Positions 1 through 64,000 of a DNA stretch of 64,000 nucleotides are shown here, in pieces (position 1 is the first letter of the stretch; the number at the start of each line of letters is the position of its first letter). This DNA comes from Eledone cirrhosa (Eukaryota): assembly GCA_964016885.1 (NCBI GenBank), contig OZ024741.1, positions 381,362,001-381,426,000 on the forward strand, read 5' to 3'. The notes under the pieces are model-generated. The model saw only the letters and a program-made list of their open reading frames with translations, ran no database searches and was not told the DNA's origin. The position numbers were made by a program, and so were the translations under genes.

Positions 1-790
1 ACTCAAGCAAATTATGTTGTAGGAAGTATGTCTGGTATAATCCAATTTTTAATGCTTCGATTAGTACAAAACTATCTCTTTTATTCTTTAAGTTGATTAA
101 CAAGCATTTCGCTAATTCCCATAAATACAGTAACATTCTAAACTCTAAGACTATTAAGCTATCATACTCCACTGCACCAAACCTAGAAACACGCATAAAC
201 AACTTAACTTAAAGCGATTATTAAACAACACTACAAAACAAAATATTTTAGACACAGATGGGCATAACGTAATATCAACTTCCCAACCACCAAATGGGAA
301 ACAAGTATTATACAACCCACCTGTACTGTTATCCCAACCTATCCATGGTACAGTTGTTACCCATAACCAAAACTGTAATTGCCTCCTACCCGAGTGATGC
401 CCATTGAAGAGTAAATGTCTGGAGTCCAACATTGTTTATTAATGCGCAGTCGAATCAAACGACCAGAAATGGTATTACGTCGGGTCTACTACTACCTCCT
501 TTAAATCACGCTGGTATCGTCATCGATTTTCGATTAAACATCCTGAACACCGCTATGTAACTACACTCGCTAATAAGATCTGACAACTCCGCGAACACAA
601 CCAGAAGTTCACCCTAAAATGGGATAAATTATCCAGCGCTAGTGAATATCGGAGTGGATTAAAATACTGCAGATTATGCAACCTTGAACTTTTTTATAAC
701 TTGAAATCTAAAACAATTTACTAATTAACGATCGTTATACTGCAACCACAAACTGAAGGCTAAATTTTCTCACTATAAAAGTAACGTAGC
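1..790 (+). pseudogene. Degenerate 3' part of a Penelope-like element ORF (linker + GIY-YIG endonuclease), Naiad-type
   Basis: Manual translation gives RKYVWYNPIF, TIKLSYS, NCNCLLPE*CPLKSKCLESNIVY*CAV, YYVGSTTTSFKSRWYRH and YCRLCNLE, collinear with the C-termini of ORFs 18351-20480 and 8727-10469. Contains stops and frameshifts. Confidence 0.85.
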
Positions 791-1662
791 ATAATTTAAA
801 CTCGCAACTATTACACCAATTTTTCGCTAACTAATTTAACTCATTACTTACTTCCCCCACCCCCACCACACAACTACTAACCAGTACCGTACTTATCATA
901 ATAAATGTATACTTAAGTACGATCAGCAAACTACAACTATCAACTCGGTGTAAATCACCTTTCCTTCCCCTTTCTTAATTTTTTTTGTCCCCCCTCTCTC
1001 TCTTTCTCTTGCTCTCTCTCGCTCTCTGTCTATCTACCTCCTTCTTCACATCGATTAACCTGCAGTCTGTGGCAATAAATAATTCCAAACTTGATACTAT
1101 CAACACAATGCCTAAGTTGTCTCTTTGAGAGTAAGCAGTATAATAAAACCACTTGTTGGACAACTGTCATACATTTAGATTAAGCTATCTGTATTCTTCA
1201 AACCTCGCTCTCCCACTTCTCCTACCCATATAAATATATATCTCTCCATCTCCCTTTCTTTCTCTCCTCCTTTACTACGCTATCTTCCCCAATTATTCCC
1301 TTTGAGAAATATAAAGAAACTATGGTTCAACCATTCCTTCTGACGAGCAGCATTTGAAAATTGAGTATCTGCAAATTAATAACTACTAATTTGCATATAG
1401 CAAGATTAGTCTGTGTAACTACTATAGAAACCTTTGCAAACACCTGGAATCAATTTCCATTTTATGATGTCTATCTGTTTTGTTAATGATTCTTTATCTA
1501 CACTCCGTAATATTAAAGAATGGAATACCAAGTTTCTTTAACTATCTTTTGTAACTCGTTGAGTAACCCCTCACCGTATGTCGACACTATCTAGTGTAGT
1601 AATTAACATTACTGCATTCAGGAAAATCCTAACAATTTCTTGCATGACTTTATATTTATATA

Positions 1663-1700
<38 letters not shown>

Positions 1701-1702
<2 letters not shown>

Positions 1703-2890
1703 ATAATAATAAAATTGAAGACTAAAATCCAAAGAGGGCTCGATAAGGAAAATATATATCAAATATATAAGAACCGTAGAGCAAATATTTATTAAAATAA
1801 CAGATTAAAGTTTAAGCAAATCATCGCTGCTTTCACCCTTAACGGGATCTTCTGAAACTAACAAAGTCAATCTGTAAACGCAGAACTGGATATTTCAAAA
1901 ACCGTTGCAACCGGAGGAAGACGGGAAGACGATACTTTGGTTCGTGGTAACGTTCGCTGGCAAAGAACAGGAAAAAACGAATAATACGTCATTAATAGGA
2001 GCGGTGAAAAACAATTACGCGCAAAGACAAAACCACGTTTATGGTATAAAAGAGGTCGTAGACTAATGTTCTCTTAGGTGGTGCATATAGACGTTCTCTG
2101 GCAATGAACGAAAAAACGAAGATAATAAGTCATATGTGGAGCGTGGAGAAGAATAGCACACAAAGACAAAGCCACGTAAACGGTATAGCAGAAATCGTAG
2201 ACTAAAATTCTAACTAGGAGACCAAATGAATCTCCGCTACAGAGTTAAGAACAAAGTAAATAAATACAATACAGAAGTAATAGAAACAAATAAATACATA
2301 CACGCAAACAGATACGTATATACACGAGCATACGCAAAACCTTACCATGGGTATACAAAACCACGCACATATAAATATGTGTGTGTGTGTGTATGCTTGT
2401 GTACAAATAAATAAATAATTATATAAACGTATATAAGTAAATAAATACGTATATAACAAGCACACACGCATACCTACATATAAATACACGAATGTTCGGA
2501 GACGTAAGTCAACTAAAACAAGAAGTACACATATACACACACCCACCATACGTACGAACCTGCACACTCACGCGGACGCAAAACTCCCGTATACACGTAG
2601 CCAAACCCTAAATACCAGAATATGAAAAGCTATACGCTATAACAGTCAAATATACGTACGAGAAGGTATACGTACCTTCACAAAACATACGGGTAATATA
2701 TACTTACCTATGCAAATAAGTAAAGGAATAAACAAAACATACACTTAGCTCCCACATCAAGACGTAAAATATCCACGTATAGATCGTGCTATCCGTTAGG
2801 GTATAACGTGGGGCTGTAATACAGGAAAGTTTTGTGCAATTTATGTTTACAAGCCGAAATTGCCTCAGATTTTTTGTTTAAGATGTGGTC
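1701..2890 (-). mobile_element. Solo pseudo-LTR (plus last ~33 codons of the ORF) of the PLE at 17158-21600
   Basis: Near-identical by eye to 20526-21460 and 17161-18452. 2790-2890 matches ORF end 18351-18452. Begins at a (TA)n tract. Confidence 0.9.
1801..1874 (-). ncRNA. Type I hammerhead ribozyme, variant core CAGAAGA
   Basis: Minus strand: AGTTT-CAGAAGA-T-CCC-GTTAA-GGG-T-GAAA-GCA..TGC-TT-AAACT, with a distal stem I extension CAGATTGA/TTAATCTG. Confidence 0.7.
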
Positions 2891-3430
2891 CGTCGGTCAT
2901 GACACTAGAAGAGGTACATATTTAAATTGTATTTTAATTTATTTAAAAGATTGTTCAATGTTTACTTGTTCCGCTCATATTTACAATTCTGGTATCTAAA
3001 ATTAGTATCATAGAACAACCATATATATTTCCGTGGGTACCTAATACCTACTGAGATATCTATATCAATTATCTGTATTCTTCTTAATGTAGAGAAAAAA
3101 CTGCTGTATCATGCTGCTATTTCTAGTAGCATGAAATATCAGCGCGTTTATATTTCCCTCTTTTTCTAACGGTCCAATAAGTGTGTGGGTCATTTTAACG
3201 GTTTGATTCATTCACAGGACAGAGGGTGATATATCTACATCTATGCGGACTTATGTCTAGTATATTTGGAAATGCTATCTGAAGAGCTATATTTTTCCAT
3301 TGGAAATTCTCTGAATTTCCAATCTTTTGATAAGCGAAACCGTCGGTCATGGCACTAGAAGAGGTAAATATTTCAATCCTATTTTAATTTATTTAAAAGA
3401 TTGTGTAATGTTTACTTGTTCCGCTCATAT
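2890..3430 (+). mobile_element. Non-coding HHR-containing unit of 450 nt plus ~90 nt terminal redundancy (retrozyme-like or pLTR-only element)
   Basis: 2890-2980 is repeated at 3340-3430 (offset 450). The repeat starts inside HHR stem III (CCGTCGGTC). No ORF. Confidence 0.7.
3273..3354 (+). ncRNA. Type I hammerhead ribozyme
   Basis: TGCTAT-CTGAAGA-GCT..(ATTGGAAATT/AATTTCCAAT)..AGC-GAAA-CCGTCGG-TC-ATGGCA. All three stems pair. Predicted GUC cleavage after 3348. Confidence 0.9.
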
Positions 3431-3656
3431 ATACACATATATATAATACATATTATATATATATATATATAATATATATTATATATAATATATATTATAT
3501 ATATATATAATGAAGTCAGTGTATTTGAATTATACTTTGTTTATTGATTACTTTCTTTACTGTTATATATATTTCAATGGTAGCTATTATGTAATAGACA
3601 CGATCTCATCAGAGATCAATTGTTCAATCATTATGTATATATACATATACATCGGA

Positions 3657-4150
3657 AAAAATGAAACGAAATTTCATTCCTCACTCTTAGTACTTAAATA
3701 TAAGTATGTATATAAGTATGTATATGTTTCGTTTCATTTTTTCCGTTTATCTTTTTCGGTACCCCGGTCTATTAACTCACTCGATATGCAAATTAGGCTG
3801 CTCAGCCGTTAATATGGATAAGAAGAGTATATACTTTCAGACGTTCAATCATCTGGCGGGAAGGTATACGTTGCTGACGATGGCTAATAAGCTTGAAACT
3901 AGTATAGCGTTACTTTGTCAGTGTTGAAAAAATGAGCAACTATGGTTGCTAGACACTGTACGGCTTAATACGGGATGTTTGTTTACAAACACACCTAGCA
4001 TTATAATAAATGCCCGGTAAATCCATACGTACATATATATATGTGTGCATGTATATATATATATACATACTACTGTACGTCTGTATACTTATATATACAC
4101 ATAATTATACATACATAGATACACTTACACATATCTGCATATATACATTT
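3657..4150 (+). mobile_element. Non-coding HHR repeat family A, copy 1 (with short 5' inversion 3657-3727)
   Basis: Homologous to 5005-5815, 32438-33141 and 48255-48422. Contains ATGCAAAT (3786-3793) and an HHR. Confidence 0.8.
3868..3910 (+). ncRNA. Minimal type I hammerhead ribozyme (family A)
   Basis: ACGTTG-CTGACGA-T-GGCT-AATA-AGCT-T-GAAA-CTAG-TA-TAGCGT. Palindromic CTAG in stem III, GUA triplet. Confidence 0.85.
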
Positions 4151-4169
4151 ACATAGATATACATACATG

Positions 4170-4290
4170 ATAATAATGTTTTCTCATTTAGGCACAGCGC
4201 CAACAATTTTGAAGGAGGGAGAATATGATTAAATCCAAATGAGTGCGTATCTGATACGTTATTGTATCAACGCCGTCAGGTGATAATAAT
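4170..4290. repeat. Interspersed repeat fragment resembling the SINE 3' end; inverted copy at ~15400-15515
   Basis: TCATTTAGGCACAGCGCCAA..GAGTGCGTATCTGATACGTTATT..TCAACGCCGT is matched in reverse complement at 15405-15500. Confidence 0.6.
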
Positions 4291-4406
4291 AGAATGATAT
4301 GTACACACACACATACAAACATGTATACACACACATACACAAACATACATACATGTATACACACACACATGCATATACATATTTATACACATACATATAT
4401 ACACAC

Positions 4407-4528
<122 letters not shown>

Positions 4529-4721
4529 GAAAAAGCATGACCCTGACGGCAGAGCTCAAGCCGTTTCGAGGACTATTTCTGGACTGAAATAGTCGTCTAA
4601 ACTGCTTGAGCTCTGCCGTTAGGTCATACTTTTTCCTATTACCCACTCTACTACCCTAAATATTGAGTACTCTGGTCTGGTGCGTTATGGTCCATCTGGT
4701 TCCTTACCACAACTCCTTCGT

Positions 4722-4722
<1 letters not shown>
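4529..4722 (+). repeat. ~110 bp fold-back (4529-4637) built from the 3' half of an HHR, plus a pLTR-like tail shared with 34350-34475
   Basis: Arms GAAAAAGCATGACCCTGACGGCAGAGCTCAAGC / GCTTGAGCTCTGCCGTTAGGTCATACTTTTTC. Tail CTACCCTAARTATTGAGTACTCTGG recurs at ~34407. Confidence 0.7.
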
Positions 4723-4765
<43 letters not shown>

Positions 4766-4912
4766 TATATGAGCTCAGCATGGCCTGAGCCGGATGGCTG
4801 GAACAGGTAAAAGAGTAAAAGTGTAATATACTCACACACACACACACACATACACACATATATAAACATATGTATACATACATGCATACGCACACATGAT
4901 ATGTACACATAC

Positions 4913-4951
<39 letters not shown>

Positions 4952-4956
4952 CTCAT

Positions 4957-5004
<48 letters not shown>

Positions 5005-5005
<1 letters not shown>

Positions 5006-5117
5006 TTAAGATAAAATGAAAACGAAATTTCATTTCTCACTCTTAGTACGGCACTTACTTAAATGTAAGTATGTGTGTATACGTACATACATATATGTAT
5101 ACAGACGTACAGTATCA

Positions 5118-5189
<72 letters not shown>

Positions 5190-5341
5190 TGTTGAACAAA
5201 AAGGTGACGTGGTTGCCTTAACACCGTACGGCCTAACAAAAAAATTCAGGCTGTTCAGTTTGTTTACAAACGAACAAAGCGGCGTTATAATAAGCGTCCG
5301 GTAAACTGATACGTGCATATATGTATGTGTACCTGTATGTA

Positions 5342-5374
<33 letters not shown>

Positions 5375-5808
5375 GCATGCTACTGTACGTCTGTATACAT
5401 ATATGTATGTACGTATACACACATACTTACATTTAAGTAAGTGCCGTATTAAGAGTGAGAAATGAAATTTCGTTTTCATTTTATTTCAACTTATCGTTTT
5501 CGGTATGCCTGACCGACTTAGCTCACTCGATATGCAAATTAGGCTGCTCAGCCGTTAATTTTCATAAAGAAAGTATATACTTTCGAACGTTCAACTATCT
5601 GGCAGATGGGTATACGGTGCTGATGATAGCTAACAAGCTTGAAACTAGTACATCATTCCTGTGTCAGTGTTGAACAAAAAGGTGACGTGGTTGCCTTAAC
5701 ACCGTACGGCATAAACATTCAGACTGTTCAGTTTGTTTACAAACGAACAAAGCGGCGTTATAATAAGCGTCCGCTAAACTGATACGTGCATATATGTATG
5801 TGTACCTG

Positions 5809-5815
<7 letters not shown>
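5005..5815 (+). mobile_element. Non-coding HHR repeat family A, copy 2: inverted fragment (5005-5120) + ~1.3 tandem units (5186-5815)
   Basis: 5186-5340 is repeated at 5664-5815 (offset ~478). 5005-5120 is the reverse complement of ~5375-5495. Flanked by (TA)n. Confidence 0.85.
5616..5654 (+). ncRNA. Minimal type I hammerhead ribozyme (family A)
   Basis: GGTG-CTGATGA-T-AGCT-AACA-AGCT-T-GAAA-CTAG-TA-CATC. Confidence 0.88.
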
Positions 5816-5843
<28 letters not shown>

Positions 5844-5925
5844 GTTATTCCGGGTTGAATCGGAGGTAACCACAGTAAGTAAGGTACTCAATACATAGCA
5901 GAGTATAAACGTTTTAATATAGATG

Positions 5926-5976
5926 AGATTCTACAGGACTAGAACTGTTTCATTCTTTAGAAATCATCAGGAATCT
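5926..5976 (-). ncRNA. Type I hammerhead ribozyme in a pLTR-like fragment (~5824-6420)
   Basis: Minus strand: AGATTC-CTGATGA-T-TTC-TAAA-GAA-T-GAAA-CAG-TTCTAGTC-CTG-TA-GAATCT. Perfect 6-bp stem I, GUA triplet. Confidence 0.9.
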
Positions 5977-6286
5977 GGGTATCAAAAAATAAAGATGGTA
6001 TTTATAGGTCTCTACAAGTGGTAGGAGAGGGTGGGGAGTGGGATGGGTGTAGGTCATTGGTTGATAGAAAAGGGAATTCATTAAAAGCTAATTCTACAAA
6101 GCTATAGTTTATTTTTATTTATTTATGTTTTTAGAGTAACAAGGGCAGACAGAATTCTATAAACAGGTTCCGGATGGCATACCATTCCTTGTCATTAAGT
6201 TTCTCTTAAGCTAACAGATGTCTATAAGATCAGTGGGGGGGGGGGGGGGGGGTCAGTCATGGTCGATAGAATTACAGAAAAGGGAG

Positions 6287-6584
6287 ATTCTTTAAAAGCT
6301 AAAATCATTAAGGTTCTACTAAGTGACAAAGGTTTAGAGAGTTCTGTAGACAGATTCAAAATACTGAGTGCATATCTTACAATTATCTTCGAACTTCTCT
6401 TAAACTAATCAACTATAAGCCAAAAATCAACACACACATTCACAAAAAAAAAAAAAAAAACATACTCATTCACACACTCACGCGCAACCATAAACACACA
6501 TACACATATACACACATAAAAACACACACACATATATATAAATATAAATACATTTATATACATACATATACATACACACATACA

Positions 6585-6636
<52 letters not shown>

Positions 6637-6963
6637 TATATATACATACACATACATATATATTCTTTAAAAGCTAAAATCATTAAGGTTCTACTAAGTG
6701 ACAAAGGTTTAGAGAGTTCTGTAGACAGATTCAAAATACTGAGTGCATATCTTACAATTATCTTCGAACTTCTCTTAAACTAATCAACTATAAGCCAAAA
6801 ATCAACAGACACATTCACAAAAAAAAAAAAAAAAAAAAAACATACTCACTCACACACTCACGCGCTACCATAAACACACATACACATATACACACATAAA
6901 AACACACACACATATATATAAATATAAATATATTTATATACATACATATACATACACACATAC

Positions 6964-7000
<37 letters not shown>
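6287..7000. repeat. Tandem duplication of ~375 bp (6287-6661 / 6662-7000) including poly(A) and CA/TA-rich tract
   Basis: ATTCTTTAAAAGCTAAAATCATTAAGG starts at both 6287 and 6662, and the units are near-identical. Confidence 0.9.
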
Positions 7001-7002
<2 letters not shown>

Positions 7003-7044
7003 CAATATTAAATAAATGGAAAACTATATTTATAAAACCATATT

Positions 7045-7110
7045 TATTTCATTATATATATTTCGGGGATATCATATTAACAATATGCTATGCCTTCATC
7101 AGACAAAATA
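7045..7110 (-). ncRNA. Type I hammerhead ribozyme in pLTR
   Basis: Reverse-complement copy of 12139-12204. Confidence 0.75.
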
Positions 7111-7455
7111 CAATATAAACAGTTTTATAGATAAATATATTCGACATACCGTAATAAACATCAACTGCAACTAGCAGTGAAAATACAGAGAGAAAGAAAG
7201 AGAGAAAGAAAAGAGGGAAAAACGAAAGAAAGAAAGACAAAACGAAGAAAAGGAAGAAAAAGAAGAAAAAGAAAAAGAAGAAATGCATGGAACAAAATAG
7301 AGAGATGGAAAAATAGATAAAGTGAAGAGCTTCATGTAAAGAAACAGAAAGATATATATATATAGAGAGAGAGAGGAAATAGAGATAGATACATATATAT
7401 ATATAGAAAATTGGGTAGTGGGAGGTCATTTTGAGTAAGTCTATCAATGATATAT

Positions 7456-7486
<31 letters not shown>

Positions 7487-8726
7487 GCTCAAGTATTAAT
7501 GTAAGGGAGATATATAGAGAGATATAGAGAGATATAGAGAGAGAAAAAAAATTTTAAAATATCCAGACATATTCGAGGCGTAGAAAACCCTATGTTTTAA
7601 TGTATTAGTATTTATAAAACTTACACTACACTGTAAATATCAGTATTCCTGAATGAAACAAGTATTCACAATGTGTGAAAATTCATTATCTTATGTTTAG
7701 TTTTAAAAATTCATATGTCTATGTGACAGCTACAAATCTCAATGTGAATCCAACTGATTCACTCCGCAAACTCTAAGTTATCGGAAAACATTCTCAATGT
7801 GGTATAAACATTTGAGCGTATTATTATTCTTGCGATTACTCTACAAGATTATCTATCAAGCAGAAATAGAGAGCAGATTTCAATATACTAATCGAAAATA
7901 TATATTATATTATAAACATAATAATAAGTAAAAATATAGAATAGAAAACTAAAAAAATATTACGAAAGAATATTACATAATAAAAATATTGCATATTAAA
8001 AATACTACGTATTAAAAAATATTACGTATTAAAGATTTACATATAAAAATTTACATATAAAAATATACATATAAAAATTTACATATAAAAATTTACATAT
8101 AAAAATATATAAAAATATTAAAAAAAATAAAATAAAAATAAAAATATTATAGAATACTACAATACTAAAAGAATAAAAGTAAAAATAAAAATAAAAATAA
8201 AAATAAAAATAAAAATAAAAATAAAAATAAAAATAAAAATAAAAATAAAAATAAAAATAAAAATAAAAATAAAAATAAAAATAAAAATAAAAATAAAAAT
8301 AAAAATAAAAATAAAAATAAAAATAAAAATAAAAATAAAAATAAAATGAAAATAAAAATAAACCACAAAAAACAACCCTCCAAAGTTAATTGACAATATA
8401 TTGCCAAGTTCACTACAAGACAAAGCCAAAAATTATCTATCAAATCACATCTAGCAAAGAATATCGTAAAAAGATTATGATGTCCAATAATGTCTACATA
8501 TGTTCCTATGTTTAATATAGAAGTTTATCTAGTGTAAGGTTAATTCAAAAAATTTGGAGCATCGGCTTTTAGGGTAGCTTAATTTTTCATGAGGAATGTT
8601 TAGATAAAAATAAAAATAAATAAAATAAAATAAACAATAAAAAGAGTAAAACGAGGGAATCAAAGATTTAGGAATCAAAAGATTTATCGGCTAGTTCTCA
8701 CATAAACATAAATCAAACTAAATATA

Positions 8727-10440
8727 CTACATTTTAAATTTAAATTTATATTTAAACGTTGAGTTTAATCTATGTTTGCAACAACTGAATAAATTTGTCC
8801 GTAGGTTAAGGGAGTTTTTAGATTTTAGTATAAAGAATATCTCCTCTGCGCAGAGGTCACATGTCTCAGAGGATGAATTAAAAGGAATCCCTCTTGAGAC
8901 TATATTCCAAGCCGTCGAATATCTAACGTTATCTAGCTTAAGTTGCCAGAGTACCCCTGATAGTGCCGTTGAAGATTTTTTATTTGGATCTGTGAAATAA
9001 TTCTTGTGGTTATTATAGCGAAGTTTAAATTCCGTCGATGTGGAACCGACGTAGTTAAAATAATTAGAGTCAGTATTAACATTACAATTGTATACTATAT
9101 TTTTAACTAAGCAGTTGTTATTTAACGGACATTTAGATCTATCTCTACAGTTACATTTGTTAACTTTTATATTATTTATGCTATTATCAGTAGGTTTTAA
9201 GTTCCTATTATTTATTCTATTAATATTTTGTGCTAAATTTTTGGTGGATGAGTAGGTTAATTTAATTGTATGCCTATTGAAGATTGAGTGATACCTATGT
9301 GTTCTAGGGAAGCGATTATCAAGAGCTTTGAAAAATAATTTAGTGATGTGGGTTTTAATGTTTAGTGAGAAAGGGGGAGCAAACCAAATTATGTTCCTAG
9401 TTCTATTTCTTTTTTGTCCTTTGGAATTATTGTAATGCTTTCTATTATAGTTGTTAATGTTGTTGCCGTAATTAAAAAAGTTGTTACTTTGTTTAGTTTG
9501 TCTATCATTATCTATGTATACAATCTTATCAGCATACCCTGCCCTAGCTAGTGCATCATTATAGTATTGGGCCTTTTCGTCAAAAATCTTTCTATTCGAC
9601 GAGATCCTAGAGATACGTTTTTGGACTGAGTTTACTATAGTGTTTTTGACAGATCTGGGGTGGTTAGAGTTAAAGTTGACATAGTTTAAGTTTTCATTCA
9701 ACTTGTGAAAAGGATAGTGGAGACATGTGTTGAGATTTAATGTTATATCTAGGAAATTGACTATTCTATGGTTGTTCTCAATTTCTATTTTAAGGTTAAA
9801 GTAATTAAAAAATTTTGTAATTTGTTTACATTTTCTATTTAGTTCAGGGTTATTATTATTAATAAGTAAAAGCATGTCATCCCTATATAAACCTCCGGTA
9901 GTACCAGGTATTTTCCTATGTAGCGAATTGATTAAAAATAAGCCCACAAGGTCAGTTACCTGAGCTGAGTCGGAAGATCCCATAGTTATGTCAAAATTGC
10001 TATCTCTATCTGCTCTAGTCCATAATTTGTCATTAAATTCTATCAGAGTTTTCCTAGCCGATAATATAATATGCATTTCTTTGCTAGTTAGGTCCGTATG
10101 TTTGAATGCGTAATTTAGTGCCCTATTTAGTAGACTAGGGGTAATAGAAGAATAATAGTTAGCTATATCAAGTTGAATAAACCTATTATTATTGTCATAT
10201 TTAATTTGCCTAAACCACTCAACAACCTCTCCAGTTCCCTTCCACAAGCTCAGGTTAGATACACAATCCAAGTTCTTAATTTGCAGTATCACCCTGTCAA
10301 GAATGCTTTTACTTAATTTTCCCAGGTCCGATTTTGAAGGTGCGATCAATCTCACTGGCAGGTCATTTTCAAAATTGCTCTTGTGGTCCTTCATATTGAT
10401 CTTCGGTTTCCTGGGCACGAAAGGTTGTGTTCTGTTCTCA
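8727..10440 (-). CDS. PLE reverse transcriptase + GIY-YIG endonuclease, open but 5'-truncated
   Basis: Motifs KDHK, FIQLDIANYYSSI, DITMGSSDSAQVTDLVG, GGLYRDD, NFLDITL, CNC-x5-CPL-x3-CL, NIVY..YVGSTS..R..H, CDLC and CKH. The first ~10 residues of the tracked ORF (10441-10469) derive from the inverted arm. Confidence 0.92.
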
Positions 10441-11760
10441 ATATTCGACGGCTTGGAATATAGTCTCAAGAGGGATTCCTTTTAATTCATCCTCTGAGAC
10501 ATGTGACCTCTGCGCAGAGGAGATATTCTTTATACTAAAATCTAAAAACTCCCTTAACCTACGGACAAATTTATTCAGTTGTTGCAAACATAGATTAAAC
10601 TCAACGTTTAAATATAAATTTAAATTTAAAATGTAGTATATTTAGTTTGATTTATGTTTATGTGAGAACTAGCCGATAAATCTTTTGATTCCTAAATCTT
10701 TGATTCCCTCGTTTTACTCTTTTTATTGTTTATTTTATTTTATTTATTTTTATTTTTATCTAAACATTCCTCATGAAAAATTAAGCTACCCTAAAAGCCG
10801 ATGCTCCAAATTTTTTGAATTAACCTTACACTAGATAAACTTCTATATTAAACATAGGAACATATGTAGACATTATTGGACATCATAATCTTTTTACGAT
10901 ATTCTTTGCTAGATGTGATTTGATAGATAATTTTTGGCTTTGTCTTGTAGTGAACTTGGCAATATATTGTCAATTAACTTTGAAGGGTTGTTTTTTGTGG
11001 TTTATTTTTATTTTCATTTTTATTTTTATTTTTATTTTTATTTTTATTTTTATTTTTATTTTTACTTTTATTCTTTTAGTATTGTAGTATTCTATAATAT
11101 TTTTATTTTTATTTTATTTTTTTTAATATTTTTATATATTTTTATATGTAAATTTTTATATGTAAATTTTTATATGTATATTTTTATATGTAAATTTTTA
11201 TATGTAAATCTTTAATACGTAATATTTTTTAATACGTAGTATTTTTAATATGCAATATTTTTATTATGTAATATTCTTTCGTAATATTTTTTTTTAGTTT
11301 TCTATTCTATATTCTTACTTATTATTATGTTTATAATATAATATATATTTTCGATTAGTATATTGAAATCTGCTCTCTATTTCTGCTTGATAGATAATCT
11401 TGTAGAGTAATCGCAAGAATAATAATACGCTCAAATTTTTATACCACATTGAGAATGTTTTCCGATAACTTAGAGTTTGCGGAGTGAATCAGTTGGATTC
11501 ACATTGAGATTTGTAGCTGTCACATAGACATATGAATTTTTAAAACTAAACATAAAATAATGAATTTTCACACATTGTGAATACTTGTTTCATTCAGGAA
11601 TACTGATATTTACAGTGTAGTGTAAGTTTTATAAATACTAATACATTAAAACATAGGGTTTTCTACGCCTCGAATATGTCTGGATATTTTTAAATTTTTT
11701 TTTCTCTATATATATCTCTCTATATCTCTCTATATATCTCCCTTACATTAATACTTGAGC

Positions 11761-11791
<31 letters not shown>

Positions 11792-12138
11792 ATATATCAT
11801 TGATACACTTACTCAAAATGACCTCCCACTACCTAATTTTCTCTCTATATATATGTATCTATCTCTATTTCCTCTCTCTCTATATATATATATATATCTT
11901 TCTGTCTCTTTACATGAAGCTCTTCACTTTATCTATTTTTCCATCTCTCTATTTTGTTCCATGCATTTCTTCTTTTTCTTTTTCTTCTTTTTCTTCCTTT
12001 TCTTCGTTTTGTCTTTCTTTCTTTCGTTTTTCCCTCTTTTCTTTCTCTCTTTCTTTCTCTCTGTATTTTCACTGCTAGTTGCAGTTGATGTTTATTACGG
12101 TATGTCGAATATATTTATCTATAAAACTGTTTATATTG

Positions 12139-12204
12139 TATTTTGTCTGATGAAGGCATAGCATATTGTTAATATGATATCCCCGAAATATATATAATGA
12201 AATA
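12139..12204 (+). ncRNA. Type I hammerhead ribozyme in pLTR
   Basis: TATTTTGT-CTGATGA-AGG..(CATATT/AATATG)..CCC-GAAA-TATATA-TA-ATGAAATA. 8-bp stem I with two G-U pairs, palindromic stem III, AUA triplet. Confidence 0.75.
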
Positions 12205-12332
12205 AATATAGTTTTATAAATATAGTTTTCCATTTATTTAATATTGTAAATATACTCCAAATATTTGTCGAGTGCTTTTATATCAGTTATAAATATTTAC
12301 TAGTTGTAACCCAACAATTTTAAATATTACTT

Positions 12333-12380
<48 letters not shown>

Positions 12381-12540
12381 TATATATACATACACATACA
12401 CATACATATATATACACAGACACACACATATATACACATATAAATACACTCACACACATACATACAACATACAAACACAAATATACATGTGTATACATAT
12501 ACACACAAATACACATAGATATATATACATATATATACAG

Positions 12541-12640
<100 letters not shown>

Positions 12641-12773
12641 TTGTGTATATATATGTATATATGTATATATATTTGTGTTTGTATGTATGTGTGTGAGTGT
12701 ATTTATATGTGTATATATATGTGTGTGTGTGTGTGTGTATATATATGTATGTGTGTGTGTATGTATATATATA

Positions 12774-12860
<87 letters not shown>

Positions 12861-13019
12861 GTATGTGTGTATGTATATGTATGTATATAAATATATTTAT
12901 ATTTATATATATGTGTGTGTGTTTTTATGTGTGTATATGTGTATGTGTATGTGTGTTTATGGTTGCGCGTGATGTGTGAGTGAGTATGTTTTTTTTTTTT
13001 TTTTTTTTTTTTTTGATTT

Positions 13020-14090
13020 ACATTCTCTACCACATGTTTGGCAAGCATGATGAGTAGCATCTCCAACAGCAGCCTGGTAGTCAACCACTGGTCTTAAATT
13101 TATGACTGCGAAGATGACTTTCGAGTCCAGCTTTGCTTAGGCAGAGTCTCGCACAGACGCTGCATGTCAGCACCATAGGAGGACCCTCGCCGTCTGGAAG
13201 TGCAACAGCACTGCCCTTCCTCACGTCCCGCTTTACTTTCTCGTGTGCGATTCGAGATGCCTCGAAGGCAACTTTTCCCTCATATACAGTCTTTCTCCAT
13301 TTATTACGATCAGCAGCAATATTTTCCCATGTATCAGCAGAGATGTTAGCGTCTTTCAGAGAGGCTTTCAAGGAATCCTTATACCTCTTTTTTGGTTTAT
13401 GTGGCGGTCGTTTTCCTTTAACCAACTCTCCATAGAAGAGTTGTTTTGGTATTCTAGAATCCTTCATCCTGGCAAGGTGACCACTCCAACGGAGTCGTTG
13501 CTTAAGCACAAGAGCTTCTATACTGTCACACATAGAGCTTTCCAAAATCTCGACATCACTGATGTGGTCCCTCCAGTGAACGCCATGGATCCGTCTGAGA
13601 CACATCTGATGGAAACGCTCCAATTGCTTAAGGTGGCGTCGATATGTGACCCAGGTCTCGCAGGCATAAAGAAGACAAGAGAGTACACATGCCCTGTACA
13701 CCCTTACCTTTGTCCTCCTGCATATGTCTCGCCGACCCCAGAGTCGCCTTTCTAGCTTTCCGAAAGCATCACTTGCTTTCCTAACCCTAAGTGAGATTTC
13801 ACTGTCAAGGTTGCCGTATCAATTGACAGTGCTTCCCATGTAGACAAACTGATCAACCACTCCAAGTCGTTTGCCATACACATAGATGTTTGGTTCAGTG
13901 TACTGCTTACTAGGGGCAGGTTGGTACATGACGACGGTTTTCTTGAGACTGACAGTCAAACCCAGGGCAGTGCAAGCGTCAGAAAATGCATTCAAAATAT
14001 GCTGCATATCCCTCCTTGTGTGCGCTACAAGATCGCAATCATCTGCATACAAGAGGTCTCTTTTGACTGATGTAAATACTTTTGTCTTCG
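13020..14090 (-). mobile_element. 5'-truncated RTE-clade LINE (RT C-terminal half + terminal C2H2 finger)
   Basis: LLYADDCDL, FVYMGS, LLYACETW, LRWSGHLARM..RIPKQLFYGEL and CSVCARLC..HLRSH. Tracked ORFs 13819-14181 and 13081-13701 are in frame across one TGA. Confidence 0.9.
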
Positions 14091-14199
14091 CATACACACA
14101 TATATACACATACATACATATATATACATACATACATATATATATATATGTGAATACACATTCACACACACACATATACACCTACATACATACATGTTC

Positions 14200-14330
14200 T
14201 CATTATTTCTTGAGTTGAAGGACTAGCGTCCGAAACTTTAAGACACTCTTCCTGCTATATCAAGCGTTAACCTAATATATATCTTCCTTATGTACCGATT
14301 GTCTTGTTAACTCTGTTTACCTTTTACACC
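14200..14330 (+). repeat. Short HHR-derived repeat family C (degenerate core); other copies at 61275-61430 and 63400-63530
   Basis: Shared GAAGGACTAGCGTCCGAAAC..TAAGAC..CTGCTAYATCAAGCGTTAACCTAATATAT. Confidence 0.7.
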
Positions 14331-14348
14331 CCCCCCCCACACACACAT

Positions 14349-14415
<67 letters not shown>

Positions 14416-15180
14416 CATAAAATCAAGGGAAAGCAAATAAAGAAAAAAAATTAAAATAAATTTTTAAAAATTCACTGTACTTACTATATGTGCCTTTATA
14501 TTGAAGTACGTTATACATGTGGAAAAATCAGACAGGTAAGAAGTGCTTACATATTTAAATTTAAAAAAAAACAGAGATAAAGACCCACTTTAATCCCCTA
14601 TAATTTAATGAGCTCAATGATAGATTCCGTGCTCTTTATAAATCAACATATTGATAGAGATATGTTTTCCATCATAAGGGATCAAAAACTACTTGTGTGA
14701 CGTACATATTATCGACGGAATAAATGGTGCATACAAATCAATAAAATAATATATTATGCCTCCTAATTCATTTCTGTATGTAAGTAGAGCTTCCAAAATT
14801 GAATGGTTCTGAGCTGCTGTTTTTTAACGGTCTTTTGGTCTATTTACACCACCATGGGCTATAAAACGCACATGTCTTTACTCTATACCATGCGTGTATT
14901 CTTAGTTATCTCATATATATTTACAAGTGTTGGTCGTATTGCTATTCACCCACCGATGAGCTACTTCTACAATATGGATTGTTCACTTTTTATAGCGAAA
15001 CATTCGGATTTGAGCATGTCCGAGTGTTAAAGTTATGATTGGATGATTATTACACTTTAATATATTCTCTTCATTGATTTCTATTCACTTTTCCTTCCGT
15101 AGTTAATATGTTCATCACCCTGGTTGTGTTACAATTGAACACATATTTCGATGTGTACTTTTCACTACATGTTGATTTAT

Positions 15181-15296
<116 letters not shown>

Positions 15297-15909
15297 GCAA
15301 GCACACACACACGCACACACACTTATATGTTTTTTCTTCCTTCCTCTGTTTATTTGTTGCTTGTTATTGACACACCTCTACTAATATCATTTTATTATTA
15401 TCACCTTACGGCGTTGATAGAATAACGTATCAGATACGCACTCATTTCGATATAATCATATTTCCCTCCTTCAAAATGTTTGGCGCTGTGCCTAAATGAG
15501 AAGATATTATTATCATTTATCAATTTAATTATTTTCTAATCTGTATATGTTGTGTTCATGTCCATCTATTAGGTGCATATGCCCTTTCTATTCTCAATGT
15601 ATGACATTTTAACACTCTATGGAGATACTATAAATAACACTAAACCGGCAGCACTTCAAGCGAATATATATTTGGGGTGATGGGATTATGCCATAGATTT
15701 AAAAATTCATGTCTGATGAATTATTGATTCCAGTGAAACCTGATCGTGCACAGTTATACTTTGAGCTGATCGATAGCGAAACGCGTGTCACTTCTTTTTA
15801 TATCACATCGAATCACATTTGCTATGAGTCAAATACAAAACAAAGTGTTCTTGCAATGACGTCCGTTAAGTTATTGAAACAAATATACACCTACTTAAAA
15901 TACTGAGGA

Positions 15910-16176
15910 CTTGTACTGCATGGACATATATAGAAAAATGCTTTCGATAATATTACATGTAATGAAATGAAAACATTATCAAAAGTCAATACTAACGCTT
16001 CCTCATTTAAGAAACACCTAGATAAATGCAAAAACACCGACAAAAACATAACAGTTATGATAGAAACTAAGGAAAAAAAACTCGTCAATCTTAGAATTAA
16101 GGAAGCACTGATTATAGACAAAACACAACCACCAATCAATAATAGACTAGAACTCAACACCCAATTTACAACTTGA
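15910..16176 (+). pseudogene. C-terminal GIY-YIG fragment of another Penelope-like element
   Basis: SSFKKHLDKC..LRIKEALIIDKTQPPINNR resembles the conserved E..I...P.LN end of PLE endonucleases. Confidence 0.6.
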
Positions 16177-16902
16177 TAGAGCACCTAGCACCACACTTAC
16201 AACCCCCCCACACACAAACACGCATACGCACACACACACGCACACACAAACACACGCTACACCTCCACTTATTCTCTCACACACACACACATACACGCAC
16301 AAAGACCAGTTTTAACATGATAGAGCATCTAGCCCCCACATTTACGTATAGACATAACTTCTCACACTCACACACACACACATATTTACGCCTTCACGTA
16401 TTCTCCCACACACGTAAGCATACATGTACAAAACCCCTTTTAAAGGGAGACTACTCTTTATCCACCTAACCTTCACTCTTTGACATTAGAGATAGAACAG
16501 AATCTCTATACCATTTCCTGTCACCATGATTGGCAAGCTATTTAGAACGCTGGTTTAACCACATTACTTCCCTCCGAATAAGAGATATTATCTCGAAAAT
16601 TAAGGATATTTAAATAAATTTAAGGTAACAGACTAATTGTCAACAATATATTTTAAATTTGCATTTATATTCTATAACCATATCTGCATTGTTTTGGCCT
16701 TACAACTACACACGTTTATACCTCATCACACAATGCTTCAAGTGAACTATAACTTCCTCCATATATATATATATATAATCAGAAAATGACCAACATATAT
16801 AACTACTCCATTACCAAAGGTTTCTGGATCATAGACAATATTAAATAGCTCTGTTCTATACATAGAACACTCTTTTTTCCTTTGCGTTTTCTTCGGAAAT
16901 AC

Positions 16903-16973
<71 letters not shown>

Positions 16974-17015
16974 AGGTAAATATACACGGGTGTGTATGAT
17001 TGTGTATAGAAGATT

Positions 17016-17145
17016 ATATTAATAAGAGGAATTCCAACTTTGTCTGATTTACTCGTTTTATTTACAATCCTTTAAAATATATATATTAAAGGATTGTAAA
17101 TAAAACGAGTAAATCAGACAAAGTTGGAATTCCTCTTATTAATAT
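17016..17145. repeat. Fold-back palindrome (~60 bp arms), same family as 25221-25423
   Basis: ATATTAATAAGAGGAATTCCAACTTTGTCTGATTTACTCG..CCTTTAA followed by its exact reverse complement. Confidence 0.9.
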
Positions 17146-17173
17146 ATATATATATATATATTTATTAAAATAA

Positions 17174-17247
17174 CAGATTAAAGTTTAAGCAAAGAATCGC
17201 TGCTTTCACCCTTAACGGGATCTTCTGAAACTAACAAAGTCAATCTG
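17174..17247 (-). ncRNA. Type I hammerhead ribozyme, variant core CAGAAGA (3' pLTR)
   Basis: Same fold as 1801-1874. Stem III is GAAA-GCA-GCGATTCTT-TGC-TT. Confidence 0.7.
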
Positions 17248-17358
17248 TAAACGCAGAACTGGATATTTCAAAAAACGTTGCAACCGGAGGAAGACAGGAA
17301 GACGATACTTTGGTTCGTGCTAACGTTCGCTGGCAGAGAACGGGAAAAAACGAATAAT

Positions 17359-17540
17359 TGTTTCTACTTTAGGCACAAGGCCAGCAATTACCCAGTGCAT
17401 TACTGGTACTTTATTTTATCGACCCCGTAAGGATGAAAGGCAAAGTCAACCTCGGCGGGATTTGAACTCAGATCGTAAAGGGACGTAGCTATGCTGGAAA
17501 GCATGGCGTCCGACCCTCTACCGATACTGCCAATCCACCG
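17359..17540 (-). mobile_element. tRNA-derived SINE inserted in the 3' pLTR
   Basis: A-box-like TGGCAGTATCGG, B-box GAGTTCAAATCC, core GCCTTTCATCCTTACGGGGTCGATAAAATAAAGTACCAG. TSD CGAATAAT at 17351 and 17541. Absent from the other pLTR copies. Confidence 0.92.
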
Positions 17541-18350
17541 CGAATAATACGTCATTAATAGGAGCGGTGAAAAACAATTACGCGCAAAGACAAAACCACC
17601 TTTATGGTATAAAAGAGGTCGTAGACTAATGTTCTCTTAGGTGGTGCATAGAGACGTTCTCTGGCAAAGAACGAAAAAACGAAGATAATAAGTCATATGT
17701 GGATCGTGGAGAACAATAGCACGCAAAGACAAAACCACGTAAATGGTATAGCAGAAATCGTAGACTAAAATTCTAACTAGGAGACCAAATGAATCTCCGC
17801 TACAGAGTTAAGAACAAAGTAAATAAATACAATACAGAAGTAATAGAAACAAATAAATACATACACGCAAACAGATACGTACATACACAAGCATACGTAA
17901 AACCTTACCATAGGTATACAAAACCACGCACATATAAATATGTGTGTGTGTGTATGCTTGTGTACAAATAAATAAATAATTATATAAACGTATATAAGTA
18001 AATAAATACGTATATAAAAAGCGCACACGCATACCTACATATAAATACACGAATGTTCGGAGACGTAAGTCAACTAAAACAAGAAGTACACATATACACA
18101 CACCCACCATACGTACGAACCTGCACACTGACGCGGACGCAAAACTCCCGAATACGCATAGCCAAACCCTAAATACCAGAATATGTAAAAATTATACGCT
18201 ATAACAGTCAAATATACGTACTAGAAGGTATACATACTTTCACGAAACATACGGGTAATATATACTTACCTATGCAAATAAGTAAAGGAATAAACAAAAC
18301 ATATACTTAGCCCCCACATCAAGACGTAAAATATCCACGTATAGATCGTG

Positions 18351-20480
18351 CTATCCGTTAGGGTATAACGTGGAGCTGTAATACAGGAAAGTTTTGTGCA
18401 ATTTATGTTTACAAGCCGAAATTGCCTCAGATTTTTTGTTTAAGATGTGGTCTGTAGCGTAGAGTATTTCCAGAGCCTCAGCGGCGCAGAGGTCACATGG
18501 TCTTTTATTTCCGTTATACGATCTAGCCCTAGCTAGGATCTCCCAGTGTAACTTATATTGGGTGTGGATGTCTTTTAGACTCCAGATATAAGCTGAAAGT
18601 GACGTCATATTCCTTCTTAGAGGGTAACGAAAAGAATGGGTATGCATGTAAAGACGCTGCTTGAAACTATTGGCGGTTAACCCTATGTAGGCCCTACGGG
18701 ACGTGGGTGTTACACCCTTACATTTGTAGACAATGTTACTAGAGAGGTATTTCCCGGATAGGGGGCAATCAGCCCGATTCCTACAATTACAGTTAGTACT
18801 AACTAGAGGGTTGCACGTGTTCCTACAGCTAGGTAGTTTAGCTAAATTTGAAGCTGTGATGTTATGTGCAAGGTTAGGAGTCGTAGAGTAAGAAATTTTA
18901 ATAGTATTTCTATTAAAAATTTTACTATATTTATGTGTAGGGGGAAAATGCTTCGTAATAAGGGAAAGAAAGATCTTAGCTAATGGTGTGGCCACCTCCA
19001 TATTATATGGTGGGTTAAACCAACAAATGCGAGGGAATCTATTTCTTCTAGGTCTATTTTCGTACTCTGTATATGCTACCTTATCGACAAATCCACTTCG
19101 AGCAAGAGCTTCATTGTAATAAGTGGAAAGGTCGTTGAAAATGCGCTCGTTCGTGGGAAGACGGGAAAGCCTCAACGAAAGGTTTCTTACCAGGTTCTTG
19201 GTTATGCTGGCAGGATGGTTGGAATGCTTACTTATGTAATTAAGCGTATCATTCGGCTTTCTATACGGGTAATACAACCCATTCAATAAATTGAGGGTAA
19301 CGTCGAGGTAATTAACGACCGAGAGATTGGCCTCAACCTGTATAGAGAGGTTGAAGGCTTTAAAGAAGGCTGTGAGTTCTTTTCTGAACCTGTCGCAAGC
19401 ACGAGGTCCGCACTTAGTCATGGTCAAAAGACCATCGTCACGGTACAAGCCACCGCCCACGTTGGGGAATTCGTCCTTGATAGAGAAAAGAATGAAAAGG
19501 CCAATAAGATCAGTAACCTCCGCAGAGTCACTGGCGCCCATACTCACGTCGAATGGGGTACTATTGGATTTTTTAATCCAAGTAGAGTCGTCGAAATTAA
19601 TCACCGACTTTCGGGCATTAAGGATGACATCAACTTCAAAATCCTTAACCACTGTGAGTGTTTTAGCGAAATTGATAGCTCTAAGGAGAAGTGGTAAAGT
19701 GATGGAGGAATAGTAATTGTTGATGTCGAATTGGATAAAATGGCAATGTTCCTTGTTACATATGCCGTTGAACCAATCAATCACCGCGAAAGAATTGTTC
19801 CACAGTGCGAGAGGGGCCAAGCTTCTAATTTCAGGTATAATTCTATCAAGAATCGTTTTACTAAGTCTACCTAAATCGGACTTCGTAGGGTTAATAAGCC
19901 GAATAGAGGGGTTGTTCGGAAAATTGGATTTGTGATCCTTCAGGGTAAAGTGGGGAGAGATAGTGTCCAGAGGTTCGGTCCGGTCCAGGATGTTGAGATC
20001 AGAATTGATTTTAAACCCAACATCGTTGATTTCGTTGATGACGCACCGATTAGTTTTACGGTAATCCTTAGTTACAGCATTATGTAGTAGTTGATGGTAA
20101 GTACTGCGCTCCACTTGATATAGGTTGCCAGTTTTCTCGGAATGGACGTGCACGGCGTTAGAATCCTTAATAGAACGAATTCTATTCTTCAGTTCTAGCT
20201 GGAAGGAATTGCTCCTATTCCGAAATTTGATATTCCGAATGAGTTCCAAGGCATCATTTTCGAAGGGTAGCAATGCTGGGTTCCACGGAGGGTTATTATA
20301 GGTTTTAAATCCAAATTTATCCTGTTTGTTGTCTGCTTTTCGCGGATTATCGAAATAAAAGGCACGCCAACGCAACCTTTTAATGAACGCGTCTGTTTTC
20401 TGTATCAGGAGTTTTAGGTATGTTTTCCTGCTTGGTACGGGTATGTTCTTTGTAGAAATATTCAGATGTTGTTTCTGCAT
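18351..20480 (-). CDS. PLE polyprotein: reverse transcriptase + GIY-YIG endonuclease (709 aa)
   Basis: ATG-to-stop open frame with KRLRWRA, KDHK, FIQFDINNYYSSI, VSMGASDSAEVTDLIG, GGLYRDDGLL, NYLDVTL, CNC..CPL, NIVYKC..YIGLT..R..H, CDLC and CKH. Confidence 0.95.
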   Translation of the reverse strand: MQKQHLNISTKNIPVPSRKTYLKLLIQKTDAFIKRLRWRAFYFDNPRKADNKQDKFGFKTYNNPPWNPALLPFENDALELIRNIKFRNRSNSFQLELKNRIRSIKDSNAVHVHSEKTGNLYQVERSTYHQLLHNAVTKDYRKTNRCVINEINDVGFKINSDLNILDRTEPLDTISPHFTLKDHKSNFPNNPSIRLINPTKSDLGRLSKTILDRIIPEIRSLAPLALWNNSFAVIDWFNGICNKEHCHFIQFDINNYYSSITLPLLLRAINFAKTLTVVKDFEVDVILNARKSVINFDDSTWIKKSNSTPFDVSMGASDSAEVTDLIGLFILFSIKDEFPNVGGGLYRDDGLLTMTKCGPRACDRFRKELTAFFKAFNLSIQVEANLSVVNYLDVTLNLLNGLYYPYRKPNDTLNYISKHSNHPASITKNLVRNLSLRLSRLPTNERIFNDLSTYYNEALARSGFVDKVAYTEYENRPRRNRFPRICWFNPPYNMEVATPLAKIFLSLITKHFPPTHKYSKIFNRNTIKISYSTTPNLAHNITASNLAKLPSCRNTCNPLVSTNCNCRNRADCPLSGKYLSSNIVYKCKGVTPTSRRAYIGLTANSFKQRLYMHTHSFRYPLRRNMTSLSAYIWSLKDIHTQYKLHWEILARARSYNGNKRPCDLCAAEALEILYATDHILNKKSEAISACKHKLHKTFLYYSSTLYPNG

Positions 20481-20625
20481 GATGAATATAAGTCAATAGA
20501 GTGCTCAACCGAAGGAGCCAAATATTAATAATAATAAAATTGAAGTCTAAAATCCAAAGAGGGCTCGATAAGGAAAATATATATCAAATATATAAGAACC
20601 GTAGAGCAAATATTTATTAAAATAA

Positions 20626-20699
20626 CAGATTAAAGTTTAAGCAAAGAATCGCTACTTTCACCCTTAACGGGATCTTCTGAAACTAACAAAGTCAATCTG
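20626..20699 (-). ncRNA. Type I hammerhead ribozyme, variant core CAGAAGA (5' pLTR, ~150 nt upstream of ATG)
   Basis: Same fold. A stem III C>T change gives a U-G wobble and preserves pairing. Confidence 0.7.
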
Positions 20700-21617
20700 T
20701 AAACGCAGAACTGGATATTTCAAAAAACGTTGCAACCGGAGGAAGACAGGAAGACGATACTTTGGTTCATGGTAACGTTCGCTGGCAAAGAACGGGAAAA
20801 AACGAATAATACGTCATTAATAGGAGCGGTGAAAAACAATTACGCGCAAAGACAAAACCACATTTATGGTATAAAAGAGGTCGTAGACTAATGTTCTCTT
20901 AGCTGGTGCATAGAGACGTTCTCTGGCAATGAACGAAAAAACGAAGATAATAAGTCATATGTGGAGCGTGGAGAACAATAGCACGCAAAGACAAAACCAC
21001 GTAAATGGTATAGCAGAAATCGTAGACTAAAATTCTAACTAGGAGACCAAATGAATCTCCGCTACAGAGTTAAGAACAAAGTAAATAAATACAATACAGA
21101 GATAATAGAAACAAATAAATACATACACGCAAACAGATACGTACATACACAAGCATACGCAAAACCTTACCATGGGTATACAAAACCACGCACATATAAA
21201 TATGTGTGTGTGTGTATGCTTGTGTACAAATAAATAAATAATTATATAAACGTATATAAGTAAATAAATACGTATATAACAAGCGCACACGCATACCTAC
21301 ATATAAATACACGAATGTTCGGAGACGTAAGTCAACTAAAACAAGAAGTACACATATACACACACCCACCATACGTACGAACCTGCACACTGACGCGGAC
21401 GCAAAACTCCCGAATACCCATAGCCAAACCCTAAATACCAGAATATGTAAAAATTATACGCAATTTGTGCAATTTATGTTTACAAGCCGAAATTGCCTCA
21501 GATTTTTTGTTTAAGATGTGGTCTGTAGAGTATTTCCAGGGCCTCAGCGGCGCAGAGGTCACATGGTCTTTTATTTCCGTTATACGATCTAGCCCTAGCT
21601 GTTATACCGTATCATTT

Positions 21618-22960
21618 TTACATATTAATCTCATCAGCCGAGATTGGTCCCTCGCAGGACTCTGCCTCTTTGCTCGAGAGACGCGGCAGGCCGTCGAGGT
21701 ATGGACCGAAATCCACGTCCCCGCCAAGACCCTCGCCTCCCCCGAATAATCGGGTAAAGTGCCTTTGAAAGGCCTCGCACATATGCTTAGGCTCCCGGAT
21801 CACCCGTCCATCCTCGTCTTGCAACGACCGGATGGTGGATCGATTTCCACTCTTAGCTTCTGTCACGCGGGCCCAGCCAACGGCTTTGGTCCCCTCATTA
21901 CCTAGAGCACGTATTTTACTTCGAATGACGCAGCCTTCGTGCTTTGCATCGAAAAGCTGGTTCAAGGCCGTCCTCGATGCCAGTACTCTGGCCACATCTT
22001 CGCTCTTGATTGCCTCTTCTAAATTACCTGTTAATTCTTTCTCGTTTCTATTCCTATCGGCAGCTAACATCTTGCTATAACTTATTGATTCTCTCTAATC
22101 TCTCTTTTGAGAGATGCCCACCATCGGTTGTTGACGATTGCAGCCGTCAAACTCTCCTTAACTAATCTGCTAATCCGGTTTCTGTAAGTCTCTTTTGCCG
22201 GTAAAGACAAATTAAGTTTCCAGTAACCGGGACCCTGTTTATGTGTTTTCTCGAGATTGACTACCCAGGTCACTAATTTGTGATCCGTATAGCCAACCGT
22301 GAGCATTTCTGGACAGCTTAATATGTCCCTATCCTTACTTCTAACTAAGAATCTATCTAAGTACGATCTAGATTGACCACTGTGGTTCGTCCAAGTCCAG
22401 GTAGGCCAAGTTAGAAAATCTAGTCGATATCTATCGACCAAGTTAAAACGGTCGAGTAACCCCTTGAGGCTGTTACACCCCCCTCTATTAGGAAATGCTC
22501 CTGCATAGTCCCAACGTGCATCTAGGATGTCATTCCAATCCCCCGCTAGAAGCAGGGAACGCGACGTTCCCAGAAAAGTCTCCAAACGCTGGAAGAAGTC
22601 GGGCCGTTCAGCTCCGAAAGGGGAGTAGACAGCGACCAGTGTCAAGGCCGCACCTTCACTACTGCCAACGTCTAGCATCAACAAACGACCCTCCGGGTCC
22701 GAGTGAACAACCTGTACGGCAAGACCCAGGTGTTTTTGCAGCAGTACGACAACCCCACCCCCACCTCAAGGTTGACAGAGAGATGCATGCACCTCAAAGT
22801 CATCGAAGGTAGGGGCCAGCTGACGCACGACGCTGATCCGAGTCTCACAGATCACCATTACATTTATACCACATGACCTGAGGTCATTTAGAAGCTTTGC
22901 TTGCTTCCAAGTTGAGCCCAGGCCACGTGCATTCAAACATCCTACTCTTAACACATCCAT
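21618..22960 (-). pseudogene. LINE ORF2 N-terminus (APE endonuclease), frameshifted
   Basis: VGCLNARGL, ICETR, VAVYSP, LAGDWN, SYLDRFLV, TDHKLV and GPGYWKLN. Confidence 0.88.
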
Positions 22961-22993
22961 GTGGGCGGCAAAGCCAAAGGAGAGTGAAGAGAC

Positions 22994-24726
22994 CTACCTT
23001 TCTGCTTCCCGGAGTTCGGGTCGCACGACTTCCATGGGGTCGGGGGTGTTGGGTGAAGGGGTGTCTTGTGGTGGTGTGGGGTCGTCAGTGTGTGGTGGGG
23101 TTGGGGTGTTTGGAGTTGTGTTGGGGAGGGGAAGGGGAGGGAGAAAGGTTGTTAGTAGGACGCGTTTTATGGGTTTGACAGAGGGTGGTTCTACGTCCTC
23201 CTTAAAATCCTTTTTTAGTTTTTGGTAGAGGTTCATTGGGATCTTTATTACTTTTAAATGTGGGTAGTTTTCTGAAGAAACAAAGTTTACACGTTCGGTT
23301 TGTACCGAAGGATTATTGTTTATGAGTTCATTTAATTTATCATTGTTTCTGTTGATGTAAGTATAGTGTAATGTCTTTTTTTCGGATGGTGTGAGTGTTT
23401 CGAAGAGGGGAGGGGCAGGTTTGGTTTTGTTTGTTGCTGGAGGGGTGTTTTGTGTTTTGTTGGATTGTGTTGACATTTGGGTGGGGGTTGTTTGGCCTTG
23501 TGTGTTTTGCACATGTTTTCTTTTCTTCCTTTTAATCTGTCTGAAGGACTCCGTTTCTTCCTCCGAATTCGTTGGGTTATCTTCAGTGTTGGAGGGGAGA
23601 GGTATGTTTGCTGGTAATATTTCCGTGTTGGTTTTCTTTGTGGGGAGATGGATTTCACTATGTTAGACTGTGTTGTGTGTTGTGGCTGCGGTGGTTGTGT
23701 TGTTTTATTGAGTGAGGGGTTGGGTGGGCCTGTATTTTGTTATGGGGTAATTTGTTGTGACTGTTTGTGTGGTGGTGGTGGTGTAGTTTTACTGAGGGAC
23801 GGGTTGGGTGGGACTGAGTTTTGTTGTTTGTTTATCTGTTGTGGTGGTGGAGCTGGTGTTGGTAGCAGGGTTTTCTTTTTGTTGAGTTGGGGACAAGCCG
23901 GCTTCAGGTGCCCTCTTCCTGCACAGATATGACAGGACGGCCTTCTCCCCTCCACGCTAATGTTTATATACCCGTGGCCCTCTAATAGGATTCTGTCGGG
24001 TATTTGGGCGATGCGTTCAGGCTTCATTTGCACTACAAGTTCTATACCTGTTCCTCTGAACGCATTGCCTGTGGTTTTCCCAATGGAAATCACGTTGTCA
24101 TTCGCTGGATCGATGAAGCCAGCTATGAGCCAGCAGTAGTCCACATCTGGCATCATTGCATCCAGCCATATGCGTTGAGTTCTTTTACCCATATAAGATG
24201 GATAAAAGGTAAAATTTTTCGAAAGTATCGGTGACAAAACGCATGTTTTTGCCGCCGATTCGTTCTTCATAATAATCGCTAGGCTTCCATACAGTCTGTC
24301 TTTTCTTATGAAAGTGGTTTCATTAAGTACTTCTGTAAGTACTGTTTTGATTTCTGTTTGAGTTTGCTGTTCAGATTTTTTAGAAATGTTGTTGATGGTG
24401 CGGAAAACGATCGTTCGACTTTCAATGTCTTTGGTGAGTTCTTGAGGCATTTTTACCGATAAAATACCATTCTCTCCTTCAGTTATATATTGTTTGGCGT
24501 CTGCAATTCTTTGTGCCACATCTGAAATATTTTCAGGTATATATGTCAAAGATTTCTTTGTTGTTTGTGCAAATGAAATCTTATTGGTGTTGACTTTGTC
24601 GTCTGCTTTGCTTTCTGTTATGATGTTGTTTTCAAATGTTATTTTTGTGTTTGTCGTGTCTTTGTTTGTGGTATTAATATTGTCATGCAATTTTTCAAAT
24701 TTTTTTTTTTCGTTGTTGGAATCCAT
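22994..24726 (-). pseudogene. LINE ORF1 (CCHC zinc knuckle, Pro/Thr/Gln-rich tail), disrupted
   Basis: ISVEGRRPSCHICAGRGHLKPACP. Stop at 23740 and a later frameshift. Confidence 0.8.
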
Positions 24727-25220
24727 GTCCAGATCTGTGTTTTCGTCATTTTTCTCCGCAAATTCGTCTGTTTTTCTTTTATTTTGTCCTTCCTTCTCTA
24801 TGACGTTAGTTGGGAAGGAAGGGGGGGGGGGCTAAAGCGTGCGAGCTTACAACTCTTACCGCTGTCCCCCCACCACTATTTTCGTTGGCTTCGTTTAACA
24901 TTTCTGTCAGACGATTGAAATTTTTTTATGCCACAACATTTTTAAAAACAGGTTTTTCACCCCTAGGAGGGGTAAAGATGAGCTGACCCACCGCCTGAGA
25001 GTTCAGACGGGGAGGGGGGGGGGGGGGGTCAAGCTACACAATAGTATAAAAATTAAAATTGAACTTACAAAATTTCCGCAATAAATTTGAACAAAACTTC
25101 TGCGCGAAGTGAATTATATCTACGCTGTAGAACAGACGACAGCTAGATTTTGATATATATATATATATATAGATAGATAGATAAATATACACGGATGTGT
25201 ATGATTGTGTATAGAAGATT

Positions 25221-25416
25221 ATATTAATAAGAGGAATTCCAACTTTGTCTGATTTACTCGTTTTATTTACAATCCTTTAAAAATTATAATGGTATTATAA
25301 TGAAATAGTATGATAGAATATTAAATTCTATCATACTATTTCATTATAATTCCATTATAAATTTTAAAGGATTGTAAATAAAACGAGTAAATCAGACAAA
25401 GTTGGAATTCCTCTTA

Positions 25417-25423
<7 letters not shown>
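25221..25423. repeat. Fold-back palindrome (~100 bp arms), same family as 17016-17145
   Basis: Same outer arm sequence, longer inner arm, centre ~25322. Confidence 0.9.
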
Positions 25424-25503
<80 letters not shown>

Positions 25504-25970
25504 ATATAACTATATTTAATTCAATTAATACGATTTACTAACTTTTCATTGGTAACAAGTATAAATACTAAGCAATAGTATGCTATTACTGGTTCTACTG
25601 GATACTTATGTTTGTGAAACGGCGTCTAACTTTCTTTTACGAAGCTCTAATTTTTATTTTTGACATTTCAATGCTACAATCAAAGATATTTTAACCTGTG
25701 TGCTTCTATCAAAATGTTGATAATTTTCTGAAAGCAAAAATTCACGGCGACTTGAGAGATCTCAGCTACGATATTGCGGGAAAGAGGTTATAATGAAAGA
25801 ATCGCTGGAGATATTTAAAGGGCAAAACTTTCCAAAACAAGACACCTAGTAAAGTGGTCGGTCTCGCTCGGGGATCCACTCGCATCAATCGGAGACGGTT
25901 GCTTCTGACAGGACAAGCTTGACGTTTTTGAGGACTTTGCTCCCACGAACCACTCATGTATAAATGGGTG

Positions 25971-26001
<31 letters not shown>

Positions 26002-29000
26002 TATTCTGTGTATAGCTTTATGGGACCAGTTATTTTACTAACATTTTTAAAAGACCACAGCTGTTAATTAACCCCGGTTGCAGAAAGAGGCTGACGTTTG
26101 CTACATGAAGCCGATACTGGGCATTTATGTTACTGCGATAATCTAATAATAGGTGAGATGCTCGTTATCAGCATAAAGTAAATCCTATATGTTATCTGTA
26201 TCAATTTATTCAAATCATACTTCATCGCCGTCTGTAGAATGTCAATATTGGTTCAGACAAACCTATGCTTTTTCGTAAATATATTTACACACAATGGTTA
26301 ATCAACGGCAATTAGACATTTATGCTTAACCTCTTCCCAGTCATCTTTATTAATTTTATTGCCTTCATAATGTAATCTTCCAGTGCTATCGTGTAATATC
26401 TGTCACCGATATAAACCGACTTAAATATAGCATGCACTGAAAGCTATACTGCAGGCTGATCCATAGCTTATAGCAGTGACGCACACTTTTTTGGAATGAA
26501 AACGACTGCAGCAGGGATGCACGTTTGCAATGGATCAAGATTTAAAAGAATATTTTTCATTGAACTGGGGATTATCCTTCTGACAGTAAAGTTTAACAGA
26601 AAGCAATACATGGTCAACTACCCATTACGTAAAGCAATTATATGTAACACTAGCTGTTCTATTCGATTTCAATACAACTGGATAGGAAGACTAGATTTCG
26701 AGACACTTTTCATTACTCTTGAAATATCGAAAATATAAATATTAACTTAAGTTTCAAGTCTCCTCTCACATTTATTCCTAACAACTTTACCTTATACACT
26801 GAACCATGTCTTCTTTTACTATGTTTGTGATAAACCTTTTCGACGATAAACATTTGCCAAATTGCTGACATATAAAACTACATTTGATTCGATATTTCCC
26901 TTGTTCTATAATAGTGCATTTGTGCAGGAAACTCTCTGGATAGCAGCACTTGTTAATTCTCCCGACGTCCGTATTCAATGAAGATTAAATATTTTTTTAA
27001 CCTTTTAATTCCACTACATGAAGCAAAATTTATTTAATCAGATTAATGCTTTATTATTTTTAAAGTTGATAGTTTATACAGTAATGAATGCGTAACAACA
27101 TTTTAATTTTCACATCCATTTACTCTTTTATAGTTTCAGTTTGCTATCTATTGTTATTACCATAGGGTTACGTGACAATTAACTAGAATACTGGATTAAC
27201 AAAACTATATATATTCAAGGTACAGATGTTCAACAAAATAGGTACGATAAGGCACAATCAAACACTAAACAAGAGATTGGGGCAAGAGAGAGATGGAGAC
27301 AATGTCAGTGGAAGTTGGGCTCTTCCGTGTTCAGACACATTTATAGATTCTTTGTTGCTGACTACTACTATTAACACCACTATTAATACTACCATTACTA
27401 CTACTACAAACATACTAGAATACCCGCGCACGAATATATACACACATACAGACACACGCATACATATACATATATATAGACTTGTATGTCCATACACACA
27501 TATACGTATACTTCTACTTATTTACACGTATATACCTGAACGATAAGAGCCCCGTTCCATTCACCAATAATTGATTAAGGGTTTCAATATGTTTAATGAA
27601 ATATTATATAATCATACTAACGGGATGGCTCCTCATAAATATAAAAATATTAAGGCGAAAAATTCCAAAGACATCCAAGCAATGACTTATTTTGTAATTT
27701 TGGCTGTTAATTTCCTGCCATTTTATTTTACATTCTGTTGACGTTATTTTAACAAAGTAAAGGGAAAGGATAAAGAGATGGAGGGTAAATTAAGGAGGGA
27801 GAGCGTGAAGGAGAAGGGTAAAGAGAGGAAGAGGGGAGAGATAGTGGAAAAAAGAAACAGAAGGGGACAGGGTGGAGTTGCGATTAGCAATGTTAGAATA
27901 AATTCAGCCATAAATTAAATGCTAACAAATTTGCTAGCTCAGCAAACTGAATTCTGTTGTCAGTGTGTCAAACCTCTTAGCTAAGCAAATTGAATTTTGT
28001 TGTCAAAATTTATTCCTGTGTTGAATTTTGTCAGTATTGAAGTCAAATATATGAAGCAATTATCAAGGGTTAAATATATCAGCAATAATGAAGATGTCGT
28101 AAACAGAGCACTAACCCTATTCAGCAGTTTGCCAGAAATAACAACTTTTCAATTATTTTGTTCGAAATTGAGATATTTCTCTTTGAAAGTTATCCCAATT
28201 AAATTCAATTTGCGTATACTGTTTACGTTTCTCTTCAAAATCTACTGATTTAAATTATGTTTATTTGATGATGATTAAAAAACATAGAGCATCAAAGTAA
28301 TGTTTCAAAGATATTTGAATAGACGTCTTTAAGAAATGTAAGGAATTAAATTGCGCTATAATTTTGTAACACCTGGTATATTTCCAAGTAATCAATTTTA
28401 ATTATAGAATATATAATAAAACTGCAAGCCATTAAATCAATCAAATTACGACATAAACATGACATACATTTCTACATATAAAAAATATATCTTAAATGCC
28501 AGAGAACCAACGGCTATACATAATGTGGCATATATGATATTTGTTATTGAGCGTTCAATTCCACATGGTGGATAAGATTTTGTTTTGTTAATATGTTCCC
28601 GCTAACAAACTTTACAGGACACGAGTAATGAGATAATATAAAATAAATATTCCTTTCATTTTTGCATAAGAACACGGCGTACTGGTGCAAAATAAATTAC
28701 TCTACCCTTTAAGTAGACGGTTTTATATTATTTATTATATTTAGATTACTAATAAATTTGATTCTCATGGTACGACATAAACTGATCACTAATGTCTATA
28801 TCGTTTTGATTTATGGGCGATGAAAATGAATCTTCGCTGTATGAATGTCTTAGCAGCTGTACAATTTGAGAATGAAATATTGTCATTAATCAACCTGAAC
28901 CGACAACCCTGTTACCCAGTTCCTTTTGGCCAGCATACTATGACTTCTACAGAGCAACAATGTTGCGTTAAATATTCTCTTTATATAAAGGAGAAATAAT

Positions 29001-29469
29001 ATATGTATATCATTGATTGTTAGTGATCAGATTCTCAGAAAAAGTATCAATTGTCAAACCTTTCCCCTAATAAGCTGATGAAGACAATATTTATCCTTGA
29101 GAATGGAGTTCTATTAGTGATATATTTAAAGTAAATGTGATTCAATTGGATATTATGAATTGCTCGAACCATGGCTGGGTTATCCTGAGAGTAAAATGAC
29201 AAGCTATTCATCGGTTGTTACTAACTTTTCCTTGTTAAATCCAACATTTTCGTGTGGATTAAATGAAAAAGAGAAATTCCAGAAACTGTGGTAATTGTTT
29301 AGATACATGTCAAAGTTGCCCACGGGAAATCAGATAAATAACATTATATTAATTTTGCCTGAGACACTAATACTTCAAACTATCCACCTTCATATAAATA
29401 ATTGTTTCCAATTTAAGTTCAATTTCAGCATTTTGCTTTGAAAAGAATTCAATTAAGTCGACCTCAGTA

Positions 29470-30450
29470 CTTGAGCGCTGCAATACTTCATTGACCTCGG
29501 AAGGATGAAAGGCAAATTTAATCTCCAAAGAATTTGATCTTACAATTTGAAAAGCTGTAACTCAATATCACAAGTTATTTTGCCCGACTCTCTAGCTTTG
29601 AATCTACCATCATAATCACCATTGTAATATAAAATTTAGTAAATTTTATAGATGTTAGTGAATTGGTAAATCCCGTAGGACACTAGGCAAATGATCTAAT
29701 GCTATTTAGTTATGGTCCTTTACATTCCGTGTGGACATACAGCTAAGATCATGTTTGCTTCTTATATTTCCAGGGTCAACAAAATAAATTAGCAACTCTG
29801 CACTGGCTTTATGTCTATTAATTATCAATTAATTGCATACATTTGTAAAGAAATATTCGTGACCTTCAGCTGAACATGGAACATCTACAGAGTTACTCTT
29901 TTTGCTAAACACGTCAACCACATCGCACTATATTATCAAAAAGCTAGAGTTTTATTGTATAATGTATTCCTAAACATCTCCCAAAATATCGCACGAACGC
30001 TGATGGCAAGGACTGATCGATTTGGGTTGTGATCGGGCCATTTGCCTAATATGAAAATGATGTTTGGTCAATTATCATCAATGATTTCGTCATCATTTTC
30101 CTATCTCAAGTTGAAGCTTACAAATATATAACTTTTAATATTGTTTTCTTTTAAGCAAACTCATCTTGAACGTTTTTTTCAAGTTTGTTATTGTTTTCTA
30201 TATATTAAATCAAGTAGTAATATTATGTTAGCTATTATGGTGGGCGTTTGTCATGATTACTAAAGTGTCGGATAAAATAGCTTTGCAGTTTTTTTCTGGC
30301 TCTTTAAGTTCAATCCCAACCGAGGGCATGTTTTTCCTTTCATTCTTCTGGGACCGGTACAATAAAGGACCACTCAAGTGCAAGGGTGGATTTAATCAAC
30401 TTTGCCTTTCCGCCTAAAATTACACGTCTTGTGCCTAAATCAGAAATCAA
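29470..30450. mobile_element. Three old degenerate SINE copies (~29470-29610 minus, ~29660-29790 plus, ~30237-30450 plus)
   Basis: Remnants such as GACCTCGGAAGGATGAAAGGCAAA, AGTTCAATCCCAACCGAGG..CCTTTCATTC and CTTGTGCCTAAA match the younger SINE. Confidence 0.55.
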
Positions 30451-32106
30451 AATTATGTTATATATTCATGTATCTAGTTAACTTATTGACAAATTCCATT
30501 TTAAAAACGATGTCTTTGTCAGGACAACAGTTCTTTATTGTAGATTGGCGTTGTGTCCCACATTTTTTATGCCATAAATAATATCAGGTTAGTCATGTAA
30601 AAGAGAGCCCTGTAAGCTTTGCCTATGGATTACTTTTATAATTTCTCCATTTCAAATAAGTTTTTATTAAAGCGTAAGAATTGTAAATGTATACATATTG
30701 TTTATAAACTCACAACGTTTACACACTCACGCAGCCATATGAATACGCACATGCATGCATAAATATACACACATTCATATACATACAAACATACATACAT
30801 TCTTACATACATGGATATATATAATCATAGGAAGATGTACAGCTAACTGAAGGCGTTTCGCTTATTATTGACGATTAGATAACCTGCTAGGCATTGTAAT
30901 AACGTACACTAAATACAATGAAGGAATATTTTGAGTATGATTTCTTTCAGAATTCAGTTAGTGAATAAACAGAAAATCTATATAACTCTGTCTATTATAC
31001 AATGTCAGATTTGCAAGTCTGTGACAAAACAGCAGTAACCTGAATACAATAAGAAAACTTAATCAATAGCTACATCATACTGTACAGTACACTGTGCAAC
31101 ACATCTGTTACTTATTTCGAACAATTTTCCGTTGTTGAAGATCGATAGTATTGTTGTAATTCCTATCGTGGTAACTAAATAGAACATAGACAACATAGAG
31201 ACAAAATGTGAAATTAAAATGTTTGAAGATATGCTTTCAGATTGTTTGTTTTCCTTTAATCAATTTAGGCTCTTTACTAATCAAGTTATCTTTTAACCCA
31301 AGTTCTTTTAATGATAAATATGTCAGTCATACGATGAATAATTTAAGCAGGAGCACTTTTCTGAATACTAGATCAAAGTTGTTCATCCCAATGTTGTTGT
31401 CAGGTAGTACAAGATTAGTTTTGATTTCACAAAGTCATAATTTATATGTTTGAAATATTTTTCCTATTGTACTATATCTGTTTCATTAAGACGATTGGGA
31501 TTTGGGAGAATTTAGCTGCTACTCCGAGTAGATTGAATGTATGTATGAGGGTTTACAAGTAGGTATTTGTTCTGCCTCTTTACCCACTAGGATCAAAACC
31601 AGCTGAGGTCATGTTTACAATTTATCAAGTAGTGTGGTCATTCTTCTTCCATACACTTTCTCCATTCCTATATCACACACACACTCATACATGTGCGCGC
31701 ACACTCTCATATACACGCGCGCACGCGCACTTACACACGCATTCTCTGACTCTGTCTGGAAGAAATCCGCAATTATAAATTCGAATCAATTAAAATGTAG
31801 CTGCACCACAATTGAAGAAAGTGTGCACGATAAATATATATAGTGTCTACATAGATTTTGAAAAATAATCCCAAAACCACCTTTAGATCGCTTAATAAAC
31901 GCGCTCACATAAAATCCTAACAATCCTAAACATGCATAATAACAAACACACTCTTAGGCAGGCAGACAGACATACACACATATAGATATGCATATATATA
32001 TATAATATAATATATATATATATATACCCTTAACTCACGGTTGGGTGCGGATGCATTCATGTATATGTGTGTGTCCGCATGTATCTGTGTGTTTCTAAAT
32101 ATATTG

Positions 32107-32213
<107 letters not shown>

Positions 32214-32261
32214 ATATATATCTATATATATCTATATATATATATATATATATACATATAT

Positions 32262-32349
<88 letters not shown>

Positions 32350-32364
32350 AAATATATATCTATC

Positions 32365-32437
<73 letters not shown>

Positions 32438-32442
<5 letters not shown>

Positions 32443-33141
32443 AGTATGTATGTATGTATACGTAATACATATATGTATACAGACGTACAGTAGTATGTAT
32501 ATATATATACATACATGCACACATATATATATATATATGCACGTATCGGTTTACGGAACGTTTATTATAATGCTCGATTTGTTTGTTTGTAAACAAACAA
32601 CCCAAATTACGCCGTACAGTGTTTAGGCCACCACGTCACCTTTTTGTTCAACACTGACACAGGAACGATGTACTAGTTTCAAGCTTATTAGCTATCGTCA
32701 GCATCATATACCTTCCTCCAGATGGTTGAACGTCTAAATGTATATACTTTCCTTATGCATATTAATGGCTGAGCAGCCTAATTTGCATATCGAGTGAGTT
32801 CAGTTGGCCGGGCACACCGAAAACGATAAATGGATTAGAATGAAACGGAATTTCATTTCTCACTCTTAGTACGGCACTAACTTAAATGTAAGTATGTATG
32901 TATACGTACATACATATAAATGTAAGTATGTATGTTTGTTTACAAATAAAAAACGGAGCATTAAAATAAATGTTCGGTAAAGCGATACGTGCATATATAT
33001 ATATGTGTGCAAGTATGTATATATATACATACTACTGTACGTCTTTATACATATATGTATGTACGTATACATACAGACATACTTACATTTAAGTAAGTGC
33101 CGTACTAAGAGTGAGAAATGAAATTTCGTTTCATTCTATTC
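32438..33141 (-). mobile_element. Non-coding HHR repeat family A, copy 3: slightly over one unit (32438-32935) + inverted part (32935-33141)
   Basis: Homology to 5186-5815 with a different start point. Octamer ATTTGCAT at 32781-32788. (TA)n on both sides. Confidence 0.85.
32667..32705 (-). ncRNA. Minimal type I hammerhead ribozyme (family A)
   Basis: Minus strand: GATG-CTGACGA-T-AGCT-AATA-AGCT-T-GAAA-CTAG-TA-CATC, fully Watson-Crick stems. Confidence 0.9.
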
Positions 33142-33161
33142 TATATATATATATATACATG

Positions 33162-33201
<40 letters not shown>

Positions 33202-34076
33202 AAGTTTTGAAACGATCAAATTTTAGTTTAGAACATTTATTAGCTGACAATTGTTTCTTCCAGAGGGAAGTCGGGAATCATCGGACCATAAGAAATGTCG
33301 AAAAGGTGAAACTAGAATCCTAGTCATTTAGAACATTTAGGGTACATAGTTGTTATTAGTGTCAAAGGCATCATGTGGAGATTCAGGAGTTAAAAATATG
33401 TTCCGCTTGAAATAACACAATTACAGGCATCACTGGTTGGAAATATAATAGGTATAAGTAAAAGCAAAAACAGCAAGCAAAAAAATCACAAGCAAAAAAA
33501 CACAGGAAAAGAACTCATAAACAAGGACAATCGGTGTACAATACAGAAGTCAATACAGTCAATAATGCGGAAAGAGTTATAATGCAGTTCAAATAAACAT
33601 ATTTTGTGTGGGGTGTTAGAGCATGTTATATTTGTTATAAATCTTGAAGATAGTGTCAAAGTTGTTAGAGAGGCATGTGGTGATAATGTAGGTATTTTTT
33701 TATGTAAGGTGTAATGTAAAGCACTAGATAGAGTTCGGTATGTGATTTTGATTTAAGTGTTTTTGTGTTGTAATTCATATTTATGTGCATGTGTTGTTTT
33801 GTTACTCACAGCTATTAACCATTGGATTATTTTAAGTCGTTTATAGTCAATAGGTGTTTGTTTGTTAAATGTATATTCCTCCGAATTACTGGCCATGTTG
33901 TTATTGTAGGTATATAATCTTATGCATATTTTAACTGTAACTTATCCTTTCTAAGGTTTGTATTAACCGTTATTAAGCTGTTGGTAATCCGTTAGGGTAC
34001 TTAATTTTATATATATATAAATTAATAAAACAATGAAATAAAAACAAAGAACAAGTTCCTTATATAAAAAAAAATC

Positions 34077-34214
34077 ATCATTTTACGATCGTTTCTGAGA
34101 TGTATATGTGTGTTGGTATGTATAACATGTTTAAGATCTATGTAAAAATATTACAAATTATCAGAGAAAATATACATAATACCTTCACATATACATGCCG
34201 TCCTCAGAAATGAT
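34077..34214 (-). ncRNA. Type I hammerhead ribozyme with ~100 nt stem II
   Basis: Minus strand: ATCATTT-CTGAGGA-..ATGTATATG..CATATACAT..-GAAA-CGATCG-TA-AAATGAT. Perfect 7-bp stem I and palindromic stem III. Base of stem II is mismatched. Confidence 0.75.
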
Positions 34215-34249
34215 ATTATATATATATATATATATATATATAAACATAT

Positions 34250-34268
34250 ACAACGAGATCCGAACTGT

Positions 34269-34321
<53 letters not shown>

Positions 34322-34475
34322 ATATATATAACAGTTCGGATCTCGTTGTCGAAATGGCCGGAGCGCAGCCGTCGGGTTCCTGACTCTTTTCCTATGAACC
34401 ACTCTGCTACCCTAAGTATTGAGTACTCTGGTGCGTTATGGCCCACCTAGTATCTTACCACACATTCTTTGTTAT
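34250..34475 (+). repeat. 21-bp inverted repeat around (TA)n, then HHR 3' half and pLTR-like tail (family of 4529-4722)
   Basis: ACAACGAGATCCGAACTGTTA-(TA)n-TAACAGTTCGGATCTCGTTGT-C-GAAA-TGGC..GCCG-TC. Confidence 0.65.
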
Positions 34476-34529
34476 ACATATATATATATATCTGTGTGTG
34501 TGTGTGCGTGTGTGTGTGTGTGTGTGTGT

Positions 34530-35515
34530 TGTCGAATCTAGGAGTCGCGATACCTGGAGCTTTGCAATGTCCACTTGAAGTCGTAGCACTTCATTGTTGA
34601 TAACTGCTGTTTTGGGGGTGTCTTTGATCTTTTGAATATCATCCGACAGGCTAGTAGTCTTCGTCCATATATTTCAACATTCAAGTCTGAATGCCAGTTT
34701 ATCACATCGCTTGTTTGTTTTTTCATTGCTTTTCTTTGTGCTGCGTTTACAGCACATAATATAGTATATTAATATCCCTAAGCCCTACAGAATCCTATAG
34801 AGCAGACGGGCTCTAACGGGAGTACCTAACTGGGGGAGGGCTATCCAGCTTGAGGTGGCTTGTAGCTGTCCAATGAGGCACATTGGCCTTTCCCTCCGTC
34901 TAAGGCAGCCCCTGGTAAACTACTCATACGCCAATCATGTGCAGACCTCTGCTTTCCGTGTTTTGCCGCGGCGTTGAGGTGACGTTGGAGCGATCACTCT
35001 AGGGTGCAGGTCTAATCAGGTTTTTATGCGAAGTCAATTATTGCCCATGCAGCAGGTCCCTCATCTCTGAGCCACCTATGTTGACCTAGGGAAGGGCAGA
35101 AGCTAATACAACATGGCCCAGGTGCTGCCGCAGTAGTTGACAGAATGATATAACATCGAACTGTCTTAGGGTCTCCGGCTTCAGATTTTTTCCTCGGAGT
35201 TTACTCCCGAATTCTTTCCCATGAGTGAGTATAGACGAAGGGCAGTTGGAGTATAATTTCAGAGTTTGCCTTCTCTTAGATGGAATGTCCTCTTAGGCTG
35301 ACGAGTTCCATCTAGACGGAGCACTGGTTTGAAGGCACAATACCCACCTACAGCTCTTCGTCTGTCAGTAGGAACAGTTAGCCATGCTTGCATGTTAAGC
35401 CACATGTAAAGGCTAAAAGTTGAACTTGGTTGCCAGAAGCTATTTGACTCGCATACGTACGATGATCACTTTTAAGCCGTGATAGATCATCCACACTGCC
35501 ACCCCTCAACCTAGC
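34530..35515 (-). repeat. GC-richer interspersed repeat, probably a decayed LINE 5' region
   Basis: GAGTTTGCCTTCTCTTAGA is similar to GAGTTTTCCTTCTCCTAGA at ~52602 and ~53333, and to ~41308. Composition shift. The identity is a guess. Confidence 0.35.
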
Positions 35516-35541
35516 AACATTGGAACCAATATATATGTATG

Positions 35542-38921
<3,380 letters not shown>

Positions 38922-38924
38922 AGA

Positions 38925-39628
38925 ACTCCCTACCAAATATCTGCTGCACAAAAGGGGAGGGCCATCAGCTGACAATAAATGCAGGCTATGTAAAACAAAT
39001 ATCCAAGATGTAAGCCACATTGTTGCCAGCTGCGAAAGAATGTCATCTCGCTACTACCTCCCCATGAGACACGATGGAGTAGCTAGAACCATCTGGAACG
39101 CACTTCGGAAAACAAAATTAAAAACAAACGAGGAAGAATATATTGAAACAGATGACACTAAGGAATACTGGGGGATCCTGAAAATAAAAACTGCCACCAA
39201 ATTAAAGCACAACCGGCCTGATATTGTTGTTTGGGACCACACATTGAAAACGTGTTCTGTTGTGGAGATCAGCTGCCCACTTGATGTAAACGTTGTCAGA
39301 AAAATACAGGAGAAGGACATCTACTGACCATTGATGAGGAGTTTACAAATCCAGTATCCAAGATACACCTTTAGCTTCATACCCATCATTATTGGAGCTA
39401 CGGGTTATATACCAACCCGATTGGACCAAAGTATAACTGAACATGGATTTGCGGCCAAAGGGCGCAGCTCCCTAATTCATAGTCTACAAACGGCTGCGAT
39501 AGCTGGCATCTTCAAAGTTTGCAAAACATTCTTGCGATTCAAGGGATGAACATTTCTTTTCTTTTACAACCTTGCCACCAGGAAGGTGGCCGGTCAAAAA
39601 TATACTCGAAATTAAGAGAAAGAGAGAC
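38925..39628 (+). mobile_element. 3' fragment of a restriction-like-endonuclease non-LTR retrotransposon (R4/Dong- or NeSL-like)
   Basis: HIVASC, RHDGVA, RPDIVVWD..VVEISCP and FIPIIIGATG, with stops and frameshifts. Confidence 0.8.
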
Positions 39629-41752
39629 ATACATACATATATCAATGGAAACGCAGTGCCTCAATTATAAAATGTTGAATATAAAGTTCAATGCAGATTC
39701 ATTATTTCTTGCAGATAGTCATCCAAAAAGCGCTATATTAACATCAACTTATCACGATCGGGAATGGGAAAGTCACAATATGAAGCATTGTCTCTATATG
39801 TATATAGAGAGAACATTTCTGATATAGCAGTGTGTTCATAAATTATCTTTAGCTGTTTATTCTAATGACTGATATCACCTATTTCTATAATCACTTTTGG
39901 AATTTTCGCTGCTTTAAATAATCTCCATATAAAAAATGTTTTACGCAATTGTTAACGTTTTAACACCATGTAAATATTTCGTAAATTATCTTTCGCTTTC
40001 CATATATAAAAACAAAACAACATATTTATCTGAATGTCTTCATATTAGCATTAAAAATACTTTCGTACATGGCGTCATCAGTGTTATGTATTGTTCCTAA
40101 TATTTTTCTTCTACCTAGTTGATATATGCTTTATTTCTATGGATACTGAATGGTTGTAATATAATAAGCGATTGATTATCACTCCACCTCGGCAATCATT
40201 CGTAATCGAGTATGATTTTGTATTAGATTTTTTCAAATTACTATAGGTGAACAATTCTGAAAATCTCTCAATGATGACGCTTTTTTTCACGAGACTAGAT
40301 GAAAAGTGTTTAACTATATTAGGTATATTTCAAATTTATGTCTGCTGTTCTACCACAGGGCTTCAAATGATTGGAAGGAAATGTTTGATTTCTATAGATA
40401 ATATATATATGAAAGTGTTTCATTTCTGATAGCTAGTATTGAGGGAAACTTATGAAGATTCGGTAAATTAGATTAAATTGCTGTTTACTTTATGGATTCT
40501 ATGGGTTGAAATGGATAAGCAGTTCTTCAGGAATGTTGAAAGAAGATCTAAACGTAAATACTAAGCTTAAACTTTCTGTTTTAGGTAGATCAATATAAAA
40601 AGACACTATGTTTGGATAATATCTGTAGTACATGTCTCCGGTGCAGAAAATCAATATTGCCAATTCGTCAACAATTCCTCTCATCCGCCTCAACTCTTTC
40701 AAACTTCAGACATATATGAAGGATACAAAATCACTTGCTTATATTTCTACATTATATATATTTGACTTCGGTTTCAAAGAGTGTGCCTTAAGGATGTTTT
40801 GTAACCTCGTTGCAACTATAAATAATTTTCCCACTCACAATTGAAATGACTACTTATTATTATCTCACCTTGTTAACATGATATTATTGTTTACATATTT
40901 GATGTTTACATTGTAAATTACTAGTGAATATTGATCGGCTTCTGATTAAATCTGATCATACATTCTATCCATTGCCAAATCTGCTCATCTTCAGATTTCA
41001 TATCAATTAATCCTTAAGCAATGTTCTCCTTTCATGTTTAACATGGTAAAGATTGCATATGCATACACACTGAATCCCATACATGCATAATGCATGCATG
41101 ACTGCCCCCTTGTTATCGATTATGGCCACTGCACGATATAACATTATCAATAATTAGCAATTAATACTATCATGCAATGTCTGTACGTTAAGATTTTTTT
41201 AAAGTGAGGAAATACTATGCACTGAACACATCCCACTCGGTATAGCGACCGAAAAGATCAACATCATCGATAACTACTGAGCCGCAGGTTTTATGTCGGG
41301 GTTTCCTGAGTTACCTTCTCCTAGAAGAATGCTTTGATATCCAGCCCGATTATTTCTATGTCCCCGCGCATATACATACATATGCATACATGTATATATA
41401 TTACTATATATATATATACATACATATGGATACATGTATATATATATATATTACTATATATATACAGACATATGCATACATGTATATATATATATATATA
41501 TATCACTATATATATATATATTAATATATATATATATACATACATATGCATACATGTATATATATATATATATTACTATATATATATATACATACGCATA
41601 CATGTATATATATATATATATCACTATATATATATATATATTAATATATATATATATATATACATACATATGCATACATGTATATATATATATATATATA
41701 TAACTATATATATATATGTATATATACATATATATATATATAACTATATATA

Positions 41753-41792
<40 letters not shown>

Positions 41793-41832
41793 ACGAAGGA
41801 TGTGTGGTAAGGAAGTTGATGGACTTTTTTCC

Positions 41833-41863
<31 letters not shown>

Positions 41864-41865
41864 AT

Positions 41866-41961
41866 AACCTCGGCGGGATTTGAACTCAGATCATAAAGGA
41901 CCGTAAGTCTTTTCTGCCAAGCAAGACGTCCGATCCTCTACCGATACTGCCAATCCACCTC
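41866..41961 (-). mobile_element. SINE 5' half
   Basis: Matches 17448-17540 (A and B boxes). Confidence 0.8.
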
Positions 41962-42008
41962 CCTCTAATAATGTTGTAAATATATATATACATATATATA
42001 TATATGTA

Positions 42009-42139
<131 letters not shown>

Positions 42140-42153
42140 ATATATATATATAT

Positions 42154-45100
42154 ATCAATATCTATAACAGGCAGGTTGTTGTGTGTGTGCACATGTTCCA
42201 TGTTTATACATTTGCACAATTTCAAACCGCTTCGATTCAGCGCCTGTAAGAAAGTTGTAAATGGTCTAACTTAGGTCAACGACTATTTATTTATTTCAAC
42301 CTCACCCACAACTACGGGAATAATCGATAAAACTAAATACATGACGCTTTAACCCTCTAATACAATCTGTGTAACTCCACCTAATTCCCTTACATACTGC
42401 AACCTTCTCTTATATACACTTATAAATCCACTCCTTAATAATTTCCTTCAGAGAGAGAGAGAAAAAAATAAAGGAATGTAGCCAGAGAGACAGAGACAGA
42501 GACCAACGTTAAATACATGACGCTTACATCTCTTATATACGTTTATAAACCCATTCCTTAATAATTTCACACAATTACATTTTGTGTATAACATATTTAC
42601 ACGTTTATTGAGTGAAACAAAAACACATAGGGATTTTGGGCCAAACAACCTCATATTGCTGACAGAAGCGCGCTTTAAACAAACTGTGAGTTATTTATTT
42701 GCCTCTGTAAGAATGTTGTAAATGGTCTAACTTAAGTCAACGACTATTTAATATATTTCAAAATCACACACACTTACGGAAATAATTTCCTATCTCTACT
42801 CAACATAAAAATCGAAAAAAAAAAATACATGCTCACACACAATTACATTTTGTGTATAACACATTTACACGTTTATTGAGTGAAAAAAACAAAACAAATA
42901 GGGATGTTTGGCCAAACAACTTCAAATTGCTGACAGAAGCGCGCTTTCAACAAACTGTGAGTTATTTATTTGCCGTTCGTTCTCCCAATTTTTCCCCTGC
43001 GGAACGCAGACAGTTTTCAGCATTATACTTTCAAAGGCAATTTTGCTGTACAAGTAACATTCACCCTTACTTTTTCACTTAAAATGCCACCTAAAAAGAG
43101 AAGTCGCCTCGGTCGCCGTATCGCGTCAGCGGCGGCGCAGAGGGCGATTACAGCAAATGAGCGGGTAATACGTCATTCCAAAAAAAAAACGCTTCTACTG
43201 CTACTTCCAGGGCTTCAGAGGGCCCGGATCAAAGGTCGACTCGCCTGAATAGAAACGCTGCTGCTTCTGCTGCTTCTAGGGCTTCAGAGGGCCCGGAACA
43301 AAGGGCGGCTCGACTGAATAGAAACGCTGCGGCTACTGCTGCTTCCAGGGCTTTGGAAGGTTTGGAACGGCGGACGAATCGCCTTGCTAGGAACTGCTAT
43401 GACTGCTTCCATGGCTTCTGAAGATGCAGACGGGCGCTCCATAAGGATTGCAAGGGTGGATTCTGCTACTGCTTCGAGAGCTTCCCACGACCCACAGGAG
43501 CAACATTCTACGTTGGAGCAGAACAGTCGACGACAAGAAGCTGCCTGCGGTGTGACGAGCGCCGATAGCCGATACTGGCACCTACGGGCTTTCAAGTATG
43601 AGCCCAACGTTAACTACTCGATGCGGGCTGACATAAATATAGGGGAAATGCGCTTCAATTCCAAATTCTGCATTGCTATGAAGTGGGCTGGGGAGCCACC
43701 TGCAATGTGCTGCTTAAACGGTAAGGTCAGCTTTCCCCCTCTTGGGAAACCACCAGAGCCTTTGCAGGAACTACTTACTGGTTCTACCTCAAGGTCATCC
43801 AAATTCCTTCAACTCATCAGGAAGTACAATTGTGCGTTTCAAATGACTTCTTTCGGGGCTAACGTTGTCAGAGAAAGTGATGGGATGCCTACTTTCAAGG
43901 CCCAGGGGCAGGTGTACCATCTTATTGGGTCGCTCCAGCCACTACAAAACTGAAAGCCTTCGTTCCTTCAAATTTACTTCATTTCTAATTACAGTAGGCA
44001 ATTTGATGCGCGGTTCGGCGTTATTCGAACACCTGCAAACACTGACGCTGACACTTTTGAAAGGGACGTGCTGCTCGGTCTTCAAAACATGCTTCATGAA
44101 CACAACAGTTATATTCGCAGTTTCAAATACGCATTGGAAATAAATCATTCACCAAACTTCACCATTGTCATCGATGCTGACAAAAGACCTTCTGGGGACC
44201 ACGCATGCCGTTATAACGCTCCTTCGTGCAATGAAGTGACCGTAGTAATCCATGCTGAACAGCACAATAAGCGAGACATAGTTCTTCAAAGTCGTGACAG
44301 TGGTCTTCGACATATTAATGAGACGCATTGTTTATACGACGCCCTGCAGTATCCCCTTCTTTTTGCATACGGAGAAGACGGATACCATTTCGGCATTCCT
44401 CATCGCAAACCAAACGATCCCACTGTGGCGACATCTAAAACTGTTTCATGCATGGCTTTATACTCATACCGCTTCATGACGAGGCCTAACGATTTCAGCA
44501 CCCTGCACAGGTCACGGGAACTGTTTCACCAGTTTGCAGTTGACATGGCTGCAAAGATGGAGTCGGAGAGACTGTGCTTCATAAAATTGAATCAGAAGCA
44601 GCTGCGCTCAGACTCCTACATCCATTTGCGTGACGGCATCAGGAATGACACTGACCCCTGGAACATCGGCAAACTGTGCATTCTCCCCTCAACCTATACG
44701 GGGGAGCCGCGGTACATGCACGAGCGAACACAGGACGCTATGACCTTCGTTCGGCATTATGGGCGCCCCGATTTATTCATCACGTTTACGTGTAAACCCA
44801 AATGGGTTGAGGTTACGCGGGAACTTATCCCAGGGCAGCAGTACTGCCATCAGCATGATAATATTGCCAGGGTTTTCAGGCAGAAGCTGGCTAAGCTAAT
44901 TGATCTAATAAAAAAAGGGAAGGTTTTCGGGCCTGTTAGGTGCCACATGTATACTGTTGAGTGGCAGAAGAGAGGGTAGCCACACGCGCACATTTTGGTT
45001 TGGTTGGTCACCAAAATAGACCCTACAGTTATAGATGACGTCATCGCAGCGGAAATACCGGACCCCGTTGTTGACCGGGAGCTGTACGACATTGTGAAGG

Positions 45101-47790
45101 CACACATGGTGCACGGTCAATGCGGTCCCGGTTTTCAAGAGTTCTCTTCATGCCACAAGGACCATGTGTGCACTAAACGATACCCAAAGAGGTTTGTTGA
45201 GGAGACCCAGACCGGTGGCGACGGATACCCACTGTACAGACGAAGGCGGCCTGAGAACGGTGGATTCACTATGACGTTACGGGGTCATCAAGTTGATAAT
45301 AGGTGGGTGGTCCCGTACTGTCCATTTCTGATGAAAACTTTCAACGCTCATATAAATGTGGAGTTCTGTCATTCAGTGAAGTCGATAAAGTACATATGTA
45401 AATATGTTAACAAGGGTTCCGACGATGCCATATTCGGCCTTCAAAACGACAATAGCAGGGATGAGGTCACGGAGTACTTGGCAGGTCGATATATCAGCAG
45501 TGGTGAAGCTTTTTGGCGGATATTCGGGTTTCCACTTCAGCAAAGGCATCCCGCCATCATACAACTAGCGGTTCATTTGGAAAACGGCCAGCGGGCTTAC
45601 TTTACTGAACAGACTGCTGCTCATTTGGCGGCCAATCCAAAAGAAAGAACTTTGACTGTTTTTTTTACGCTTTGCCAACTTGACACATTTGCAAAAACAC
45701 TTTCATATCCTCAGGTCCCGTCCTACTACGTGTGGTCAAACAACACTTGGGTGCGTAGGAAGTCAGGTCAGGATGTTGAAGGACATGCTGGTGTCAATTT
45801 TGACAGTTGTCTAGGAAGAGTGTACACTGTACCTCCCAACCCGCATGAGTGTTTTCACCTCCGCCTTCTCCTCCATGATGTTTTTGGCCCACAAAGCTTT
45901 CGAGACATAAGAACTGTTGACGGTGAATTATGTGATACTTTCCGAGAAGCCTGCTTTAGGCGTTGCCTTTTGGAGGATGATTCACAATGGGGCGCCATTA
46001 TGGCAGAGGGTATTTTGTTGAAATCTCCTAAAAGACTAAGATCGTTTTTCGCTATTCTACTCCTATGGTGCGACTTGGGTTATCCGGCCTCTTTATGGCT
46101 TAGCTACAAAGATTACATGTCTGAAGATTTCCGGCGTCACGTTCAGTTGCTAAACCCATCAATGGAGGTCGTGTACAGTGCTCATTCACAACAGGGTGGT
46201 GCTTGAAATCGAAGATACTGTTCTCGATATGGGCGGTAGTGCGTGGGCGGTGTATGGCCTACCTTCAACAAAATGGGACGGCGCAAACACTCTGTCTTCG
46301 GATTTGCTGCGTGAGACATCTTATAATGTTGACGAGCTTGCCCAGTACATAGAGGAGAATGAACCAAATCTCCTTCCAGAACAGAAATTCGCTTACAACT
46401 CCGTTGTTAATTCTGTCCGGGACAAAGCTGGGGGGATTTTTTTCTTGGACGCTCCTGGTAAAACTTTTGTCACCAAATTAATATTAGCTAAGATTAGGCG
46501 AACAGAAGGCATTGCCTTAGCTGTGGCATCATCTGGAATTGCGGGTCATTTGTTGCCGGGCGGCAGGACAGCTCACTCCTATTTCAAGCTCCCGCTTGAC
46601 TTTGCGAAGAGAGAGACACCCACTTGCAACATCAGTAAGAGCCTCGATCAGGCAGAAGTGTTCAGACGATGCAAGCTTATCGTTTGGGACGAATGCACGA
46701 TGGCCCACAGAGGTGCTCTTCAGGCGCTCGATAGAACCGAGAGACATCAAAGAGACCACGGCTCCAATGGGAGGCATAACACTTCTTCTTTCAGGGGACT
46801 TCAGGCAAACGCTTCCTGTTATTCCCAAGGAGACTAGAGCTGATGCAGTACGTGCGTGTCTTAAGTCATCCGCATTGTGGCCCCTGGTGAAGACTCTGAA
46901 ACTTCACACTAACATGCGTGCTCATATGCGAGGTGATATCACATCAGCAGCATTTTCTCACACCCTGCTTGCACTTGGCGAAGGCAAAACGCCCGGGGAT
47001 GAAAAGGGTAATGTTGCCATCGACTCACTTTATACCGTTGTTAGTACGCCTTCTGATCTCAGGGATGCAGTGTTCCCAGCTCTCCAAGCAAATTATCAGA
47101 ATATGGATTGGCTTGCCCAAAGGGCTATCTGACCCCCGAGGAATAAAACTGTTAACCATATTAATGATCAAATGCTAAAACTCATTCCTGGGGATGGCTA
47201 TGTATATATGTCTATCGATAGAACTCCTGACCCCGAGGACGTCATTACCTATCCAATAGAGGTACTAAATTCCTTTGAGCCCCCCGGATTACCCCCACAC
47301 ATTTTGAAACTTAAAGTTGGTGCTCCTATAATGCTCATTCGAAATTTGGTTCCGCCGAAACAATGCAATGGCACACGTTTGGTCGTTAAGTCCTTAGCTC
47401 CCAATCTGATTGAGGCCAGGATAATCACAGGGTGCGGTCGGGGCAAGGTTGTGCTCATACTGAGGATGCATCTTTTCCCATCAGGAGCAGACCTACCTTT
47501 CTCATTTCGGAGGTCCCATAACCCGGTCAGTCCATGCTTCGCATAGTCAATTAACGAAGCGCAGGGACAAACACCGTCTGTCGCGGGAATACATTTGGGG
47601 GAGCCGTGTTTCTCTCATGGTCAGCTTTACGTTGGCTCCTCGCATGTCGGCAGCAAGAGTTATGATTTCGCGTTCGGTCCGCAAGGAAAAGCAAAAAACA
47701 TTGTGTACAAGGAGGTTTTATAGGATTACCTTGATTCCTAATTTTATAACTTTTTTATTTTTTTATTTTTTGCCTTTTCGTGAGTACTTT
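42154..47790 (+). mobile_element. Decayed autonomous Helitron (3' terminus not identified)
   Basis: RepHel pseudogene. Putative 5' TC after (TA)n at ~42154. Internal duplications 42244-42330/42704-42790 and 42563-42703/42834-42975. Confidence 0.8.
43084..47723 (+). pseudogene. Helitron Rep/Helicase (HUH-Y2 Rep + Pif1-like SF1 helicase), multiple stops and frameshifts
   Basis: CCLNGKV, IRKYNCAFQMTSFG, PDLFITFTC, VEWQKRG*PHAHIL, KYICKYVNKG, FLDAPG-KTF (Walker A with deletion), LIVWDECTM, GDFRQTLP, CNGTRL, INEAQGQT and FSHGQLYV. Confidence 0.95.
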
Positions 47791-48171
47791 CTAAGTAGGT
47801 TAACCTTCACTGCATTGCACTGGACACTACCTACCATCTGCCGTACAAAGGCTGATTCTTGCGGCATTACAAAGCTTCATTGCAACTCCGACCCTACTCA
47901 AATATCAGCTGTTGCTCCTCACCAACCCCGTTTGGTGGGCCTCGGAGGACCGTGGACAGGTTAGTATTTCACCTCCGTACGACTCTCAATGCTTTAATGA
48001 CGGGATTTACATTTTTAGGCGGTTCCCTGCAATTACTTCACACTTTACCAACACCTGGCCTCCGCTCAGCTCTATTTCCCTCCCTCCGTCGGCATAGCTG
48101 CAGGCTCATCTTCTACGTCCGACGTACATGATGCACCAACTATAATATGACCCCACTTCCTCTTTTTTGGT

Positions 48172-48566
<395 letters not shown>

Positions 48567-48615
48567 CACACATGCATACATGTATGTATATACATATTTA
48601 CCACAATATTAGAGG

Positions 48616-48798
48616 TCCGTGGACTGGCAGTATCGTTAGAGGGTCGGACGTCATGCTTTGCAGCAAAACTTACGGCCCTTTATGGAGTTCAAATGCCGCC
48701 GAGATTAACTTTGCCTTTCACCCTTACGGGGTCGATAAAATAATGTACCAGTAATACACTGGGATAGCTGCTGGCCTTGTGCCAAAGGTAGAAACAAT
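48616..48798 (+). mobile_element. tRNA-derived SINE
   Basis: Same family as 17359-17540. Flanking direct repeat TATTAGAGG at 48607 and 48799. Confidence 0.9.
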
Positions 48799-49007
48799 TA
48801 TTAGAGGGCCGTTGACTCCTATGAGTTCTTCGGCCTTTGTCAGGTTCTGTTTTTCTTTCCTGCAGGATGTCCAAAATCGTACTCCTCACCAAGTAAGTTG
48901 GTGGGGTTGCCGGTTTAGTCACCGACGACCCGACCGTGTGACAGGTTATACTGGGTTACATGTTACCAGTTCCACTCAAGAGTGACCCGCTATACATACA
49001 TACATAC

Positions 49008-49108
<101 letters not shown>

Positions 49109-51697
49109 TAGTGGAATGCTTATTTGTGTCCGAGTACGGTCAAATCTTAGAACGAAGAAAATAAAAAAATACATATTGACAAAAATGTATTATTCATATT
49201 GCTGTCGCTGATGCCGCCTAAGATAGCTGAAGAAGAGTCTTACATTCCATGCAATACAGTGTGCAGTTATGTTTCCCACCTTCTTGAGATATGTTGGCAT
49301 GGTACGCCTTGTGGTGCCGTGTTAGACGACTTTCAGACCGACACATTTTACTGCAGATTCCACATGCAAAATCAAAGGGTTATTTCTATGAGTATGACGT
49401 CTGATATGGTTTAATAGACCAGCCTTTGACATACATACACGTCCGCACTACCCTCAGGTAAGGATTTCTCTCAAACCTTGCTCTGGGAGCGGATTAACAA
49501 CCCACATATATTTAACTGCTAAATATATGTGGGATGTTATTTGGTATAGGCCCTCTACTTCTTTTCAAATTCCTCAACTCTGGCAGAAATGAGATTACGC
49601 CGCTGGGATATATCGGTTGCAACATTTCCACCTATTTCTGTGTTGATGTTAATTTGATTCAAACTATCATCCAGGCAGTCTTTGAAACGCTCTGTCAGCA
49701 TTTCAGAGAGATTCGGCTAACCTCACTTCTATGTATGTAAAGTGTATTATAAAAATATAATAATTATGATATGCATCGTGTTCAAATATATCAGAGCCTA
49801 ACCCTGTACTTTTCCGTGGTGTGTATCTGACTCTGTTCAAACAATATAGTGCATCTAAATTCACTCCTTTGCCACTCCTCTATGAAAGTAAAAATACCAA
49901 AATTACACAATGAATTTATATATGAAAGCAATCAGTGTATATAATTTAATCTCACAAATACTAATGTATTTTTGTTTGTGTGTTTATTTGTATATACGAT
50001 TGTTTGTGTGCGTGTGAAAGCCCTGTTTGCAAAATATGCGTGCTATAATGTTTTTCGATTAATATATATGTCAGCTGTTGTTTATTCTTTTTTATGAATC
50101 ACTCTCAGCTACTTAGAAGGAACACACTGTAAATACAAGCATAGAATGAATATGGGGAATAATAGCACCTCACTGTGAAACCATCATAGTTTCGATTGCC
50201 ATTAGATGTGTCGGTATTGTCCATCTTGTAGCCATTAACAATCTGCTTTGTGTTTCACAACATTTTAATATTAGAAACATACACCTACTGTTATTCTTTT
50301 GTTGGTATTGAAATTAGCCACTTAATAAAGATGATATCATCAAGTAAATTATTCCTGGGAGTAGTTATTTTGAGGATTCCTTTTTCAATATTGGCACTCC
50401 ATAAGTCTCGCGCTTTGAAGTAAATGTGATATAGATCATTAAGTAAGCGAAACATTGACTGAAAAATCTATTGTGTTAGCACCTGTGAAAGCAGCTGTTG
50501 AATGGAAATAGAAACATTCAAATTATACATGTTCGCTCATGTAGAAACATTTATGTATAATCGTATACCCACCTTCAATGTTACTTAATTGCGTTATTGG
50601 TGACGTCCTGATACTGTTAGCGCTGATGAGCCGCTATGGTATAGATTGTTGTGCTTAAACATACGAATGTTTTTCTACTCTTTGAATACCATGATTTCCT
50701 TAATTTGTCTGCTGTTAGTACTGATAATGAACAGAAGTTTATAACATAGTTTCATGAACGTATTATGTAAATTAAGCAGGCTATTTCAATTAAATTCTAG
50801 TTTGTATTGGAGATAAATATTGATTGCTATAACGTTTCTAGGTAGGCAGACGTGTACGATTATTAACCTCCGGTAGTATAACTAGAATGCAGTGAAATAC
50901 TGAAAGGCAATATCTCCCGTTGTCTGTGTGCGTAGAGAATAATCAAAATCTGTTTACACGTCAACATTTCACTGCGAGGCGTATATTTTAAAACTGTAGC
51001 TGTATAAACATTCGATTTATCTTAGATCGTCTAATATACGCTGTGTTGTGCACAAACACATTAGCTGTAGGGAATGTATAATGGGAATAAGACCAGAACA
51101 ACGCTGTTACATCAGTATTATCGATATCTGCTGTGACATGTTTAACAATAATGACCTTTGCAAATTAATCCATTAATTTCACGGTACATTGCAATTATCA
51201 AAGGCTCAATTCGAACAATAGTTAATACCATAGCTTGCTACAAAAATGCAATTAAAACATGCTTTGTGAATATTTCTAATTTATTTTAATATTCAGTTAG
51301 TTATGATGTACGTTTGCTTGAAATCATCAGTCACATATACATTCTGACGCTGAAGAATGCACTCTATCACATCTAGATTAAGATATTTATGTTATACCCA
51401 CTGCACTGGGATTCAACTTTTCATTAAGTTATATACGTTTTTAATTGTTGCCAATACTTTCCATAAGGATATTTGCACGCGTTTGTGACATTTTAAAGAG
51501 AATCGCGTAAAACACGTGCTATGACTGTCGCAGACAATAAACTGATTCTAAATTGCCCGAGATAAACCACCAAGGAGCATCTGAGATCACTCCCACTTGT
51601 TGATATTTCCACAAAATAACTTTGCATGTCCAAAGACGTTTTCTTAAATATTCCATCGGGTTTAATTTTGGATGTTTGTTGACTCCGAATTACAGAT

Positions 51698-51882
51698 ATA
51701 ATTGTTTCTACCTTTGGCACAAGGCCAGCAATTATCCCAGTACATTACTGATACTTTATTTTATCGACCCCATAAGGATGAAAGGCAAAGTTAACCTCGG
51801 CAGGATTTGAACTCAGAATGACAAGGGCCGTAACTCTATGCGTCAAAGCATGGCGTCCGACCCTCTACCGATACTGCCAATC
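51698..51882 (-). mobile_element. tRNA-derived SINE
   Basis: Same family as 17359-17540. Confidence 0.9.
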
Positions 51883-52235
51883 TAAATGTTATCAATTATA
51901 ATTTTATGTATATATGCGCAGATGCATAATCATGTATTCGCGCATACATACATACACACTAACACATCTACATGCATACAGAAATACCCTCTTCCGTCAC
52001 GAATAACCAAGAGTTTTGCACATAGAGAGTTATCCTGCAAGGCACAATATTGGAAAAGTTGTTTTTGCAGTTGCCCATGCATGTCAGCCTCTCCTCCCAA
52101 CGCCAAAGATGTGTCCAAAGCAACAGCAGAGGCCGATAGAGCGTGACAGCACAGACCTCACAATTCAATTCGATGTTAGATACCGACTCACTCACCATTT
52201 GTAAAAATGTATAAAATTATAAAACCAGAATAACA

Positions 52236-52917
52236 TACATGCATACATAGTGGCTGCCAACTCGTTTTCGAGTACGGCCACTACTTTATATCCATGTAGG
52301 AGAACTCCTACCGATGCGCTGAACGAGTGTGACATTTTAGTCCAGCTAGCTACTTGAAAACTCTGGTACAAACACTACACCTGTGACAATTATTGACACA
52401 TAGTGCTGGGCCCATGGTTCCATGTGACGACAAGTGCAGAGAGATCTCCAGATATAAAGCAATGCCTGTGCCGTGAAGCTTTTATAGTGAGCAAAGGCAC
52501 TGCACAAAGCCAGTCCCACTCTCTTAACCAAGATGATATTTACCAAAAAGAAGAACAAGTCAACATCATTGGATACCATCAGGGTTGCAGGTGTTATATC
52601 AGAGTTTTCCTTCTCCTAGAATTCTGCCTTTACAAAGGCTAAGGGGTCATCTCTCCCGGTGATTTTGGATGGCCATTGACTCTTTGACAGGTTTTGTTTT
52701 TAGTCCTGCAGGATGTCCAAAGTCACCCTCCTCACCAAGAAACCTTGGTGGGGTTGCCAGTTTAGTCGCCAACGACCCGACCATGAGACAGGTTGTACTG
52801 GATTACATGTTACCAGTAGCACCAACTGGTGACCTGACATAACATGCATACATAGCTACATACATACATACATACATACATACATACATACATACATACA
52901 TACATACATACATACAT

Positions 52918-52949
<32 letters not shown>

Positions 52950-53388
52950 TCCCACAAATCCACACATACATACATACATGGTGGCTGCCAACTCGTTTTC
53001 GAGTACGGCCACTACTTTATATCCATGTAGGAGAACCCCTACCAATGCGCTGAACGACTGTGACTTTTTAGTCCAGCCGGCGACTTGAAAACTCTGGTAC
53101 AAACACTACACTTGTGACAACTATTGACACATAGTGCTGGGCCCATGGTACCATGTGACGACAAGTGCAGAGAGATCTCCAGATATAAAGTAATCCCTGT
53201 GCCGTGAAGCTTTTATAGTGAGCAAAGGCACTGCACAAAGCCAGTCCCACTCTCTTAACCAAGATGATATTTACCAAAAAGAAGAACAAGTCAACATCAT
53301 TGGATACCATCAGCGTTGCAGGTGTTATATCAGAGTTTTCCTTCTCCTAGAATTCTGCCTTGACAAAGGCTAAGGGGTCATCTCTCCC
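52236..53388. repeat. ~410 bp direct repeat (52236-52657 / 52970-53388) anchored on (CATA)n tracts
   Basis: GTGGCTGCCAACTCGTTTTCGAGTACGG..GGCTAAGGGGTCATCTCTCCC occurs twice. The spacer 52680-52840 is homologous to 48830-48990. Confidence 0.85.
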
Positions 53389-54612
53389 ATACATACATAC
53401 ATACATACAGACATACATACATACATACATATAACATACATACATACCTACATGCATATATATATACATTTTTACATACATGTCCGTGCGAATATATATA
53501 AAGGTCGAATAGCCAAGATGAAAATGATTAGCCAATTTATTATTCTGACATATGTGTGTATAAGATACAAAGATAGAGAGAAACAATATGAGGGAAACAA
53601 TAATAATTAAAAAAAACTGCTTCAACATCCAATAAGAGCTGTCTCCTGAAGAGACATTGCTTGTAAAGTGCTGGAAGATAGATTAATTCAGTTGTTGACT
53701 CAGCATCGAAATGTAAGAAGTCAGTTGTTAGGCAGCAGTTAGTTACAATATATAATATATACATATTAATATATGTTTGTTTTGCAAATGTGTCTGCGGG
53801 ATTTTTATGGTATCAATAAACATCAACCCCTTCTTTTCCTGATAATATTTTGACATTGAGCATTTAGAACGTTTTTAATAATTATTTACCAAACTACACC
53901 TTGGTTTTAATACTTTAACCACAACATATGTCTCTATCATCTATGCCTACAGACTCACCTTACCCAATACTAGACAATAAATTAGAAGCAGTCATGCAAA
54001 TACTTCCCTCAGACGAGACAATGTGCCAAGGTCCCAAGTGTTTATTCTTAAAATTCTAAATATGGCAATGCTAGTCTTAATATTAGCTGTCTGTGTTCAT
54101 TCAGTGTATTAAACTTAGCTATGATCAACAACACGGAAATAATGATATAAGAACATTCCTACAAGAAAATTAAATTAGTCTTGTTTGAAGATCTTGGCTG
54201 AAATGTTGCCGTATCCAATACTCAACATCAAAATAAATTTTACAGAGTAATCGATTAATTGACTTGCCAAGATCTCCGAATATTTTCAGAAGAAACGGTG
54301 GGTCTAGTTTTTCATTTGTCATTATGTCAATTTCGTCCTCAATTTATTTTTTCATTTTATATCATTTTTACATCTTTTTCAAACGAGATAAAATATTGAA
54401 ATTATTTCTCATGATGTAATTTAATGAAACAGGAATAATTAAATCCTATACATGATATAAGTTCCATTTGTATATTTGTATTTTGTTATCGTCGACAAGA
54501 TTAAGAGGTTTCCAGTCAGATTTGAATCATTGATAAATACAAGCATTCTGCTGAAGCAATGAAAGTGTTCATGATAATATATCAATATCCCACACAAATG
54601 ATTATCGATATA

Positions 54613-55395
54613 TCTAAAACTGTATGTCTGTCTGTCTGACTCCCTAAATCTCGAGAACTACCCAACCGATGTTTTTGAAACTTTACACATGTAATACTTA
54701 TGGTCGTGTGAGTGTTTTGAGCAAACTATCTTTCAAATTTTCAATGCCCTAGAGACCGCATTAGATTGCTATAACGTGGCGCCCTTATAATATCTGTCTG
54801 TATGTCTTGCTGTCTGCATTACGACATTATGACACTATCTGTGTGTGTGTATATATATAGTGTGTAACGTTTTTCGAAATATTTACTTCTGTGTTCACAG
54901 ATTGATTTTTTTAGTTTCAGAAGATCCCGTTAAGGGTGAAAGCAGCGATTCTTCGCTTAAACATTAATCTGTTATTTTAATATATATATATAATTATACA
55001 TTCGTGTACAGATATTTTTGCATACACAGTAACAAAATATAAACATACGTATTTATTTCACGAGGCTCGATAAGGATAAATATATATCAAATATATGTGA
55101 ACCCTAAAGCAAATATTGTTCTCATTGCTGACGAGGCAGACGGGGATATACACGACTGCCTGATGAAGGACGAGACTGTGTTAGTAGTACGACCAACGGC
55201 TGCTATCACACCAACAGCAGCAAAAACAACAACAAAAAAGAGAGGGAAAGCAATTACATGCTTTTGAAAAATCTTAATGGAAAATTATTTGCCTATACAC
55301 CTAAGGTGAAAATACGACGAAACTGTTTCACATAGGAGGGATAAACATGCCAATCTATGTTTAGAATCCCGAGCAACGCCGGGCCATTCTGCTAG
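54613..55395 (+). mobile_element. Non-autonomous Helitron
   Basis: 5' TC with (GTCT)n subterminal tract. 3' hairpin CCCG-AGCAACGC-CGGG, then CTAG followed by T. Confidence 0.8.
54898..54971 (+). ncRNA. Type I hammerhead ribozyme, variant core CAGAAGA (diverged pLTR fragment inside the Helitron)
   Basis: AGTTT-CAGAAGA-TCCCGTTAAGGGT-GAAA-GCAGCGATTCTTCGC-TT-AAAC. Confidence 0.6.
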
Positions 55396-55439
55396 TATAA
55401 TCTAAAAAGCTTCGATCAACACTGTCAATGTACGCTCTC

Positions 55440-57050
55440 TTTCTCCTGCTTCCTTTCAACGTACTGAATATCCATAAAAAGAACTGGGATGCTCAGAAAA
55501 TGTTATGGGGCTTATACGTTCATTGTCGCGTGACATGAAAGTGGGGTCTTGCGTCAACTGTGAAAACCTTTATCGGACGTGAAAATGGGTGAATTGGACG
55601 CTCCGATTTTGTTTCCTTTTTTTATCGTTTGCATTGGTAAATACGTTATTTAACAATTGGAACATATATATATATACGTTATCTACAAACAGGAAGTTTA
55701 TTCAAAAGGCCGATGAATCGTTTGCTGCACCTAAAATATATATTGCACGGATACGTGAACTTTATGCAGGCGACTATGATCTTGTTAGCTATACGGAAGA
55801 AGACCATCAACTCATGATGGGCTTCTTCCCCGCAGCCTGTGATGCGTTTCGGATAACAAAAGTCTGCAACACAAAGCATGTATCCGGAAAAAAACATATA
55901 TTTCTTCATTAATTTTGTCAAAATATACATATGCAAGTTTGTGGATAAGTTCTTCTACCTAGGTAGATGAAGGGTTAAGCAACCGGCTGTGTAAAGCTTC
56001 AGATGCTTTTGGTAAGCTGGTGAAACATCTGTATTCACATCTAGATATGAGTGTATGCACGAAAGTTGAAGTGTATTACACAACTGTGTTTATAGCCTTG
56101 TTATATGGATATATGACTAGGACAAGTTACTGTGGGTATATCCAGCACCTCAAACGTTTCCACCAACAATGGTTGCCCTCCATCCTCAACATCCCATGGA
56201 TGTATCATACATCAGATATCGATGTGCTGCAACAGGCCTGCCTGTCAATCATCGATACCATGATCATTAAATAGCATCTATGATGGCTAGGCTTCATAGT
56301 AATTGATAAAGGACAACAGGTTCAGAAATCAAGTATTTTATGGAGATCTGTTGCAAAGCAAACGCCTGCAGTGCAAGCTACACGAGCTCTTTAAAAACTG
56401 CTTAAAGATGCCCTGAAAAGGTCAACATGAACACCGAAACATTGGAGAATTTTGCATTAGACTGTGGCGTAATCTGTGGCATAATCTGTGGCGTAATCTG
56501 ATCGAGAAATGTTTAAGGAATTTGAAAGATTGAGGGCCTTCTTCACAATGAAGTGAGCAGCTAAATATATGGGTAATGTTATTCCGTTCCCAGATGGGGA
56601 TTTGAAAGAAACCCTTACCGGTGAGCAATGCTGAGCTACTAAGCCATATCACACGTCACACACGTGGCAATAACACCTCTGAGTACACTATACACCTTCA
56701 ATTTACTTGTGGCATCTCTACCAAAATGTATCACTTTGCATGTGGTCTTACAAGGCACCACAACGCTTGACACGCCAACAAACCCCGGCAAGAAGGAAAC
56801 ATACCTACACAAATTGTCGTATAGCATGTAAGTCACTTCTTCGTATGATGGGAATATGTAAGGCGGCATCGAAGAGGAGAACATCAATAACACGTTTTTG
56901 CCAATCACCATTTTTTTCCTCCAAGGGATTGGCCGTCCTCGGTCTGGGGTTGTCTTCTATTATGTATGTATGTATATATGTATGTATGTATTTATTTATT
57001 TTTAGATCATTGGCTGAGCTAAAAAGCCACATTCGATCGCAGCGTTGTTA
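55440..57050 (+). mobile_element. Old RTE-clade LINE remnant
   Basis: IRELYAGDYDLV, TKVEVYY..LLYGY..HLKRFHQQWL..ILNI and FRSLAELKSHIRS parallel the element at 13020-14090. Confidence 0.75.
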
Positions 57051-58299
57051 ATTGCTATCGTTTATGTGTGTGCGCGTGTGTGTATATATATATGTATATT
57101 ATTATTGTTGTTGTTCTCATTATTATTATTGTTGTTATTATTTTTTTCTCGTGCAATGGTCATACTCGATAACGAGGGAGCAGCCATCATCATGTATTTA
57201 TGCATGTATGTATTTATATATGTATGTATACATGTATGATATATGAAGACACGTGGCTCATTGGTTAGTGGTTTAGAATCATATATTTGTGACTTCGATA
57301 CCCGGTCCAGGCAAACACATTATTTCACATTATTTCACGTTATTTCAGTTCACTCAGTTACAGAATTGAATTGTGACGTACACACACACATACATATAAA
57401 TCACGAAGTAAATCATATAAATATACGTCACATGAATGCAGATTACATGAAGCAAGATGATTGGAGTAATTTATTTGTTTTATGTGAGTTACTATTTTGC
57501 CATTTTTTTAAAGGAGATTCAACATGGAAATTATTCATCTATGCAGCCAAGCGGCAGTTGGTGAATAATGCTGGGTACAGCCTACTAACATTACATATTT
57601 CGGTATGCGTCAGACACCAACAGAGTTAGTTGTATTTCTGTACAACTTTCATTTACGAAAAGGACATTCCTGCAGTTTTAAATGTTTAATTTGGTTGCTA
57701 ATGACAACTTATTATTAATTGTCTGAGAAGGTCTTCTTAAATCGGAAGTAGAATTTTGTTTTCATTCTCCTATAGAGAAAAAAAAGTTCAAATAGTAAAG
57801 AACGTTTATGACTGTTATTCTGAACATAGGCCTATGATTTAATCATCCAAACTCTCGCCATTGTCACTTAGCTCTTTTATTTTGAATTATGCCCAATAGA
57901 ATTGGGTAAAATTATCCATGTCAGCTTTTCAATTCATATCTTTTTATCTCAACCATTTGATAGCATGTTTAGTTATTATATGCTACGAAACATATTGATG
58001 GTTGTCAGTTACTTACAAAGATGACATATTACATAAATGAAATTTGAGATTAATTCTTCAATTCATCCCCCCATGCCTTTGAGCGTAATTAATTTTCTTC
58101 CATCTTCTCGAAGAAAGAAAGACTACTCAATTAAGATCTTTTAGCATACGCAATGCAGTACCTAGTAATGAAACAGTAAACATAAAAAGACTACAACACG
58201 TGATTGAGACGCAGTAGGACTATAATAAGAGTGTGTCTTGGCCATTTTCAGCATGGCATAGAGAAAGAGACAGATAAATTGATAAAGCGAGATAGAGGA

Positions 58300-58445
58300 A
58301 CATTGACCCATTACTCGAGTGGTCGTTATTTAAACAACATCGAAACGATGAAAGGTAAAGTTGACCTCGGCTTGATTTGAATTCAAAACACCAAGAGACA
58401 TAATTAAATGATGCAAAGCATTTTGTTCGATGCTTTAATTCTATC
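58300..58445 (-). mobile_element. Degenerate SINE
   Basis: GATGAAAGGTAAAGTTGACCTCGGCTTGATTTGAA matches the SINE core. Confidence 0.6.
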
Positions 58446-59789
58446 GTGATTGTTACTGCCGAAAGGCAGAAGACACATTTGTATCAGATTATAAATAAAT
58501 ACACCAGATCCATAATTGTAGCAATTTAAAATCGTGGAAGATTTGAAAACAACCTACACATTTCAGATATTCAAGTTAAAATGCAAATGTTTCCTCATCG
58601 GTATGAGTAGAGTTGTCACATTTCCATATAACTATTCATTAACAATTCAAGCTATCTTGCAAGTATATATGACTTTATGTATGTATGTATATATGTATTT
58701 ATGTGTATATCTATATATATATATAAAGGGAAGATGGACATTGTTTGGTGTTCCGAACTTGCATGCTACACCGTTCATCCAATTTTCATGAAACCTCACA
58801 CATATATAAAACTCAACGCGTAGAGTGGAATAGGCTACTTGAAATTTTCGAAAAATCGATAATCGGACCCTATGACAGAATGATTTTCGATTCCAATGAA
58901 ATGTTACGTGAATTTGAACACAAGAACTCTTAGTTTACATCTGGCGCAATAAAAATAAATTTCATATGCCCATATAAGGACGTGCGTTATTGATTGGACG
59001 GCCAGCTGCATGTCTTCCCAGCTGTCTCAGTAAACGACCGACCATTAAAGAGTTTATCTTTTCATATTCCACCTTATTCAAGTGGAAATACAGTATTATC
59101 CCTATCTGAAAAGGGAACCAAATTTAATGGTGTCTTTTGTGATGCTAAAAGCTGTCAGTAAATTTTCAAACAGTCTTAAATAATCATGCTTTTTGAAAAA
59201 AAAAATTACTAAATAATACTTTGACCAAGTTGTATTGTACACATACAAAGTTGTAAAAAATGTTACGTCCGTACCAATGTTTTCCTTTTTTAAACAAAAG
59301 ATTCTAAAAAATTACTTAATTTATAATACAGTCTTTTGCACAGGAAGTGAGTAACTTTTCGGGTGTTTAAACGTAAGTTCACCAGGGTTTGTGTCTTCAT
59401 TATTAGCCTACCTCTAATGGCATTTTTTGTTCTGCTTACAACTAAATGTTATGAGCGTATTTGCAATTAATTGCACACATGTGCACACCTACATGCAGAT
59501 AGACACTGACAGCCAATACAAAAATCGATAACTTGCTTATTAAGATATCGGTCAAAAAGAGAGATTGAATGTACTTTAGAACATTTTTTGAATATATTGT
59601 TCTTTTTGGCATGATATGTCAGAAATATAGCTACTATACACTTTGGTTATTTTTTGTAACTAAAAAACGGTTCCTTTTGGGTAGATACTTAACGAGAAAA
59701 ATCCTAGAGTTTTGGACAAGTTTGTTTCAGGTGCTGTATAGACGCCTATTTTGTCACACCTTGGTCATGAATTCGTATTATTTTCCAAT

Positions 59790-60047
59790 AGATATTTTCC
59801 GCTCTATAAGGCTCACCAGGATATAAGGCGTATCATTTAAAATCAGGTCCGCGCAACGGCGTGTAAGGCCAACCAGGAAAATGCTATCTTCTTTACTTTT
59901 AGTCTAGATCTATTGCTCCTGTTAGAGCCGTGATTGATTACCATTGTATTATTTATACATAAGGCTCACCGGAGTATAAAGCGCAGAGCTGTTTTTTGAT
60001 TAAATTTAATTATTTTAAGTAAAATATATAGGCCGGAAAATTCGGTA
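59790..60047. mobile_element. MITE-like DNA transposon remnant nested in the Helitron
   Basis: Imperfect TIRs ATTTTCCGCTCTATA / TATAGGCCGGAAAAT, and twice-repeated ATAAGGCTCACC..TATAARGCG. Confidence 0.5.
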
Positions 60048-60161
60048 AGTTATTATTTCCAAACCTTCCCATTCACCAGTAACCATGCTAACACATCTGG
60101 TGTCATCTCTCTCTGTATTGAATCACCTCTCTCTAACCTAACAGCTTCGTTACACGTCGTT

Positions 60162-60720
60162 ATGCCCACACGGAAACGTTCAAGACTTACCTCCAAAAAA
60201 GGTACAGCTACTGCTTTGAGACAACGAATTAGGCGTTCTCAGGTATGAGTTCATTCACAATGATTAATCCTTTATGCAATATTCTCCCTTAATGTTAGCA
60301 AGTACTGCGTTTATCCTAACTGTCACCACTTTTAAGCAACTACAACATTCTAATCGTAGTTATATTAAATGTATTGTCTTACCTTGATTCCCTTTTGTTC
60401 ATGTTAGACTTTTCTCATTTACTATTGCCACTGCCATTGGCTTAGCTAACCAGTAGAATTAATTAATTTTCTCTAGGAAACACCTGCTGAGCGCGAATCT
60501 CGACTCGCTGACAGACGTCTTTCCCGGCTGGTTGAGTCACCAACATGACGTACGACAAGGCTTGCTGATGTTCGCCTTCGTCGCCAACAAGCACTGACGG
60601 AGGAATCACCAACATCCCGTCAGACGAGGCTTGAGGCTGTGGCAAAGGGCAATAACCCTAGATACAATTTTGATCAACTTTTTTTCACCTATAGCAAATT
60701 TACCGGGACAGGTTTTTAGC
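60162..60720 (+). pseudogene. Two-exon Helitron N-terminal ORF remnant (60162-60242, 60477-~60720)
   Basis: MPTRKRSRL.. resembles MPPKKRSRL at 43084. Donor CAG|GTATGA, branch GCTAAC, acceptor TTTTCTCTAG, phase 0. Exon 2 ETPAERESRL..ESPT*RTTRL..ESPTSRQTRL. Confidence 0.6.
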
Positions 60721-61357
60721 TACTCTAATCTACTTCAGAGATCACGCATTGATGTAAAAAATCAATAAAACTGAAGCGGGGCTCGACTTTGCGCAAAAAA
60801 ACAAGGCAAAGTTACACATGAGAAAACTTTTTACAGGAACGTCCTATATTCTTGAAAACTGCCACACAAGACTCGCCATTATGCTGCGGTTAAGATAAAG
60901 GCCCTTTTAATTCTTCTTCTGCACATGTGAGCGCAAAAATTGTAAAAAAAAAAAACCTGAAAGTAATCGACATTTTCACCCTGCTTTAGATTAACTGAAC
61001 ATTCAATATCAAGCGATATTGACTTCCGTCAGTCGTGCAGAGAACAATTTCAACGATACACTGTGTAACTACAATTAATTAATTACACACCTGTGTCTAC
61101 TAACCGATTTTTTTTCATTGAAGTTCGAAGTTTTGAACCTGTGATGCGCGGGAAGTAACTTTCACACATTCTAACATACCAAATGTCGACTTACAGCCGG
61201 GCAACGCCGGGTACTTGTGCTGGTGTTTGTATAAATGCATGTATGTATGAATATAATTATATATATATATGTAAAAGGTAAAGACAAATAACAAAACAAT
61301 CAGTACAGTATATGGAAGGGATATATTAGGTTAACGCTTGATGTAGCAGCAAGAGGG

Positions 61358-61393
61358 TCTTAACGTTTCGGACGCTAGTCCTTCATCAGAAGA
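61358..61393 (-). ncRNA. Minimal type I hammerhead ribozyme (family C)
   Basis: Minus strand: TCTT-CTGATGA-A-GGAC-TAGC-GTCC-GAAA-CG-TT-AAGA. Palindromic AACGTT. Confidence 0.8.
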
Positions 61394-61599
61394 AAGAATG
61401 AGTAATAAGATAGATTGAGGAGACGGGCGTATATATATATATGAATGTGTGTATGCATGCATCTATGAATGTGTGTATATATGTATGTTCGTATCTATTT
61501 ATGTCTGTGTGCATTTATGCATGTATTTATGCACGTATGTATAATTGCTTAACTTACGGAGATTGTTTATCTCGGTCACAACCTATAGCCAAATAGCAA

Positions 61600-62140
61600 T
61601 GGAATGGTTGCTGCGCAATATCGAATCGCACTAGGTTGTGCAGCTTTCAACAGGAACAAGGAGGTACTAACATAAAAACGAGTTTATTTGAAGGCTAAGG
61701 TTTTTGATACTTACATGCTATTAGTTGAGTTATGTGGTCTTCACTGTGTTAATGGGACGACAAGGTCACTTCAGAAGCGCTCTACATTCAAGAACCACAT
61801 CATCAGACTTATGATTGGCAAGCGGCTCAGCCAACGTATCTCTATCAGTGAGCTGCTCAACATTACCAAACTTAGACCAATTACATCAATTGTCAAGTCA
61901 AGAGTACTTAAGCTATACGGCCATATAAAATAATCAACTTGTGGTGTGAGTAGGTTATGCCTGGAAGGAAGATTGACTGGTAAGAGAAGCAGAAGCTGGC
62001 AGCCAAAACGACGTCTTGACAATGTCAACTTATGGACTGGACTTGATCTTTGCTCCATGAACTCTACTGTTGATGACCGAACTTTGTGGCGAGAGGTATC
62101 ACATGTTAATGCGCAGTCTGAAACTGGGGGAGATTAGCGT
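61600..62140 (+). mobile_element. LINE (RTE-like) 3' remnant
   Basis: KAKVFDTY, RISISELL, VKSRVLKLYGHI and CLEGRLTGKRSRSWQPKRRLDNV. Confidence 0.7.
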
Positions 62141-62393
62141 CAAAAGATGTATTTACGCATATATATATATATATATGTATATATATATTGTTATAATTGG
62201 GGAGGATCATGTTTGTGTAATATTGCCAGAATTAATAACAGAACACACTCACTGTTTGGTTGGTTTTCGCTTTTCGCTTCTGTGTCTTTTATATCGGTAA
62301 TCTAATTTATTCGGTCCTCAATGTTGCCATTGACTGACCGACAGTCAAAAATAATACAGATACAATATAGACACAAACACATATATATAGTTT

Positions 62394-62435
62394 ATCAAAG
62401 TTCTTTCGTTGCACATCTGCAACATCGTCAGTGAT
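62394..62435 (-). ncRNA. Minimal type I hammerhead ribozyme
   Basis: Minus strand: ATCA-CTGACGA-T-GTTGCA-GATG-TGCAAC-GAAA-GAAC-TT-TGAT. Confidence 0.72.
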
Positions 62436-62535
62436 GCTATTGTTTCCTCCCGTTACATTGTATGTCTACGCCGTTTTTATTTAGTCTAAAATAAAAATCG
62501 CGTAGACATACAATGTAACGTGAGGAAACAATAGC

Positions 62536-62577
62536 ACCACTGATGATGTTGCAGATGTGCAACGAAAGAACTTTGAT
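62536..62577 (+). ncRNA. Minimal type I hammerhead ribozyme (mirror copy, one stem I mismatch)
   Basis: ACCA-CTGATGA-T-GTTGCA-GATG-TGCAAC-GAAA-GAAC-TT-TGAT. Confidence 0.65.
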
Positions 62578-62872
62578 AAACTATATATATATGTGTTTGT
62601 GTCTATATTGTATCTGTATTATTTTTGACCGTCGGTCAGTCAATGGCAACATTGAGGACCGAATAAATTAGATTACCGATATAAAAGACACAGAAGCGAA
62701 AAGCGAAAACCAACCAAACAGTGAGTTTGTTCTGTTATTAATTCTGGCAATATTACACAAATATGACCCTCCCCAAGTATAACATTATTTGTTTCGACAC
62801 ACGATTTCATATAATAAACCTCGCAAATCTAATTCATCGCCGTTATGTATATATATATATATATTTCATCTG

Positions 62873-62939
<67 letters not shown>

Positions 62940-62940
<1 letters not shown>

Positions 62941-63290
62941 CAGATGAAATCGAAAATGCAACTGGAGTCTTATTTTTTGAAAAAAAATATATATTTATTT
63001 GGTTCCTTTAGGGTTTCGCAGTTCTTCTGCTTTTCAAAAGGTGAGTTTAGATGGAGGGTCTGTGGTTTTTCTCACATCTGATGTGAGAAAAACCACACAC
63101 CCTCCATCTCAACTCACCTTTTGAAAAGCAGAAGAACTGCGAAACCGGTAAAGGAACCAAATAAATATTTTTTTTTTTTCAAAAAATAAGACTCCAGTTG
63201 CATTTTCGATTTCATCTCTTTTTCTTTATACTTTCACTCGTGTAGGACACCTCGGTTATTTTTCATTTTGTTAAAAAAACCCTCACTTTC
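62940..63290. mobile_element. Second pLTR-like fold-back (~140 bp arms, 62940-63218, centre 63079) between (TA)n tracts
   Basis: Near-perfect palindrome centred on CACATC-T-GATGTG. HHR in each arm. Confidence 0.85.
63117..63154 (+). ncRNA. Minimal type I hammerhead ribozyme with U3-A8 core (mirror copy 63005-63041 minus, mutated stem III)
   Basis: CCTT-TTGAAAA-GCAG-AAGAA-CTGC-GAAA-CCGG-TA-AAGG. Confidence 0.8.
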
Positions 63291-63330
63291 TAATATATAT
63301 ATATATATATATATACATATATGTGTGTGT

Positions 63331-63375
<45 letters not shown>

Positions 63376-64000
63376 TGTGTGTGTGTGTGTGTGTGTGTGT
63401 ATGTAAAAGATAAACAGAAATGGAAGGGATATATTAGGTTAACGCTTGTTATAGCAGGAAGAGGGTCTTAAATTTTCGGACGCTAGTTCTTTATCAGAAG
63501 TAAGATAGATTGAGGTGACGGGCGGGATGGAATCGCATAAAATGTCTTTAGATAAAAATAACAGATCCATTCATGTTGAGATAATATATATATATATGCG
63601 TGTTTGTGTGTGTGCGTGTGTGTGTGTAAATCAAGAAACATCAGAAGATATCAATTTGAATTAATGATGCCAATGCTCTCAATAAATTGAAATGTGTTAA
63701 GGTAACCGTTGAGGTAAGCCGTAGATGTAGATCATGTACCACTCATCTAGGCCGGAGGCGAATTTGAACAGAAAAACCTATGAGCTGTCTGAATTACTCT
63801 AAACTACCTCGGTGGGCACTCCCCCATTTCAAACTGCACAAATATTTCAGATGGGTGTCATAACCCATATTTGATATTCTCTAAGTAATGGCTTTTCTTT
63901 ATATTTTGTGGGTGTTTTAAGTCTTACCCTTTATTTACAAAATAAACTGCACAAAATAAGATTTAGAACTACACAAACAAGGGTTAACTATATGTTAAAA

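What the first reader, a model, noticed from the sequence alone, without database searches (positions are those of the whole stretch)
2890..3430. Exact 450-nt HHR-to-HHR monomer fused to the truncated end of a Naiad pLTR
Seen: the terminal redundancy begins at CCGTCGGTC (2890), 9 nt before the equivalent of the cleavage site, and recurs at 3340 inside a textbook HHR, so GUC-to-GUC is 450 nt. The unit joins the opposite-strand solo pLTR at 2890 with no spacer, and the composite is bounded by TA-rich tracts at ~1665-1699 and ~3430-3510. Inference: RT passed around a ligated circle or dimer beyond the junction, and the chimera may record template switching between PLE RNA and a parasite RNA, which would link the two directly.
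Basis: partly seen in the sequence, partly recalled or inferred. Interest (0 to 1): 0.75.

Follow-up and report, generated by a model that had tools for sequence, protein, structure and literature searches.

The report
Penelope arm fused onto older retrozyme
A copy of a small non-coding jumping repeat with a predicted self-cutting RNA motif is joined directly to a fragment of a Penelope-type retrotransposon, but the fragment carries about a third as many mutations, so the join likely arose by a later insertion plus deletion, not by the copying enzyme switching between the two RNAs.

Summary
The sequence is as described, but the reading mostly fails. 2890-3428 is a 5'-truncated copy of a non-coding 464-nt type I hammerhead repeat (non-LTR retrozyme). 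It is 450 nt here because of a 15-nt deletion. Only the downstream hammerhead is complete, and the start 9 nt before the cut site is one of many scattered truncation points. The neighbour has a C-terminal endonuclease and Hydra-clade motifs, so it is not a Naiad.

Both families insert into TA tracts with two fixed 3' ends; 46 of 52 inverted retrozyme copies pair one long with one short end. The composite (PLE long end + retrozyme short end, head to head) fits that rule, which favours one event. Against it, the PLE arm is 1.5% diverged and the retrozyme arm 4.3% (p 0.0009). No second such join turned up among the other 130 solo arms, and L311 shows the same outward pattern arising from nesting plus deletion.

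Best reading: an older retrozyme with a younger PLE arm nested and fused (0.72). Repeated passes within copies share rare alleles, which favours a circle-like template. The scan reported such retrozyme families and the long/short rule before, on other DNA.

The parts
1..1662 (+). Older, unrelated TA-targeting repeat with two fixed ends (1500 and 1662); left neighbour sharing the TA tract
   Evidence: About 85% identical to other copies; 17 of 19 copies fetched reach 1660-1663, most then running into TA, and several have an inverted arm ending at 1495-1500
1651..1699 (.). Left (TA)n tract, target of the PLE arm's long 3' end
   Evidence: Tandem Repeats Finder
1697..2890 (-). 5'-truncated arm of a Hydra-like PLE, ending at the family's long 3' end; includes the last ~34 codons of the ORF and the 3' region; 1.5% diverged
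   Evidence: BLAST to 20522-21464 and 17541-18455; 30 genomic copies, 18 of 1194 sites differ from the column majority
1809..1859 (-). Hammerhead-like motif of the PLE with variant core CAGAAGA; activity untested
   Evidence: Read from the sequence and found by a relaxed scan in other copies; the hammerhead fold is not the minimum-energy fold
2890..2898 (+). 9-nt stub of the upstream hammerhead, the 5' truncation point and the junction with the PLE arm
2899..3348 (+). One retrozyme unit from cut site to cut site (464-nt family; this copy has a 15-nt deletion); no ORF over 62 codons
3273..3354 (+). Complete type I hammerhead, predicted cut after GTC at 3348
   Evidence: Motif scan, fold, core columns nearly invariant in about 190-216 segments
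3349..3428 (+). Second partial pass ending at the family's fixed short 3' end, about 80 nt past the cut site
   Evidence: 162 exact short ends genome-wide
3427..3509 (.). Right (TA)n tract
17158..21600 (-). Longer copy of the same Hydra-like PLE (ORF 18351-20492), used as the reference

Best explanation
The stretch is a truncated copy of a 464-nt hammerhead retrozyme joined without spacer to a Hydra-like Penelope arm, and the join likely formed in two steps: the retrozyme inserted first, and the Penelope element later landed in the TA tract at its 5' side and was fused to it by a deletion. Shown: the anatomy, the two fixed ends of each family, the age gap between the arms, and a parallel case (L311). 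Inferred: the retrozyme RNA is copied by a PLE enzyme that nicks TA tracts and starts reverse transcription at two internal sites (as shown in vitro for a Poseidon PLE, PMC11167929), probably from a circular RNA. Also inferred: the deletion removed the intervening TA, any short arm of the PLE and part of the retrozyme's 5' end, either during 5' joining or later. Which PLE family supplies the enzyme is not shown.
For: Age gap: the PLE arm differs at 18 of 1194 sites, and its nearest copy is 1.51% away. The retrozyme arm has 23 rare alleles in 536 sites (Fisher p 0.0009) and its nearest copy is 5.8% away. Non-CpG sites alone give 21/503 against 15/1086, p 0.0009. Allowing for source-borne variants, 10.9 are expected and 23 seen. 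The two passes differ at 7 of 89 sites and share no non-majority allele.

Calibration: arms of 28 inverted retrozyme copies agree in age (1 at p<0.05, minimum 0.03). Both arms of an insertion normally come from one template (rare alleles shared at 3.3/kb against 0.43 in controls).

Direct joins to foreign DNA are common: 33 of 131 solo retrozyme arms by rule and 6 of 62 resolved PLE long arms after inspection, in a family with at least 13,726 exact long ends. In L311 a PLE long arm is fused at a 4-nt overlap inside a two-armed insertion of another hammerhead family, which keeps part of its own inverted arm. The site is a pile-up: an ~85% element on the left, a 4% element on the right, and the 1.5% element between them.
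Against: The outer ends are exactly PLE-long plus retrozyme-short, head to head, the pairing that single insertions obey (46 of 52 inverted retrozyme copies, 0 short+short, 0 long+long). The junction has only 1 nt of exact microhomology. The pass-versus-pass test alone is weak (p 0.02, or 0.13 if clustered changes count as 5 events). Mutation rates were calibrated within the retrozyme family, not across the two families. No empty or half-filled site was seen. A 202-nt contig in run X1 spans the deletion site without a gap and with 5 differences; it could be an allele or an unassembled older source copy.
Confidence: 0.72

Rival explanations
1. One insertion with two templates. A PLE enzyme dimer primed both sides of a TA break; one side copied PLE RNA from its long site, the other copied an uncleaved transcript of an already old retrozyme copy from its short site, and the two cDNAs were joined head to head.
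For: The end pairing and orientation match the long+short rule, and there is no TA at the join. A PLE protein cleaves and extends both strands, starts at two internal sites and uses uncleaved RNA in vitro (PMC11167929). One copy (L093) has passes from two subfamilies, 20 differences in 120 sites, so mixed templates may occur. The X1 contig with the same deletion could be the source.
Against: It needs an old source; none was found among 39 top hits, 183 insertions or 30 array segments (at most 3 rare alleles shared). The only other copy with the deletion is independent. Both arms normally share a template. None of the other 130 solo arms joins a PLE of the window's three families directly. L311 mimics the pattern by deletion.
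Confidence: 0.2
2. One reading: RT ran round a ligated retrozyme circle past the junction and then switched to PLE RNA (or the reverse) in one event.
For: At family level, passes share rare alleles (29 in 5260 sites, 5.5/kb; control mean 0.39, maximum 1.5 in 500 shuffles), and arms reach 959 nt, about two units.
Against: A circle copied when the PLE arm was made would give two passes sharing the circle's variants and differing at about 2.7 of 89 sites; they share none and differ at 7. A simple switch would also give two parts on the same strand, but these are on opposite strands, each with its own 3' end in TA.
Confidence: 0.05
3. The join is an assembly error, or DNA-level recombination between unlinked copies.
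For: No listed contig piece bridges 2890 (output truncated). Both parts are high-copy repeats.
Against: There is no shared sequence at the join to guide either process. Each arm carries private mutations up to the join, and similar joins occur elsewhere.
Confidence: 0.03

Closest known systems
Metazoan non-LTR retrozymes (Cervera and de la Pena 2020, PMC7229834, parts 2-4 of 6 read; Li, Clavereau and Pollet, bioRxiv 10.64898/2026.07.22.740005, parts 1-3 of 5 read)
   Same: Non-coding, low-GC repeat of a few hundred bases with one type I hammerhead per unit; dispersed monomers and partial dimers plus a tandem array; PLEs proposed as the mobiliser.
   Different: The parts read describe neither fixed long/short ends nor direct PLE fusions. 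This unit shows no BLAST similarity to the window's PLEs, unlike the pLTR-related Xenopus families. Expression and circles are not shown here.
Hydra-clade PLEs (Craig et al. 2021, PMC8557442; sections 6 and 11, passages and a supplement keyword search read)
   Same: C-terminal GIY-YIG, CxCX5C linker, CxxC and CxH motifs, RWK-like and DKT-like motifs, (TA)n targets, partial tandems, inverted 5'-truncated arm, tail at one end only.
   Different: Motifs read RWR and EKT; the unit is about 3.3 kb; the tail is 88 nt against 30-40 bp; the hammerhead core is a CAGAAGA variant.
Poseidon PLE of Anolis, in vitro (Frangieh et al. 2024, PMC11167929, parts 1-2 of 4 read)
   Same: Two internal RT start sites define the tail; both strands of AT-rich DNA are cut and extended; hammerhead cleavage is not needed.
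   Different: Another clade and an autonomous element; the parts read report no mobilisation of a non-coding RNA and no long+short pairing rule.
Naiad PLEs (PMC8557442)
   Same: (TA)n preference, partial tandem and inverted structure.
   Different: Naiads have an N-terminal endonuclease and a DKA motif; this element has neither.

Membership tests
Naiad PLE | GIY-YIG endonuclease N-terminal to RT | tested here: not met
   The 713-aa frame has RT first and IVYKC...YIG at the C terminus (definition)
Naiad PLE | DKG motif changed to DKA | tested here: not met
   Reads EKT; position assigned by eye
Hydra PLE | Single ORF with C-terminal GIY-YIG | tested here: met
Hydra PLE | CxCX5C linker; CxxC and CxH beside the conserved E and N; no CCHH cysteine pair inside GIY-YIG | tested here: met
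   CNCRNRADC, CDLC, CKH, and one Cys between IVY and YIG (definition)
Hydra PLE | RWK and DKT motifs | tested here: inconclusive
   Conservative variants RWR and EKT
Hydra PLE | Canonical hammerhead | tested here: inconclusive
   Hammerhead-like motif with CAGAAGA core, not the minimum-energy fold
Hydra PLE | Insertion into (TA)n | tested here: met
Hydra PLE | Placement in the RT phylogeny | not tested
   No reference Hydra proteins were held as tool sequences
Non-LTR retrozyme | Type I hammerhead in each unit | tested here: met
   (257 junction matches with up to 1 mismatch)
Non-LTR retrozyme | Short tandem units, no coding capacity | tested here: met
   464-nt unit; 13.3-kb array with 23 full units; longest stop-free frame 62 codons
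Non-LTR retrozyme | No attached RT ORF | tested here: met
   In 183 insertions no fixed breakpoint leads into an ORF; direct contact with the window's PLEs only here
Non-LTR retrozyme | Self-cleavage and expression as linear and circular RNA | not testable with these tools
   No RNA holder listed; circle inferred from shared alleles only
Single-event PLE-retrozyme chimera | Head-to-head arms with one long and one short end | tested here: met
Single-event PLE-retrozyme chimera | Both arms of the same age | tested here: not met
   1.5% against 4.3%, p 0.0009; calibration
Single-event PLE-retrozyme chimera | Clean empty site at the orthologous locus | tested here: inconclusive
   One search covered 900-3422 only; the flanks are repeats

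The most novel reading that the evidence does not exclude
The composite is one insertion in which a Hydra PLE enzyme wrote its own RNA from the long start site on one side of a TA break and a retrozyme RNA from the short start site on the other, a physical record of a named PLE family mobilising a retrozyme in trans.
Probability: 0.2. Interest if true: 0.62.

Novelty: new member of a known kind. Interest (0 to 1): 0.3.

Why it matters
That PLEs mobilise animal retrozymes is proposed in the papers read but not shown directly. A single-event chimera would name the enzyme donor. This locus probably is not that record, and it shows why such joins mislead in genomes where many families pile into the same TA tracts: nesting plus deletion reproduces the head-to-head, long+short pattern. 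The family data remain useful, since fixed long and short ends and allele sharing between passes and arms tie this retrozyme to the PLE mechanism and to a repeatedly copied template.

Tried and rejected
Rfam scan: no hammerhead among the rows shown, only microsatellite-driven miRNA hits below threshold. Pfam gave only a weak RVT_1 hit for the PLE ORF.

A one-step genome search for chimeras with a wide gap was not possible, so I fetched loci by end motifs instead. That samples 183 insertions of a family with 2029 first-look candidates, so further chimeras may exist; 0 of 130 gives an upper bound of 2.3% of solo arms.

No RNA holder listed, which is no evidence on expression. Contigs of four runs laid on 900-3422 resolved no empty or half-filled site, and the right flank was not covered.

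Source copy: the 15-nt deletion occurs in one other place, an independent copy. The C3 tandem array is not the evident source of dispersed copies (at most 3 rare alleles shared with any unit). Special meaning of the -9 start: rejected. Retrozyme as the pLTR of an autonomous element: rejected for the sampled copies.

Literature searches listed no paper whose title or abstract start describes PLE-retrozyme fusions. The library lacks most subscription journals, and the preprint's supplements were not seen.

Full report
Observation. The redundancy is real: 2890-2985 recurs at 3340-3435, offset 450, 91.7% identical. A type I hammerhead spans 3273-3354, the only hit of a strict scan of both strands of the window; stems I and II appear in the fold. 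Upstream, 1697-2890 matches the PLE at 17158-21600 at 96-97% on the opposite strand and meets the repeat with no spacer. TA tracts bound the composite.

Corrections. The family unit is about 464 nt; this copy lost 15 nt between two ACCA repeats, a deletion found once more, independently. The upstream junction keeps only 9 nt of the ribozyme, so this copy could cut itself only once. The 5' ends of 235 arms are scattered along the unit (stubs under 18 nt are scored as position 1), so the -9 start is ordinary truncation. The PLE's 713-aa frame has RT, a CxCX5C linker, a C-terminal GIY-YIG, and CDLC and CKH motifs. These match the Hydra definition and fail the Naiad one (PMC8557442 sections 11 and 6). 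No tree was built.

The repeat family. A genome search gave 2029 first-look candidates, 39 scored. There are 162 exact short ends, 26 exact long ends and 257 junction matches with up to one mismatch. Of 265 loci held, I left out 35 (31 from the PLE-arm and deletion searches, 4 on the array) and collapsed overlaps to 183 insertions; two pairs look like duplicated segments. Fifty-two are inverted head to head: 46 pair a short end (about 80 nt past the cut site) with a long end (about 190 nt), none pairs like with like, and 6 have one arm ending elsewhere. The other 131 are solo arms. A 13.3-kb tandem array with 23 full units lies on C3. No fixed breakpoint leads into an ORF, and the window copy has no frame over 62 codons. 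This is a non-LTR retrozyme in the sense of PMC7229834 (parts 2-4 of 6 read).

How it is copied. The PLE shows the same architecture, with ends at 1785 and 1697. Of 67 long-end loci, 5 ran off the locus; 44 of the other 62 have an inverted partner, which the script scored as ending at the short end in 26. Two internal start sites, cutting and extension of both strands, and no need for ribozyme cleavage were shown for a Poseidon PLE (PMC11167929, parts 1-2 of 4). In the first 143 loci, successive passes within an arm share rare alleles at 5.5/kb (29 in 5260 sites, 56 pairs, one diverged arm excluded) against 0.39/kb in 500 permutations; the two arms of inverted copies share them at 3.3/kb against 0.43. 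One template is therefore normally copied more than once and on both sides. A circle is the simplest reading; a homogeneous uncleaved multimer is not excluded. Dispersed copies share at most 3 rare alleles with any array unit.

Is the join one event? For: the composite is head to head with a PLE long end and a retrozyme short end, the pairing single insertions obey, with no TA at the join. Against: age. The PLE arm differs from the majority of its 30 best copies at 18 of 1194 sites, and its nearest copy is 1.51% away. The retrozyme arm has 23 rare alleles in 536 sites (p 0.0009; the same without CpG sites). It is among the 8 most diverged of 129 arms, and its nearest copy is 5.8% away. Its two passes differ at 7 of 89 sites and share no variant; this test alone gives p 0.02-0.13. 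Arms of 28 single insertions agree in age. Rates across the two families were not calibrated.

How common such joins are. Thirty-three of 131 solo retrozyme arms abut non-microsatellite DNA by an automatic rule that over-counts somewhat. Only this one abuts a PLE of the window's three families directly; 13 other arm ends have such a PLE within 120 nt. The PLE has at least 13,726 exact long ends. Nine of 62 long arms met foreign DNA by rule; inspection removed three, leaving six. L311 is a long arm fused at a CGAA overlap inside a two-armed insertion of another hammerhead family, which keeps part of its own inverted arm and ends in TA. It looks like this window's composite from outside, but the retained piece of the partner's inverted arm points to nesting and deletion. 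One in 62 scales to about 220 such cases genome-wide (95% range 6-1190). Here too the site is a pile-up: 1-1662 is an older two-ended TA-targeting repeat, so the youngest element sits between two older ones.

Unresolved. Contigs of four runs laid on 900-3422 showed no empty or half-filled site. One 202-nt contig of X1 spans the deletion site without a gap and with 5 differences; it may be an allele or a sister copy. No RNA holder was listed.

Verdict. An ordinary retrozyme copy fused to a younger Hydra-like PLE arm, most likely by nested insertion and deletion (0.72). One event from two templates keeps about 0.2, and the circle-plus-switch form about 0.05. Four searches listed no report of such fusions; the preprint's supplements were not seen. 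Earlier notes of this scan describe similar families and the long/short rule in this and other genomes. I had found the rule before reading them and took from them only the pointer to PMC11167929.

Noticed in passing
G000:C3:162363007-162376347 (L247:3007 to L248:6347): Tandem array of the same retrozyme, 23 full units plus fragments, TA at both ends, ending at the short end; units average 4.7% from the family majority and share variants in a higher-order pattern, suggesting DNA-level expansion.
   Followed up: partly
L311:1501-2004: PLE long arm fused by a 4-nt overlap inside a palindromic insertion of another hammerhead family, whose copies also mostly pair a long with a short end.
   Followed up: partly
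window 1809-1859 (-), also near 17182-17232 and 20634-20684: The Hydra-like PLE carries a hammerhead-like motif with CAGAAGA in place of CUGANGA, seen in several copies.
   Followed up: partly
window 6995-12340: Second Hydra-like PLE (ORF 8727-10481, CxCX5C) as an inverted two-armed insertion with a CTGATGA hammerhead core, short end at 6995 and long end near 12340.
   Followed up: partly
window 1-1662: Older TA-targeting two-ended repeat (ends at 1500 and 1662) with a decayed hammerhead-like core near 1340-1440.
   Followed up: partly
L093:2331-2916: Two successive retrozyme passes differ at 20 of 120 sites, many subfamily-diagnostic, suggesting a switch between two retrozyme templates.
   Followed up: no
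window 36971-39013: Fragments of a further PLE-type RT on both strands (RVT_1 hit, E 1.5e-4).
   Followed up: no
window 43318-47546: Broken frames that resemble a Helitron Rep/helicase (label recalled, not tested).
   Followed up: no
window 13081-13818 and 21618-24831: LINE-like fragments (RT end; endonuclease and a zinc-knuckle ORF); labels recalled, not tested.
   Followed up: no
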